Shown here: positions 1 to 64,000 of the stretch, one piece after another
Position numbering within the stretch: the first letter of the stretch is position 1
Layout: the number at the start of each line of letters is the position of its first letter
Assembly (NCBI RefSeq): GCF_006345805.1
Contig: NC_043002.1
Location: 100,130,001 to 100,194,000, forward strand
Reading direction: 5' to 3'
DNA from: Octopus sinensis
Taxonomy: Eukaryota
Length of the DNA stretch: 64,000 nucleotides
Notes under the pieces: generated by a model
Told to the model about the DNA's origin: nothing
Database searches by the model: none
The model's input: only the letters and a program-made list of their open reading frames with translations
Translations under genes and position numbers: made by a program

Positions 1-45
1 CGTGTTTTGCATAGGTAGGCATGCAAGTATATTTGTGTAAGTAAA

Positions 46-273
46 GGTGGCGAACTGGCAGAATCGTTAGCACGTCGGGCGAAATGCTTAGCGTTATTTC
101 ATCTGCCGCTACGTTCTCGGTACAAATTCCGCCGAGGTTGACTTTGCCTTTCATCCTTTCGGAGTCGATAAATAAGTACCAGGTTCGCACTGCGGTCGAT
201 GTAATCGACTTAATACCTATGTCTATCCTTGTTTGTCCCCTCTATGTTTAGCCCCTTGTGGCCAATAAAGAAA
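46..273 (+). mobile_element. tRNA-derived SINE, family 'C' (GGCGGCGAGCTGGCAGAATCGTTAGCAC-type head)
   Basis: A-box-like TGGCAGAATCGTTAG and B-box-like GGTACAAATTCC. Homologous copies occur at 20216 and 46405 in this window. Confidence 0.8.
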
Positions 274-329
274 TATATATTTGTGTAAGCATACAGATAT
301 ACAAATAAATATATGCGTGCGCACATTTC

Positions 330-361
<32 letters not shown>

Positions 362-1834
362 ACTGTCTGTCTGAGCTGCGTATAATTTTATATATGGGAA
401 TATGAAATTTTATCTTTACGTGTTTTAAAGACATGCAGCTTGTATTCGCTCTTTGCTTGTATATCCACATATATGCATTTTAATGCATTTACACGTTTAT
501 AAACAGTAATGTATGCATCCGTGTGTGTACGAGTAGGTATTTTCGTATGATTATACTTGCGTATAGTGTTATAATACGTGTTAATTTTCTCCATCTTAGT
601 GCCTCCCCTCACCCTCACCCCACCTTATGTTATATTTATTATTCCTCTAACTGACCTATATAAACTTCAACACAAGTGGACATTTCTATGCTCTCCGATG
701 AAGAATATTTAATATTTTGTTCTCACGGTATAGCATTTACATCGCACTCTGACTATTTGTGTAAATATTTTGCATGCTCAGGGTATGACATTTTCCTCCT
801 ATCATACTGTTTTACTTGTACGGCATTAATTTCACATACATTGTTTCATTCTTGTATTCATACATTGTATTCATACGCAATATGTTTTAAATTACTTGAG
901 AAAAGGACATTGAAAGAAGATTTTAGGTGAATAAAATAAAAGTGTTTCATTCCAAATTGTCGATATTTGTGAAAATTAACAGTCAAATATACACTGCTAT
1001 CTGGCTTTATTGATTTCAATTAATAGAAATCGACATAGTTTCTGAATATAAATTTGTAAATTAAATTCTCCGCTTATCAAAACATAAAACATATTTAATA
1101 TTTACATATTATTAAAAGTAATTATGTGAATATATAGATATTCAATTATTTGTTTTCTTGAGCGTCTTAATTACCGATAGATGTACATATATTCATTCTT
1201 CAAGCAATGCTTTCCATTATTGATGTTTTCATTGGCCGGTAGTCATATCACGTTTATTTCATTTTAACCCAAAATCCTGAGTTGAATATTTTATTTTCCA
1301 AATATTTTGCACTACGGGGCACTCGTTTCTTCAGCCATTCAGTAGTAATCCTAACGATTTTGACATCCCCATCCAGCTCTAACAAGTACAGGCTATGCTT
1401 CCAGAGAATGTCCGAGTTCTTAAAGCAATCGCCACAAAAAAATGGACTTAGTTATAATCACTCAAACCAAACAGTATCTAAGCAATTAGTTTAAACATGT
1501 ATAAGCATAACATTTTAAAGTACTTCTAGGAATAACAATTGAGCAATTACTGAAGGTGTCGATCTATACCAGGTAGTCCCAAACTGCATGAACAAGCGGA
1601 TAGGCGAAACTTGAAATATTGGTCTAGGACGTTCTAAGGACTGGACGTCTTCTATCTTTTCTCTTTTCAAAGAAAATATTTCTTTCAGCGTTCACTATAT
1701 TTAACCTCGTTCTGGTCTAACGACTTTCCATGTTTGTTTTCGTTCGGTTTCTTTGTATGTCACCACCGTCCTTTTTTTTGTTCCCAACTTTCACTCTACA
1801 TAAACTCCAAAATTTATTTTGGAAGTTATGGGAG

Positions 1835-1898
1835 CATATATATACATATATATGTATATATATGTATAATATATATATGCATATATATATGTGTTATA

Positions 1899-1957
<59 letters not shown>

Positions 1958-2034
1958 GTAGTTGCATATACATGCATATATGTATACGCATATATATATA
2001 AATGTAATATATATATGTATATATATAGTGTATG

Positions 2035-2068
<34 letters not shown>

Positions 2069-2133
2069 TATATGTATTATAGTATATGTATATATATATG
2101 TATGTATATGTATATATATATGTATATATATAT

Positions 2134-2165
<32 letters not shown>

Positions 2166-2191
2166 ATATATGTATATATAGTATATGTATA

Positions 2192-2244
<53 letters not shown>
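1835..2244. repeat. (TA)n/(TATG)n compound microsatellite
   Basis: Directly visible; explains the YI-rich ORFs here. Confidence 0.95.
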
Positions 2245-2245
<1 letters not shown>

Positions 2246-3286
2246 AGCAAATGTATAATAACAGGCGATGGGTATATGTCAGCTCATTGCACCTATATTC
2301 ACCTCTGTTCCTGTGGCATTCGTTAAACCTGTACCTTCCGGTCCTTCTATGTTGGCAACCATGGTTCTGGGATTTCAGAGTGGCTGGTCTACTCCCTTGA
2401 TATATATACAGTGATCCGTTTGGGGTAAATGGCTTTTTGTTGATTTCTCCAAAAGTTTTGAAATGTTTACAGTCATCGCAATAATTAACACTAGATAACA
2501 AATGTTTTTTGATTAGAACAGTTTTATATTTTTTTATAAGTGAAGAGATTTTTTTTTTATTTTTGTTATTGTAGAAACAAATAGACAACAAATAAGTTTT
2601 AAGTTTCAAAATTACCTTTTGAATTGCGATCAATAAAAAGATCGGTTTTATGATTCGTTGTTGACATAGTGGAAACCCAAATCTATCAGCTTGAATTAAA
2701 GCCTGCACATACAATTCGGTTACTGATAAAACATGACTTATCTGATAGCTTGCTTCGTTTTTCGTCTCTCGTAAAATCAAGCTGCTTTCTCAATGCTTTG
2801 AATTTTTCGAGAATATTATACAATTGCGATACATATGTTATTTTAATTAAAGGTATGTATCTTATATTGCTTTCACATGTTAATACATCACCAGTAATTT
2901 GGGGCCAGAGGGACAGTTGATTATATTAATCCCAATACTCAACTGGTGCTTAGTGTGTACCTTATTTGGTGTGACTTGCCAATCAGAATTTATCTTGCGA
3001 AAGACGTTGATATCTTGATGTAACTTTTATTTACTTTTGTCAAGAATCGAAATTGGATCGAGACCATGAGTTGTACTTATTACCTACTCTACTGCAGAGA
3101 ATTAACTACACCCTGTAGCAATATAACTGCTAAATTTAATGCGTAGGGAAAATATTAAAAGTTTCAGACTTAAATAATTTGAAAACGGTAAGGAAGTATT
3201 CTTTTATTTATTTATTATTTCGCTGGGTATGATGGAAAGTGTCAGCTGCCCACGGCCATCAGACGGAGGTGACACTTGTTTACTGA

Positions 3287-3360
3287 TCATGATTCAAGAA
3301 CCCCGCGGAGAATTCTTGCTTTTCCAAGAAACGATGATTTTTCTACATGTTCTATCTGTA
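3287..3360 (-). mobile_element. C-terminal fragment of an RLE-type (R4/Dong-like) non-LTR retrotransposon
   Basis: Translates QIEHVEKSSFLGKARILRGVLES*, resembling the LQKxALLGTARILRKVL terminus of RLE LINEs. Confidence 0.55.
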
Positions 3361-3544
3361 CGTTTGTATCAATCGATTTTGAACCATTACCATTTATTAT
3401 AATTATTATTGTTGTTGTTATTATTTGTATTTTTATAATCATTATTCCTTCGTAACAAAGTGTATATAAAAATGCACCGGAGTCTTTAGTCATCTGTCAA
3501 GTCACAAGAAGTACCTCAGGCAGATAATTCTTTCCTTATACTAC

Positions 3545-3595
<51 letters not shown>

Positions 3596-4420
3596 GACTT
3601 TTGCTTTACATTTGTACAAGTTGGCTCCAAGTCTCACCCAGATACCTCAAAAGACAATAAGTTGGAAGTTCATGTTGGTGCTATGCCTAGGATGCCATAT
3701 ATTTGGTTTTGTACTTAGTGTTGCACTAGTGAATGTCTAAAAAAAACATACGAAAATTATGTTTGTTTTAAAACTTGAGATTACATAGAGAGTATTTTGC
3801 GTAGGATATGAGCAGTTCCCATGAGCACTATCTTTTGAATTTCTGCCATATTTGGGTTTCTTAGTATATGAGTTCACCTTTTGCAATCATTCCCAGGGTA
3901 CCTATGACAACAGGTATTGTTTTAGTCTTCAGGTTCCACATTTTGCTGATTTCTATTTCAAAATCTTTATATTTGCTCAGTTTTGGTAGGTGTTGACAGA
4001 TACGTTTATGTCGATTGGGACAGTCATATCAATGAGGAGGCATGTTTTTTGTCTGAAGTCTTTCAGTATGATGTCTGGCCTATTTGCATCAATCTTTCTG
4101 TCAGACGAGTGAGATGTGGTCATTTTCAAGTACTGGAGGTGGTTTGTGTTCCCACCACTTTTTATCATGGGCAAGTCCAGGCTTTTGCAAATTGTGCAGC
4201 TCTATCATGCTTGTTGAGATATTCTGTAGGCGCAAGAAGACTGCACTTGGAGACAACATGATCAATCGTTTCATTTTGTTGTTGACATACATGACATGGT
4301 GGGCTACTGTATTCTGATTGCTTTCATGTTTCTCTTGATACCTTCTGATAATTTCCCCAAGGAACCAACAATAATTGGCACACTCTGCACCTTCATTTTC
4401 CATAGCCACGCTATTTCATA
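3596..4420 (-). mobile_element. 5'-truncated, frameshifted R4/Dong-like RLE LINE (zinc knuckle, endonuclease, 3' UTR)
   Basis: The minus strand gives CHVCQQQNETIDHVVSKC (C-X2-C-X8-H-X4-C), then KHD, RPDIIL..LIDMTVP, KYKD and HILRKILSM* (stop at 3781-3783). The 3' UTR abuts a (TAA)n tract at 3548-3595. Confidence 0.88.
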
Positions 4421-4429
4421 CTTAAGAGG

Positions 4430-4464
<35 letters not shown>

Positions 4465-4489
4465 CACATGTGGGATACCTTGACCAACA

Positions 4490-4562
4490 CCACTAGGCAC
4501 CGTTTGTTATACTCTAGCATGTGATCTGTTTGGATTGGGAAATCCCACAGAACTTTGCAGGT
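4490..4562 (-). mobile_element. Small RLE LINE fragment
   Basis: Translates CKVLWDFPIQTDHMLEYN, the conserved LWDFxIQTD motif upstream of RPD in R4/Dong endonucleases. Confidence 0.6.
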
Positions 4563-4567
4563 CACGG

Positions 4568-4633
<66 letters not shown>

Positions 4634-4669
4634 CTATTATTATTATTGTTATTATTATTGTTACATGAT

Positions 4670-4840
4670 CGGCTTTTGATTTGTGTTTGCACAATTTGAC
4701 TCACCCAGAGACCTCAAGAGACACGTTAGAAGTTCAAGCCTGTGTTATGACTAGAGTGTTATTTGTTTGGTTTTGCACAGAGTATTGTTCTAGAGAATGT
4801 CTGTCAAAACATAAGTAAGTTAAAAGTTTGTTTTAAAAGT
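4670..4840 (-). mobile_element. Diverged second copy of the Dong-like LINE 3' UTR
   Basis: Aligns by eye to 3596-3780 (CTCACCCAGA.ACCTCAA.AGACA, GAAGTTCA, GAATGTCT, TTTGTTTTAAAA) and again abuts (TAA)n. Confidence 0.7.
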
Positions 4841-4940
4841 AATTTGATTATAAGATGATGATAGTGTAATGTTAAGATGACAGTAAATGGTATTAATTAT
4901 AAAATAATAGTGTGATGTTAAGATGACAGTAAAATGTGCT

Positions 4941-4941
4941 A

Positions 4942-4980
<39 letters not shown>

Positions 4981-5100
4981 CATTATTATTATCATTATTA
5001 TTATTATTATCATTATTATTATTATTATCATTATTATTATCATTATTTTTATTATTATTATTACTATTATTATTATTATTATTATTATTATCATCATCAT

Positions 5101-5132
<32 letters not shown>

Positions 5133-5150
5133 TCATTATCAATATTATTG
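4941..5150. repeat. (TTA)n/(TCA)n microsatellite
   Basis: Directly visible. Confidence 0.95.
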
Positions 5151-6612
5151 ATATTTCAAACACTTTTTGTTTGAGAAAGAAAGTTAACAATTTAGCGGCT
5201 GTTCCGTCAAAAAGTGTAATTAATATACAACATCTAAATAGTTATAGAATCTATATAGTTATAGAATATATTTTCAATTAAAAGCATCGATAAAACTTTT
5301 ACGAACAGAAATTTAAGTAGAATTTCATGTTTATCTAATTTTCGTGTTTTGTAAATCCCTCAATCAATCGATTGATCAAACCATCATTATTCATATATAT
5401 CATATTTATTTCGACTTCCATTGCATCAATTTACCAGATGCCTTCTCCATTGGGTGATTAGCTCATCTGGTTTGGTAAGGCCTCCTCACGCTGCACTCAG
5501 CGTAAAAATAGCATTTATTACTTCAACAAAATATACCAATTATGCTATAGAAGTGCTTCCTAAACCAATAAACCGTAACAATTAATGGATCTCTTTCTTT
5601 ACATCATGTGGCAAGATAGTCTATTAGATTTCTACACTAAATACACTGCACATTGTCAGGTCCAGAACATTAGTTATGAAATGTTCAGTTGTTTACCCAG
5701 CAGCCGCATCACTTTAGAAACAGCTGTTCTATGCTGCTGTTTAAATGAAGTTAAATTTCTCAATCATTAAGAAGAAATATCTGACGAAATGTTACCTAAT
5801 CACACATTTAAAGATTTTCATACATAAAATTTAAAAGCCCCTTTCAGAGAGTAGCAGTAAATAAATAAATCTTCGCTATGAATATTTAGATGAGTTACCT
5901 AAGTACGTATTTAGACAATAATCAAATGTCTCCTAAAGCGACATAAGTAAGTGATAAGTAAGTGGATAAATAAGTAAGATGATAAGTAAGTGGTTAAATT
6001 CTTATTATTATTCCTTTAGTCAATTGTCGTAGTTCGGAGAACTTGCTTAAATATATTATATGACTGACATTAAAATGCCAACGATTATATAACACTGGTC
6101 ATATTTAAACGCAGGTGTTATCTAAACCATTCAATACTCATATGATATTGTCGATGCTAACTGTTCGCAATATACCGGAATGAAATTAATTACAGTACTA
6201 CATTAGAATCAATGTTTACAACTTGAATAGAGGAATGGCATATAAACTGCTACCTTTTAGAAACCGTTAGAAATCTACATACACCACTGAATTGCATAAA
6301 TTGTATTCATCCCCCCCCTGCTCAATATGTGTTTGGTGTTATTTGTCAATATTTAGTAACGTGCTGTCCATTTCACATCGCCAGAGTCGATTTTAGTAAA
6401 TCTAGTACTCATTGTAGGATAGGCGTTATTATTTAGATATTTCGCATTGTCTAAAATATATATATATATATATATATATATCTATATTGTATAGAGGGCA
6501 TTATTACACATAAATGCCTCACACTAAGAGGGACAAAGTCATTACTACCAAAATTTATACTAATCATACCCAAATGCAGTTTTTCAAAGCAAGACATTTA
6601 AAAAATGAATTT

Positions 6613-6670
6613 AGTTCTGTATCACCGTGATTTCACATTCAACTTACGTCTTATGATCATCAGCAGAACT
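6613..6670 (-). ncRNA. Mirror copy of the hammerhead-like motif on the minus strand
   Basis: Reverse complement of 6903-6960 within the palindrome. Confidence 0.65.
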
Positions 6671-6902
6671 GATTCTGAACACATCATAAATAAACTACCA
6701 ACCTTACGTAGCGAAGACGAACAGACAACTGCTCACTCCGGCCAAGCACATGGAATGTTTATAAATCATATATCCGGTAAATGGCGGGCCATTTACCGGA
6801 TATATGATTTATAAACATTCCATGTGCTTGGCCGGAGTGAGCAGTTGTCTGTTCGTCTTCGCTACGTAAGGTTGGTAGTTTATTTATGATGTGTTCAGAA
6901 TC

Positions 6903-6960
6903 AGTTCTGCTGATGATCATAAGACGTAAGTTGAATGTGAAATCACGGTGATACAGAACT
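6903..6960 (+). ncRNA. Type I hammerhead ribozyme-like motif
   Basis: Stem I AGTTCTG/CAGAACT (7 bp); core CTGATGA at 6910-6916; stem II CAT/ATG extended by GAC-GTAA-GTT; GAAA at 6939-6942; stem III ATCAC-G-GTGAT; AUA cleavage triplet. Position 10.1-11.1 is U-U, which is non-canonical. Confidence 0.65.
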
Positions 6961-7216
6961 AAATTCATTTTTTAAATGTCTTGCTTTGAAAATCTGCATT
7001 TGGGTATGATTAGTATAAATTTTGGTAGTAATGACTTTGTCCCTCTTAGTGTGAGGCATTTATGTGTAATAATGCCCTCTATACAATATAGATATAATTA
7101 ATTTGTTCAAAAGAAAAAATTATTTTCGAATTCTTTTCTTTTATGAGGTTTTCACGCTAGCTGCCCGATAATTTCTTGTTAAGATCCCTTATTAAGAGAT
7201 TATCCTTAATTGTTAA

Positions 7217-7219
7217 ATA

Positions 7220-7275
<56 letters not shown>

Positions 7276-7313
7276 GTGTATGTGTGTGTGTGTATAAAGA
7301 TTATATATATATA

Positions 7314-7393
<80 letters not shown>

Positions 7394-7396
7394 TAT
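7217..7396. repeat. (TA)n/(TG)n microsatellite
   Basis: Directly visible. Confidence 0.95.
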
Positions 7397-7638
7397 ACAC
7401 GTGAATATATACATACATATAAAAGCATATGTGTATATATAAGCCAATTTATTTTTAATATTGCAGAAATTTCTTTTTTAGATATCGAAGCAAAATTGGC
7501 AAGATTAAGTTAGGCAACTGTTCAATGGAACTTCCTAAGCTGTGCCCCACAAATGTAAGAGAAGATTCTTTAGGAAGTGTCCTATGAGAATTTCGTTTTT
7601 CGTATAATTGAAATATTTCGAAACGAATCTAATTTAAG

Positions 7639-7686
<48 letters not shown>

Positions 7687-8582
7687 TATATACTTTACAA
7701 TAGACCTTCATTAAATCCAGTTATCAATGAAAAGCTTGCTTTTGCATGTCACCCAACATCATACCTTGTCTATTATTCTCTTGTGTTTTCCAATTGATGC
7801 ATCTGCTTTCCAAATATGGATGTTAATGTATTGTTCATGACATTGTACTATATTTCATGTATTTAGTTAACAAAATAGCATTAATATCATTGAAAGATAA
7901 AATTACAATGAAGCAGTAGAGAAGGTATTCCATCCAATATCTTTTGTAAACTGTCAACCACGATTTCAAAGGCGCATGCTGTGTTTGCGAAAATTGATTG
8001 AAGAGGAAACTAAGTTCAGATTATTGGCGAGCAAACAATGCGAGATATTTTTAGTCTGTGAACATAGTGCCAACTCAGAGTGGCCAGCTAGTCATAGGAT
8101 TTATGTTGCATACACATAGGTTCATTCTGTCTCAGCAGGTGAAATTCTTTCTAAAAGTCACTTACAGCTGCTGTGAGTAAATATTTTTATCGCTTGAACA
8201 ACGAGATTAGCCCAAAGTTAGATTCCTGGAGTGCAGGAATTTTGAGGATACTGGAAGTTACTTTTGTTTTATTTCTTTCTAAAAACTCAATGTGCAGATT
8301 ACTGTACACGTAACATTTGTCTAAAACATTTTTTTATTTTAATACTGAATGAATTATAACGATTCAGTGACGGAAGTATCTATCAACACTTGGGATGAAA
8401 ATAAGACAAGTTATATAAACTAAACACGGATGCTGTGAGTTAATAAAGTTAATAAAGATTACGTTTTCACTATCACAAAATTCAACTTTACACGATAAGT
8501 TAAATTTAACTTTAGGGAATAAAAAGTTTCGGTGTTCCTCTCACATCATACATACATATCTGTTTATACAATTATCGCTGCA

Positions 8583-8610
<28 letters not shown>

Positions 8611-8613
<3 letters not shown>

Positions 8614-8817
8614 ACGGGAAGCTTTATGAAAATAAACAAAAGACGAAGGCAGGTGGAATACAAACAAACAATTGTATTATTATGCCGCTCAGGAATATAA
8701 ATAAAACAAGTCTTTTACGCTTCGAGCCTACGCTCTTCAACAGAAAGATACACAGAGAAGAAACACAGAAAGAAGGAGAGAAAAAAAATGCGTGCAGAGG
8801 CTAGCGAATCAACATGG

Positions 8818-8820
<3 letters not shown>
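8611..8820 (-). mobile_element. Short interspersed repeat in (TA)n with a degenerate hammerhead-like core (Penelope-pLTR-like)
   Basis: Reverse complement of 13495-13710. Contains TTGAAGAGCGTAGGCTCGAAGCGT on the minus strand and has TA runs on both sides. Confidence 0.65.
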
Positions 8821-8864
<44 letters not shown>

Positions 8865-9036
8865 TTCCAAGAAGTTAGAGGTTGCGAATCCAACCAATTA
8901 AGGTATAATATCTATCTAATATACTGCTGGTAGAATACCCAATTATTAATACACAAATGTTTTTTATTGCATTGCAATTACATTACCGAGTGTACTAAAT
9001 GGGTGAGGGTAAAGACTAATTTTACCATCAATTTTT

Positions 9037-9191
9037 AGAGCAATAAGAAAATGGAGGGGATCAATAGGTGGTTCATCAACTTTTAGACATTACATTATGC
9101 CAATTCATTTATTTATTTATTTGCTAAAATAAATAAATTGACGTAATATAAGTTGATAAACCACCTATTGATCCCCTCCATTTTCTTATTG

Positions 9192-9195
<4 letters not shown>
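9037..9195. repeat. About 160-bp fold-back with 37-bp perfect outer arms
   Basis: AGAGCAATAAGAAAATGGAGGGGATCAATAGGTGGTT ... AACCACCTATTGATCCCCTCCATTTTCTTATTGCTCT, with imperfect inner pairing. Confidence 0.9.
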
Positions 9196-9260
<65 letters not shown>

Positions 9261-9414
9261 TATATATCTATATATATATATTCAGAGTAAGCATGCAAAA
9301 CGAGGACGATGAAAACCTTGAAAACATTTAAGAATTCTTCAACATTCGAAATTGAATGGAATTTTGTCTCTTAATAAGTACACCATACCAGACGGAATTC
9401 CAAATGAGAATATT

Positions 9415-9647
9415 ACTCTTATTCTTTTACTTGTTTAAGTCATTTGACTGTGGTCTTGCTGGGGCACCACCGTTAGTCGAGCAAATCGACCCCAGGACTT
9501 ATTCTTTGGAAGCCTAGTACTTATCTTATCGGTCTCTTTTTCCGAATCGCTAAGTTACGGGGATGTAGACACACCAGCATGGCAGCATGGGTTGTCAAGC
9601 GATATTGGGGGGGGGGGGGCAATTGCAGACACACAAACATATACACA

Positions 9648-9682
<35 letters not shown>

Positions 9683-9845
9683 GACGGGCTTCTTTCAGTT
9701 TCCGTCTACCAAATCCACCCACAAAGATTTGGTCGGCGCGACGCTATAGTAGAGGGCACTTTCTCAAGGTGTCACGTAGTGGGACTGAATCCAGAACTAT
9801 GTGGTTGGTAAGCAAGCTTCTTACCACGCAGCCACTCCTGCTCCT
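9415..9845 (-). mobile_element. tRNA-derived SINE, family 'A'
   Basis: Reverse complement of the 25471-25884 copy, with an internal TA/CA microsatellite. Confidence 0.88.
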
Positions 9846-10008
9846 ATGTTTATAAGTTAAGTTTAATGATTAGTCTACAAACATGCAGATTGAAATATTT
9901 TGGGAGAAAATGGCCATCCCTTCACTTTGTTTCGAAAATCATATTAAATTAAGCAAAGACCAGAACTTTCTAGACGTCAATTAACTTGAAGCCAGTATTT
10001 GACATGTA

Positions 10009-10541
10009 TTGGGTTGTCCGGAAAGTTCGTGCCGATTTATAGTAGCTTACCTTTCGACTTATTTTAGAACATGGTTGAATTCATAAAATAGTATTTGGCT
10101 ACATCTCCATTTAGAGCAGTTTAAGCTATCTTTTCGTGGAAGAAGGTTTATGTTCCTATAACATGTGTTAATTCTGTAACCCTTTAAATTGAAAGATACG
10201 AAAGTTCATTTTCGGCACTTGATTCTTTGGGAACCAGACAAATATTGCTGCTGCTCCATATTCACCAGATATTGCTCCTTCAGATTTCCACTTATTCAGG
10301 TCTCTGCAGAATAGTCTTAACGGTAAAAATTCCAATTCTTTGGATGACGTAAATGATACCTTGACATGAAACCACCTCAATTCTGGGAAGAGGGTATTTT
10401 CAAGTTAAAGGAAAGATGGAGACGTATTGTGCAACAAAATCGTTCATATTTGGTTGATTAAAAAGGTAATGTCAAGTATTTATTAACCTTTTTTTCTTTT
10501 CTTTTCTTTAAAAATCGGCACGAACTTTCCGGACAACCCAA
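10009..10541 (+). mobile_element. Internally deleted mariner element with intact ~30-bp TIRs and TA target-site duplication
   Basis: TA|TTGGGTTGTCCGGAAAGTTCGTGCCGATTT ... AAATCGGCACGAACTTTCCGGACAACCCAA|TA. The internal PYSPDIAPSDFHLFRSLQNSL matches the mariner YSPDLAPxD motif. Confidence 0.93.
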
Positions 10542-10936
10542 TACTTTCTTACCGGAAGGTTGAAATGGGAAGTTGATGTCAGGTGTTTTGGACTCGAAGC
10601 CTAAAAAGTCAACATTAATCTTTTAAGTTTTAAAATAGACAGAAAGCTATATATTTGATAAAACGGTGCACGGTCAAGTAAAGTGACTGACACTGCAAGA
10701 AGTTGTCCCAGGAGGAATGAAACACGGTTTCAGTGGGGCTTGAAATAAACTTACCATTGCACTGCCGTAAAATCGTATTTGATGCTACAACACTCTCAAA
10801 ACTGGCATAACAACATACACTCATACACATTCACATACACGAGAACTACGGGCATGCACACACAAACACATACGTTCCTATATACAGAGAGGATGTGAGC
10901 TCACATCATACATGTATGTTTATAAAAGTCCCGCAG

Positions 10937-10970
<34 letters not shown>

Positions 10971-11004
10971 AGCTCAGAGATTTGTTATTACTTATATATA
11001 TAAC

Positions 11005-11312
11005 GATAAATGTCGACCTCATCAAGCCCAACCAGGCTCCTGGGCCCGGTTTCCCGGTGTCTGTGGCGTACGTGTTCCTTGCAGCTGGACGGGACGCCAG
11101 TCCATCGCAGCGTTACTCAAGAAACAGGGAGAGAGAGTGAGAGAAAGTTGTGGCGAAAGATTACAACAGAGTTTAACATTACCCACTGTCGCAGTCTCGT
11201 GGAGCTTTTAGGTGTTTTCGCTCAATAAACACACACAACGCCCGGTCTGGGAATCGAAACCGCGATCCTCCGAACGCGAGTCCGCTACCCTAACCACTGG
11301 GCCATTGCACCT
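11005..11312 (-). mobile_element. tRNA-derived SINE, family 'B' head with a distinct body
   Basis: 11190-11312 is the reverse complement of the head at 11875-11995 (A box TGGCCCAGTGG, B box GGTTTCGATTCC). Confidence 0.85.
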
Positions 11313-11874
11313 CTACACATACACGCACACAAACACACACATACATACACACACATATGTATATGTGTGCGTGTGTGTGTGTATCGAGTTTAAGCATACA
11401 AAATGAGGACGATGAAAACCTTGAAAACATTTAAGTTCCTCAACATTCGTAATTGTATGGAATTCGTGGTGGAATTCTGAATCAGGCAACACATTAACCC
11501 TTGTAGATTTTATGTGTAAGAATCTACTAAGTTGCTTAATAAGCGTAAATTAAATTAATCTCAGCTTCACAGGCCTCAGCACAAAACAATAAAATAACAT
11601 GAGTCTTTGCCTAACTTCAAACAGATAAAGCACTGTCTTTCATAGAGCAGGCAAATCCGAAATACCGGAGTCTGAGCGTCAACTGAAGTTTCTTGGTGCT
11701 CCATGTAGAGAGATTTGTTTATTGAGACAAATTCCCACGGCGAATGCAAATTATTTTCTAGTGTCCTGGGACATGTTTAATATAAATGTGCATATCATAT
11801 ATCTTTTATCTTGTTTCAAACATTGGACTGCGGTCATGGTGTGGCACCGCCTGCATACATATATAATTCCTGTT

Positions 11875-12258
11875 GGGAAGCGCAATGGCCCAGTGGTTAG
11901 GGTAGCGGACTCGCGGTCATAGGATCGCGGTTTCGATTCCCAGACCGAGCGTTGTGAGTGTTTATTGAGCGAAAACACCTAAAGCTTCACGAGGCTCCGG
12001 CAGGGATGGTGGTGATCCCTGCTGTACTCTTTCACCACAACTTGCTCTCACTCTTACTTCCTGTTTCTGTTGTACCTGTATTTCAAAGGGCCGGCCTTGT
12101 CACTCTCTGTGTCACGCTGAATATCCCCGAGAACTACGTTAAGGGTACACGTGTCTGTGGAGTGCTCAGCCACTTACACGTTAATTTCACGAGCAGGCTG
12201 TTCCGTTGATTTGGATCAACCAGAACCCTCATCGTCGTAACCGACGGAGTGCTCCCGA
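11875..12258 (+). mobile_element. tRNA-derived SINE, family 'B'
   Basis: tRNA-like head GCGCAATGGCCCAGTGGTTAGGG...GGTTTCGATTCCC. The body is shared with 56915-57230. Confidence 0.88.
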
Positions 12259-12827
12259 TAATTCCTGTGCGTGTGATGTACTTACAACCACGCCATATTT
12301 ACATGCCCCCAAATCATAAAAGTATAAAATCTGTGGAGCTGTTAAGTTTTTGCGTAATTCTGCCAGATAAGAATAACGATGCTCTAATGTAATGTCAGTA
12401 ATAACTAATGTAAATGCCAAGCCAACAGCTTATTGCGATTATTTTAAAATAGAGCTATTTTACATAACAAAAAAAAAACAGCTGATCATAACAGTTAGTG
12501 TTTATAATAATATCCTGAACGACTTTATAGCTAATATTGATAAAAATAACAGTTTCATACCATTGTTCATTTCATGGTTATAATAAGCGCCTTCCACTAT
12601 AGGTAAATGACGGAGAAGTACTACAAAAGAACGATAGAGGGACAGGGAGACACAGAGAACGATAGGAACGGACAGTCACGCACGTGTCTCTAGGTCAGTA
12701 GATGAAAGATGAAAGAATGTGTATTTTTGTATATCTTTGATGGGGGAAATGATAGAGATCTTTTGTGTCTACATATGAAAAGGAAAGTGTGTGTGTGTAT
12801 GTGTCTGTGTATGCACACAGATATATA

Positions 12828-12950
12828 TATCACCGTGATCACTGTGACCGACCAGGCTATCAGATGTTGCTACACATCGCTAGTCACAATGCGCTTCGCA
12901 TTGTTTTAGCCTTCAAATGACGCCACCCCGCTGGCTAAGCGAGCAGGCCA
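12828..12950 (-). mobile_element. 3' end of an RTE-related retroelement inside (TA)n
   Basis: ATCACCGTGATCACTGTGACCGACCAG...CGCTAGTCACA resembles the RTE tail at 41853-41920. Confidence 0.55.
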
Positions 12951-12978
12951 ATATATATATATATATATATATTATATA

Positions 12979-13240
12979 TCTCCCCCCTCCTCATCTAACC
13001 CCCCTCTCCCCACTCCTCACCTATCCTTCCCCCCCGACCCCTACTTCTTCAGTCCTTCATCCTTTCACCCCTACTCCTCTTCCCTTCTTCCCTCTTTCTC
13101 CCTCCCTCCTTCCCTCTGCTCCCTCACTCCCCTTCTCTCTCCCCCTCTTCCTCTTTCCCCCCTTCCCCCCCACTCCTCCTCCCCTTCCTCCTCCCCCTCC
13201 TCTCCTCTTCCCCCTCTTCTCCCCCTCTTCTCCTCTCTCC
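12979..13240. repeat. Polypyrimidine (C/T) low-complexity tract
   Basis: About 260 bp, almost purely C/T on the + strand. Confidence 0.9.
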
Positions 13241-13287
13241 ACACTACACCACACGACTTTACACATCACATCATATATGATGTGCCA

Positions 13288-13355
13288 TACTAATACATAC
13301 ACCAACTAATACATACTAATACGTACTAATACATACTAATACATACTAATACATA
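13288..13355. repeat. 10-bp minisatellite (ACTAATACAT)n
   Basis: About 5-6 tandem units are visible. Confidence 0.85.
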
Positions 13356-13494
13356 CACCCACCCTATACATACACACGTCCAGACCTCTCCTACGCACTA
13401 ATAGCTGGTCATTCAACCCTATTATCAACCCTACTATCTCCCCTTATTTCGCTCTCGCGTCTCATGTTTGATCTTTGACCTCTGGCCGAAATCA

Positions 13495-13707
13495 GATCGC
13501 CATGTTGATTCGTTAGTTACTGCACGCATTTTTTTCTCTCCTTCTTTCTGTGTTTTTTTTTCTCTCTGTGTATCTTTCTGTTGAAGAGCGTAGGCTCGAA
13601 ACGTTAAAGACTTGTTTTATTTATATTTCCTGAGCGCCATACTAATACAATTGTTTGTTTGTTTCCCACCTGCCTTCGTCTTTTGTCTATTTTCATAAAG
13701 CTTCCCG

Positions 13708-13710
<3 letters not shown>
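13495..13710 (+). mobile_element. Short interspersed repeat with a degenerate hammerhead-like core (same family as 8611 and 60817)
   Basis: TCTTTCTG-TTGAAGA-GCGTAGGCTC-GAAACGT-T-AAAGA at 13573-13610; ends AAAGCTTCCCGTTA(TA)n. Confidence 0.65.
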
Positions 13711-13742
<32 letters not shown>

Positions 13743-14728
13743 AATATATATATACAAGAGTTACGGAATGGAATATGGGAAATCCGGGGTACATACGTTT
13801 CATAGCGAGTGGAACCTCAGAAGTGTTAAAATCCAAATGAGTTGTATACCGCCGGTTTCTCTTCGGGCCAAGGATATCAGGTATATGTTGATGCAACGAT
13901 TTAATCAGAACGTGTGGAGGGCACAGTGTGTGAGTGGTATAGAAATGAGGGGAGAAATAAGTAAAGACGGGAAGAAAGAAAAGAAAGAAAAATATATAAA
14001 ATAGATATAGTAAATAAAATATATATATATGACAGTTAGTGTGGGCTGTAAATAACAGAGAGAGAGAGAGAGAGAGATAGAATGTGCAAATGTTTGCAAA
14101 TAACATAGAAATGATGGTGTGTGGGTGAGAGTGAGCGCGCAGGAGTTTGACAGCTTGTGTGCAAGTGCTTGCTTGAGGGAGAGAGAGAGAGAGAGAGTGA
14201 AAGAAAGAGAGAGGGTGGGATTAAGAAAGACTTAAAGCAGTTGCAAGTCCTAATTTGTTTAGCTGTCATCAGCTATCGGATAGCACAATAACCGCAACAA
14301 AAATAATAATGTTAGACTTCCCGAGCAAGAGATTCCTCATTCCGTATTCCATCGAAATAAATAACAACGCAACCATGTTCGATTGAATGTTTTTTCATAT
14401 ACCACAAGTATTTAATAATGCACAATATCCTCTTGTTCAATTAATGTATTGTTGCATTTCGGGCATTCAGTATTGATATGTTAAACGAAATGGAGCATAA
14501 AATCTGTAATATTTTGTGCGAAAAAGTATGAATAGATTTCAGGGTATGATTTACGACGTTTCCATGAATGTGTAATTATGTTTAGGAGTTGTATTTAGCC
14601 TGAAAATCAAAACTATCAACATGATTGGATATGTATTGTGTCAACATAATCTACTCAACTAAGTGCGCATGTAAACACATTTAGGTGTATGTATGTATAT
14701 ATATGCATGTATGTCTATCTCTTTTAGC

Positions 14729-14802
<74 letters not shown>

Positions 14803-17615
14803 TATGCACATATGTTGGCATTCATGTATACATATTGTGTTTAGAAGCATAACGAAATTTACATACAGACAAAATTGGAAGTAATTCCAATAACCAATGT
14901 CAAATTTGACACGAAAATAGACGACTTAAAAAGTATTGTATTAAATATATTATTTATTACGTTTATGTTATACATAGAAATGTATTACTTAGATTATATA
15001 TCTATGTTTTGAACTGAGTTATTAGCAGTTCATATACTGACTGTTATTTTAAACCCATAGTGTCAACTTGAAATATGTGTGCGACACATTCAGCCGTTCG
15101 AAATAATTCAATATCAAATTAAACAAATAGTATGTATGTAAATATAACCCGTCATTTTATACTAAAATCTGTATTTAGTATTGTTTGCCTCTTGTATTTC
15201 CTACTTATATTGAGGTACAACTACTACTGAGATACTCATTGTTGCGCTCCGATACTTACTTTATGCTATATATTTTGGATAGGTGTATAATTACCAAGAG
15301 CAATCAACCCTATAGTATTCTTGACCAGGCTATCAATAAAGTGAAAGTAATTTACTGTTATTAGCGACCCTAAATCATATGCCTGACGTACGTTTCGTAG
15401 AGAGAGATCTACTCTCCGTTATTGCGTGTTTCAGATTAAACCACCGACTTCACGAATTTAAATAGTAGAGTATATGAACATAACATAATATTATTTTTAT
15501 TATAAATACAATTTCTATCGTTAGTAAAAGTTTTGATTGCTAGTGGTAGATTAGTAACTATTATGTTCAGAAATTCACGAATTCAAGTTATGTTAGACAT
15601 CGGTTGCGACCGAGTCGATAGGGTAAGTTTAATGTGATTCAGGATTATTATCCTCTCCTTATTACAACAATCTTATTATGATCAATATTCTTATGCTTCA
15701 AAATGCTTTGCACCTAGATACCATTAGCTGTCAGATGATGCTTTATGCAGCAACGTTGTTGTGCAGTTTACAGATAATCAGCTGACCTGCTGCAGTCAGA
15801 CTAAACGACTTATCCACTCTTCAGATATTTTGCTCAGTTCAGCCTTATTTCGTCTTCTCAACATCATGGAGACTGGGGATAAGTGCGACAGTCCTCTGGA
15901 CTGTAAGGTTCTCGTATATAGCTTCAAATTAACATATTTCCAGGTTTTACCCCACGGTAAATTCCTTTACTGGGTCTCAAAAGGTATATTTCCACTAAAG
16001 TGCATGCAAATTTTTTTGTATCTCAAAGGAAAGAAGTAAGAGCATGAATTAATTTACTAGCCTCAAAAGAGATCTACAAGCAACATAATTTACAGGATAT
16101 ATAAGGCGGACATATTCTACAATCTCTAAACATATAGCCGCTATACTATACGATCATTTCACAGTGTTTGATGCTACATATTTCAGCTCTAAAAAAGAGC
16201 TAAAATATCTGTGAAAATATTTTCGAATGGTACGTATCCGTACATAATTTGTGTTATATTCTTAAATAAAAAATTAACAAAACGTACATATTTCCTGTGA
16301 TTGAATGTATATGTGTAATGAGTGCAATAATAAGAGTGATTTACAGTCAGAGGGCTGATAAGATTCGGCAGTTTGGAAGCTTTTGGTCTTTCATCAATAC
16401 ATACGAAAAAGTTATCGGGCTATAACACAAATATGTAATATACATAATTTGATTTCGTAATCAGTGTAATATGATCCGTCACTGAAGTAGGATGCATTGA
16501 TATATAAAAAGATAGATTATTTGTGCTGAGAGTAATTCTCAGATACAGAAGATATCAGAAAAGGTATTTCCTTTCGAATCAAATCTCATCTACGTTTAAT
16601 TTCCATCTGTGTATACTATGAAGTCAAAAACTTCGTTCTGACTTTTTTTATATACACAGTTGATATAAGAATTTCTACTAGTAGAAATCAAGACTCATTG
16701 AACATATAATGAAATATATAACTCTGTACATGGCAATAATAAGTTCGGCATAAAAAGAATTTTGATGTTGACCCGTGGAGAGACATGTTATAGAATCATG
16801 TGTGCATTTGCATATAGAGAAAATAAACATACCCGGTGTTCCCCAACGTTAGCCCAACTAGATGCACATAGTCAACTAAGAGATTATAAGAAATCTGTGG
16901 GAAGCTAGCCTCAGTCTTTCAGTTAATGTGCCACATTACTTATCCCAAACACCCTCAGTAAAATTGAAAAAAGGAAACGAAATATGTGCAAAGTCTACAC
17001 AGTTCATTAGAAGGATTGATTTTATTTCTATCTCTATATTCTTTGATTATTGTGGTTCATTTGATCTCACACGTACAGCAATAAATCAAAATTAATTGGG
17101 TATAGATTAGTTATTGGTAGTTAATATTAAAAAAAATATATCGTAAAAGTAACTAGCAAACATATAGAATGAGGAAGATAATTTGAGTCAATGTCTGAGG
17201 AATTTTTCTGCGTTATATAATTAATAGCGACAGAAGCAGTATGAATAACAAAAAGTAATCTTGATCTCCAACTAAACGTAGAGATTGTGTTAGAACACAG
17301 AATACTGCATTATTTACGCTGAGGGGAGCTCTCATAAGGACTCAGGGAGCGAAAGAAAGCACTCAAATTTATATTATTTGCCATCAGAAATTCCTGATGA
17401 CCTGCTTTCGCCCTTCTCTTTGAGCCTCCTCAGTAAAATACATCAAGTAGCGGTATAACAAGCAACTCTCCAGGTGACAAAATTCGAAATATTTCAGTCT
17501 GATGAGACATGCACAGCGAAGTATGGACTATGCAACTGTGCAGCATTTACAATATAGAGATGAATGATTCACGATAGAAATTTTGAAGTATGTAAGATAG
17601 CATAAAAATATATAC

Positions 17616-17681
<66 letters not shown>

Positions 17682-17886
17682 AATAAACAGATATAGATAC
17701 ATAGACAGACAGATATAGATTGATAGATATGTTGTATGCACATTCTATATTTATATGCATATTTCATTATATTATACCTATTTTTATATAAAATGTATAC
17801 ATACGGTCATATATACAGAGACGTCTGTAATTTATATAGAGGCATAAACACACATACACATACACACATGACACACACACACACAC

Positions 17887-17929
<43 letters not shown>

Positions 17930-19061
17930 TAAGAAAATGTAAAGTAACATTCTTCCTTATGTAAGTATCGATTAGTAGATATAACACATAATTTCCGATA
18001 ATCAAACTCCCTGAAGCGTGACGTCGGTGTATATTTTGACAAATTGCAACATACGGAGTGCAATTGAATACATTTGTTGTGATTTGTTTCTTTTAGTCTT
18101 ATTACAGTCAGGTTTCATTGCAGGATGAAAATATGCAACTCAGACAAATTCGTTTAACTAGATACACTTACACATAGGCATACACTCACTGAGATGCACG
18201 AAGGCACACATACATATTTACATAATATTGTTTTGCTTTCTCTTATGTTTAATATAGAAAGGTAGAATACACGTTCACACACAAACACATATATGCCTCT
18301 GTATTTGTGTGTGTGTGTGTGTTTACGTGATGATGGAATCTCCGTCGATTCGGACGATGGTCATTCAATTGTTCACTCAACTGAATTCTCGTTAACTTGT
18401 GATTTACGTTGGCCCTGTTTGATGAAGTATATGGCAATGTAGGGTCTTTATTATATCATGATTAAAAGCAATCTTCTTAGGAATATGTTGGGGTATATTA
18501 AATTGCAGACTACATCCAATTATAATGTGGGGAGATGGATTGTTGGCCATGCATTTATACTGACGAGCTATCACAAATCATAATAAAATTGTAAGTAAAA
18601 TAGCATGATATAAACCGTAAAATTTGCTGACAGCACCAACAATTTTAGGTAGGGTCTTATATAAAGTGAGAATACTATAGAAGCTTTACTAATATCAAAA
18701 CCCAAGGAAATTCAGAAATTTACTAGGAGTTATCATTGTATACACTATAAATCAATGTTGAAAATGTTATCAATAATAAAATTGTTAGTATGATGCATCT
18801 CTGCATAGACTACAAAGCACGATAACAACCCGCCATAATTGGTACTATTTATTATTGGTATTTATCATTAGTATTTATTTGGTGAGCAGTTGTGTCAAAG
18901 TCACTAGACGTCAAAGGACGAACAGACGTAAGAATGCAATTACACCAGACAATGCGTAGCTGAATAATAGGTTCATCTGAGAAATACTTTTAAAAATGCA
19001 CCACGTTAACAAAGTCACTTCTAATTATTATAAATATGTGTGGGTATATATAAATATGTGA

Positions 19062-19918
19062 ACGAGTCTAGGCTGTAAAGTTCATAGGCTGACTATAAAG
19101 GAGTGGTGCTTGAGGTGAGCTGTCAAGTCTTGTATGCATTAATTTCATCCTTTTATATTGAGCATTGTCTTTTTCCAAGTAAACTCACATCTGACTGTTC
19201 AAAGAAGACTTCAAAAATTATTAGTAACAACTTCTCTTGAAAATGTATAAAATTTGGCACCGTGGTGTCATCAAGTAGCTGCAGAAAAAGGAACCTTTTT
19301 CTACAGGTACATGATAACATGGTTGCTACATTAGGGCCTGATGTTACAGATTTATCAACAGTTCAGAAATGGGCAGCTGAATGTTAGAGGGAAAGGGAAA
19401 GTCATAAAGAAGATCTGTGGATTTGACGTCCTGCAACTGCCACAACCTAGGAAAACAGAGATGGGGTTTACAATATGTTGATAGCTGACTGAGGATTGAC
19501 TACAAATCAAAAATTCAATGTTATTAGCTTATTTTCAACCATGAGACAAGTTGAAAATATTCTGCACAATGATATTTACTTGACGAAAATTTGTGCTGAA
19601 TGGTTACCATGTCTTCTGACAGCTGAACAAAAGCGCAAAAGGCTTATCACATCACAAGAAAATATGACATTGCCTGTGGCAGATTCAGCTGGTTTCCTTG
19701 AATCAGGATGAGTATCAGCTTCATCACTTTGAGTCAGAGGCAAAGAAGCAATCCATGCAGCGGAAATATACTTCCTCACCTGCTGCAAAAAAGGTCTGGG
19801 TCGTTGCATCTGCAGGTAAGGTAAAGGGCTCAGTCTCTTGGGGATAAAAAGTGACTATTTATTGACTGTCTTCAAAAGGTCACACCGCCAGATGTCACAC
19901 CACAATAGAAAGTACTAT

Positions 19919-19920
<2 letters not shown>
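19062..19920 (+). mobile_element. Degenerate mariner transposase relic
   Basis: Fragments TVQKWAAEC, RPATATT, KICAEWLPCLLTAEQKRKR (WVPRxLT-like) and DE..HHFE, with many stops and frameshifts. Confidence 0.75.
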
Positions 19921-19956
<36 letters not shown>

Positions 19957-20215
19957 GCGTGTGTGTGTGTGTGTGTTTGCCTCTTACTACTTGTCAACCA
20001 GTATTAAGTCTTCACGTCTCTTTCATCAAGTGGTGTTCGGCTAAACAGACGACAAATTAAGAATCTAAGTATTGTCTACGGGACACGGTCTACTCGACAG
20101 CAACCCTTCTAAGCGGTATGCCAGTCCAATGACAGAATTAAATAGTTAATAGGTGTTATCTATTTGTACGTACGATGTATTACTATTTGTTCTTAATCAT
20201 CGTCTTTATTATTAA

Positions 20216-20425
20216 GGCGACGAACTAGCAGGATCTTTGGCACACCGAGCAAAATGTTTCGCAGCATTTCGTCACTTTTTACTTTCAGATTTCAAATTTC
20301 TGCGATGTCGATGTTGCCATTCATCGTTTCAGGGTAGATGAAATAAGTACCAGTTGTGCACTGGGTCGATGAAATCGACTAGCTCACCCCCCCAAACATT
20401 CCAGTCCTTATGCCTATAGTAAAAA
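20216..20425 (+). mobile_element. SINE family 'C', diverged
   Basis: Similar to 46-273 (GGCGACGAACTAGCAGGATC, AAATAAGTACCAG, GGTCGATGAAATCGACT). Confidence 0.72.
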
Positions 20426-20521
20426 CTATAATTATTATTTTATATGTACTATGCACACATAAATACCGCCCCCCCACACACACACAGACATACACAGAAA
20501 CACGTACGCATATTTATATAG

Positions 20522-20890
20522 TTGTGGCTGTGTGTTAAGAAGCTTCTTTCTCAACCGCGTTGTTCTGGGTTGGGTGTCACTGCATGCAACTCGGGCAAGT
20601 GTCTTCTACTATTGCCTCGGGCCGAGCAAAGTCTTCTGAGTGGATTTGGTAGACGGAAACTGAAAGAAGCCCGTCTCTGTGTCTGTGTGTTTCTGTATGT
20701 GTCTGTGTCTCCCCCACCCGTCATCACTTGGCAGTTGATGTTGGTGTGTTTATGTTCCCCGTAACTTAGCTGTTCGGCAAAAGAGACCAATAGAATAAGT
20801 AATCGGTTTACAAAGTATAAGTCCTGGGGCCGATTTCTTTAAGGCGTTGCGCCAGCATGGCTGCAGTCAAATGATTGAAACAAGTAGAGG
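20522..20890 (+). mobile_element. SINE family 'A', diverged
   Basis: GTGGCTGTGTGTTAAGAAGCTT...GGATTTGGTAGACGGAAACTGAAAGAAGCCCG...CAGTCAAATGA. Confidence 0.85.
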
Positions 20891-20917
20891 AAAAAAAAAA
20901 CACACACACAAATATAT

Positions 20918-20986
<69 letters not shown>

Positions 20987-22759
20987 TTGCGTATGCGTGT
21001 GTTGACACGTGTCAGTGTGACTATTTATTTGTATTACTATGAAATCACTTGTCGCTATATTGAAGAATCGTTTTAATTCAGTTAGGGTCATTTTAATTAT
21101 GACTGTTACCTACTAATTCGTTTGAAATGAATTTCACAAAATCCAAGAACGAATCTAAAGCATTTAATGAATTTTGTTCGCAAATTACCTGTTTCCCATC
21201 AATCACGCCTTAAAGCATATTGAATACACAATGTCTGAAGGCAAATGCATTCTTCTTTTGAGTTTCTGAATTTCTAAAATAACAAAGAATTGGCATTCCT
21301 TTTGAGAGAATATCTTTGAGACTTAAAAGATGCGTTGTTATTTTTTCACCTCATATCAATTCTAATCATACAGACCGAGTTATACCATGGAAAGCCTTCC
21401 AGATGTGAAAATTCATTTTTTCCTAAAATATATGAAAATTGTACACCATACTGTACACAATTCTGTTGTACAATAAGGCTACCCTATATAAAAGGGCTTA
21501 GGCTGTAGCAAATTTTATTTTCAATTTATGAGAATTAAGCAGGACAATTGCCAGAGATTTAGGCTATATGATTAAATATCTTGAAGTATTGTATTCCAAG
21601 TTCAAGTTATAGACAAGTCAAGTTAATCTTGTATCTTTTACTCAAAAAGTAGTGAATAATGTCAGTATTATACGGAGGAAACCATTGTAGATAATCTTTC
21701 TCACTGAGAAGTTCCTCCTTTGGTTAAGAATCAGTACGAATATTTTTCACTTTTCTTATTTATTTATTCATTCATTTTATATATTTTTCTTTCTTTTGTA
21801 AGGGAAGGAAAATACAGTAAATAACTCTAATTGATTACTGGAAAATATGCTTATTTATGCGGGGAAATGTATTGAATTTTATACAACTGTGTCTACGCTA
21901 CATAAACCATTTTGTAGAGAATATGTATTCTATTAGAAGGTACTTTAACCCTGATTAATACAAAGTTTGGTTTTCTATTCATTAAAGAATCTTTTGCAAA
22001 TTTTTCAATTTCAGTTTTTTTAATATATTCTTTTTAAGTAATTTAAAATGAATTTAAAACATGTAATTTAGTGAAAATCGGAACGGTTGGTGTAATTAAA
22101 TTTCTACTGCATATAAATAAGTTTTTAGGTTTGCATATAACACACACAAGTACAGACACAGACACACACAGAGAGACACACATACACAGAAACACACACA
22201 CATATATATATATATATATTTATATAGAGATTCAGATGAATATGTTATTTAAATTGAGACACCAGAATTTAGTACGGTATTATACAATTTCAAAGTAAGG
22301 TGATTATAATCAAAATAAGCAACAAAGATATCCAGAGGTAATGCTGTACGATCGTATCATGCAACTCCATTTAAAAATCTCCTAAAATCTCCAAGAAGTT
22401 AAGGAGATAGGCAAAGAACATGGTGTCTCACTCCAGTTTAGAAGGTACTGAACTTTCAAGATATACATTGTTACAGACTCCCATTCATGTGAAACCACTT
22501 ATTCAAGTTCAAATCATTGATGCAATTTTATACCAATTGCTATTTTTACTTTTGTATGTTACGATTATATTATACTTTAGTTTGATTTTAATTATTACTT
22601 ACTACATATAATTCAACTGTTATTATTATTTTTATTGTTAAAGTGAAAGCATCTAACATAAAATAGAGAAATGTTTTTGTTTCATTTTTAACACGTAATA
22701 CTGAAATAGTGGAGAAGATATGATATTGCTATGGACTCGCTCTAGGCAAGAAGTTTAAC

Positions 22760-22908
22760 ATTTTGTTTTTACTCATGAAACTACATGGACCCTAAGTAAG
22801 GCATGTGTAAAATTTGAATGAAATTGGTTGTGTAGTTCTCAAGTTTTAGGGAAACACACAGACAGACAGACAGACAGACACACATTCTCAGTTTTATATA
22901 TATAAAGA
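22760..22908 (-). mobile_element. Non-autonomous Helitron/HINE-like terminal fragment
   Basis: The minus strand reads TCTTTATATATATAAAA...(GTCT)n...ACTACACAACCAATTTCATTCAAATTT. A TC start followed by a GTCT microsatellite is the layout of Lep1/DINE-1-type rolling-circle elements. Confidence 0.55.
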
Positions 22909-22944
22909 TATATATGTATATATTTATATTTTGATATTTTGATA

Positions 22945-24490
22945 GGTTTCGGCCATTATTGGCCCAGGCCATGTCTAACTTAATAGCACCACCTGGTGAA
23001 GTCTTTCAAGTCAGAATTTGGGCACTATGGCCCACTCAAGTAGAGAGTTATTGTTTACAGAGACATATCCGGGTGTATGGGGTTTATCCGGGATTTCTTG
23101 AAGGAATCTGTCCAAAGACTTCTTGAACCCTATAGGGTCAGTTTCTGTTTTAATGTGTTTTGGTGTAATGTTAAAGAGAGCGGGGCCAATTGAGGTGAAA
23201 TAATTGTGCCGTATTGTTGTTATGAGATGAGAGTGCGATTTTTGTTTTGGGCGGATGGCACGGGGCCCAAGCCTGGATGTACCTTAAAGGTGATGCCAAC
23301 ATCATTTGGGCAATGCTGATGGAATATTTTCCACATCATGCAGATGATGTAGCGCTCACGACGACGTTGGAGAGAATAGAGTTTTAGCTTTTCTAGCCGA
23401 CCCCAATAGTCGAGGCCTGACATGCCATCTATCTTTTTTGTGATTGCCCTTTGAGGTGCTTCAACTTTTATGATACCTTGTATTGTGTGGGGAGACCACA
23501 GTGGACAACAGTATTCAAGGTGGGGTCGGGCAAAAGTGGAGAAGAGAAGGATAATGGTGTGGATATCTCTCGACTGGAAAGTTCTGAGAATCCAGGAACA
23601 CATTCTGCGGGCCATGTCAACTTTGGTGTTTATATGAGTGGCCCAGCTTACGTTGTTGTCCACAATTACTCCCAAGTCTCTGATGTTGTTGGACGCCGCG
23701 AGAGTTTCACCTGAAGGAAGGGAGTATGGGAGTTTCAGGGCACCCTCTTTTCCAAAGTGGATTAGCTCAAATTTATCCTCGTTCAGCAGCATATTGTTTT
23801 TTTCTGCCCATTGGATAACAGCCAGTAGATCTGACTGAAGGCATGTCCGGTCACTCGCCTCATTTATGACCTTCTGTAGCTTGGAGTCATCTGCAAAGAT
23901 TTTTATGTTGCTGTGCTTGATGATGTCATTAATGTCATTAATGTAAATGATGAAAAGAAGTGGGCCCAGCACAGTGCCTTGCGGAACGCCACTACTGACT
24001 TTGGCTGGGCTTGATTTTACCCCTTCAACTACAACATGTTGAGATCTGTCTGTCAGGAAACACTTAATCCATTTCAGTAACTTTCCAGAGACACCAATGT
24101 TGGATAGTTTTTTCAATAGGATCTTGTGATCGACCCTGTCGAAAGCCTTACTGAAATCAAGGTAGATGACATCGGTGTTGGAGCCCTCTCCCAAAGCTCT
24201 CAAAATGTCCTCAAAGTGATGCAGGAGCTGCGTTAGGCAGTCCCTTCCATTACGGAACCCATGTTGGTTGGAGATCAGCCGTCTGTTGCTTTCCAGAAAT
24301 TGGGTTATTCAAGATCTCACAACCCTCTCAAATACCTTGATGATATGAGAGGTGAGTGAGATCGGACGGTAATTCACTGCAAGGGACTTGTTTCCCTTTT
24401 TGAAAACTGGGACAACAGACTGGGACAGAAGGTGTTTTGGAATATAGACAGCATCCAGTGAGTTTCTCCACCGATTAGCAAGGGGAGATG
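22945..24490 (-). mobile_element. 5'-truncated CR1-group LINE (RT domain to 3' UTR) with few frameshifts
   Basis: ORF 23220-24203 contains YLDFSKAFDRVDH, SGVPQGTVLGPLLF, IFADD, RPHLEYC and LYSLQRRRERY. NYRPISLTS lies upstream in 24309-24509. Confidence 0.95.
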
Positions 24491-24524
24491 CAAGTTGGTG
24501 TCGACACACCTTCAGGACACAAGC

Positions 24525-24875
24525 ATATTTGTATGTATGTATATATATATATTTGCATGTATGTATATATATATATATTTATATTTGCATGTATGTATAT
24601 ATATATGTATATATTTGCATGTATGTATATATATATATATATATGTATATATTTGCATGTATGTATATATATATATATATATGTATATATTTGCATGTAT
24701 GTATATATATATATTTGCATGTATGTATATATATATGTATATATGTGCATGTATGTATATATATGTATATATGTGCATGTATATATATATATACATATAT
24801 GTATATATTTGTATGTATATATATGTGTGTGTATATGTATATACATATATTAATATATATATATGTATGTATGTA
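24525..24875. repeat. TA-derived minisatellite (ATATTTGCATGTATGTATAT..)n
   Basis: A TTTGCATGTATG unit recurs, separated by variable TA runs. Confidence 0.9.
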
Positions 24876-25470
24876 TGACGTGTGTTTTAATCAACAATCA
24901 CCAACAAGGATTTTGCCGTAGTAAATTTTATTATGTTGAAATCTTTGTAAAACGAATTTTAGTAATAATATGGATTTCTTTATCTAAGAATGGTCTAGAA
25001 TATAAACTTCCTTATTTATTTTGGTCATATTATTTATGAAACGGGATTTGTTTTGTTTTTATATATTTTGCAACTAAAATTATATTCTTCTTTTAACATC
25101 TTTCTTTGAAAACGAAATCATTGTATTGATCATATGTCATAAATAACTCTCGAAAGAGAGGTTTAACTATTGTTTTCGGCTTTCATCTCTATTCAACGTT
25201 TGTTTCTTTCGCTGTCGCTCTTACAATTTCTATCGATATTATATGAAAATATTCTGTTGAGAAGTTGTTTTGTTTTAAATCATATTTAGTACACAAAATG
25301 TGTATGGCGATATAAAGTTAAATGTAGATTAGACTGTATTGACATCAAATTCGTAAAATAATTAAATCAATAAAAATTAGGAAATATTTTTCAAATGCTA
25401 TTCATTTTTTGAGAAGATTTAAATCCAGATAAACTGTTATTTATATAATGTCACATTTTTCATGTTATTG

Positions 25471-25882
25471 AGGCGTAGGAGTGGCTGTGTGGTAAGTAGC
25501 TTGCTTACCAACCACATGGTTCCGGGTTCAGTCCCACTGCGTGGCATCTTGGGCAAGTATCTTCTGCTATAGCCTCGGGCCGACCAATGCCTTGTGAGTG
25601 GATTTGGTAGACAGAAACTGAAAGAAGCCTGTCGTATATATGTATACATATATGTATGTGTGTGTATATGTTAGTGTATCTGTGTTTGTCCCCCCCACCA
25701 TCGCTTGACAACCGATGCTGGTGTGTCTACGTCCCCGTCACTTAGCGGTTCGGCAAAAGAGAGGCCGATAGAATAAGTACTAGTCTTACAAAGAATAAGT
25801 CCCGGGGTCGAGTTGCTCGACTAAAGGTGGTGCTCCATCATGGTCGCAGTCAAATGACTGAAACAAGTAAAAGAGTAAAAGA

Positions 25883-25884
<2 letters not shown>
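25471..25884 (+). mobile_element. tRNA-derived SINE, family 'A', near full length
   Basis: A box GTGGCTGTGTGG, B box GGGTTCAGTCCC and a (GTAAAAGA)n tail running into (TA)n; at least 5 copies in the window. Confidence 0.9.
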
Positions 25885-25953
<69 letters not shown>

Positions 25954-27577
25954 TGATATATATCAATATTTGATACAATTGAAAGCAACTTAGAAACTGA
26001 AATGGCGTTCCTTGTTAATCAGATTGTTAAACATGTGGAAAAATGCAACATTATTAAATTTATTTCCAAATATTCTTCAGTTTCCTGATATTGCTTTGAT
26101 TATGAAACAATTTTCTTTTATATTTCCTGTTCAGTTTTGCTTGAGTCGAGATTGTTTCTATTTTTAAGATCCTGGCAAGTAAAACAGTGACCCATATACT
26201 TAATACACATCTATGAATAGCAGAACTAATCGCAAGTTTATTATCAAGCAGCGCCATTATAAAAGAAACAGATGCAAATTTCAGCCGTAGTCTGGACGCG
26301 TCATAGTTGAAGTTCTTTTATGTCCTTAAATAAAATATCTATATTTGTACTACAAGGTGAAATAGTTTACGAAATAAAGAAAGGGGAGGAAAGAAAGAGT
26401 TCGTTTTTACTGTTTGAATGAAAATGAAGAAGATTTATTAATTTCACTCGTACACAAAAACATAAATTCGGATGGTTGAAGTAAACACTCTACCCTTCAC
26501 TGCGACATGACCCCTATTCTGTATTTAAATTCACTGACAAGAAGGCTGAATCATATCCTGTGAACAATTAATAAAATTTAAAATGTTATCAATCTGCAAA
26601 CTTTGACATATTTCCTGTACATAATCTTGATATTTTCGGTTTTTCTCTATTTTGCTTTTGTTTCAACGGACTCAGCTTTCAAATTCCTATCGTCTGCTAA
26701 TGTACACACTTCTTTAACCTGTAAGCTATACCAGAATTTATAAACGGTATAATAAATAAAGAGGTTTATTTGGTATGTGTCGGGGCCAGAAATAAATTAC
26801 TTCTTAATTCATAGAAATATAAAATGAGTTAACTTACCCGTAGTGAAGGGAAACAAATTTACTTTAACGCATAAATTTCTTTAAAGAAAGGCGAGGTAAT
26901 CAACTATAGTATTTAAATTAATTAGGAACTGATTGCGAACATATAGCGAGAGTGAATCTGAATCTGGTACACACCAGAGAGAATTATCGATATGCTTCAG
27001 CTATATTAGGATGTGACAAGTATCGTTAACATTGACTCAAGTGAATAAAGACTTCATGAGATAAAACTTTAGGCAACTAAACGTATAAACCGAAAAAAAA
27101 ATGTTTTGAATGACTAGTAATATGAATAAAGTATTCAATGAAGACGATGATTTTTTTTTTAATAATTATGTGTAATTACATCTGTAGTAAAATCAAAAAT
27201 CATGAATTAGTTTTAATAAGATATTCTTGCCACGAATACTGGAAAATTTTAATGGACGAAATCAAAGTATAAAACACAAAATTTGGATGAGTTTTTTTCC
27301 TTACGAAAGAGTATCACTTTCTGACACCATGCTGATGTTCCTAATGAATTTTTATGCTAGCATTTTGCTATGTCACAAAATTTTATTATATAGGTCTCTG
27401 GATGATGAATATTATTCCGTGGTTTAATTCTTAATTTTGAAATAAAAACGACAAATTCATTTTCTTTTCAACATTGAATTGAAAAGAAAGCTCATAAATT
27501 CCGAAAGTGAAAAATCGTCTAGGGTACTATTTTCCCTGCCAGGTAAAGCAGTGAAATCGTACTTCATCATCTGTTAG

Positions 27578-28830
<1,253 letters not shown>

Positions 28831-29124
28831 AATATATAGCAGTTACATGTGATTATGCATTTAGATGCATCATAATTTTATAAATGCTGAGATGTTCACA
28901 GTAAGTACGCCGTTGGCTGTTGGTCACTGAAACGATTTTATCTAAACAGTAGTAGCGATAGTATTTTTAAAAAATAGTAATTAACCCTACATGCTTGGAT
29001 CTAATTTGAGGTTATTATTCTTGAGTTATTTTTTTAGCGGTATTAGTCGTTGAATTTTGAAAATATATGAAATGGAGTAATCATAATCGACGAAATCCCT
29101 ATATGCTTGTTTGTGGGGGACATG

Positions 29125-29290
29125 TGTCTGTGTGTATGTTTGCCTATGTGTTGCAGGATTAGTTACTTATAGCAGAGTGAGCTGGAGCAATACGAAAGTG
29201 TTTTGCTCTAAAACATGATGAATCACCATATCTGAGAACCGAAACCACGATCTTGCTATCGTAAGTACTATTTCTTAGCCACCGAACAGC
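29125..29290 (-). mobile_element. Degenerate SINE ('B'-related head)
   Basis: GAGTGAGCTGGAGCAA..AAAGTGTTTTGCTC..GAACCGAAACCACGATC resembles 61970-62065. Confidence 0.55.
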
Positions 29291-32200
29291 ATTCTACCCT
29301 GGTTTGGGGAAGATAGTTTGAAGGCAACAAGCCGATGTATTAAAATATTTTCTCCCGATACTGTTGTCTATCAATCGAAAGGCCGCGAACATGGACCAAT
29401 ACATTTTAGTTGCAGTGACATCGTAGGCATCGATATCACAATCTGGTAAAACTGATATAGTTTAAGTAAGGCACCCTCTCCAACCACTAACAATTCCACC
29501 AATCTATCTTTTTTTAATAATGAAAGGATGAAATTTTAACGCTCGTTATATGAACTTTGTACACAGACACGAAACAAATGTTGCGAGCTTTCTAATGACA
29601 TAGCTAATTCGCGGCCTTGCACACAACACACTTGTATGGATGTGCGCATGTCTCTGCATCTGTTTGCGCAAGTGTGGTTGGAATAACATTTATGACGCAC
29701 TAAGAAGTATAATTGATCTTTGTCTGCTAAGTTCTGAAGACCATTATCTGTGAGAGAAAAGCGTCAATAAGAGATGCTATAGGAGTGATTGTAAAGTGAA
29801 TGTAAAGTGATTATACACCAATGCTGAATTTCGGCATATGATATAAATTAAAGAAAGAAATTTAGACTGGTAAATTAATCACACATTAGTGACGTTACAT
29901 TCTACTTGAAATATTCACTTATTCAAGATGTATCACGAGGTACCGCTTGCTAGCATATTGTCGTGCGTGACTGAACAAATATAGACATGAAAAAAATATA
30001 GTCATGAAAGATATATTTTTTCTGGTCATTCTATTTCAGACTAAATTATACATATCATTATTTATAATAATAATAAGGTTAAAAACCTTAAATGAGTTTT
30101 ACCTCGTAGATAAATGAATATAAATATTTTATAATTATATACATAATTATAATAATGGCTTGGCTTGCGCCCCACCACGCACTGAAAAATAGACCATAAA
30201 AACACACTACACATAGGCCGAGAAAAACACACTACACATAGGCCAGGATGTATGTATGTATGTATGTAAAATCGGTAAGGCTTGATTTCAGAGAGAATAT
30301 GCAGGTATACCTATGAGTCCAATTTTCTTGTTCATATTATTACATGACTTGGTCTGCGTGGTTTTAATTGTCAGTAAGTAGCAATAACATCGGTAACGAA
30401 CATAGAAACAGTGCCTCATATTTATGGAGAAAACTTTTGATTAAATTGCACCAGTTTCCTACTTAGTTTTTTTCTCCTCCCCATTTGCGTTGGCAGTAAT
30501 CGAAAGTTTAAAGCCAGCAGCAACTAAATGCCGCTCAGTCGCATTTCTAGCGGCGAAAGAAACGTGTGTGCATCAATAACACGATGTATTTTGCTGATGT
30601 CTACGCTTTACAACTCTCACCCATATACATTCATGATATGAAGTCACTTTCAAATTAGAAATACATACGCACTCCATATACATACCTACATCTATATGTA
30701 GGTGTGTGAGTGAGTGTATATGTGCATCGATACACACGAGAAACTTCGCTCAATTACCGCCTGCCAATTTTGTAAGGTATTAGGGAACTTGACGTTATGG
30801 TAAAAGACATGTACGCTACTTTAGTTTCCGTGAAGGGTAATGAAAACTAGGAAGACGTTATTTTGAAGCGAAATTCCCAACCACTTCGCCATACATGCGC
30901 TCATAAATAAGTAAAATTACGCACTGGTGCTAGACGAAGAGCAAATTAGAATCTTTTTTCTAATATACAGTTCTTTATTTATTTTATATTTGCTATCATA
31001 ATTACACCTTTCTCCCGTTTATGAACAGAATAATATGATTAAGCTACATAGCAACAATCAACTCTCTACTACTGTATCGTTTTTTTTATGCCGTATGTTA
31101 TCAAATGTTCTGCTCCAGTAGCAGAAGAATGTTATTATCAATGCTTCGAGCAACCAATTATTTATTAGATGGTGTCCCACAATGGCTACGTTGTTTAGTC
31201 TATATTCAATGCTGATTTGGAATTTACTCTTGGGATTCATATTTCATTGCATCACTACGCGAAATGAAAATGCTCAGAATTAATCAAACGTCATAATGAG
31301 TTATAGTGTAATGAATATATCTTTTAATTGCATTACTAGCTCAGTATAATACAGCGAAATAGAAGAATCGGTAGAGCGCAGGAAAAACGCTTTTCTGCAG
31401 CTCTAATTCCACCGCTGTCAAATTTGTCTTTCCTTTCCCGGTATGATAAAGGAAATGATAGTCAAGGACTTGATTGAAGCATTCTACTAATAATCTCCCC
31501 TCAATATCACTGGTTTTATGCCTTAATCAAAAACAATTATTTTGTTTTTTAGAATTAATTTAGTACTTTAAATGCATCAAACCTGGTAAATTGCATACTT
31601 ATAAATTTGTTCTGTGTTATCAACATTTTCGTCGCACCCATGCAGCTGGTTCAGTGTTAACTTTATATAGCGATGAAAATTTTGACAGCTTAACAAACAA
31701 ATAAATGAAAATTAAATTTACCTGTCTTTATGTCAGAACATTAACTGTTCCGCGACGCAGTTTTTTAGTTTATAAAAAATATTCTTGGATCTTATTATTT
31801 GCCTGAAAACAAACGCGGAAGAAAACAAAGAAAGTATACTACTTGAGCCAAAGCATGATAACGAATGAAATAGCTGTTTTATTAGAAAAAGAATCATGTA
31901 TAACAAGACTCCAACGAATAATATTTGTAACCATAAAAATAAAGTATTGATAATATAAACATGCATTTGATATTTTTTTTAATGATTATACTCAACAAAA
32001 GTAGGTATGTATCTCAAGAGTTGGCATAATTATTTAATGAGTACCTTGTAGTGAAATCCTTTATTTAATTCCTGCAGGATTAAATAAAAATACAATGGAC
32101 AACTTCATGTTGGATGATATCACTTATATTTTGTTTTTGCTTTCTTGCTGTGTATTTAATTCAATCAAAATACAAACAAGAACTATGTAGCTGATATAGA

Positions 32201-33667
32201 GCGCTTCAGAATGTTTTGTTGTTATCACTGAATACAAACGTAGGTTCACTGTAGATATATGAGAAACTTGCTTCATAAAGGTGACAACCATATAATAGAG
32301 GAAACAAGTAAGTCTAGGTACAGTTGAACTGCATTATAACAAAAAAAGTTATTCTCTTGGAGTTTCAGTATGTTAGAATACGCAGTTACTTTTATATATA
32401 TTTTTAACTTATTCGATCATAAATATAAGAATATACTATTCCATAATAGAAAAATAATAAAATGAGATTAAACGAGTTTGCTAATGGATACTGTCGCTGA
32501 AAAGAATCAGAATGGTATACATAAAATGTTGTAGATAAAATTGAGTCTGCAAAGTCGTGTTTTCTGAATCATAAAATTCCCCTGTGTAAATGACCACAAT
32601 CCTTCTTAGTGACTATGCAATGCTACGATTTCTATTCAGAATTATTCATAGTTCATAGGAGTTGAGCGAGACATATTTCTGTAAATATGACAGATTAATA
32701 TGGTTTCAGAAAGCCTACAGAAGAATTAAGTAGTGCTATACTGAAGCATAGTCTTCTGCTTTTGGTCTTTTTCCAAAATAAACAAAGATATAAAATTTAG
32801 ATTCAAGCATATTATTTAATATTTGGAATAGCGATTAGTAACTCAGGGTTTCAGGTATAATCGTTTAGTAACATAGGTTTTACCTATGGTAACTTAGATC
32901 GACACCACTAGTATGGTGATGTGATAAATTTCAACCCTGGAAATATTAGAATTTGGAAACTAAGACCTTTATTACATTGGTTCAAGAATATATTTACGGC
33001 TCGCTAGTTCAGTTTGCAAACACGTGTTTCTGGTCTCAATCCCACCTCTTGATTACATTTATTCTATAGTGTCAGTTTGTCCCTCATCACCACCAACGAG
33101 CTTCTGAGTGCAATTGAGTAGACGGAAATTGTATGGAAGCGCATCACACATGTGCACGTGTCAGTAGCAATGGATATCAGCAATGTAGCAAACATTAGCG
33201 AAAATACGGGTAACCGGTATTTTTTGAGCGAAACCCATTGTGTTAATTGCCTTTTTCTAAGGTACGGACATAAACAAATAGAGACCTATAGCCGATGAAG
33301 TTATTATTCCCCAAACACAATACTATTTCATTTGCTATAAATGAACATTACACTTCACCTTAATAACCTCTTAAGTAGTATAGCGAAAACTAAAAATAGA
33401 TTATTTCTAGAAATATATCATTGTTATTTCGTTATTTCTTTAATTCGGTACACTGTTTATAACAAATAAACATATAGATTTCAAAATGCAAAATTATGTT
33501 TAAAAATAATATTGTATTGTTGAAATTCTAAAGACTCGGTGATGGCAATTGGAAACTAAACCAGTCAAATACTTGTTTCACTTTATTAAATTTGAAACAC
33601 TAAGATATGTCTGTGAATAGAGAGAGATGCAATACCTTATGATAATATATTATTTGTGTTCTTAATT

Positions 33668-34165
33668 CATAACTCTCGTTATCTCCTCAAAGACATACAG
33701 CATCTCGAAAGAGTCCAGAAGCTGGCTACCCGCATGGTTCTTGGTCTCAAGAATTTGTCTTATGAAGAAAGGCTGAAGACGCTCGACCTTTATTCTCTAG
33801 AAAAACGACGACGCTGTGGAGATCTCATTCTTGCTCACAACATCATAAGCGGAAAGTGTAACCTCTCGAAAGAGCTGTTCATCACTCCTGCTCAAGAGCG
33901 TCGGCTGCGGGGTCACTCCGAAAAGCTCTATCTGCGACGATTTAATCTCAATCGAAGGAGAGGGGCTTTTCTCCGTCCGAGTTGCGAATCCGTGGAATAA
34001 GCTGCCAGACGAGATGGTGAAGATGCCGACGACCGCTCGGGTCAAAGTCTCCTTTGACCTCAAGTGGCCTGAACTCTTTACATGAACACCACCCTGTACA
34101 TAACTCCATGTCCCCCTACATGGCCTTGCTTTTTGCTTTTGGAGCCAAAAAATTAACTAACTAAC
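33668..34165 (+). mobile_element. 3' end of a CR1/L2-group LINE
   Basis: KDIQHLERVQKLATRMVLGLKNLSYEERLKTLDLYSLEKRR..GDLI and RLRGHSEKL, then a frameshifted VRVANPWNKLP; (AACT)n tail. Confidence 0.9.
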
Positions 34166-35773
34166 ATAACGTGTAGCAACACCTGAATTGTATCATATCG
34201 ACACATACCGCCATTTATAATTTATGCAAAACATACCATAACTGTTAGAATTAATTAGTTGATATAGTATTAGTTAAGTATTACTTGTAAGAACGTGTAT
34301 GACTGAAGCTTTGCATTTCCTACGCAAAACGTAAAATTATGCATGTAACTAGAGGAAGATACATTGACTAACTATCAGCACATGTAGAGAGAAAACTATT
34401 AATTCTGATTACTTTTATATAGATGATTACTTTTAATCATCTATATAAGCTGATATAGATGATTAAAACTAAAACCTCTTTAATTTTATGCTGTAAGTAT
34501 GTGTTTAAAATGTGCTAAAACGTTTATGTGCAAATAATTATGAATATTTTTTTTTTAAATCAATCAAATAGTTTCGAACTCTAGAAACTTTGCTTTTCAT
34601 CCTTTCGACGGTTTACTGGCAAGACTCATTTCTGAATATGAACACAGTATTAATACTTTGTACTATGATATCACTATATAGAGCGCAGAATTTTTATCAC
34701 TTTATTTGGTTGGTTATGATATGAAAAGCGTTCCGAAGTACACCGCCAGTCAGCAATTACTACAAACTTCCTTTATCATTTCAATAAATTATCTGTTCCT
34801 TACATAATTACACTATTTTATTCGCCAATTCGTCGATGTCTTATCAACTCCCTAATTTCACATTTTTTTGCCTGTTTCTTTTCCCCTTAACTATTTTGTT
34901 TTGATCTTTGTAGATTGCTTATCTCACCTTAATTTGGGAAAACTTGTCACATTTTCAGATTTCTGCGACAGCTTAGTTTGTTAATTCTAACACCGTTTAC
35001 TGCCCCAATTATTCGTTTTACTTTCTGATTTGTTCTTGTTATTCTCTGGAAATAATTTTATTGAAAAAACATATTCTAAAAAACATTGGAGGCTTTAAGG
35101 TATAATCGTTGGTTGATTTAAAATGCGATGCATGCCTTTAATGTATTACTTAAATTACTTTCGATACCAGAATAATGATATTAATAATTTAACTAAACTG
35201 GAAACCAAATGCGTCGAGATATTATATTTCGCCATTCCTTCCTCTGAATCCAAATAGTGCTGAGGCAACTTTTGTGTATTATCCTTCACCGTTGACAAAA
35301 GTTTTCCAGTAATATTCTGGTGATTGGATGGAAGATAATTGATATTTTGTCCACATACTTAGTTTGATCGGGCCTATGACGAAGGGCGGTGCATTTCATG
35401 ATACGAAAGCACTCGTTAGTCTTTTTGTGTATCTAGGACTACACTGGCCAATGCACCAATCATTCATTTTTGGATGATACAATGTGACGTTCAGTGACTT
35501 GGCTGCTATATCTAGTAGATAGGTAGCGAATTAATTTGTTCCATTTGGCGGTTGCTTTCGGTAAGCAGATATGATTCAATATACAGTTCAATGATTCTGG
35601 TCCATCTGCATTGCACTATCTACTTACTCAATCTGAAAATTATATGGATAGAAACGATTTCTCGAAAATAATGAAACATGATAGTTAGATGCAGACTTCC
35701 GTTCGTTTGTAATTTTGATGATCTTGTTAACTTTTATACTAAAGATTACCGGAAGACAAATATATTCGGTGTG

Positions 35774-35824
<51 letters not shown>

Positions 35825-38205
35825 AACTAGATTCTGGTGATATGTATATATACAGAAGAAAAGTGTCTGAAGATAAGCGAGAAAGATAAGTGATATATGG
35901 CGAACTGACTAGAAATTTTAAATTCAATGGCAACAAAATTATTGCATAATTTCCTCGAAAACCAAGACCAGAGAGGGACTGGAATTCTCTAATGAAACTA
36001 TTTCAATTAATTTACAATTCTAATGTCTTCTGGAAAGTAGGAATAGTTAGGAATTGTCTAATTCCATTTTACCTTTCATTAACAGTAAAGGTCTGTAATA
36101 ATGAATTATCTTTATTACGGTTGGCTAATTTGCGAGCAATGTGAACAACATTGGGCTACAGTTTACCGTCTAAAATAAATAGAAATTTAGGGCGATGTAT
36201 TCTTTGAAACAATGTATCAAATGTATCAAATTATTGCATTATCGAGGTTATTCATCTTTTAATACGTTTACAAATATGTTTTATTAACAATCATGGTTAA
36301 ATAAAATTCGGTCAGAATCTGATTTATGGATACTCTTTTAGAAGATAGTTAATTAATTCAAAAATATATAAATTACAGAGGATTTACTATCAAACCTTAA
36401 ATGTATTGAAGTATGGTAACTGCAACTTGATTCCGCAACCGGTTTCTTTTTATTCATGGTTTCGGTGGTGTAACATTTATTTAAGAAATTAGTACTTAAG
36501 AAAACTCTGAACACAATAACTTTAAGACAAGCTCTCTGTATTGCAATTATAGAGTACAGAAGTAAAGTTGTAAAGCAATAAAAAAAATGTGTGATTCAAA
36601 ACCGCTGTGGAAATGTTACTTCTCAGATAGCTACTTTAACATCACGTGCACTATAATGTCCTTATAGAATTATAGTCCGCTGCATACAATCTAGTCAGGT
36701 TTTCAATGTAAGGGTAACTACTTCTCTTCCAGTTATCATGTGAAGAATGAGTGGTTACTGCATTCTCCATTATGATTAAGATTTGTATTAATTCATAGCT
36801 CCACATTTCTTCTAGCTTAACTATATATTTAAATGCATTGGGTCTATTAAATGTGAAAAAATAAACCAATATTAAATCGTGCAAGGTAAACGAAACGAAT
36901 ATTCTCGACAAACTCATTGTCCGCCAAATCGTTATCTACAGATAATATCATTTCCTTTGCCTTACACTGTTATGTCAACATTTCCAACATCCTGTTGCTT
37001 CATTTACTAAATGCGGTTAAGTTGTCTGTGGTGAATCAGAAAGCAGTTATTTCAAAAAGTATGGTAGCTATTATTTATAAAGAAATGTTAATTAGTTTCA
37101 TTTATATGTTAATCAGTTGTGTATAGTCTTATTTACTTTTTGCTGCGCGTTATAATTAATCATTATATTATTATGTGGTAATTAACTAATCCAATTCTCT
37201 TGCATCTGTAGAATTAGTCATAATTCTTAAATTAAATTTTCAATCTATTCAAAACGTAAGCTTTCATGTACATTGTATTGTCTCTGTATTCATTACAACT
37301 GATTCACCAAAAGTATAATCAGATTCATGAACTATTATTTAATTTTGTTTTCTAATACTTAGCATTAAACAGATCTTCGATTTCCATAGTTACTTTACTC
37401 AGGAAAGGGTTATTTTAAATGTGTATTAATATCTTTGTAGCGTGAAATTAAACGACAAGGAATGTTGTCATTTGTCTTCGTATAAAAGAACTTTTTTTTT
37501 TTGACATTTAATTTAAAATTCTATAAACATAATCACATTTAAATTTCAATGTGAAATATGTATTTTTGCTGCCAATATTCTTCAAAGAAAATTATTTCTT
37601 TATTTATTTATACAATGCGTAAATTCATTTAGTGGGCGGCGAATGTACAAGAAGTGATTTTGATGTTTTCCATCGGATTACTAGCGTAAGAAAACTAAAC
37701 TTCAATGAGTTATACTGTTTTGAGTTCAAATTCCCCAGACAGAACATATGCATTATATACTTCAATTTATGTCGAAGGTACAAAACAGAGACTCACTTAA
37801 CTACTGCTATTCATAATAAACTACAATAATCTCCAATAAATGTGGTCGTGTTTAAACATTTAAAGCGGTTATTCTTATTTTTTGCCAGTAGCCTCATTCG
37901 AATATTTCACTACACCACGCGGCGTACTGCAAAATAATGTTCCGAAAGTATTGTTATTGCTATGTAGAAATGTTTAGTGTTCGTAAATCATTAAGTGTAT
38001 GGCATAAAGCCCATTCATTTTAGATGGGAGAGGGTTTTACATTATTAGAGGTTCATTCTGATGATTAGGTATAGATTATAACTAATGCCAGATAACTGAA
38101 GGTGTATTTCAGATGGGAACTGCTTTCATTAGGGCTACGTTTTAGATATATATACGCGTGTGTGAGTGTGTGTATATGTGTGTGTGTTTTAAATAAAATA
38201 ACTAC

Positions 38206-38403
38206 GCCAAGGCAATTTGATATTCCTAGAAATTAAAAATGTGGTCTTACAGCTGTTTCGGGGAAATAAATGATGTCCCATTTAAAAGAGCTTGAAGCTC
38301 TTTTAACTAGTCTCTGATGATATGATATCATTTATTTCCCTGAAAAAGCTGTAAGACCACCTTTCTACTTATAAATGTGCTAGGAATATCAAATTGCCTT
38401 GGC
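38206..38403. repeat. About 200-bp imperfect fold-back with a central 25-bp hairpin
   Basis: GCCAAGGCAATTTGATATTCCTAG / CTAGGAATATCAAATTGCCTTGGC; GTGGTCTTACAGCT / AGCTGTAAGACCAC; centre TTAAAAGAGCTT-G-AAGCTCTTTTAA. Confidence 0.9.
38310..38357 (+). ncRNA. Type I hammerhead ribozyme relic
   Basis: GTCT-CTGATGA-(stem II)-GAAA-AAGCTG-TA-AGAC. The opposite arm preserves GGGA..TCCC-CGAAACAGCTGTA-AGAC, giving a canonical consensus with a GUA cleavage site. Confidence 0.65.
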
Positions 38404-38587
38404 CTCGTTATCTTATTATAGTTAACAAATACACGCTCACACAGGTCCTGCGCTAGACTCCTCACTCATGCTATTATTGAACCGAGAGCTTAAGAGCGGT
38501 CCTTCCGTAGCGCTTACATAGCCTTACTTGCCTTTTGGGTCTCCTTGTTACAAAACATCTTACACACACACACACACACACACACAC

Positions 38588-38651
<64 letters not shown>

Positions 38652-40906
38652 TAGGTGCCCTAAAAATGCAGATATTTTCACTCCAGTTATTTTCTTTTAT
38701 CATACACCGTGGATCTTCTTTACTTGCCTTGCTTTTATTCTCCTTCCCCCGTTTTCCCTATTTCTTTAGACATTAGCAGATTTTCTTTGTGTTTTTGAGT
38801 GATAATTTGGTCGGAATACATCAAGATTTCTATCGAACAGAAAATATATTTCCTTTGATTATTACATCTAAGAGTTCGCTTTGATCATCGTCTTCATCTT
38901 CAAAGACATCAGCTATAATAACCAAGGTGTTCTTATATATAAGATTTGGTAAGTATTTATGTTATTTACTTTCACGTTTTGATGTGGGAGTGCCTAAATA
39001 TTGTTCAGTGGATATCGCTACAAACTCGTGTTTGTGCCTCAGGAAATGTTGAGTCTTTGCAAGATCTAGGTAGCTGCAAATGAGGTAATCGATTATTTCT
39101 TATGCTATATTTAATATAACTATTATTGATTTAGAACACTTTCCTCAAATCATGCGTATTTTGATATCAATGATGTGTTCATGTAGAGTTCTGAATAGAT
39201 TCTCCGATGGGTATTGCGTCTTGTATATATATATATGGTAATGATCCATAAAAAGGAGTGGTTTATAACCTTCAAATTATTTGTAACGAATGTTAGTTTG
39301 CTTTAAGAGACTTGTTAGTGTAAGGCAGCACGAAATTTTGGCTGAAAAACCTTTATTCTTCAAGCAAGTGTCTATTCTTAATTTTTCTCAGTCATTTTAA
39401 TTCTCTTAATGTTTTCCGTTTTGGCAGCATATGTTGCTTTCGTATAGAAGATCCATTGTTGCTGTCAAAAGTCTTTCAGTGATATAATCCTCGGTTGCTC
39501 TTTATATACATTTATAACACTCTCTCAAGTCTTCTACCAAAATATCTCTGCAATAATAAGTAATCAGTCTATGCTTTATGTATATTGTTCAGAGACGTTT
39601 GGGATCTGGGAAGTATTATTATTTGGTCTTCTAGAAATATTTCTCAAGTTGATAATGTTCTCTCTTGTAATTCATTGGATCATGGGTTTTATATCGCAGC
39701 TGTAAATAAATAGATAGTGGTTAAGCTCCGTGACAAGAAGTTGAAGACAACATGAATTTCAGGAGCTAACAATCTCTGGTTTGAAAATTATCAGGTCTTA
39801 CAACTAAAAAATATTGGTGATTTTCTTAATCTTTATTCTTTCTCCTTTCCATTCTCATGTATTACCGTTGTGCTCTATACTTCAGTTTCTCAACGATGTT
39901 CTCTCAATAAAACTGTATTTGCGTCCAGTGGTGTTTCCGGTGGAGAATATATTTCTAATTGTGTTTAACTGGAAAATTTTACTTTAACGACGTATTTAAG
40001 ATTGTACAATCACACATATTATCGAAAATGTTTTTTTTAATGTTTATTTATTTATTTATTGCAATAAGTTTTTCGCATTTATATAATCATACTTTTCTTC
40101 GTATTTACTGCGTTATATTTACTTTTACAGTGTTAAACCGCTTGGTTTCGTTTACGAGGATAAGGAACATATTTTTGAAATTTGTCAATGGATTTTATAT
40201 AGGGATATTTCTTACGACTGTATTTTAATAGGTGTTGGTGAGAGGGGAAAATGCACATTTTCAATTAGTCTTAATTTCCACGATGCTGTCATGACAACTC
40301 AATAAAATGCCTTAATAGGGATGATCCATGTTCGACTTTGCTTCGCTGGAAGAAATTTTCGTAAAGTGCCGTGGTGCATTCCATTATTATATACTAGAGA
40401 TTTATATATTATATTCACAGTTCGTAAATATGGTTCCATTGATATTCGTTAATTAGTTTTGCTGCATGTACTTCCTTATGTTTATTGCTTTTGATAAAAT
40501 ATAATTTTGTGGCTTGTGTATTCGGTTGTTATAAGTGATATATATTATTTCGTATATTATTTAAAACATTCGACATTATATTTTTACTTCCGTTGTTTTA
40601 CTGGTATTTTTGCTGGAGGACATAGTTTCAATGTGTTCTTAGATTTCAGAATGTTCTGGGTGTTTAGTATGCGTCTTCATAAAGAAGACCCATGATTTAA
40701 ACCTTCCACCCACGGAGGTGTTACCGGGACTACATTACACAATTGTCATTCTTTGCTTAAACTACTAAAACGAGGTTGTTGCCTTTCTTTAGCTACGATA
40801 TGAGTGTTATTTCTTGCACACGAGACCATAAAAATTTCCTCATCGTGTGCTCAGATGTTATGAGTCCGATAGTTTCTGCAGTACAGTAACACAATAATTG
40901 AAATTC

Positions 40907-40937
<31 letters not shown>

Positions 40938-40938
<1 letters not shown>

Positions 40939-41332
40939 CTCTTTTACTTGTTTCAGTCATTTGACTGCGGCCATGCTGGAGCACCGCCTTTAGTCGAACA
41001 AATCGACCCCGGGACTTATTCGTTGTAAGGCTAGTACTTATTCTATCGGTCTCTTTTGCCGAACCGCTAAGTGACGGGGACGTAAACACACCAGCATCGG
41101 TTGTCAAGCAATGCTAGGGGGACAAACACGGACATACAAACACACATACACACGCACATATATATATACGACAGTCTTCTTTCAGTTTCCGTCTACCAAA
41201 TCCATTCACAAGGCATTGGTCGGCCCGGGGCTATAGCAGAAGGCACTTGCCCAAGATGCCACGCAGTGGGACTGAACCCGGAACCATGTGGTTGGTTAGC
41301 AAGCTACTTACCACACAGCCACTCCTGCGCCC
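40938..41332 (-). mobile_element. SINE family 'A', near full length
   Basis: Highly similar reverse complement of 25471-25884. Confidence 0.9.
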
Positions 41333-41852
41333 ATATATATATAAATTGTGGTAGATTTATGGAAATAAGTCCCATAAAACCCATCATTTTAGTTTAAAAT
41401 GGAGGAGACAAGTTGTTGAAGTATATAAGAGAATTTTAATTCATGAAGATGATCGTTTTGTACAGAAATATGAAAATAATGCAAATTCATGATTGAATTG
41501 AATTACATTAAATTAATGAAATTAACTTAATTACATACATCCTTCAGTGCAGGAAGTAAAGACAGAATTTCAATTAACTTGAGAAATATTATAGCAGGAT
41601 TGGATCTAAGAGATTCATATTTTTACCCTTATGAGGAAGAGATGTGAGTCAAGTTGGATATTAACTATAACTCAGTTATAGTTAATAAAATTGATGAATT
41701 TTATGGGACTTAAATATTACTTCCATATCTTCGCAAATTTACGCCCGTAAACTACCAGCAAAATATGAAGAATCAAGATTAGAAATCTTTTTTGGAAACC
41801 TCGAACTTAAAGGACGAATCTACTTTCAACCTTTTTACTCCTATATATATAT

Positions 41853-42101
41853 ATCACTTGATCACTTGACTTTGACCGACCAGTCCGTCAGGCGTTCATT
41901 TGACACCGCTGGTCACAGCACGCTGTCCACTCCTTTCTGGATCGCGCCTTTCTCATCCACGTGATTCCAATCGTCCTCTTGAAATCGTCACTCCACTGTC
42001 GTGGAGGTCTTCCGGGTGGTCTTTGCCGCTCACGCGGGTACCACTCGACATCTGCGTGCGTCCACCGATTATCGGTGAGCCGGGCGACGTGTCCAGCCCA
42101 T
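41853..42101 (-). mobile_element. 3' end of an RTE-clade LINE
   Basis: RWAGHVARLTDNRWT..EWYPRERQRPPGRPPRQWSDD is the typical RTE C-terminus; (TCAAGTGA)n tail; TA runs on both sides. Confidence 0.9.
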
Positions 42102-43464
42102 CTATATATATTCAACAATTTCTTTATTTAATTCCTGTAAATTTACTGTATTTCTTTTAATGAGTCATTTGGTGACTGAGCTATTTTGATGATAAAAGCA
42201 AAGTCAGTATTTATGCTTTATGCGCTCGTTTGACAAGAAGCAACGGTGATATATTCCATCCATCTGGTGTTTGTTATTACCTTAATTTGTTGCTTAAATA
42301 TATCTCCCACTCCATGTATTCACACGTTTTGTTCGATAATTTTATCACGTTATTCAATAAACGAATTATTGATAGTTGAAATTTGTTGAAAAAAATGTTT
42401 CACGCAAAAGAAGTGTAAATTTGGTAAGTTATCGTTTACTGTTAATTGGACTGATCATAACTGTATCTTGATAATTACCTTCAATGCTAACAGTGGCAAA
42501 CTATCGACAAGAGAGAATATTTGGGCTTTATTTCTTTGGTACATATTGAATGTTTCAGCAGAGATTTATTATAGAAGTCAAGATTCAACAAATGTAACAC
42601 TTCATTCAATATGTCATATATATACACACACTCACACACACACACATATCGTTTCACGCCACCGTGTTCATCGATTCTGAAGACAAACACTCAGTTTCAA
42701 TTTTAATTAAAAAAGCACTATATCCTCTATACCAATTGAACACTACGCATTCGTCCAAATTATATATATGTTTGGGGGTGTTTGTGTGTGGTGGGTGTCT
42801 CTGTGTGTGTGTGTATGTGTGTATGTGTGTGTGCATTTGAAGGAACAAAGAGATGACACCGAAAAAAGAAAGCTTATGTAATGAATTTTATTACTTTACA
42901 GCTGTTTCTGGTATATATTGTGATAGACTCTTAGCTGAGAAATTTAAGTATAGGTGTATTCCCATTTCTCCACCTCTCCACATTTCATCATTCCATCTTT
43001 GAAGTTCTTTTCATTAAGAACTGAAATGTAATATTTTCTCTACCCTGATGACGGAGTCCCGTCTCATACAATGTTGATTGTATCCATCACGTACACGTGT
43101 TGAAATGAATTACATCTACTAGCATTATTATGGATCTCAGGTCCCGCAGAAAGAGAAGAGCTGTTAGACTTATAATACCTTTCTTTCAACTCTTTTAATT
43201 TTCTTTGTCGTTTGTACTCTGTGCAAGTTGGAGCTATTGATATAAATATCTATATATTTATACATATAAATTCCTCATCTGAATGTGTCCACCTTTTGCT
43301 TTCTCACAAGTTGCGAGATTGTGCCTAATTTGTTTATTTGGATAACTGCTTCTATATCCCCTCACCGTGATCTCTCTTACGGCAGTTCTCTACGGAATCG
43401 ATTGGAATCTCAATTTAAATATTTTGAGCACTATTTTCTTCTTTACTGCGAATCTTTGGATCTC

Positions 43465-43510
43465 ATCTGTGGACTATACATTACAAACATACATACACAC
43501 ACACACACAC

Positions 43511-43576
<66 letters not shown>

Positions 43577-43624
43577 GTATGTATGTGTGTGTGTATGTAT
43601 GTTTGTAATGTATAGTCCACAGAT
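43465..43624. repeat. Fold-back centred on a (CA)(TA)(TG) microsatellite
   Basis: ATCTGTGGACTATACATTACAAACATACATACACAC ... GTGTGTATGTATGTTTGTAATGTATAGTCCACAGAT. Confidence 0.9.
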
Positions 43625-43904
43625 AAAGTGCAACAACCCTGAAACATGTCTGCAGATGTCTGACTAGCAAGGTGAAGCGGCTGATCTCCCCTGTTCGAAG
43701 GTTGTAATGGACGCAGGTTCGTGTGTCATAGAGCTAGCTAGAGGCGGTGGCCTCTTGGAGCTTTTCAGCGACAGCTTTAGTCTTATATTTATAGACTGCC
43801 ATATTAGTATGGCGATAACTATTAATATATATAATATGTATGTATGTATATCTATGTATATATATATATATATATAGTGTATGTGTATGTATGTGTTTGT
43901 CAAG

Positions 43905-44185
43905 GGGTATGCTCAGTGATTAGAGCTTAGGGTTCACAATCATGAGGTGATGGGTTCGATTCCCGGACCAGTTTGTTTGTTGTATTCTTGAGCAACACAC
44001 TCTATTTCACGTTACTCTATTTCGCTAAGCTGTTGGAATGCGGTGCAACTTCAGTGGTGCCCGGCGAAATCGGCCTTTGTCCTTCCTTCGGATAATATCA
44101 GTGACGTGAAGAGGAGCATCTGGCATACATGAGCGACTGCTGGTCTACCATAAAAAACCTTTCGCAGACGCGAATTTTTTTTTCA
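43905..44185 (+). mobile_element. Diverged tRNA-derived SINE ('B'-related head)
   Basis: GCTCAGTGATTAGAGC..GGGTTCGATTCCCGGACC..CTTGAGCAACACACTCTATTTCACGTT. Confidence 0.75.
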
Positions 44186-46090
44186 AGAGAGTTCCAGACC
44201 ACAGTAATGAACTCATTTGCACACAGCGGATCAGAAATCGCCTTGAAAATCCACATACTCTGTACAGCTACAGTACAGCCAGTCAGCCATAGAATGGGGT
44301 ATGTCAGCGTGTGAGTACAGCATAGTAGGTTTCACATAAACAGCACATTCCCCCCTTCCACCATGCTTATAGATCAATTTAGCACCTTCTCTATATAGAG
44401 CTAAAATTAGGTACCTATGCTCAGACAGATTAGCGATACTGCATTTACCTATTGATATATCCAAGGAGGGCGCAATACGACACAATGCCATATTGATTCC
44501 GATGTTTCTAGATCAATGGGTACATGCAGAGTATTTTTGTGACCAAGTGGACACTAGTTTAATAGTTGAGCTCTGATTGGCTGTTTACAAATAAGTTCAT
44601 AACTGAGGTCCTGAACTCTCGTAGGAAAAAAAAATTTCACTGCCCGGACTTGTCCCTCGAAGGGTAAATTTTTAGGCACAATCACACGGTCATTCATGAT
44701 CGAAGGGAGTTTATATATATATATATATATTCAGAATTTCAATAATTGTGTTGCTGAACTGTATTCAGCTGTCAAGTGTAATTATATCAAATCAATTATG
44801 TGTGATTATAAGCTCTCTTTGCTGCTTGCGGATAAATGTGCATGCATATAGGCGTTCTCGTAGTCACGAAATTTTTAGTTTTATACGAATATATTTAGTT
44901 CAAGAGAGAAAACACGCATTAAACAACTATAGTCTGACGGACAGTAATTAACTTTTCAAATTGTATATTAGATTCAGTGTTATATTGTGGGAATCAGCAA
45001 GATTGAATTATTGATATATGTAAGTAAAATGAAAGCAATTGAAATACACCTAAATGCAAGCAGTATTTTCTCTCCTGATCATTCGTAATTAATCATTGAT
45101 TGTTATTTCAATAATATCAAGTCTTGGTATAGTCAAAATGATGCAATAGACTTGTCTTTATTCCTTCCGTTGTCTTAAGCAAGTGTTGGACATGAAATAT
45201 AGGACGTTGTTAAAATAGTGATTATTGCTTTTGTTCCGTTACCATAATCAGGAAATTCAGTTTTCTACAATGCTATTAATAATGTAAGGATTTGAAATTC
45301 ATTTTCTGAAATATCCCGAAATATATTACAATATGCAATTATCCATTACATTCTAATCACCAACAATATAACATGTAATACAGATGTAAACTTCGATTAG
45401 ACTAAAGTCTGGAATATTCACGCGATCTTCGGCAGTCTCAACTCCCAGGACGATCACCAGACGTGTATCCCTTAAATGATTACATATCGAGCAAAGATGC
45501 CAAGACCTATAATCATTTTTGGTCATATAGTTAATTTGAAATATAAGAAGATGTTCATCTAACGTTAGAAGGGCTGAATATGCACTAATTCTTTAGCCAG
45601 AGAAAGCCATCACAATCGTACATAGAATCACAATACTTCTGTAACATCTAGGTTGCTAGATCCTTTCTTTTTGTGAAATTAGTAAATTTTGTTGAACTTT
45701 GATCATATTGCTCATTTTAAAAACATCTAGACATCAATCTTTGATGAATAATACAAGAGAAGTACAACCTTAAGTTGTAAAATTTTTTTGTTTTGCTTCC
45801 GATCATAGGTATTTTTCAAAACATTTGTGAATGGGATTTCCAGTTTTATTGGGGGCAAAATTTCGTCGGTTGCCAAAGATTTCTTCACTTCCATCTTACA
45901 ATATCCATAGGATAGGTAAATGTAATCTAGAAAAAACACTTTAAAGCAGTTCACTCTATTTATTCAAACCAATAAAGAAATATATTTGCTGAAAATCATT
46001 ATTGTATATGATTTTAAAATTGACTTATTTTTAATTCAGTTTCTATGTTTAGACATGCATATGTATTCTTTTTTTTTTTTGTTTTTGCAG

Positions 46091-46180
46091 CACGAAGAAG
46101 CCAAGAAAGCCGAAAAACCGTTGCCAGCAGAGCAACAGATAGCTTTAAAACTTAAACTGCATCAACCAACAAAGCAGGAA
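46091..46180 (+). CDS. Internal coding exon (phase 0/0) of a BAIAP3/Munc13-4-like gene: HEEAKKAEKPLPAEQQIALKLKLHQPTKQE
   Basis: Strong acceptor (long T tract, then GTTTTTGCAG) and GAA|GTAAGT donor. The 90 nt are open and splice in frame to the 48482 exon. Confidence 0.8.
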
Positions 46181-46404
46181 GTAAGTTGACACCTTGTTCA
46201 AGACATAATAGTAATTAATCACGATTTTCAGATATTATAAGTCATAATGTCATATTTTTATTACTCAAACAGGCGCTTATATAAAATAATATGCCATTCA
46301 GAACAAGGATTCGATGGTATCGCCTAACTACATCCTCACAATTTTGCCAGCCTTGTGCCTAAACCAAGCAGAGTTATTATCATTATTGATTTAATAAAAC
46401 AATG

Positions 46405-46612
46405 AACTGTTAGAATCATTAACAAGTTCGACAGAATGTTGAGTGGCAATTCTTCTGGTTCTTTACCTTCTGAGTTCAAGTTGCACTGAGGTCAATTTTG
46501 TCTTTCTTCGTTTCAAGGTTGAGAAAAAATAAAGTACCAGTCAAATGTTGGGGTTTAATATAATCATCTATCACCACCCAGAAATTGCCAGCCTTGTTCA
46601 AAAATTTGAAAA
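46405..46612 (+). mobile_element. Diverged SINE family 'C'
   Basis: TTCTGAGTTCAAGTTGCACTGAGGTCAATTTTG..AATAAAGTACCAG. Confidence 0.65.
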
Positions 46613-46646
<34 letters not shown>

Positions 46647-47203
46647 GAGTGAGTGAGCAGTGCATGCCCTCAAAGTGACACTGGAGTAAACTATACGAAG
46701 GCCAGTATATCCATTATGACTGCCCGTCTGATAAGGGTACACCAGGTACATGCATCACAACCATATGTGCGCGACATTGTGATCTCATATCAAGATAAAC
46801 AGCGCATGACCTTGCAGGTGGGGCCCAGTTAGAATTTTCTTCTGCTCGAGTAGCCCATCCGGCTCAAAAGGTCCCTGAATAAGGATTGTTTGAGGATGTT
46901 GAGCGAACCACCCTTGTTTCCAAAGGTGAATTATCTAAACCGCTAAGAATTCCTCTCAACACATGGCTATGATGCTCCCCCACTACTTCAGCTCGTGATC
47001 AGGGATGCACATATCGTCAGCCACTAAGGGACATGGTCGCCTAGTTAAGATCAAACAACTGACAAGCAAATCTGTGGTATTGAGCAGAATATTTGCTGTG
47101 GCCCATCTTTTATACCAAGACAAAACAATGTACATGATAACACTTCCAATCAGTTAAGATCAAAAGCCATGAGAGCCACTGTCTGGTACTTCATCAGGGC
47201 ATT
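46647..47203 (-). mobile_element. About 557-bp non-coding element bounded by (TAA)n, copy 1 (LINE 3' UTR- or SINE-like)
   Basis: Direct repeat of 47276-47834 with trinucleotide tracts at both ends. The strand is inferred from the (AAT)n tail. Confidence 0.75.
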
Positions 47204-47212
47204 CTTCTTCTT

Positions 47213-47243
<31 letters not shown>

Positions 47244-47275
47244 TTATTATTATTATTATTATCATCATCATCATT

Positions 47276-47834
47276 GAGTGAAAGAGCAGCGCATGCCATC
47301 AAAGTGACACTAGGGTACAAATATACGAAACCCAATATACTCATCATGGCTATCCATCTGATAAGGGTACACCAAGCACATGCATCATAAACATATGTGC
47401 GAGACATGGTTACCTCATATCAAGATAAACAGCACATAACCTTGCAGCTGGGGCCCAGTTAGAATCTTCCTCAGATCAGGTGGTACATCCGAATTTAAAG
47501 TTCCCTGAATATGGTTTGTTTTAAGGATGAGGAACAAAAAGCCCATGTTTCCAGAGGTTAATTATTCAAACCCCAAAGAATTCCTCTCAACACAGGGCCA
47601 TGATGCTCTCCCACTACTTCTGCTCGGGATCAGAGAAGGATATATAGTCAGCTACTAAGGGACATGCTTAACAAGTTAATATCAAACAATTGACAAACAA
47701 ATCTGTGGTACCGCGCCGAATATTTTCTGCAGCCCATCTTTTATACCAAGACAAAAACAATGTACATTTTAATACTGTCAATCAGTTAAGATCAAAATCA
47801 ATGAGAACCACTGTCTGGTACTGCTTGAGGGAAT
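47276..47834 (-). mobile_element. About 559-bp non-coding element, copy 2
   Basis: Co-linear with copy 1 over its full length, with many substitutions. Confidence 0.75.
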
Positions 47835-47856
47835 CATCATCATTATTATTATTATG

Positions 47857-47904
<48 letters not shown>

Positions 47905-47906
<2 letters not shown>

Positions 47907-48128
47907 GGTTTGGCGCAGATTCGGTCTTATTCCTTGTAAGTATGGTGTGGATACCGGGTTTCTCCCTGTAACCTTAGGTATCCACAGCAAGTTTTCAGCA
48001 GTCTTTCAAGTGCTTAGAACCCTCCTGATAATCTTTGCTCTCTAAGAGAGGCAAACGGTCTGTAGGAGCTCTACCGGGCATTCTATTTCAATCTCCTCCA
48101 GCCATTTGTCCATATCTTGGCTTACAGT
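47905..48128 (-). mobile_element. RLE LINE 3'-end fragment between (TAA)n tracts
   Basis: The minus strand gives ..KIIRRVLST* followed by a UTR and (AAT)n, the same terminus type as at 3287 and 3781. Confidence 0.5.
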
Positions 48129-48346
48129 TTATTATTATTATTATCATCATTATTATTATATTATTATTATTATTATTATCATTATCATCATTATTTTTTA
48201 TTTTTCTTCCTTCAAATTTGCTTCCATTTCTTGCCGAGTGTCTTCCCGACTCCTAGGGCAAAGAAACTCATAGTAGTTGGTAGGCCATTAAACTAAACTC
48301 AATAGTTCGTTCATTTTTTTTTAAGTTAAATTAAAATACACGGGTA

Positions 48347-48396
<50 letters not shown>

Positions 48397-48481
48397 TATT
48401 ATTGTTGTTGTTGTTGTTGTTGTTGTTGTTTTTGATGTTATTATTATTGTTATTAGTGTCATTGATGGCTTTCTTTTTCAG

Positions 48482-48649
48482 TATGAGCTTCTTTACATTG
48501 AAGTTCTCTATACCATTAAACATAAGATCGGGACAACCATTGGTGGACACCTACCATACATGCAAGATCTCTACCAATATGCACAAGATGCATTTGGTAT
48601 GCCTCCCGAAGACCACGCTAAACTACTTGCCAAAGCTACGGAAGAAAAG
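48482..48649 (+). CDS. BAIAP3: Coding exon of a BAIAP3/Munc13-4 (UNC13D)-like protein, pre-C2A helical segment: YELLYIEVLYTIKHKIGTTIGGHLPYMQDLYQYAQDAFGMPPEDHAKLLAKATEEK
   Basis: TTTCTTTTTCAG acceptor, AAG|GTATGT donor, 168 nt, phase 0. It matches from memory the LYxxxLYT..G....L..Y.Q..F....EEH pattern before C2A in BAIAP3/UNC13D. It is not in the ORF track. Which of the two vertebrate paralogs it corresponds to is unresolved. Confidence 0.85.
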
Positions 48650-51457
48650 GTATGTGTTCATCATTAGCTACATTATATTTAATTATCCATCTTTTCCATT
48701 TTGTCTGCCGGGGCCATGAGAATGTTTCTTACTAAAGATATATAAACAGGAATGAGTGTATAACTTTGGAATAAATTTAGTTGTTATCATCGTCACCCTA
48801 CAACTATGAAATATCAGCTGTTTTGCATGAACGGTTAAATGAATGAGAAATTAGTATAACGGCAAATGAAATTACCTTTGGGTTTGTATTTTCCTGATAA
48901 CTCTAATAACAGTTACCAGATTTTATTTCTCTTGGCGATATCTTACGACGTCATTGAAATTAATCGATGCTTTATGCCCTTTCATATTTTTATACGTGTT
49001 CCTACTTACATTCTTCAGAACAAATATAGTTTGTGATATTTTTCCTAGGCTGACATCTCTATCTTTTATGTATTCCTGAAACTGTTATGCATCAGCGTTT
49101 CAATCTCAACATTGATTACACTATGCCTACTCCATCAAATACAATTTCGTACAGGATGTGCGGTTCTCCGAATAATCTTTCTCCATCTTAGACTTTAAAT
49201 CGCTTCTTAGAAAGCTTTTCATGATTAGTAATGAAATCGAGTTTTGCAATATTTTCAGTGGATACTAAAATATTAGTGAAATTTTCTCTCAGCAACTTTT
49301 AAACGAATTCACCCTTTCATAGCAAAAACTTTGCTTCACTTAAATATCTTTTTCTTTGCAATATTCATGTGTCAGTCATGAATTTTACACTTTCCGACAA
49401 AAAAATAAATAAATAATAAAAGAAGCTCGCGTCTTCCAGATTGTCAAAAGCGCTTATCTAGTCACGACACTGCAACTATTATAGTCCAAATTTTAATATC
49501 TCCTCGAAAATTACGCTCATATGACAGTCACTTAATAAAATCATGTAGATATATACCAGAAAATTTGCACTACTATACTTATCTGAAACATCTAGCAATG
49601 ATGGAATCTCTATATACTCATTCGTCTTACTAGACTTAGCAGCCAAAGCTTTCGTAGATTACAACCTACTATCTTCAGAAAAATACATATCAATAATGAA
49701 GACACGAGTACACAACGTTTGATAAAGACTGGGTTGTAACTGTTGCAGTTATTTGATCACAGGTTTGGTCGATCATACTGGCATGGACCTAAACACGAAA
49801 AAAAATCAATATTTAAGATAAAAGTGAATAAGCTCTGCAGACTAAGATGTTAATGATTTGAATATGCGAATGGTTTAATTCCCAAACACCATTGTAAGAA
49901 ATTTAACCAAATAAAATATTTGTAAAAGCACAAGTGCAGTCGAAATTCTCGTATTTCACACAACATGTTATGAAACAAACCTCTGTGAAGGTCTCACTAT
50001 ATGTGTTGAAAGAAGAAAACTTGAGTCATATATTCGGTTTATATTTGACATGCTGAGTACTGATGCTCACTGTGTAAATAGAGTTGAAGAATTGCACTGA
50101 CGAAAGTTACAACTTCACAACATGTCACTGTCCTACACTATTTTACAGAAACATATAACTAATCACTAACATAAAAAAGTTGTATATTGATACATTAGAA
50201 AAGAACAAATCAGCAAGGAGTACCGGAGGTCTAGGAGCCGTACATGATAGTAGAGAAGACGCCAATTTTTCCGAAGACATGTCTCAAAAAATCACCCTGT
50301 GACCTTATATGCAAATTTGGGTCACCTATATTCTTTAATGCGCTAAAACAAGTTGCCTTAATATGCACTACTAAAATTGGGCTGCATCTAATATTCCTGT
50401 GCGCTTTTTATGCCATCAAATAAACTATAAGTATAGGGTCTAGTTACCTTGCATTTCCTTGACCATTTTCTTTCGCATGCAATACTTACAATAAACATAT
50501 CTGATTGAGGGATGTATTACTTCCTCGCCAATTATTCAACACATATCTTAAACTAATCTAAGTATACTAAAAATATGTCAATGAGTACTTAGGGCTACTT
50601 TTGATTTGCTGAAAACCAAATTTGACTACAAATGAATTTTGCAAGCATATTTTACGATCTACTGATTAAAAGGTTCTCATGTAGCCAAACACACTAAAGC
50701 GATTCTCTCGTGAATGAAAGAAAGCAATGGGAAATATTAAAATCGTGGTGAAAAACAAAACATTGCACCCTTCTGTGAGTGTCTTTAGGTCTATATGTAC
50801 ACATACACGCACACACACATTATTGATGCCATAAGAAATTTATAACTTCAGAGTAAGTGTGGGATAGTTTTTGCGTGAGGGGAGAAAATTTGTCTCAAAA
50901 TACACATAAAAAACTATAAATAACAGCTAGGAAATGATGGACTGAAAACAAAGTCCCTTTTAGATAGGAAAGTTCCACGGGCAGACTCCGGATATCTTTC
51001 TCCGAAAGGTTCATATCATATAGCTTTGAGAACTTTGAGAAGCAATTTCAAAAATGAATTATATATCTGTGTGTGTGTGTGTCACAAATTAAATAAACGA
51101 TAAGGTTGCAAAATAATAATGTAAGGAAATTCATTAGCTTGTAGTAACAATAAGTTACAATGCTCTGATAATTAAAAGTTTGTTTATTACAATATATGTT
51201 CGCTTCGGAGCTTTGGTGATGCACAAGAACATAGATACAAACGAATAAAGTTTGTTGTGTAACATTTTGTTCCGTTGTCATTTATTTAATTTCCTATTTC
51301 ACTGTGAACTCGAATGACACCTTTTCCTGAAGAACGTGTATATCACTACACCACACCACCTCACGATACACGACCATACCACACATCATATCACACACTA
51401 CGCACACACTAACACTGACCACTTGCCAGCCCCACACCATCATCCACACATCTACAC

Positions 51458-51557
51458 NNNNNNNNNNNNNNNNNNNNNNNNNNNNNNNNNNNNNNNNNNN
51501 NNNNNNNNNNNNNNNNNNNNNNNNNNNNNNNNNNNNNNNNNNNNNNNNNNNNNNNNN
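51458..51557. other. Assembly gap (100 N)
   Basis: Run of N. Confidence 1.
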
Positions 51558-53315
51558 GTGTCCTCAGTGTCTGTATTGCCTGTGAGACTTTTGTATCATC
51601 TGCATAACTTGTGATCGTGGCTCTCTGCGTGGCTGAGGGCATGTCTGAGAGGGCCATTATGAACAGTAGTGGTCCCAGAACAGTGCCCTGCGGAACACCG
51701 CTCACTATTTGCGTGTTAGTGAAAGTGGCCCCATTGGCCACTACCACCTGACTTCTATCTTTCAGAAAGTCATGAAGCCATTCTCCCAGTTTTCCAACTA
51801 TGTTGAGATCACGCAGTTTGTGACATATCATTCCATGATCGACTTTATCAAAGGCCTTTGCAAAGTCGAGATATATGACTTCCACATTTGAGTGGTTGAG
51901 CAGCCGTTTCAGCACCCAGTCATAGTGTTGTAGGAGCTGAGTTAAACAGCTTCTCCCTGGTCGGAAACCATGTTGGGTGTCGGGCAGCAAGTCATTTTCT
52001 TCAAGGAAGGTGATCAGCTTCCTTCTGACTATTCGTTCCATGACCTTGCTGATGTGTGAGGTCAGAGAGATAGGTCTATAGTTCTTGGCTTCCGCTCTGC
52101 TACCTCCTTTATGAATGGGGCATATTTACCTTCCTTCAGTTTTCTTGGAAGTTTGCCAGCTGCAAGGAAGCTCTGAAAGAGGAACTGCAGTGGTCTTGCT
52201 AGGACTCTCTTACATGCTTTTAGGAGGATTGCGGGAATCCATCGGGGCCAGTAGCTGAGTCTGTTTTCATTTCATCTATAGCCTTGATTACATCGTCATC
52301 CTTTATATCGATGTAATCTATCGTCGCCGCCTCTGATTTTATATCTGCAGTGGTAAAAAAGTCAGTTGGATTGGTGATTTGGAGATGCCCAAGGGGTGGA
52401 GTGAAAACACTCTTGAATTGCTCATTCAGTATTTCACTTACCCTCATTGGTTTTCCTGTAAGTGTGCCATCCTTTTCGAGGAGTGGCCCTATTCTACAGT
52501 GCATGGGAGAGTTTCATGGGAGAGTTTCAGACATTTTTCGATTTCCAACAGTTTTATTTTTAGGCGGGACTTTTCACTGCTTTCAATCTGTTTGTTTAGG
52601 CGATTTGAAAATTTTGTACGCCGTCTCATTAGAATTTTCCTCTCTCTGGGGATTTTGTTCTTGTGTACAGTGGCCTTTCTCTCTGGGACATATTTGTAGC
52701 ATATGGCTTGCATTACAGACATGAATTGTTGAAGTTTCACGTCGATGTCTGGCGAGGAGAGACATTTAGGCCAGTTTTGTTTGAGGATCTCTTTCTCAAT
52801 TTGTTTCCAGTTTGCCTTATGGTAGTTCAAGCTGGAAAGATTCTGGGATTTTTGTAGGCTGCATGTCCGTGCTCTCTTTTGGCCCGTACATGGTCAGCTC
52901 TATCATGTTGTGATCCGAGAGTAGTGTCGGTGTCACTTTCACATTATGGATGAGATCCATGTCATTTGTGAAGCAGAGATCCAGTGTGTTACCTGCCCTG
53001 GTTGGTTGGAGTATTACCTGCTCCATGTACAGGGTGTTGATGAGGTTCAGGAGGGACCTCGCCTGTCCTCGTTCACATCTTGTCATTCCTGGGAGAGAAA
53101 GGCCCTCGGGCCAGCTGACATTTGGCAGATTGAAGTTTCCCATAAGAAGTACACTTATGTGTTGTTCTAATGTGGTTAGAACTTCTTCTATTTTTATAAG
53201 GCAGTCTTCAAACTTGCTCACATGGCTTGGGGCATCTGGAGGGCGGTATGTAGCACACACAACTACATCAAGTTGCCTAATATGTACAATTAGTGTGTCA
53301 CACACCGAGTTTGAG
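51558..53315 (-). mobile_element. CR1-group LINE ORF2 fragment (part of the APE endonuclease through RT), frameshifted, running into the gap
   Basis: APE motifs [19 protein letters not shown] and SDH; ATGPDG; RT motifs QHGFRPGRSC, YLDFAKAFDKVDH, SGVPQGTVLGPLLF and YADD. Confidence 0.95.
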
Positions 53316-53321
53316 TATGAC

Positions 53322-53331
53322 AGTATATATG

Positions 53332-53384
<53 letters not shown>

Positions 53385-53893
53385 GTATATATGTATATAT
53401 ATATATATATGTATGTGTATATATGTATATATATATATATATATATGTGTATATATGTATATATATATATATGTATGTGTATATATGTATATATATATAT
53501 ATGTATGTGTATATATGTATATATATATATATGTATGTGTATATATGTATATATATATATATGTATGTGTATATATGTATATATATATATATAATGTATA
53601 TGTATATATATGTATATATATATATATGTATATGTATATATGTATATATGTATTATATATATGTATATGTATATATATGTATGTATATATATTATATGTA
53701 TATATGTATGTATATATATATATATATGTATATGTATATATATGTATATGTATATATATATATATGTATATGTATGTACATGTATATATATGTATATATG
53801 TATATATATATATATATGTATATATGTATATATATAATATATGTATATATGTATATATATATATATGTATATATGTATATATATATGTATATA

Positions 53894-53924
<31 letters not shown>

Positions 53925-53936
53925 TATATATATATG

Positions 53937-53975
<39 letters not shown>

Positions 53976-54040
53976 CAGTTACTTACCTATATATATATAT
54001 ATACATGTATATATTTTTATAATAAATATATACATATCTG
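53322..54040. repeat. (TA)n/(TATATG)n compound array with 30-bp higher-order units
   Basis: Consecutive 60-nt lines are identical at 53461-53580. Confidence 0.95.
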
Positions 54041-54868
54041 TATGATGCTCTCCGATCTCTACACATTTATATCATATAATCATATGCTTCCCAACACCTT
54101 ATGAATGTATTTGGCAAGATTCCCTTGACAAACACATTTAATGTTTTTAAAATAAGTGAAACACGTTATTGTAAGAGAACATACTCTTCACAGGGTTGAA
54201 ATGAAGTTCAACTTAATTCAGTTATAAGGAGCAACACTGCTCAAGAGTGCTTGTGTCATAGATAGACTAAAGACTCGGTTTGCTTAAAGCTTCAGTCATT
54301 ACAGATTTTCCTATTTCATTTCAATTTGGATATTGATATCGAACTTTGGCTAAAATCCAGATAATTTGTAAACACTGTCCGTATTCAATTGAAACACGTC
54401 CAATAGATTGCTATTAATTAGCTTATCGATCCTGAGCGATAAAAGGTTAAATCAATAAGGGCGTGGTTGACCTTTCCATTTCGTTCAGAGTGATGAAGTC
54501 TATATTATATGGAATACATAACACACACAAACACATATATAATATATTGTCAGTTAGTTGTCCATTTGTCGGAATCAAAAGCACACTCAGTGTAATTAAT
54601 AAAGTTAGTATATTTTATATTGTGGAAGATATATTATTGGTTACGGTTTATAAATGGTCAGAATTCTACGTCCGTTTCGCATCAAATGTTCATTCATGGC
54701 AATATTCAGCGCGAACCTACAAAATATGGTGATCTGTTTAATTATAAGCCATAACTAGAAATGTATATATGTGTGTTTGTGTGTTTGTGTGTGTGTGTGT
54801 ATACACGAAATTTATTCAAATTACAATTTACAACAGTGCAGTTATTTCGTAGGAGATTTAAAAATTAA

Positions 54869-55030
54869 AGCATGGAGTGGCTGTGTGGTAAGAATCTTGC
54901 CTACCAACCACATGGTGCTGGGTTCAGTCCCACTGCGTAGCACCTTGGGCAATTGTCTTCTGCTATAGCCTCGGGCCGACCAAAGCCTTGTGAGTGGATC
55001 TGGTAGACAGACAGTGGAAGAAGCCCGTTG

Positions 55031-55068
<38 letters not shown>

Positions 55069-55287
55069 CGTGTATATGTTTGTGTGTCTGTTTGTTCGTC
55101 CCTCCCCCACCATCCCTTGACAACCGATGCTGGTGCGTTTACGTCCCCGTAACTTAGCAGTTCGGCAAAAGACTCTGATAGATTAAGTACTAGGGTTGCA
55201 AACAATGAACTATGGGGTCGATTTGGGCGACTTTAAAGTCGGTGCTCCAGCATGGCCGCAATAAAATGATCGTAACAAATAAAAGAC
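54869..55287 (+). mobile_element. SINE family 'A'
   Basis: Co-linear with 25471-25884. Confidence 0.88.
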
Positions 55288-56379
55288 TAACGTAAACAAT
55301 GAGACAGACAAACAAATGGCGGTATACGTTCGTGTACGTCTTTTCCAGTGTGAATCCGAAGTGTCTTAGCTAAGACAGCAATCAACAGTGTGAGGAGAAT
55401 TGTAGTTAGCGATATGATTGGTCTTATACCCGATCGCAGGATTACATAATCATAACCATAAATTCGTGTATTTACATGTGAGTGTGTTATGCACACTGCG
55501 TCATGTTTCTCTTTTGTATACTTTCTACAACATATCTACTTTGACGTAATTCTCCTGTAATCAGTCATTCTGCGCTAACCTTCAATACAGAACTTAAGCA
55601 ATTTTCTTCTTTTACTAAACACTTAATCGTATAATATATGGTGCAATGAATCTGGTTCATAGCTTTGTTAATGTTGCAATATGTTTACTTGGACTACAGA
55701 GCATTGCCATTCAGTTTCTTCATTGTTTATGATCGGGAATTGAATTATTTTCGTACGGTAACATCTATTGATTACATATGACTAAACAACAATTGATGTA
55801 TATACTTATAATCATAAAGCATCTATAAGTGAATTAGATATCTTAAACATCAGACCCAATTACTAAAACAGGATTAAGTAATGTGCGTATTTACATTGTG
55901 GATTTTCCTATGTAAATATTCCCCCACTTTCTCTGCCTATATTTATAGATATACGGTCTGTAGTATTACCAATCTATATAGTTTGTACTTTTACCAGTGT
56001 CAATCTTTATATGAACCTAAGTTCATTTCTGTTTAATTGCTCGTATGTAGGTGTATCCTCGTAAATATGCATCCGATCTTGATTATGTACGCGTTTATAT
56101 CCTTGAGAACAAAGAAATTATGCGCTTTATTTTTTGCATATGATTAAATATATTTGACGTATGGAAAATTTATTATCGTATAATGGATGGAAACTGTCTC
56201 CATCAATCTTTCAGCTAAATGAAGAAATCAGAGTTTGAAAGTCAATCTTCAGACCGGAAACTGTTCTGGTCGAAGTAAACGTTAATTAGGTAAATCTTTA
56301 AGTGGAACATCTATCACTGAGAATACACAACGAAGCTGGTAGCTCGTATTTGATTTTAACTCTTCAATTATAGAGGTTC

Positions 56380-56560
56380 GTCATCACTATCATTATCATC
56401 CTCAATATCATCATCATCATCATCGTCGTCATCGTCACATTGTCATCGTTGTCCCCTTTATTGCTATATACATTGTCTTTGTCGTTGTTGTTGCCATATT
56501 CATCATCTGTATCATCATCATCATCTGTATCATCATCATCATCAGCAGCAGCAGCAGCAA
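56380..56560. repeat. Degenerate (CAT)n/(CGT)n/(CAG)n trinucleotide tract
   Basis: Directly visible. Confidence 0.8.
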
Positions 56561-56914
56561 TCATTATATTTTCAGTTGTTGATTCTATCCTTAATAACGC
56601 TGCATCGCCTAGAACTTCGTACATGGACTACATTTTGTCAACTTGACATTAACGCTTTGATTTCCTTCTCCTAATCCCGACGTTATCGCCCAAAAAATAT
56701 GTCTTCGCTTCCAGTCATCATCAGACAGTATAAGATTGCATGTGTATTATTTCAGCTCAATTAACAATATGGACCATGGCATATTTTGTATAAGGAAACT
56801 ATGCTGGATTACAATCCTTTCCCGTAATTCTGGATTTGGAAAGTTGTTCAATTTCTCATTGTTATATATTCTATAAGAATATACATACACGAATACAATA
56901 ATTTCATCTAAATG

Positions 56915-57230
56915 AAGGCGCATGCATTAGTGACATCCGGCTTACGATTGTAAGGTCGTCAGTTCGATTCCCGGCGACGCGTTGTGTCCTTGAGCAAGAC
57001 ACTTTATTTCACGTTGCTCCAGTCCACTCAGCTGGCAAAAATGAGTTGTACCTGTATTTCAAAGGGCCAGCCTTGTCACACTCTGTGTCACGCTGAATCT
57101 CCCTCAGAATTAGGTTAGGTGTACGCGTGTCTGTGAATTGCTCAGTCACTTGCACGTTAATTGCACGAACAGGCAGTTCCGTTGATCGTATCAGCTGTGA
57201 CTCTCGTCGCCGTAACAGGCAGAGTGCTCA
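56915..57230 (+). mobile_element. tRNA-derived SINE ('B'-related)
   Basis: B box AGTTCGATTCCC; the body GTACCTGTATTTCAAAGGGCC..GTCACGCTGAAT is shared with 12070-12258. Confidence 0.85.
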
Positions 57231-58849
57231 AGAGTGCTCAAAATTTCATCTAAAATAAGATGTTTTTCCTTCATTTGGTCTTTGACCGAGAGAAATGGAC
57301 GTTATCAGTCGGACTCGAACGGTTATTGGATGTTTCGAATCAGAACCATAACGCCTTTCCGCTGGTAGATCAGTAGTGGTGGTCAATTCACTACTCATCC
57401 TCTCGTCCTGACTTCCAGCTTAAATTCTCCCCTCCGCGCATTTCGCGAACTCTCTCATTATGCGCGCAACTGATTTTCTCTCTCTTCTTCTTCATCTAAA
57501 ACATCAAGAATTCATTGGGTATCATCGATTTCATATGATTAACCAAGTTATTAGTATAAAATTTAATTTCAGTTCTTCACGCAGTTAATACGTTCCTAAA
57601 TTTTCCATTTTTTTTTTATTGGTACACTTGAAATCAACGAGGAACGGCGAGTGTCTGTAGATATTTTTATACTCGCTATAACTGTTGTATTTTTTTAGAC
57701 CCCATCAATATTGTCCTAAGTAAACAATGGCAAATAAAATACCTTAGCCTAGTGAAAAGAAGAAGAACACGAGAGGGAGCAAGAAGGCATCTGTTTAATA
57801 AGATCACGTCAATGGGGATGGACCTGGATTTCAATAGTAATAACAGTAGGGGATTGTGCATATTTCGTCGACTAATAGATTACATTAAGAAATCTTATGG
57901 AAAATTATAATAAACAAAAGGAAAGTATGTAGGCAAGCTTAGATAAATTATTAGTTTCTAACCACAAATACAGCGTAATCAACACGTAACTGGAAGTTAT
58001 TTTCCTGGCCCTGAAACAACATGATAAATCCCCCTCGGTGAAATTTGAAAGCAAAACGCAAAATTATGAACGAAAAGTACGTTTATCCTTGGAATAAAGA
58101 AGTTGTACTTATGTTCTGTCTAGACCCATAGGTACAAGTGAGAGACAGTTGATATTTTTCTGGATCATCTACTATTTGTCAGTTGCACGAAAAGGGAAAA
58201 AGAAAAAAAATGCGAATAAGTTTAAGTCCCTTGTATTCATATACTGAGGAGGAGGAGAGACTAGGTGATTTAGTTAATGTGAGGCTTGAGGATGTCAGAG
58301 AACATCAGGGGCGTTGAGTGAGCCAGAAACTATTGATTAGGGTGTGCCAACGTGGAGATGACATCTGACCAGTTACTTGCAATGAATAGACACTATTGTC
58401 CCATCGATTTCTCTTTAACTTACTAGGTCAGGTGTTGCAAAAAATGCTATAAGGCCTTAGCTACAACATATATCAGCATGTACGCCCAGACATGCATATG
58501 TCTGTGTGTGCATGAGTGTGTGTGTGTATCTCTGTGTGCATGGGCGTGTGTGTGTATGTATGTCAGCAGTCAGAAGTACAAGTGGCGTTTTGCCTGCAAA
58601 ATCTGGTGACCCTTCAGTTAATTGTAATCACAGAACTGTCTCTTCCTCAGCTTTTCATTTTTCCACCCCACTTATGAAAAAGCTTTTCACTTTTTAATTA
58701 TTGCATCAATACAAATAAGACAATTTTCTTCTCTCATTCAAGAAATCTGGGCCAATTCTTTTTAATACATATTTGTTGTTGATAATCAATCGCCGCTACT
58801 GTTGGATTGCCCATCAGTTTTAGGTGTCTGGAAAGAAGCTATGAAGTAG

Positions 58850-60330
58850 ATCTGACAGCCTAAAAGGGATTATATTTGATATTGAATTTGATATTTTAAA
58901 AAGACTTCATGCGATTTAAAAATAGGTCATATTGACAAAGCATCAAGTCGTGTTATGTTTACAGTGGGAATAATACGTGACAACAGAGAGAAAATTATGC
59001 CAAGTGCTCAAGAAATTACTCTGTTAACTGTCCGGACCCTAAATGCATAAAATGGAAGGATACTTGAGTGCATAGATCGAGTACCAGAATCGGCGAACCG
59101 ATCGAAATTCGAAATAGAGCGAAAATCGTATGAGCAGGTTTGCAGAAAAAGAACCTTTTAATGAAAAACCCACCTTGACTAGGGTTTTTAAAAGTTTTAG
59201 AAGCGCATCAATTCGCACAGCATAAAAATGACGGCCGAAACTGCGAGCGCTGATACAAAGGCTGCTAGTTATTCTGAGCAGTTAAAGAAAATTACTTCCG
59301 GAGAGGGCTGCACAGCAGAGCAAGTATACAATGTTGATGGAGCTGCACTTTTTCTCGAAGCACATGGACTTTTATTACCCAAGAAGACAAATCAACACCA
59401 GGATTTAAAGCTTCCAAAAACTAACACTTCGTTTGAGAGGAAATACCATTGCTAACATGAAATCAAAACCTCTACACGTGACGAAAATCTAAGGGTTTTC
59501 ACAAGTTACACAATGTTTAATTTTCCTCTGTTCCGGCATCGATGTCTAAAAAACATTTGAGAATGGTTTACAAATGTCCTTTGTCCTCCGGTACGGTGCC
59601 AGATATAATATTTCCAACGAAAGCTAGCTTCCTTTAGGCAATACACAGAATCAGCCAGCGAAGTTAGATGACCTTTCTGATAATGTGAAAGTAGAATCTA
59701 TCCCCCAAAATATAACTTCTTTGCTCCATCCAAGCCAACTTATATGAAAATTGTGATAATATAAGCGTAGAATATATCCACGAAAATACAACTTGTCTGC
59801 TCCAGTGGTTGAATGAAGGCGTGAGAGTTGCATTCTAAGCGTATTATATCAGAGAACTTTCAAACAAGTTATGAAAAGAATTGACTGCGCGGGTTGCGGT
59901 AAACCTGGAAGAAAACCAACATAAAGGATGCTGTGGATCATATAGCGAAGTAATGGTATGAAGTGAAACCTCTTACTTAGAATGCTGCTTGGAAAGGTAG
60001 ATAATCAGACTGTATCCGTAACATTACAGGTTTTCTTCAAGTAGAAAGTTTTTACAAGAAAACCTTGACGAGCAGCTGGTGCTGTTAGAAAATAAACAGG
60101 CTGGGAATTCAGATGAGACAACGGAGGTTCTACCTACACCACATAAATTGACTACAAAAAAAATATTGTTTAATGGTTGATCCCTTATAGAGGAAGCTTT
60201 GCAGGTTTTTGTTGATTATGATCCTAATCGTGAACGTAACATACAAGAGATGCTTACTATGAGCACATTTCCTATACTATAAAGGGATGATGCGCCAGAA
60301 GCGAAAACAACTTGGGATACGTTCTTCACA
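58850..60330 (+). mobile_element. Highly decayed pogo/Tigger-like transposase relic
   Basis: MTAETASADTKAA..EQVYNVDGAALF resembles GEAASAD..QVFNxDETGLF, and VKVESIPQNITSLLHP resembles VxFLPPNTTSLIQP. Boundaries are approximate. Confidence 0.65.
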
Positions 60331-60814
60331 CCACAGGCTGACATTGGTGATAATGAATTATAAAATAGTAAGTATTGTCCCTCATCGCCCTTTTAATAAT
60401 CATTCCACCACTGCAATAGTCAGCATTTTTTGTGGTAAGGACGTACTCCTACAATATTATGATTCTTATTAATTTTCTAATTTACTCCTCTTGAAATTGT
60501 TTGTTATGTATTCGAATTGTACCGTGTATGCTTAGAAATCGTCTGTAAAGGTGATCAGGCTCATTATTCTCCGTTCTTTTCTTGTCCTTTTGTTTTTTCG
60601 AACAAAGTCCTCAGGAATGCAATTTCACCTGAGAATATGAAAAAAAAATAATTAGCATACTTAATTTCGCCTTCAGGAATCCTGCTATTTAACCAGAATT
60701 TCAGGAATGCATTACTTCCATAAAATGAGTGATTCTTGTACACACACACACTCACACACACATGTATATATATATATATATAATATATATATATATATAT
60801 AATATATATATATA

Positions 60815-60871
60815 TTGTTCGTTTGTTTTCCACCTGCCTTCGTCTTTTGTCTATTTTCATAAAGCTTCCCG

Positions 60872-60875
<4 letters not shown>
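60815..60875 (+). mobile_element. Terminal fragment of the 8611/13495 repeat family
   Basis: TTCCACCTGCCTTCGTCTTTTGTCTATTTTCATAAAGCTTCCCGTTA lies between TA runs. Confidence 0.8.
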
Positions 60876-60903
<28 letters not shown>

Positions 60904-61767
60904 TGTGTGACTATTGAGAAAAACCAAAAGATTGGCAGAACCATTTGGAGGGTGCAACGAAGTTGTTGCAGACAGTAGGTCTCTTTCGGGAGGTTGGTGT
61001 ATGCTGGTTACAAAAGAAACACCCAATATCACCTCATCATTGTGCGTTTAAAATGAAATAAAATAAAACCACGCTTGGTCTCGACGGAAAACAAACACCA
61101 AGAATAAGTTGAAGAGAGGAAGCAACCTCGATGATATTGCTGATAAAATAACGGTGCCATTTAAAATATCATTCGATCAAAGATGGAAGCCGATTGAGTG
61201 ATGCTACGTATGATCGTGTTTTTAATGCAATCCAAGAAGCACTTTATAATTGAGAAAAAATAGATATTTGATTAATTACATTGCTAATACGTTGCAAATA
61301 TCTGAATTTGCATGTTGCTTATCCGCCCTACAATTAAATCTCAATTTGTCGAGCCGATCTAGGAAGTCTCAGCACAGTCGTTCCGGCTGCTACAAGCGGT
61401 GGGAAACATTTGCTATTATCACAACTCCGTTTTTAATAAAGTACATTAGATGTTGTAGACTTAGATATATTACATATGCAAAAAAATAAAGTGGGTCACA
61501 GCTTGGACGACGATTGACCTAATAGGTATACTGAATCAGCCGGATCTGGAGCCAATCATCATCATGAGTACCGGCAATACATCCCTCGATAACTTTCGTA
61601 TTGTTTTTAAAAAGAAAAGGAATTATACAATATTACTAGCGAAGAAATAAATCTAGCTGTTCTTGCATTTAGTCCTAATAGTCCATACAAATGATCAATG
61701 AGATTCCAACCGCATTCATTTTGTATATTTTTTTCGTTCATAGAGCTTTTCGGACTATATATATATT

Positions 61768-62065
61768 GAGACCCCCTTCGGTCATGACTGACCGTGGGAT
61801 TGCACCTACAAAGTTACCCTCCCAGGCAGAAGTCCGGCCAAGGTTGTTTATGGAAGACCAGCAGTCGCCCATGCATACCAGCCTCCCCTCTCCACGCCAC
61901 CAGTGTTATCCAAAGGAAAGGCAAAGGCCAATACAGCTTGGTACCTGTGACGTCGCAACTCATTTCTACAGCTGAGTGAAATGGAGCAACGTAAAATAAA
62001 GTGTCTTGCTCAAGAACACAACACGCAGCCCGGTCCGGGATTCGAACTCACAACCTCACGATCGT
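61768..62065 (-). mobile_element. tRNA-derived SINE ('B'-related head, third body type)
   Basis: The minus-strand head reads GAGTTCGAATCCCGGACC..CTTGAGCAAGACACTTTATTTTACGTTGCTCC; TA runs flank it. Confidence 0.8.
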
Positions 62066-62254
62066 ATATATTGTCGGTTCCGTCACGTTTTTAAGGCGGA
62101 ACATGTGATCTGGGATAGATTTAGTTGTTGGTTTTAAAACCGAACAGTGTAACATAAACTGGGACACTAATTGAGAGAGTTAAAAAACGTACGTTTGGTT
62201 TTACAAATGAGAGATAGAGAAAAAAGTCCGATGAACATTATTGTCCTAGGACTT

Positions 62255-62450
62255 ATAGGGCTGGATAGCCGGTTTCATTGACGTATAAGATACCGACATC
62301 ACAGCATTTCCCCCAGAAGAGACGCCGGTTCGTCGTAGGGTTCATCATTTACAGCTGAGTGGAATGGTTCCTCGGGAAAAGATTAAAGTGCACAGTCCTG
62401 GAAATGGACCACGAGTTTGTGATCGTGAGTGCAACACACGAACCACAAGG
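62255..62450 (-). mobile_element. Degenerate SINE
   Basis: TTTACAGCTGAGTGGA and GACGCCGGTTCGTCG resemble the SINEs at 61768 and 11005. Confidence 0.5.
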
Positions 62451-64000
62451 CATGGGCCTTACAGAATTTAAGACAGCGACTCCTTGTTATTGTATTGGTT
62501 TCAGTAATTGTTATACATATACTTGTGTGAGAAAACGGGAGTGAGAGAGAGAAAGAGAGAGAGAGAGAGAGAAAGAGAGAGGGAGAGAGAGAGGGAAAGA
62601 GATTGTGTGTGAATACAAAAATGCATGTCGAGTACCGCTCACAAGGTATCAAATAGTCAATGCAGGATTATTGTAGATAATGATTCCAAGGTACTGTGCA
62701 GCTGGATGGAACCTGTAACACGTGGAGCTACAAGTTCTAAACCACATGTTTGTGCTCGCGCGCGTCTGTCTATGTGTCTGCGTGTGTGTTTGTGTGTGTA
62801 TGTGTGTTTGTGTGCCTGCGGGTGTATTTGTGTATGTGTATGTATGTATGTATGTATGTATGTATGTATGTATGTATGTTTGTATGTATACCGGAGCAAG
62901 TTATGTGTTCGAAAATATATCAAATGTATATTGGCAAGTAATTTGTTTAATAATGGATGAGGATCTTTTCAGTGGAAAATAACTCAATATTTGCGTTCTT
63001 TAAAACTTATCATTCATTAAATCACGAGTAATGAAAATATTGAAATACACAGTAAACAACAGGCATTTCATTTGTTAGTAATACGCTATCTCACGCTGTC
63101 TCTGTTTTGTTTTAGTTTATTTAGTTTAGCATTCTCTTGGCTTCCTTTAATTGAAGTCATTACTTGTTATTGTTGAATATTTTGTTTTCCGATGGGTGCT
63201 TTCCTTTTTAGTTTTATTTGGTTGATGCTATATGTTTTGTTTGATACTTCTTTATTTTATTTGAATTTTTTTTTAAATTATATTTGTTGAGTTTGGTAGA
63301 AGGAAAGTTTATTCAGTACGTTTACAGATTGATATCAATGAGGAAAGAGCAGAGTAACCAGATCTTCGAACAATTAGTTATCTCCAAAAGCGAGAAGCGG
63401 CGATTATTGGGGAAAAGAAGCAGAAAGAACAAAGACAGATAAAGAGATAGAGAGAGAGAGAGAGATGGAGAGGAACAGAAGAAGAAAGGTAAATGGGAAG
63501 AGAAAATAGCGGATATAATAATGATCGGTCTCAGCTGCTTTCTAAAAATAACACTTTTATTTACAGTCAACGGATTGTCAAGTAATGTTCGAATACTGTG
63601 CTTAATGGCAGGAGATAAAGATTGGAAAATACGAAGTAAATGAACTGAGTGAGAGAGAGACAGAAAGTGAAAGAGGAGAAAAAGAGAGGCAGTGACAGTT
63701 ATGATAGAAATACAGAAGATATTAGAGTGATAGAGAAATTATAAACGGAATATATTTGGATGAAAGAAAGAAAAAGGAATCTCCGTGTAGGTGAGAAGTT
63801 CAAAGTTGATTTATTAAAATCGTAGGGGATTAATATAACGCGAAATTTGGGCGAGAGAAACTACTCAAAACTGTGTTCGGTTCTGTAGTTAAGGTACATT
63901 TTTGGGAAAGGATGTAGTCGATTATATTCATTCTCTCGTAGCTGACAGTTTTTATTTTTTAATAATAGGGGTTCACGGGAGTTTATCCCTTCTTACACAG

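Follow-up and report, generated by a model that had tools for sequence, protein, structure and literature searches.

A hammerhead-bearing palindrome of Octopus sinensis as a probable truncated insertion of a retrozyme-type repeat with two fixed ends

We analyzed a window of 64,000 nt from the Octopus sinensis genome (the whole stretch of DNA considered here), which contains a near-perfect palindrome lying between TA repeats. This palindrome is very probably a truncated insertion of a young, non-coding tandem repeat of ~480 nt, of the non-LTR retrozyme type. Two-arm insertions of this family almost always combine one copy that ends at a fixed site, A, with an inverted copy that ends at a second fixed site, B. 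A retrozyme with Penelope-type insertion marks is a known kind of element; what is new is the countable A+B pairing with a single haplotype per insertion and a 126-nt tail.

The palindrome and its repeat family

The geometry given by the first-pass annotation was confirmed from the letters of the window. The two arms (6477-6785 and 6788-7096) have 309 nt each, enclose a GG loop and show a single mismatch (6580/6993), and the TA microsatellites said to bound the unit are present on both sides (Table 1). A self-comparison of the window showed that arm pairing ends abruptly outside 6477-7096 and that the flanks are not mirrored. The extension of 120 bp on the right is indeed unpaired, but it is not incidental, as it corresponds to the fixed interval between the two end sites of the family. 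The A arm of the window stops 4 nt before the modal site-A position 434, and the locus carries less than one monomer unit per arm. No open reading frame (ORF) of 120 aa was found across 6477-7217, and no second copy of the unit elsewhere in the 64-kb window.

Table 1. Features of the palindrome and its surroundings, in positions of the window
Feature	Position	Strand	Basis or remark
Left (TA)n target microsatellite	about 6456-6476, TA run counted to 6487		sequence
B arm, monomer positions 477-480 + 1-308; outer (3') end = site B	6477-6789	-	
Type I hammerhead motif, predicted cut after 6620, core at 6663	6613-6670	-	mirror of 6903-6960
Head-to-head arm junction	6786-6789		2-nt GC overlap 6788-6789; inner ends 477 and 1, gap -2
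A arm, monomer positions 1-430; outer (3') end = site A	6788-7217	+	
Type I hammerhead motif	6903-6960	+	core, GAAA, stem III read in sequence
Predicted hairpin directly upstream of site B (B ~7096)	7055-7076	+	predicted fold
Tail, site B-to-site A interval, on one arm only	7097-7217	+	
Predicted hairpin directly upstream of site A	7167-7204	+	predicted in families A and D; most copies of family B have a shorter form
Right (TA)n target microsatellite	about 7217/7218-7397		sequence

A genome search with 6788-7216 resulted in 175 matches from the best 40 of 1,086 candidates. Among the 150 matches listed, identity was 93-100% and many lay in head-to-tail arrays, whose period of ~480 nt consists of the 429 nt of the query and a ~51-nt spacer that is absent from the window. 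The unit is therefore this head-to-tail monomer and not the palindrome, which had initially been taken for the element itself; the palindrome would be an integration by-product rather than a functional unit, and it is ordinary within its family. Copies are dispersed and range from monomers to multimers, with arrays of up to 9 or more units and, at the family level, one type I hammerhead per tandem unit. An exact 29-mer from the hammerhead motif has 579 copies genome-wide, a lower bound, while its reversed-pattern control has 0, so the motif is not a chance match. Patterns that join the A end or the B end to TA gave 322 and 327 exact matches, respectively (controls 0), the B-end pattern also matching some internal units. 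With at least 579 hammerhead copies, the family thus comprises some hundreds of insertions. The description of the element as young, non-coding, TA-targeting and Penelope-linked, with a conserved hammerhead motif, is supported.

Related families were also detected, including family B (~78% alike to that of the window, family A), family D (72%) and one further copy (66-72%). The circular monomer is predicted to fold better than 30 shuffled sequences (z -4.6 in family A and -5.9 in family D), and hairpins are predicted directly upstream of both end sites.

In the available text of two papers (PMC7229834; 10.64898/2026.07.22.740005), metazoan non-LTR retrozymes are likewise non-coding tandem repeats of a few hundred nt, low in GC, with one type I hammerhead per unit, a well-paired predicted circle and dispersed monomers to multimers. 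The window's family has the same tandem units of a few hundred nt with a hammerhead, no coding capacity (no 120-aa ORF) and a GC content of 33%, its ~480-nt monomer being slightly above the 150-450 bp quoted for retrozymes in 2020 (PMC7229834). By contrast, inverted two-arm insertions, tails and TA targeting are not described in the available main text of these papers: the words 'inverted' and 'microsatellite' are absent from that of PMC7229834, and in that of 10.64898/2026.07.22.740005 'tail' is absent and 'inverted' occurs in a reference title only. The window's family may share the self-cleavage and the circular RNA of retrozymes, the indirect signs being the conserved hammerhead, the uniform arrays and contigs, from a run that is RNA by guess, across the unit boundary and the cut site.

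The hammerhead motif

The hammerhead descriptor has two matches in the 64 kb, 6903-6960 and its minus-strand mirror, and the type I motif reported for each strand is present as described, both in the sequence and by descriptor. On the plus strand, stem I is formed by AGTTCTG and CAGAACT, CTGATGA (CUGAUGA in RNA) lies at 6910-6916 and GAAA at 6939-6942, and the near-palindromic, self-complementary stem III (6942-6952) leads to an AUA site with a predicted cut after A6953. The base of stem II in the window's family is U.U instead of the usual G-C; the G10.1-C11.1 pair is thereby absent, whereas it is G-C in family B and A-U in family D. The same U.U occurs in axolotl HHR_Amex2, which cleaves (PMC7229834). 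An Rfam search, suggested at first pass as a check on the motif, returned no hammerhead match at E<=5 on 6000-7800 or at the gathering score in the window, and otherwise gave hairpin and microsatellite noise only.

Across families, position N7 varies freely (U 77, C 67, G 25, A 16) and the remaining core is retained. Among 189 locus-variant rows, from a search that demanded the core within one mismatch, with 2 loci having none and overlapping loci counted twice, CUGANGA was present in 185, GAAA in 184, and A or C at N17 in 188. Stem I differs among families A, B and D, its pairing being preserved by compensatory changes; over 28 types, 80% are paired vs 66% after shuffling (shuffle maximum 79%; kinship not controlled). 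The first-pass reading had depended on genomic copies keeping the CTGATGA/GAAA core and the stem covariation, and both are retained in this comparison. Taken together, the conserved core and the compensation seen in stem I from family to family speak for a putative ribozyme under selection.

For the isolated hammerhead, an inactive fold is predicted to be preferred (-13.3 vs -8.7 kcal/mol), and stem III self-pairing is predicted at -11.9 kcal/mol. Such a predicted self-pairing stem III suits cleavage as a dimer. The hammerheads of Penelope-like elements (PLEs) with palindromic helix III (PMC4209133) are alike in having a type I motif and a self-complementary stem III suited to dimer cleavage; the available text of that paper also describes dimers and opposite-strand pairs, with dual hammerheads 100-700 bp apart in Schistosoma, and circular templates are proposed. 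In the retrozyme preprint, one of nine tested dimers cleaved (10.64898/2026.07.22.740005), which calls for caution about activity in the window's family.

Two arms, two ends and one haplotype

To the window and 17 loci from the genome search we added 40 loci taken in positional order by the hammerhead pattern, and the two end patterns supplied another 80 (of 84 such places on contigs C1-C3); all were mapped on the monomer. The two-arm junctions were head-to-head with 3' ends outward in all 101 cases, four of which were cut by the edge of the fetched stretch. Of the 97 complete junctions, 95 were A+B (A ~434, class limits 424-446; B ~308, class limits 270-320), giving the inverted head-to-head copy and the tail at one end that mark PLEs, and there were no A+A and no B+B junctions. 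The two others comprised one A end with another end and one internal piece of a broken locus. The 95 junctions represent 94 distinct loci, L165 being a local duplicate. Nearly all A ends (94/95) fell at 428-434, and 85/95 B ends at 301-312. When only the loci found by the hammerhead pattern, which fixes neither end, were considered, 29 of 31 junctions were A+B, and TA lay within 12 nt of 53 of 58 free ends. Single arms accounted for 43 more cases (22 A, 20 B and 1 other), and L153 showed no arm at the mapping thresholds. The same anatomy was observed in all 16 distinct two-arm loci of family D (30 loci fetched) and, by eye, in ~11 of 20 in family B. The interval between A and B is 126 nt and is a Penelope-type tail. 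No strict rule of one tailed plus one tailless end, and no two-arm anatomy in retrozymes, was found in the openly available main texts searched.

Symmetric palindromes form a subclass. To within 10 nt, symmetry holds for 25 of the 95 junctions, where 20,000 permutations gave 6.1 on average and 16 at most; all 25 are among the 50 junctions with sub-monomer arms and none among the 45 longer ones. Their centres often lie on short natural palindromes. The lengths of the two arms are correlated (rho 0.61 over all junctions; 0.25 with p 0.09 in the 45 longer ones). Both the junction position and the arm lengths differ between loci, and B arms reach up to 7 units. The junction scars consist of microhomology (42), blunt joins (13), inserts of 1-3 nt (13) and inserts of 4-20 nt (27). 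Among apparent B-only copies, four retain a 12-20-nt stub of the A end, and some six are bordered by TA left and right. Inner arm ends are weakly enriched near the hammerhead cut (19 vs 10.8 expected, raw p 0.015), an enrichment that is not robust, the interval having been picked after the first sample as one of 17 bins and positions 209-240 being equally enriched.

The two arms of a locus differ at 20 of 1,550 comparisons (1.3%; 36 variable columns), vs 26,882 of 126,394 (21%) between loci, with a permutation minimum of 15%. Tandem units within one arm are similarly uniform (42/6,645 differences), mosaic arrays are few (L110, L022), and 39 haplotypes were distinguished among 51 well-covered loci. 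The combination of uniform arrays with many haplotypes suggests a single-monomer stage in every generation, such as a circle formed from cleaved RNA would provide; the uniformity within loci could be increased by gene conversion or by polishing of the assembly.

Formation of the insertions

Retrozymes, including circles, are described in PMC7229834 with PLEs as likely mobilisers, and are considered non-autonomous PLE derivatives in 10.64898/2026.07.22.740005; in the available text of both, mobilisation by PLEs rests on co-occurrence and phylogeny. Endonuclease-positive PLEs (PMC8557442; PMC3846280; PMC11167929) resemble the window's family in head-to-head inversion, a tail at one end only, tandem copies and hammerheads upstream of ends, and the (TA)n bias is shared with the PLEs Naiad, Hydra and Neptune (PMC8557442). 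Unlike them, the window's family has no ORF, and its tail measures 126 nt and is strictly paired with a tailless end, whereas the PLE tail of 30-40 bp, often at one end beside an inverted 5' copy, is described as optional (PMC8557442). The same source terms the formation of tandem and inverted PLE insertions undefined, and PMC11722881 in its available text adds nothing on inversions.

We consider it fairly probable that a truncated retrozyme insertion combined with Penelope-like copying from two ends explains the observations as a whole. A Penelope-like enzyme, the likely mobiliser of the repeat, would cut (TA)n. The hammerhead, probably acting as a dimer, would resolve multimeric transcripts into monomers, and ligation would close these to circles. 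On the same RNA template, one broken end would prime at site A and its counterpart at site B, and reverse transcription round the circle would generate uniform tandem units. The two cDNAs would be joined at their inner ends through microhomology or templated-insert end joining. Where both copies stopped at the same place, presumably on a linear or nicked RNA, a near-perfect palindrome with a 126-nt tail would result, as in the window. The observations from which this scheme starts are the monomer, tandem arrays, TA flanks, outward arms, one A and one B end, and one haplotype per insertion. Its central step may well be correct: each end of the TA break would start reverse transcription at a fixed site of its own, both sites lying on a single and probably circular RNA. 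L1 twin priming is comparable in that cDNA synthesis on a single RNA starts from the two ends of the target break and yields an inverted product; in contrast, the window's family has fixed internal start sites and arms that overlap in sequence, each of up to several units.

Priming from both ends is favoured because in 29 of the 95 junctions neither arm could have been copied from the other and in 8 the arms share no monomer position. In work with a purified PLE protein, both strands of the target were cut and extended, with two internal start sites that delimit the tail (PMC11167929), and this extension of both strands counts for the same reading. According to the available text of that work, the protein is predicted to be dimeric, hammerhead cleavage is not needed in vitro, and the start site does not differ between strands, so that strict A+B pairing is not predicted by it alone; its tail measures 30-40 bp. 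The restriction of the symmetric class to sub-monomer arms and the correlated arm lengths are points against priming from both ends, as they would fit fold-back with deletion too. The scheme as a whole is also weakened by the lack of a matching autonomous element among the candidates scored, by the weak enrichment of inner ends at the hammerhead cut and by the inactive fold predicted for the isolated hammerhead.

The main rival is fold-back followed by central deletion, which we regard as unlikely although it accounts for much. An A-primed cDNA would snap back, copy itself to site B and join the other target end, and long palindromes would later lose their centres asymmetrically. This would explain the single haplotype of each insertion, the symmetric short class (25/50 sub-monomer, 0/45 longer), the correlated arm lengths and the end-joining scars; symmetric centres on short natural palindromes and a TA-like site B are also in its favour, and head-to-head palindromic Penelope junctions have been read as self-priming (PMC3846280). 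However, the copy would have to pass the internal B sites of B arms of up to 7 units and yet always stop at the last one, with A+A at 0/97, and in 40/95 junctions the B arm is longer than a copy of the present A arm allows. B-only copies with TA on both sides and the 12-20-nt A stubs would need deletions that halt at or just before the end, and the extension of both target strands in vitro (PMC11167929) also stands against it.

Retention of the palindrome for a host or element function as hairpin RNA, whether as a Dicer or ADAR substrate or as a switch silencing its own ribozyme, appears very improbable. A read-through transcript would fold into a duplex of ~310 bp, and family sequence is present in sequencing data: 20 of 24 listed runs contain the stretch or part of it, nine being RNA by guess, with shares near 0.4, from three studies. 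Nevertheless, junction position and arm length vary by locus, and the copies are young and dispersed. The role in dsRNA, editing or dicing suggested at first pass had been deduced from geometry. In run X13, RNA by guess, contigs cover the family and cross the unit boundary and the cut site, the unique flank of the window is absent, and no A>G change is listed, a contig-level and hence weak observation.

It is scarcely conceivable that the inversion at the window locus is an assembly or library chimera. No piece spans the palindrome centre among those listed (2,230 further pieces lie outside the list), as a chimera would allow, but the flanks are not mirrored and the same A/B anatomy recurs with different junctions at 94 distinct loci and in sister families. 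Outside the assembly, end B is confirmed by contigs of X1, X5 and X13, in which the match stops at 7096 and TA follows. On the left, X1 and X2 cover the flank to 6445, halting at the TA repeat, and X5 and X13 lack it; these four runs were compared as contigs only, and their summed depth gives no copy number.

TA-targeting MITEs exist, and long inverted arms with TA flanks would suit one, but a DNA fold-back transposon or MITE with a chance hammerhead-like motif is highly implausible here, given termini that are A and B rather than identical terminal inverted repeats, variable inner ends, single-arm copies, arrays of 9 or more units and a hammerhead with compensatory change.

Returning to priming from both ends, a wider proposal would make PLE integration an ordered two-ended reaction, in which a dimer of the protein, seated on one circular RNA with its ribozyme, primes one end of the break at A and the opposite end at B, and each copy may roll round the circle. 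We give this extension even chances. If true, the ordered two-end rule would explain the tail, inverted copy and tandem arrays of PLEs, and the structure of the insertions would provide direct evidence for the use of PLE machinery by animal retrozymes. The family-level A+B pattern bears on the open mechanism of PLE integration. With its hundreds of short and young insertions, in which haplotypes can be scored and both ends are fixed, the family allows competing models to be compared by counting. An RNA of 480 nt would also make a small substrate for the in vitro assay that already exists.

Penelope-like elements and other repeats

Linkage to Penelope reverse transcriptase (RT)/GIY-YIG ORFs, for which a check was proposed in the first-pass annotation, did not emerge: no end homology was found in the best 131-150 candidates per search. 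These were the best 150 of 5,029 candidates scored for PF01541 (30 loci), the best 131 of 18,189 for a Neptune-type RT, the best 150 of 9,475 for a Poseidon-type fragment and the best 150 of 4,838 for a third PLE type, and 28 longer stretches were examined in addition. The clade labels (Neptune- and Poseidon-type) are our assumption from sequence motifs, not from a tree. Among the PLE loci examined, there was no autonomous element with ends matching family A, B or D, and no ORF with RT and GIY-YIG lies in the unit or continues from the arms in 120 loci. Two strong matches considered as partners (L283 and L289) proved to be separate neighbouring retrozyme copies. Intact TA-flanked Neptune-type ORFs of 781 aa with RVT_1 and GIY-YIG are present and are partner candidates only.

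Several further observations were made on these loci. L081-L085 and L269-L272 represent young Neptune-type PLE families with intact ORFs of 781 and 784 aa, an upstream ORF, TA-flanked ends and, by eye, a hammerhead-like motif with a U3-A8 core variant near the end; the Neptune-type copy in L082 has a tail of ~35 nt. In a further young PLE-type family (L322, G000:C16:8969586-8973095), the open frame reaches 1,042 aa at most, and the standard hammerhead was not found downstream of it. Further unrelated hammerhead-like motifs with palindromic stem III occur at L083:5064-5759, near 5018 in L081, and in L090, L113, L110, L165 and L190, and another long inverted element lies beside TA repeats among the same loci, pointing to more such families in the genome. 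Different retrozyme families or copies are stacked in one TA tract in L027 (G000:C13:29946401-29949831) and L183.

Other repeats were noticed in the window as well. Five copies of a ~430-bp dispersed repeat (9410-9845, 20524-20989, 25472-25910, 40910-41331 and 54874-55290; 69-90% alike) have a tRNA-like head and TA at the end; the repeat is probably a SINE, with 164 blast hits among the fetched loci. LINE-type remnants lie at 23220-24308 (-), with an RVT_1 domain, 33617-34000 (+) and 51409-53400 (-). A tandem pair of ~630-bp units at 46613-47903 (82% alike, with trinucleotide repeats between) and two older imperfect palindromes at 38192-38417 (73%) and 9037-9195 (77%) contain no hammerhead by descriptor. 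A ~200-bp repeat with (TA)n on both sides is found at 8583-8821, 13496-13739 and 60814-60905 (92-98% alike), with 32 hits among the fetched loci.

Follow-up and report, generated by a model that had tools for sequence, protein, structure and literature searches.

The fold-back at positions 38189-38561 of the window (the whole stretch of Octopus sinensis DNA that was analysed, 64,000 nucleotides) is very probably a decayed insertion in which two copies of a hammerhead-bearing pLTR, both 5'-truncated, stand head to head; the pLTR is that of a Neptune-type Penelope-like element (PLE), and the copies were likely made from both ends of a cut microsatellite. Both arms belong to a dispersed repeat family, here called the 38206 family, that is linked to reverse transcriptase (RT) and GIY-YIG endonuclease (EN) sequences. 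The copies of this family have two discrete 3' ends, with one tail per head-to-head pair. The parts of the locus are as follows.

38140..38188: left flank, a (TA)/(GT) microsatellite target
38189..38293, minus strand: left arm, a 5'-truncated, tail-less 3' pLTR copy that ends at the family's short 3' end
38244..38281, minus strand: remnant hammerhead half of the left arm (stem II, GAAA, palindromic stem III, GUA and the 3' strand of stem I)
38291..38297: head-to-head junction, with the symmetry axis at 38294 inside a short quasi-palindrome
38295..38561, plus strand: right arm, a 5'-truncated, tail-bearing 3' pLTR copy
38310..38357, plus strand: decayed type I hammerhead of the right arm, with core boxes and stem I intact
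38310-38313, plus strand: 5' strand of stem I, right arm
38314-38320, plus strand: CUGAUGA box, right arm
38342-38345, plus strand: GAAA, right arm
38351-38353, plus strand: GUA, right arm, with the predicted cut between 38353 and 38354
38354-38357, plus strand: 3' strand of stem I, right arm
38426..38561, plus strand: one-sided tail of ~135 nt; in locus L128 the same sequence continues toward the N-terminus of the open reading frame (ORF)
38562..38650: right flank, an (AC)n(AT)n microsatellite target

The original prediction had placed a fold-back with hammerhead arms at 38206-38403. Its motifs are present where it put them and the fold-back is genuine: the segment 38200-38412 folds as a single hairpin (-108.5 kcal/mol, z -18.45), and none of 200 shuffled sequences folds as well. 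The unit itself has to be redrawn, because the left arm stops at the family's short 3' end and the right arm runs on to the long 3' end at about 38561, which gives 38189-38561. Single, gapless contigs cross the centre of the fold-back in three of four runs, from three organisms (X1, X2 and X7, with 0, 1 and 2 differences, respectively); for X4, no centre-spanning contig was seen among the matches listed. Since contigs bridge the centre in three runs, the fold-back is no assembly artefact, and the structure is real, old and shared. Aligned from 38294, where both arms are truncated at about -62 from the hammerhead cut site, the two arms differ only by a 13-nt deletion, an 8-nt deletion and substitutions, and they diverge at 17.4% of shared columns. 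In the hammerhead region, the right arm is 6.7% from its subfamily majority. No target-site duplication is readable in the microsatellite flanks of 38189-38561.

The right arm was expected to carry CTGATGA, GAAA, GUA and stem I, and all of these are located within 38310-38357. On the left arm (minus strand), the reported absence of CTGATGA is borne out and is caused by the 13-nt deletion, which lies between 38282 and 38281 and removes the 5' strand of stem I together with the CUGAUG box. Stem II, GAAA, the palindrome and GUA are kept there, as had been claimed, and a cut would fall between 38248 and 38247; the 8-nt deletion is in the same arm, near 38231. The right arm has lost two stem II pairs and the stem III pair 15.2-16.2. 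In the hammerhead fold imposed on it (+6.2 kcal/mol), four designed pairs are broken (one of these breaks is typical of the subfamily), and its palindrome duplex is at -4.7 kcal/mol versus -11.1 kcal/mol for the family. A whole ribozyme, with intact core and stems, is found in neither arm of 38189-38561, and with the box lost on the left and the pairs broken on the right, the hammerhead of this locus is predicted to be inactive. Because the copy has decayed, two scans missed it: a hammerhead is absent among the 150 of 194 Rfam matches listed, and in the descriptor scan of the 64-kb window only the arms of a second fold-back, at 6477, pass.

The two arms had also been combined into one canonical hammerhead. 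This consensus does equal the majority type I hammerhead of the family, but neither an arm nor a transcript unites the two halves. The arms lie on opposite strands and therefore cannot complement each other, so that a ribozyme is 'reconstructed' from them only as a consensus; transcription of either strand would yield one hammerhead plus its antisense, in a predicted long duplex. Stem II, given as GGGA/TCCC, is present as well, but it extends to as many as 7 bp and has one unpaired base on each side.

The genome search suggested for the core motif was productive, as its pattern has 1,388 exact genome matches (728 + 660) versus 0 + 0 for a reversed control. A DNA search for the repeat returned at least 98 matches, with 40 of 233 candidates scored. 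The majority sequence of 79 aligned copies is the hammerhead combined from the two 38206 arms and reads, in type I order, a 4-bp stem I, CUGAUGA, an unpaired base, a stem II that has at most 7 bp and is closed by a 5-nt loop, a second unpaired base, GAAA, a stem III that is palindromic, and GUA. When this fold is imposed on the copies, 87.5% of cells are paired, compared to 17-52% when it is slid, and all hammerhead positions are kept in 7 of the 79 copies. For four near-majority copies, the imposed fold lies 3.5-6.9 kcal/mol above the minimum-energy fold.

Comparing the majorities of six subfamilies (118 copies, part of which were picked by the core pattern), we find that 4 of 41 columns vary in the core and stems, one of them as an alignment gap artefact, whereas all 5 columns of loop II and 15 of 19 and 30 of 64 flanking columns are variable. 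Such a difference suggests that the ribozyme was under selection in the source elements. The covariation that had been proposed as a check did not appear: among 32 copies, two pairs show two-sided change, and 186 of 500 shuffles score as high. Decay in individual copies is uncompensated, and the candidate ribozyme is supported instead by conservation among subfamilies. The unpaired bases that flank stem II are U.U in the subfamily of the 38206 locus and A.A, A.G or A.U in the others. We considered the U.U variant as a special, novel stem II and rejected it, as the available sections of PMC7229834 describe a U.U mismatch at the base of stem II in axolotl HHR_Amex2, and the variant is therefore not new. 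In one older subfamily (L137, L126, L129, L132 and L135), U4 of the catalytic box is replaced by C. Subfamilies are also mixed, with arms or copies that adjoin or nest at L061:3894-5241 and L119:6352-6492, which suggests insertion into older copies or mixed templates. A loose version of the core pattern has 14 matches in the whole window versus 3.3 expected; three are the hammerheads of 38206 and 6477, and eight others start with a CUGAAGA box and are possibly decayed PLE ends.

Walking upstream from the hammerhead leads through a pyrimidine-rich untranslated region (UTR) of ~1 kb and then into coding remnants. Markers for RT, thumb, EN, UTR and hammerhead were mapped on 27 ten-kb loci. The same-strand order RT-thumb-(EN)-UTR-hammerhead is seen at L063, L064, L066, L067, L118, L119 and L122, with EN in between in five of them, and EN follows RT in L118, L119, L120, L122, L124 and L135; the remaining mapped loci mostly hold parts only. 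The layout is complete at L119, where an inverted, truncated, tail-less copy is followed by ORF remnants, UTR, hammerhead and tail. [quoted passage not shown] No intact ORF of the 38206 family was found among the loci examined.

Pfam and PDB sequence searches did not find the RT domain, and the fold search alone was informative. A model of the 476-aa open frame in L133, built from an alignment of 13 sequences, reaches pLDDT 77.6, and its top seven PDB structural matches are telomerase RTs (best E 1.8e-10). RVT_1 occurs in 16-48% of the members of the Atlas neighbours, and the sole named protein relative of the RT is from an octopus, at 81% identity. GIY-YIG (PF01541) matches have E values of 5e-4 and 0.019, both under the Pfam curated cut-off, and a Cys-rich, zinc-finger-like motif precedes GIY-YIG in L062, in L066 and in homologues. 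The RT motifs of the family are ones that we take to resemble Neptune. Together with the Cys-rich linker and the microsatellite targets, these presumed likenesses lead us to call the family Neptune-type, a provisional assignment made from these three features rather than from a reference tree. A Cys-rich linker between RT and EN is described for Neptune and Nematis in the available sections of PMC8557442.

Two other loci carry related ORFs. An intact 947-aa Neptune-type ORF at L179:1526-5838, from a young multi-copy family, is 43% identical to the RT region of the 38206 family and has an Asn-rich linker; an inverted 5'-truncated copy abuts its start, and the descriptor scan detected no hammerhead in the L179 locus. 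At L186:6400-6500, downstream of another Neptune-type ORF, a motif that resembles a hammerhead, its stem II long and branched and its stem III palindromic, can be recognized by eye.

Copies of the 38206 family end either ~75 nt or ~205-215 nt past the cut site, and the tail is the stretch of ~135-140 nt that separates these two 3' ends. Both orientations occur in 28 of the 78 loci with matches, and the 100 matches listed include at least 7 head-to-head and 0 tail-to-tail pairs whose members lie within 2.1 kb. Four two-orientation loci (L051, L057, L061 and L062) were unscorable and were left out. Exactly one tail is present in 22 of the 24 scorable head-to-head pairs; both arms are tailed in L128, where one tail continues into the ORF, and neither in L171. 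Within the 22 one-tail pairs, it is the tailed arm that extends further 5' in 12 (three marginally); the two extend equally far in 38189-38561, and the tailed arm extends less far 5' in 9. The loci are a similarity-based selection and not a random sample. Within a locus, the arms have diverged as much as unrelated copies have (0.132, 14 pairs, versus 0.133, 1,061 pairs), with no sign of homogenisation. An apparent excess of decay in tailed arms was rejected: each locus had been centred on the arm that matched best, which makes the excess an artefact of selection.

The sequence 3' of the short ends is an AC repeat in 11 cases, AT in 8, GT in 2 and other in 11 (n=32), and 3' of the long ends it is AT in 13, GT in 3, AC in 1 and other in 2 (n=19). 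AC, AT or GT repeats at 21 of 32 short and 17 of 19 long ends amount to a microsatellite bias, given here as raw counts from a repeat-rich genome and from a flank script that missed some arms and mis-called a few. These flanking repeats resemble the element's own sequence at each end.

We propose that the element's nuclease would cut both strands of a microsatellite, and that each DNA end would prime reverse transcription at an internal site, one of two that are fixed and lie one tail length apart. AC- and AU-rich RNA that matches the target repeat would help priming, and both cDNAs would stop early before being joined head to head, near-blunt. These steps agree with in vitro findings: according to the available sections of PMC11167929, the Anolis Poseidon protein cuts and extends both strands in vitro, and two internal start sites define the tail. 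Poseidon also has in common with the 38206 family an AC-rich start region and AT-rich targets; it belongs to a different clade, and its start sites are closer together.

The strongest alternative keeps the same element but makes the second arm by self-priming, with the cDNA folding back at a short palindrome and copying itself, as proposed for Adineta Penelopes. For 38189-38561 itself, self-priming fits as well as priming from two ends, because the arms are symmetric about a small palindrome and start at one point around a 1-nt loop. Junction palindromes are interpreted in this way in PMC3846280, in its available sections; the two arms of L030 have seven derived variants in common; and the tail-less arm is nested inside the tailed arm in 13 of the 22 one-tail pairs. 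However, in the other 9 neither arm contains the other, and the two arms of L176 share no overlap, which speaks against a fold-back origin unless later deletions made nested arms look non-nested. Turning points vary between loci, and no consistent microhomology or palindrome is seen at 16 junctions, where the arms are separated by up to 9 inserted nt or share up to 4 nt. Self-priming also leaves unexplained that the second arm ends at a single fixed position. Across the family we therefore consider self-priming unlikely, and the one-tail pairs, together with those that are not nested, favour priming from both target ends over simple fold-back.

In its most specific form, two-ended priming may be a coordinated twin priming by which Neptune elements integrate. 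One complex would assign the two cut ends to the two start sites, such that each insertion is head-to-head with one long tail. In this scheme, (TA)n would pair with the long site, which is AU-rich, and (TG)n or (TA)n with the short site, which is AC-rich. To this broader proposal we give even chances.

The hammerhead at 38189-38561 would itself have no role. In the once-active element, the hammerhead may have cut the transcript at GUA, and it probably processed these transcripts as a dimer through the palindromic stem III, as the predicted duplex energy of the family palindrome suggests. Dimeric PLE hammerheads were reportedly described by Lunse et al., who may describe this exact variant. A dimer model for PLE hammerheads is given in the available sections of PMC4209133 and PMC6765202, and in those of PMC11167929 the ribozyme is dispensable for insertion in the Anolis system in vitro.

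It is very improbable that the fold-back is a distinct non-autonomous element, MITE-like or retrozyme-like, that spreads as a hairpin with cooperating arms. Many loci are indeed short, ORF-less fold-backs, and the window holds a second, unrelated one with hammerheads at 6477. However, junctions differ at every locus, the 13-nt deletion is found in only 1 of the 79 aligned copies, and arms of one locus are no closer to each other than to unrelated copies. Cooperation is further opposed by the pairing of hammerhead and antisense predicted for either transcript. Scarcely credible is a host hairpin RNA gene (for a microRNA or an siRNA precursor), or a palindrome that arose by chance or in assembly: the insertion is common to the runs of three organisms and its best Rfam match, among the 150 of 194 listed, is a plant MIR model, but the 63 bits of this match are far below the gathering score of 245, the arms differ by 17%, contigs bridge the centre and the sequence is a dispersed repeat. 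We rejected a microRNA identity, as Rfam microRNA models match via the hairpin or AT repeats only.

Elsewhere in the window, 23220-24308, 33617-34000 and 51409-53923 hold fragments that presumably resemble LINE reverse transcriptase and apurinic endonuclease. The second hammerhead fold-back, 6477-7096, is a perfect 309-nt fold-back of a ~480-bp, ORF-less tandem hammerhead repeat. As had been claimed, it is unrelated in sequence to 38206 (best E 0.76). Its family is young (98-99% identity, 1,884 candidates), and the descriptor scan finds the hammerhead of its arms intact, with U.U at the base of stem II. We rejected a tie between this family and a PLE ORF: no PLE protein match lies within 1.5 kb of 30 loci, and the 6477 arm was not found in 9 loci with Neptune-type ORFs. 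As an ORF-less repeat of short tandem units that each hold a hammerhead, the 6477 family fits a non-LTR retrozyme. The 6477 family also makes head-to-head pairs, and the architecture that it has in common with 38206 thus probably reflects shared Penelope machinery, which is consistent with the available sections of 10.64898/2026.07.22.740005.

The original prediction saw in both fold-backs a recurring class of hammerhead fold-back elements. The architecture does recur, in the 28 loci noted above, but the arms of the 38206 family are truncated ends of a protein-coding PLE that turn at varying points, and the arrangement is already published. In the available sections of PMC8557442 and PMC3846280, EN+ PLEs are described with inverted 5'-truncated copies, a tail at one end, pLTR hammerheads and a microsatellite bias. 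The 38206 family has in common with them the hammerhead pLTR, the head-to-head truncated copy, the one-end tail, the microsatellite targets, the RT followed by a C-terminal GIY-YIG, a Cys-rich linker of the Neptune/Nematis type and Asn-rich linker stretches. It differs in its tail, which is 30-40 nt in the elements of those papers, and in being old and decayed, with a 3' UTR of ~1 kb before the hammerhead. As far as the available sections of PMC4209133 and PMC6765202 go, metazoan PLE type I hammerheads have in common with the family the CUGANGA-H box, a short stem I and long stem II, GAAA, a palindromic stem III, and flanks that are U-rich on the 5' side and AU-rich on the 3' side; the unpaired base on both sides of stem II sets the family apart. 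The former paper also describes opposite-strand hammerhead pairs, 100-700 bp apart, in Schistosoma. Non-LTR retrozymes, in the available sections of PMC7229834 and bioRxiv 10.64898/2026.07.22.740005, likewise combine a type I hammerhead with a PLE link, whereas the repeats of the 38206 family are not short tandem ones and continue into an ORF for RT and EN. The architecture of 38206 is thus published, going by the available sections of PMC8557442, PMC3846280 and PMC4209133, and what is new is the family itself and its tail length. The literature searched, with few subscription papers and no Repbase, held no description of the 38206 family or of twin priming in PLEs.

Taken as a locus, 38189-38561 is an inert fossil; what gives it value is that, like many others, it records PLE integration as it happened in nature. 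Whether integration involves self-priming or two-ended priming is called unresolved in the available sections of PLE papers. Two-ended priming is favoured by the one-tail rule and by the arms that are not nested, and the two start sites are cleanly separated by the long tail. Hammerhead fold-backs in the Octopus sinensis genome should be read first as PLE stubs, and the genomic rule of one tail per pair (22 of 24, 9 of them not nested) makes twin priming testable.
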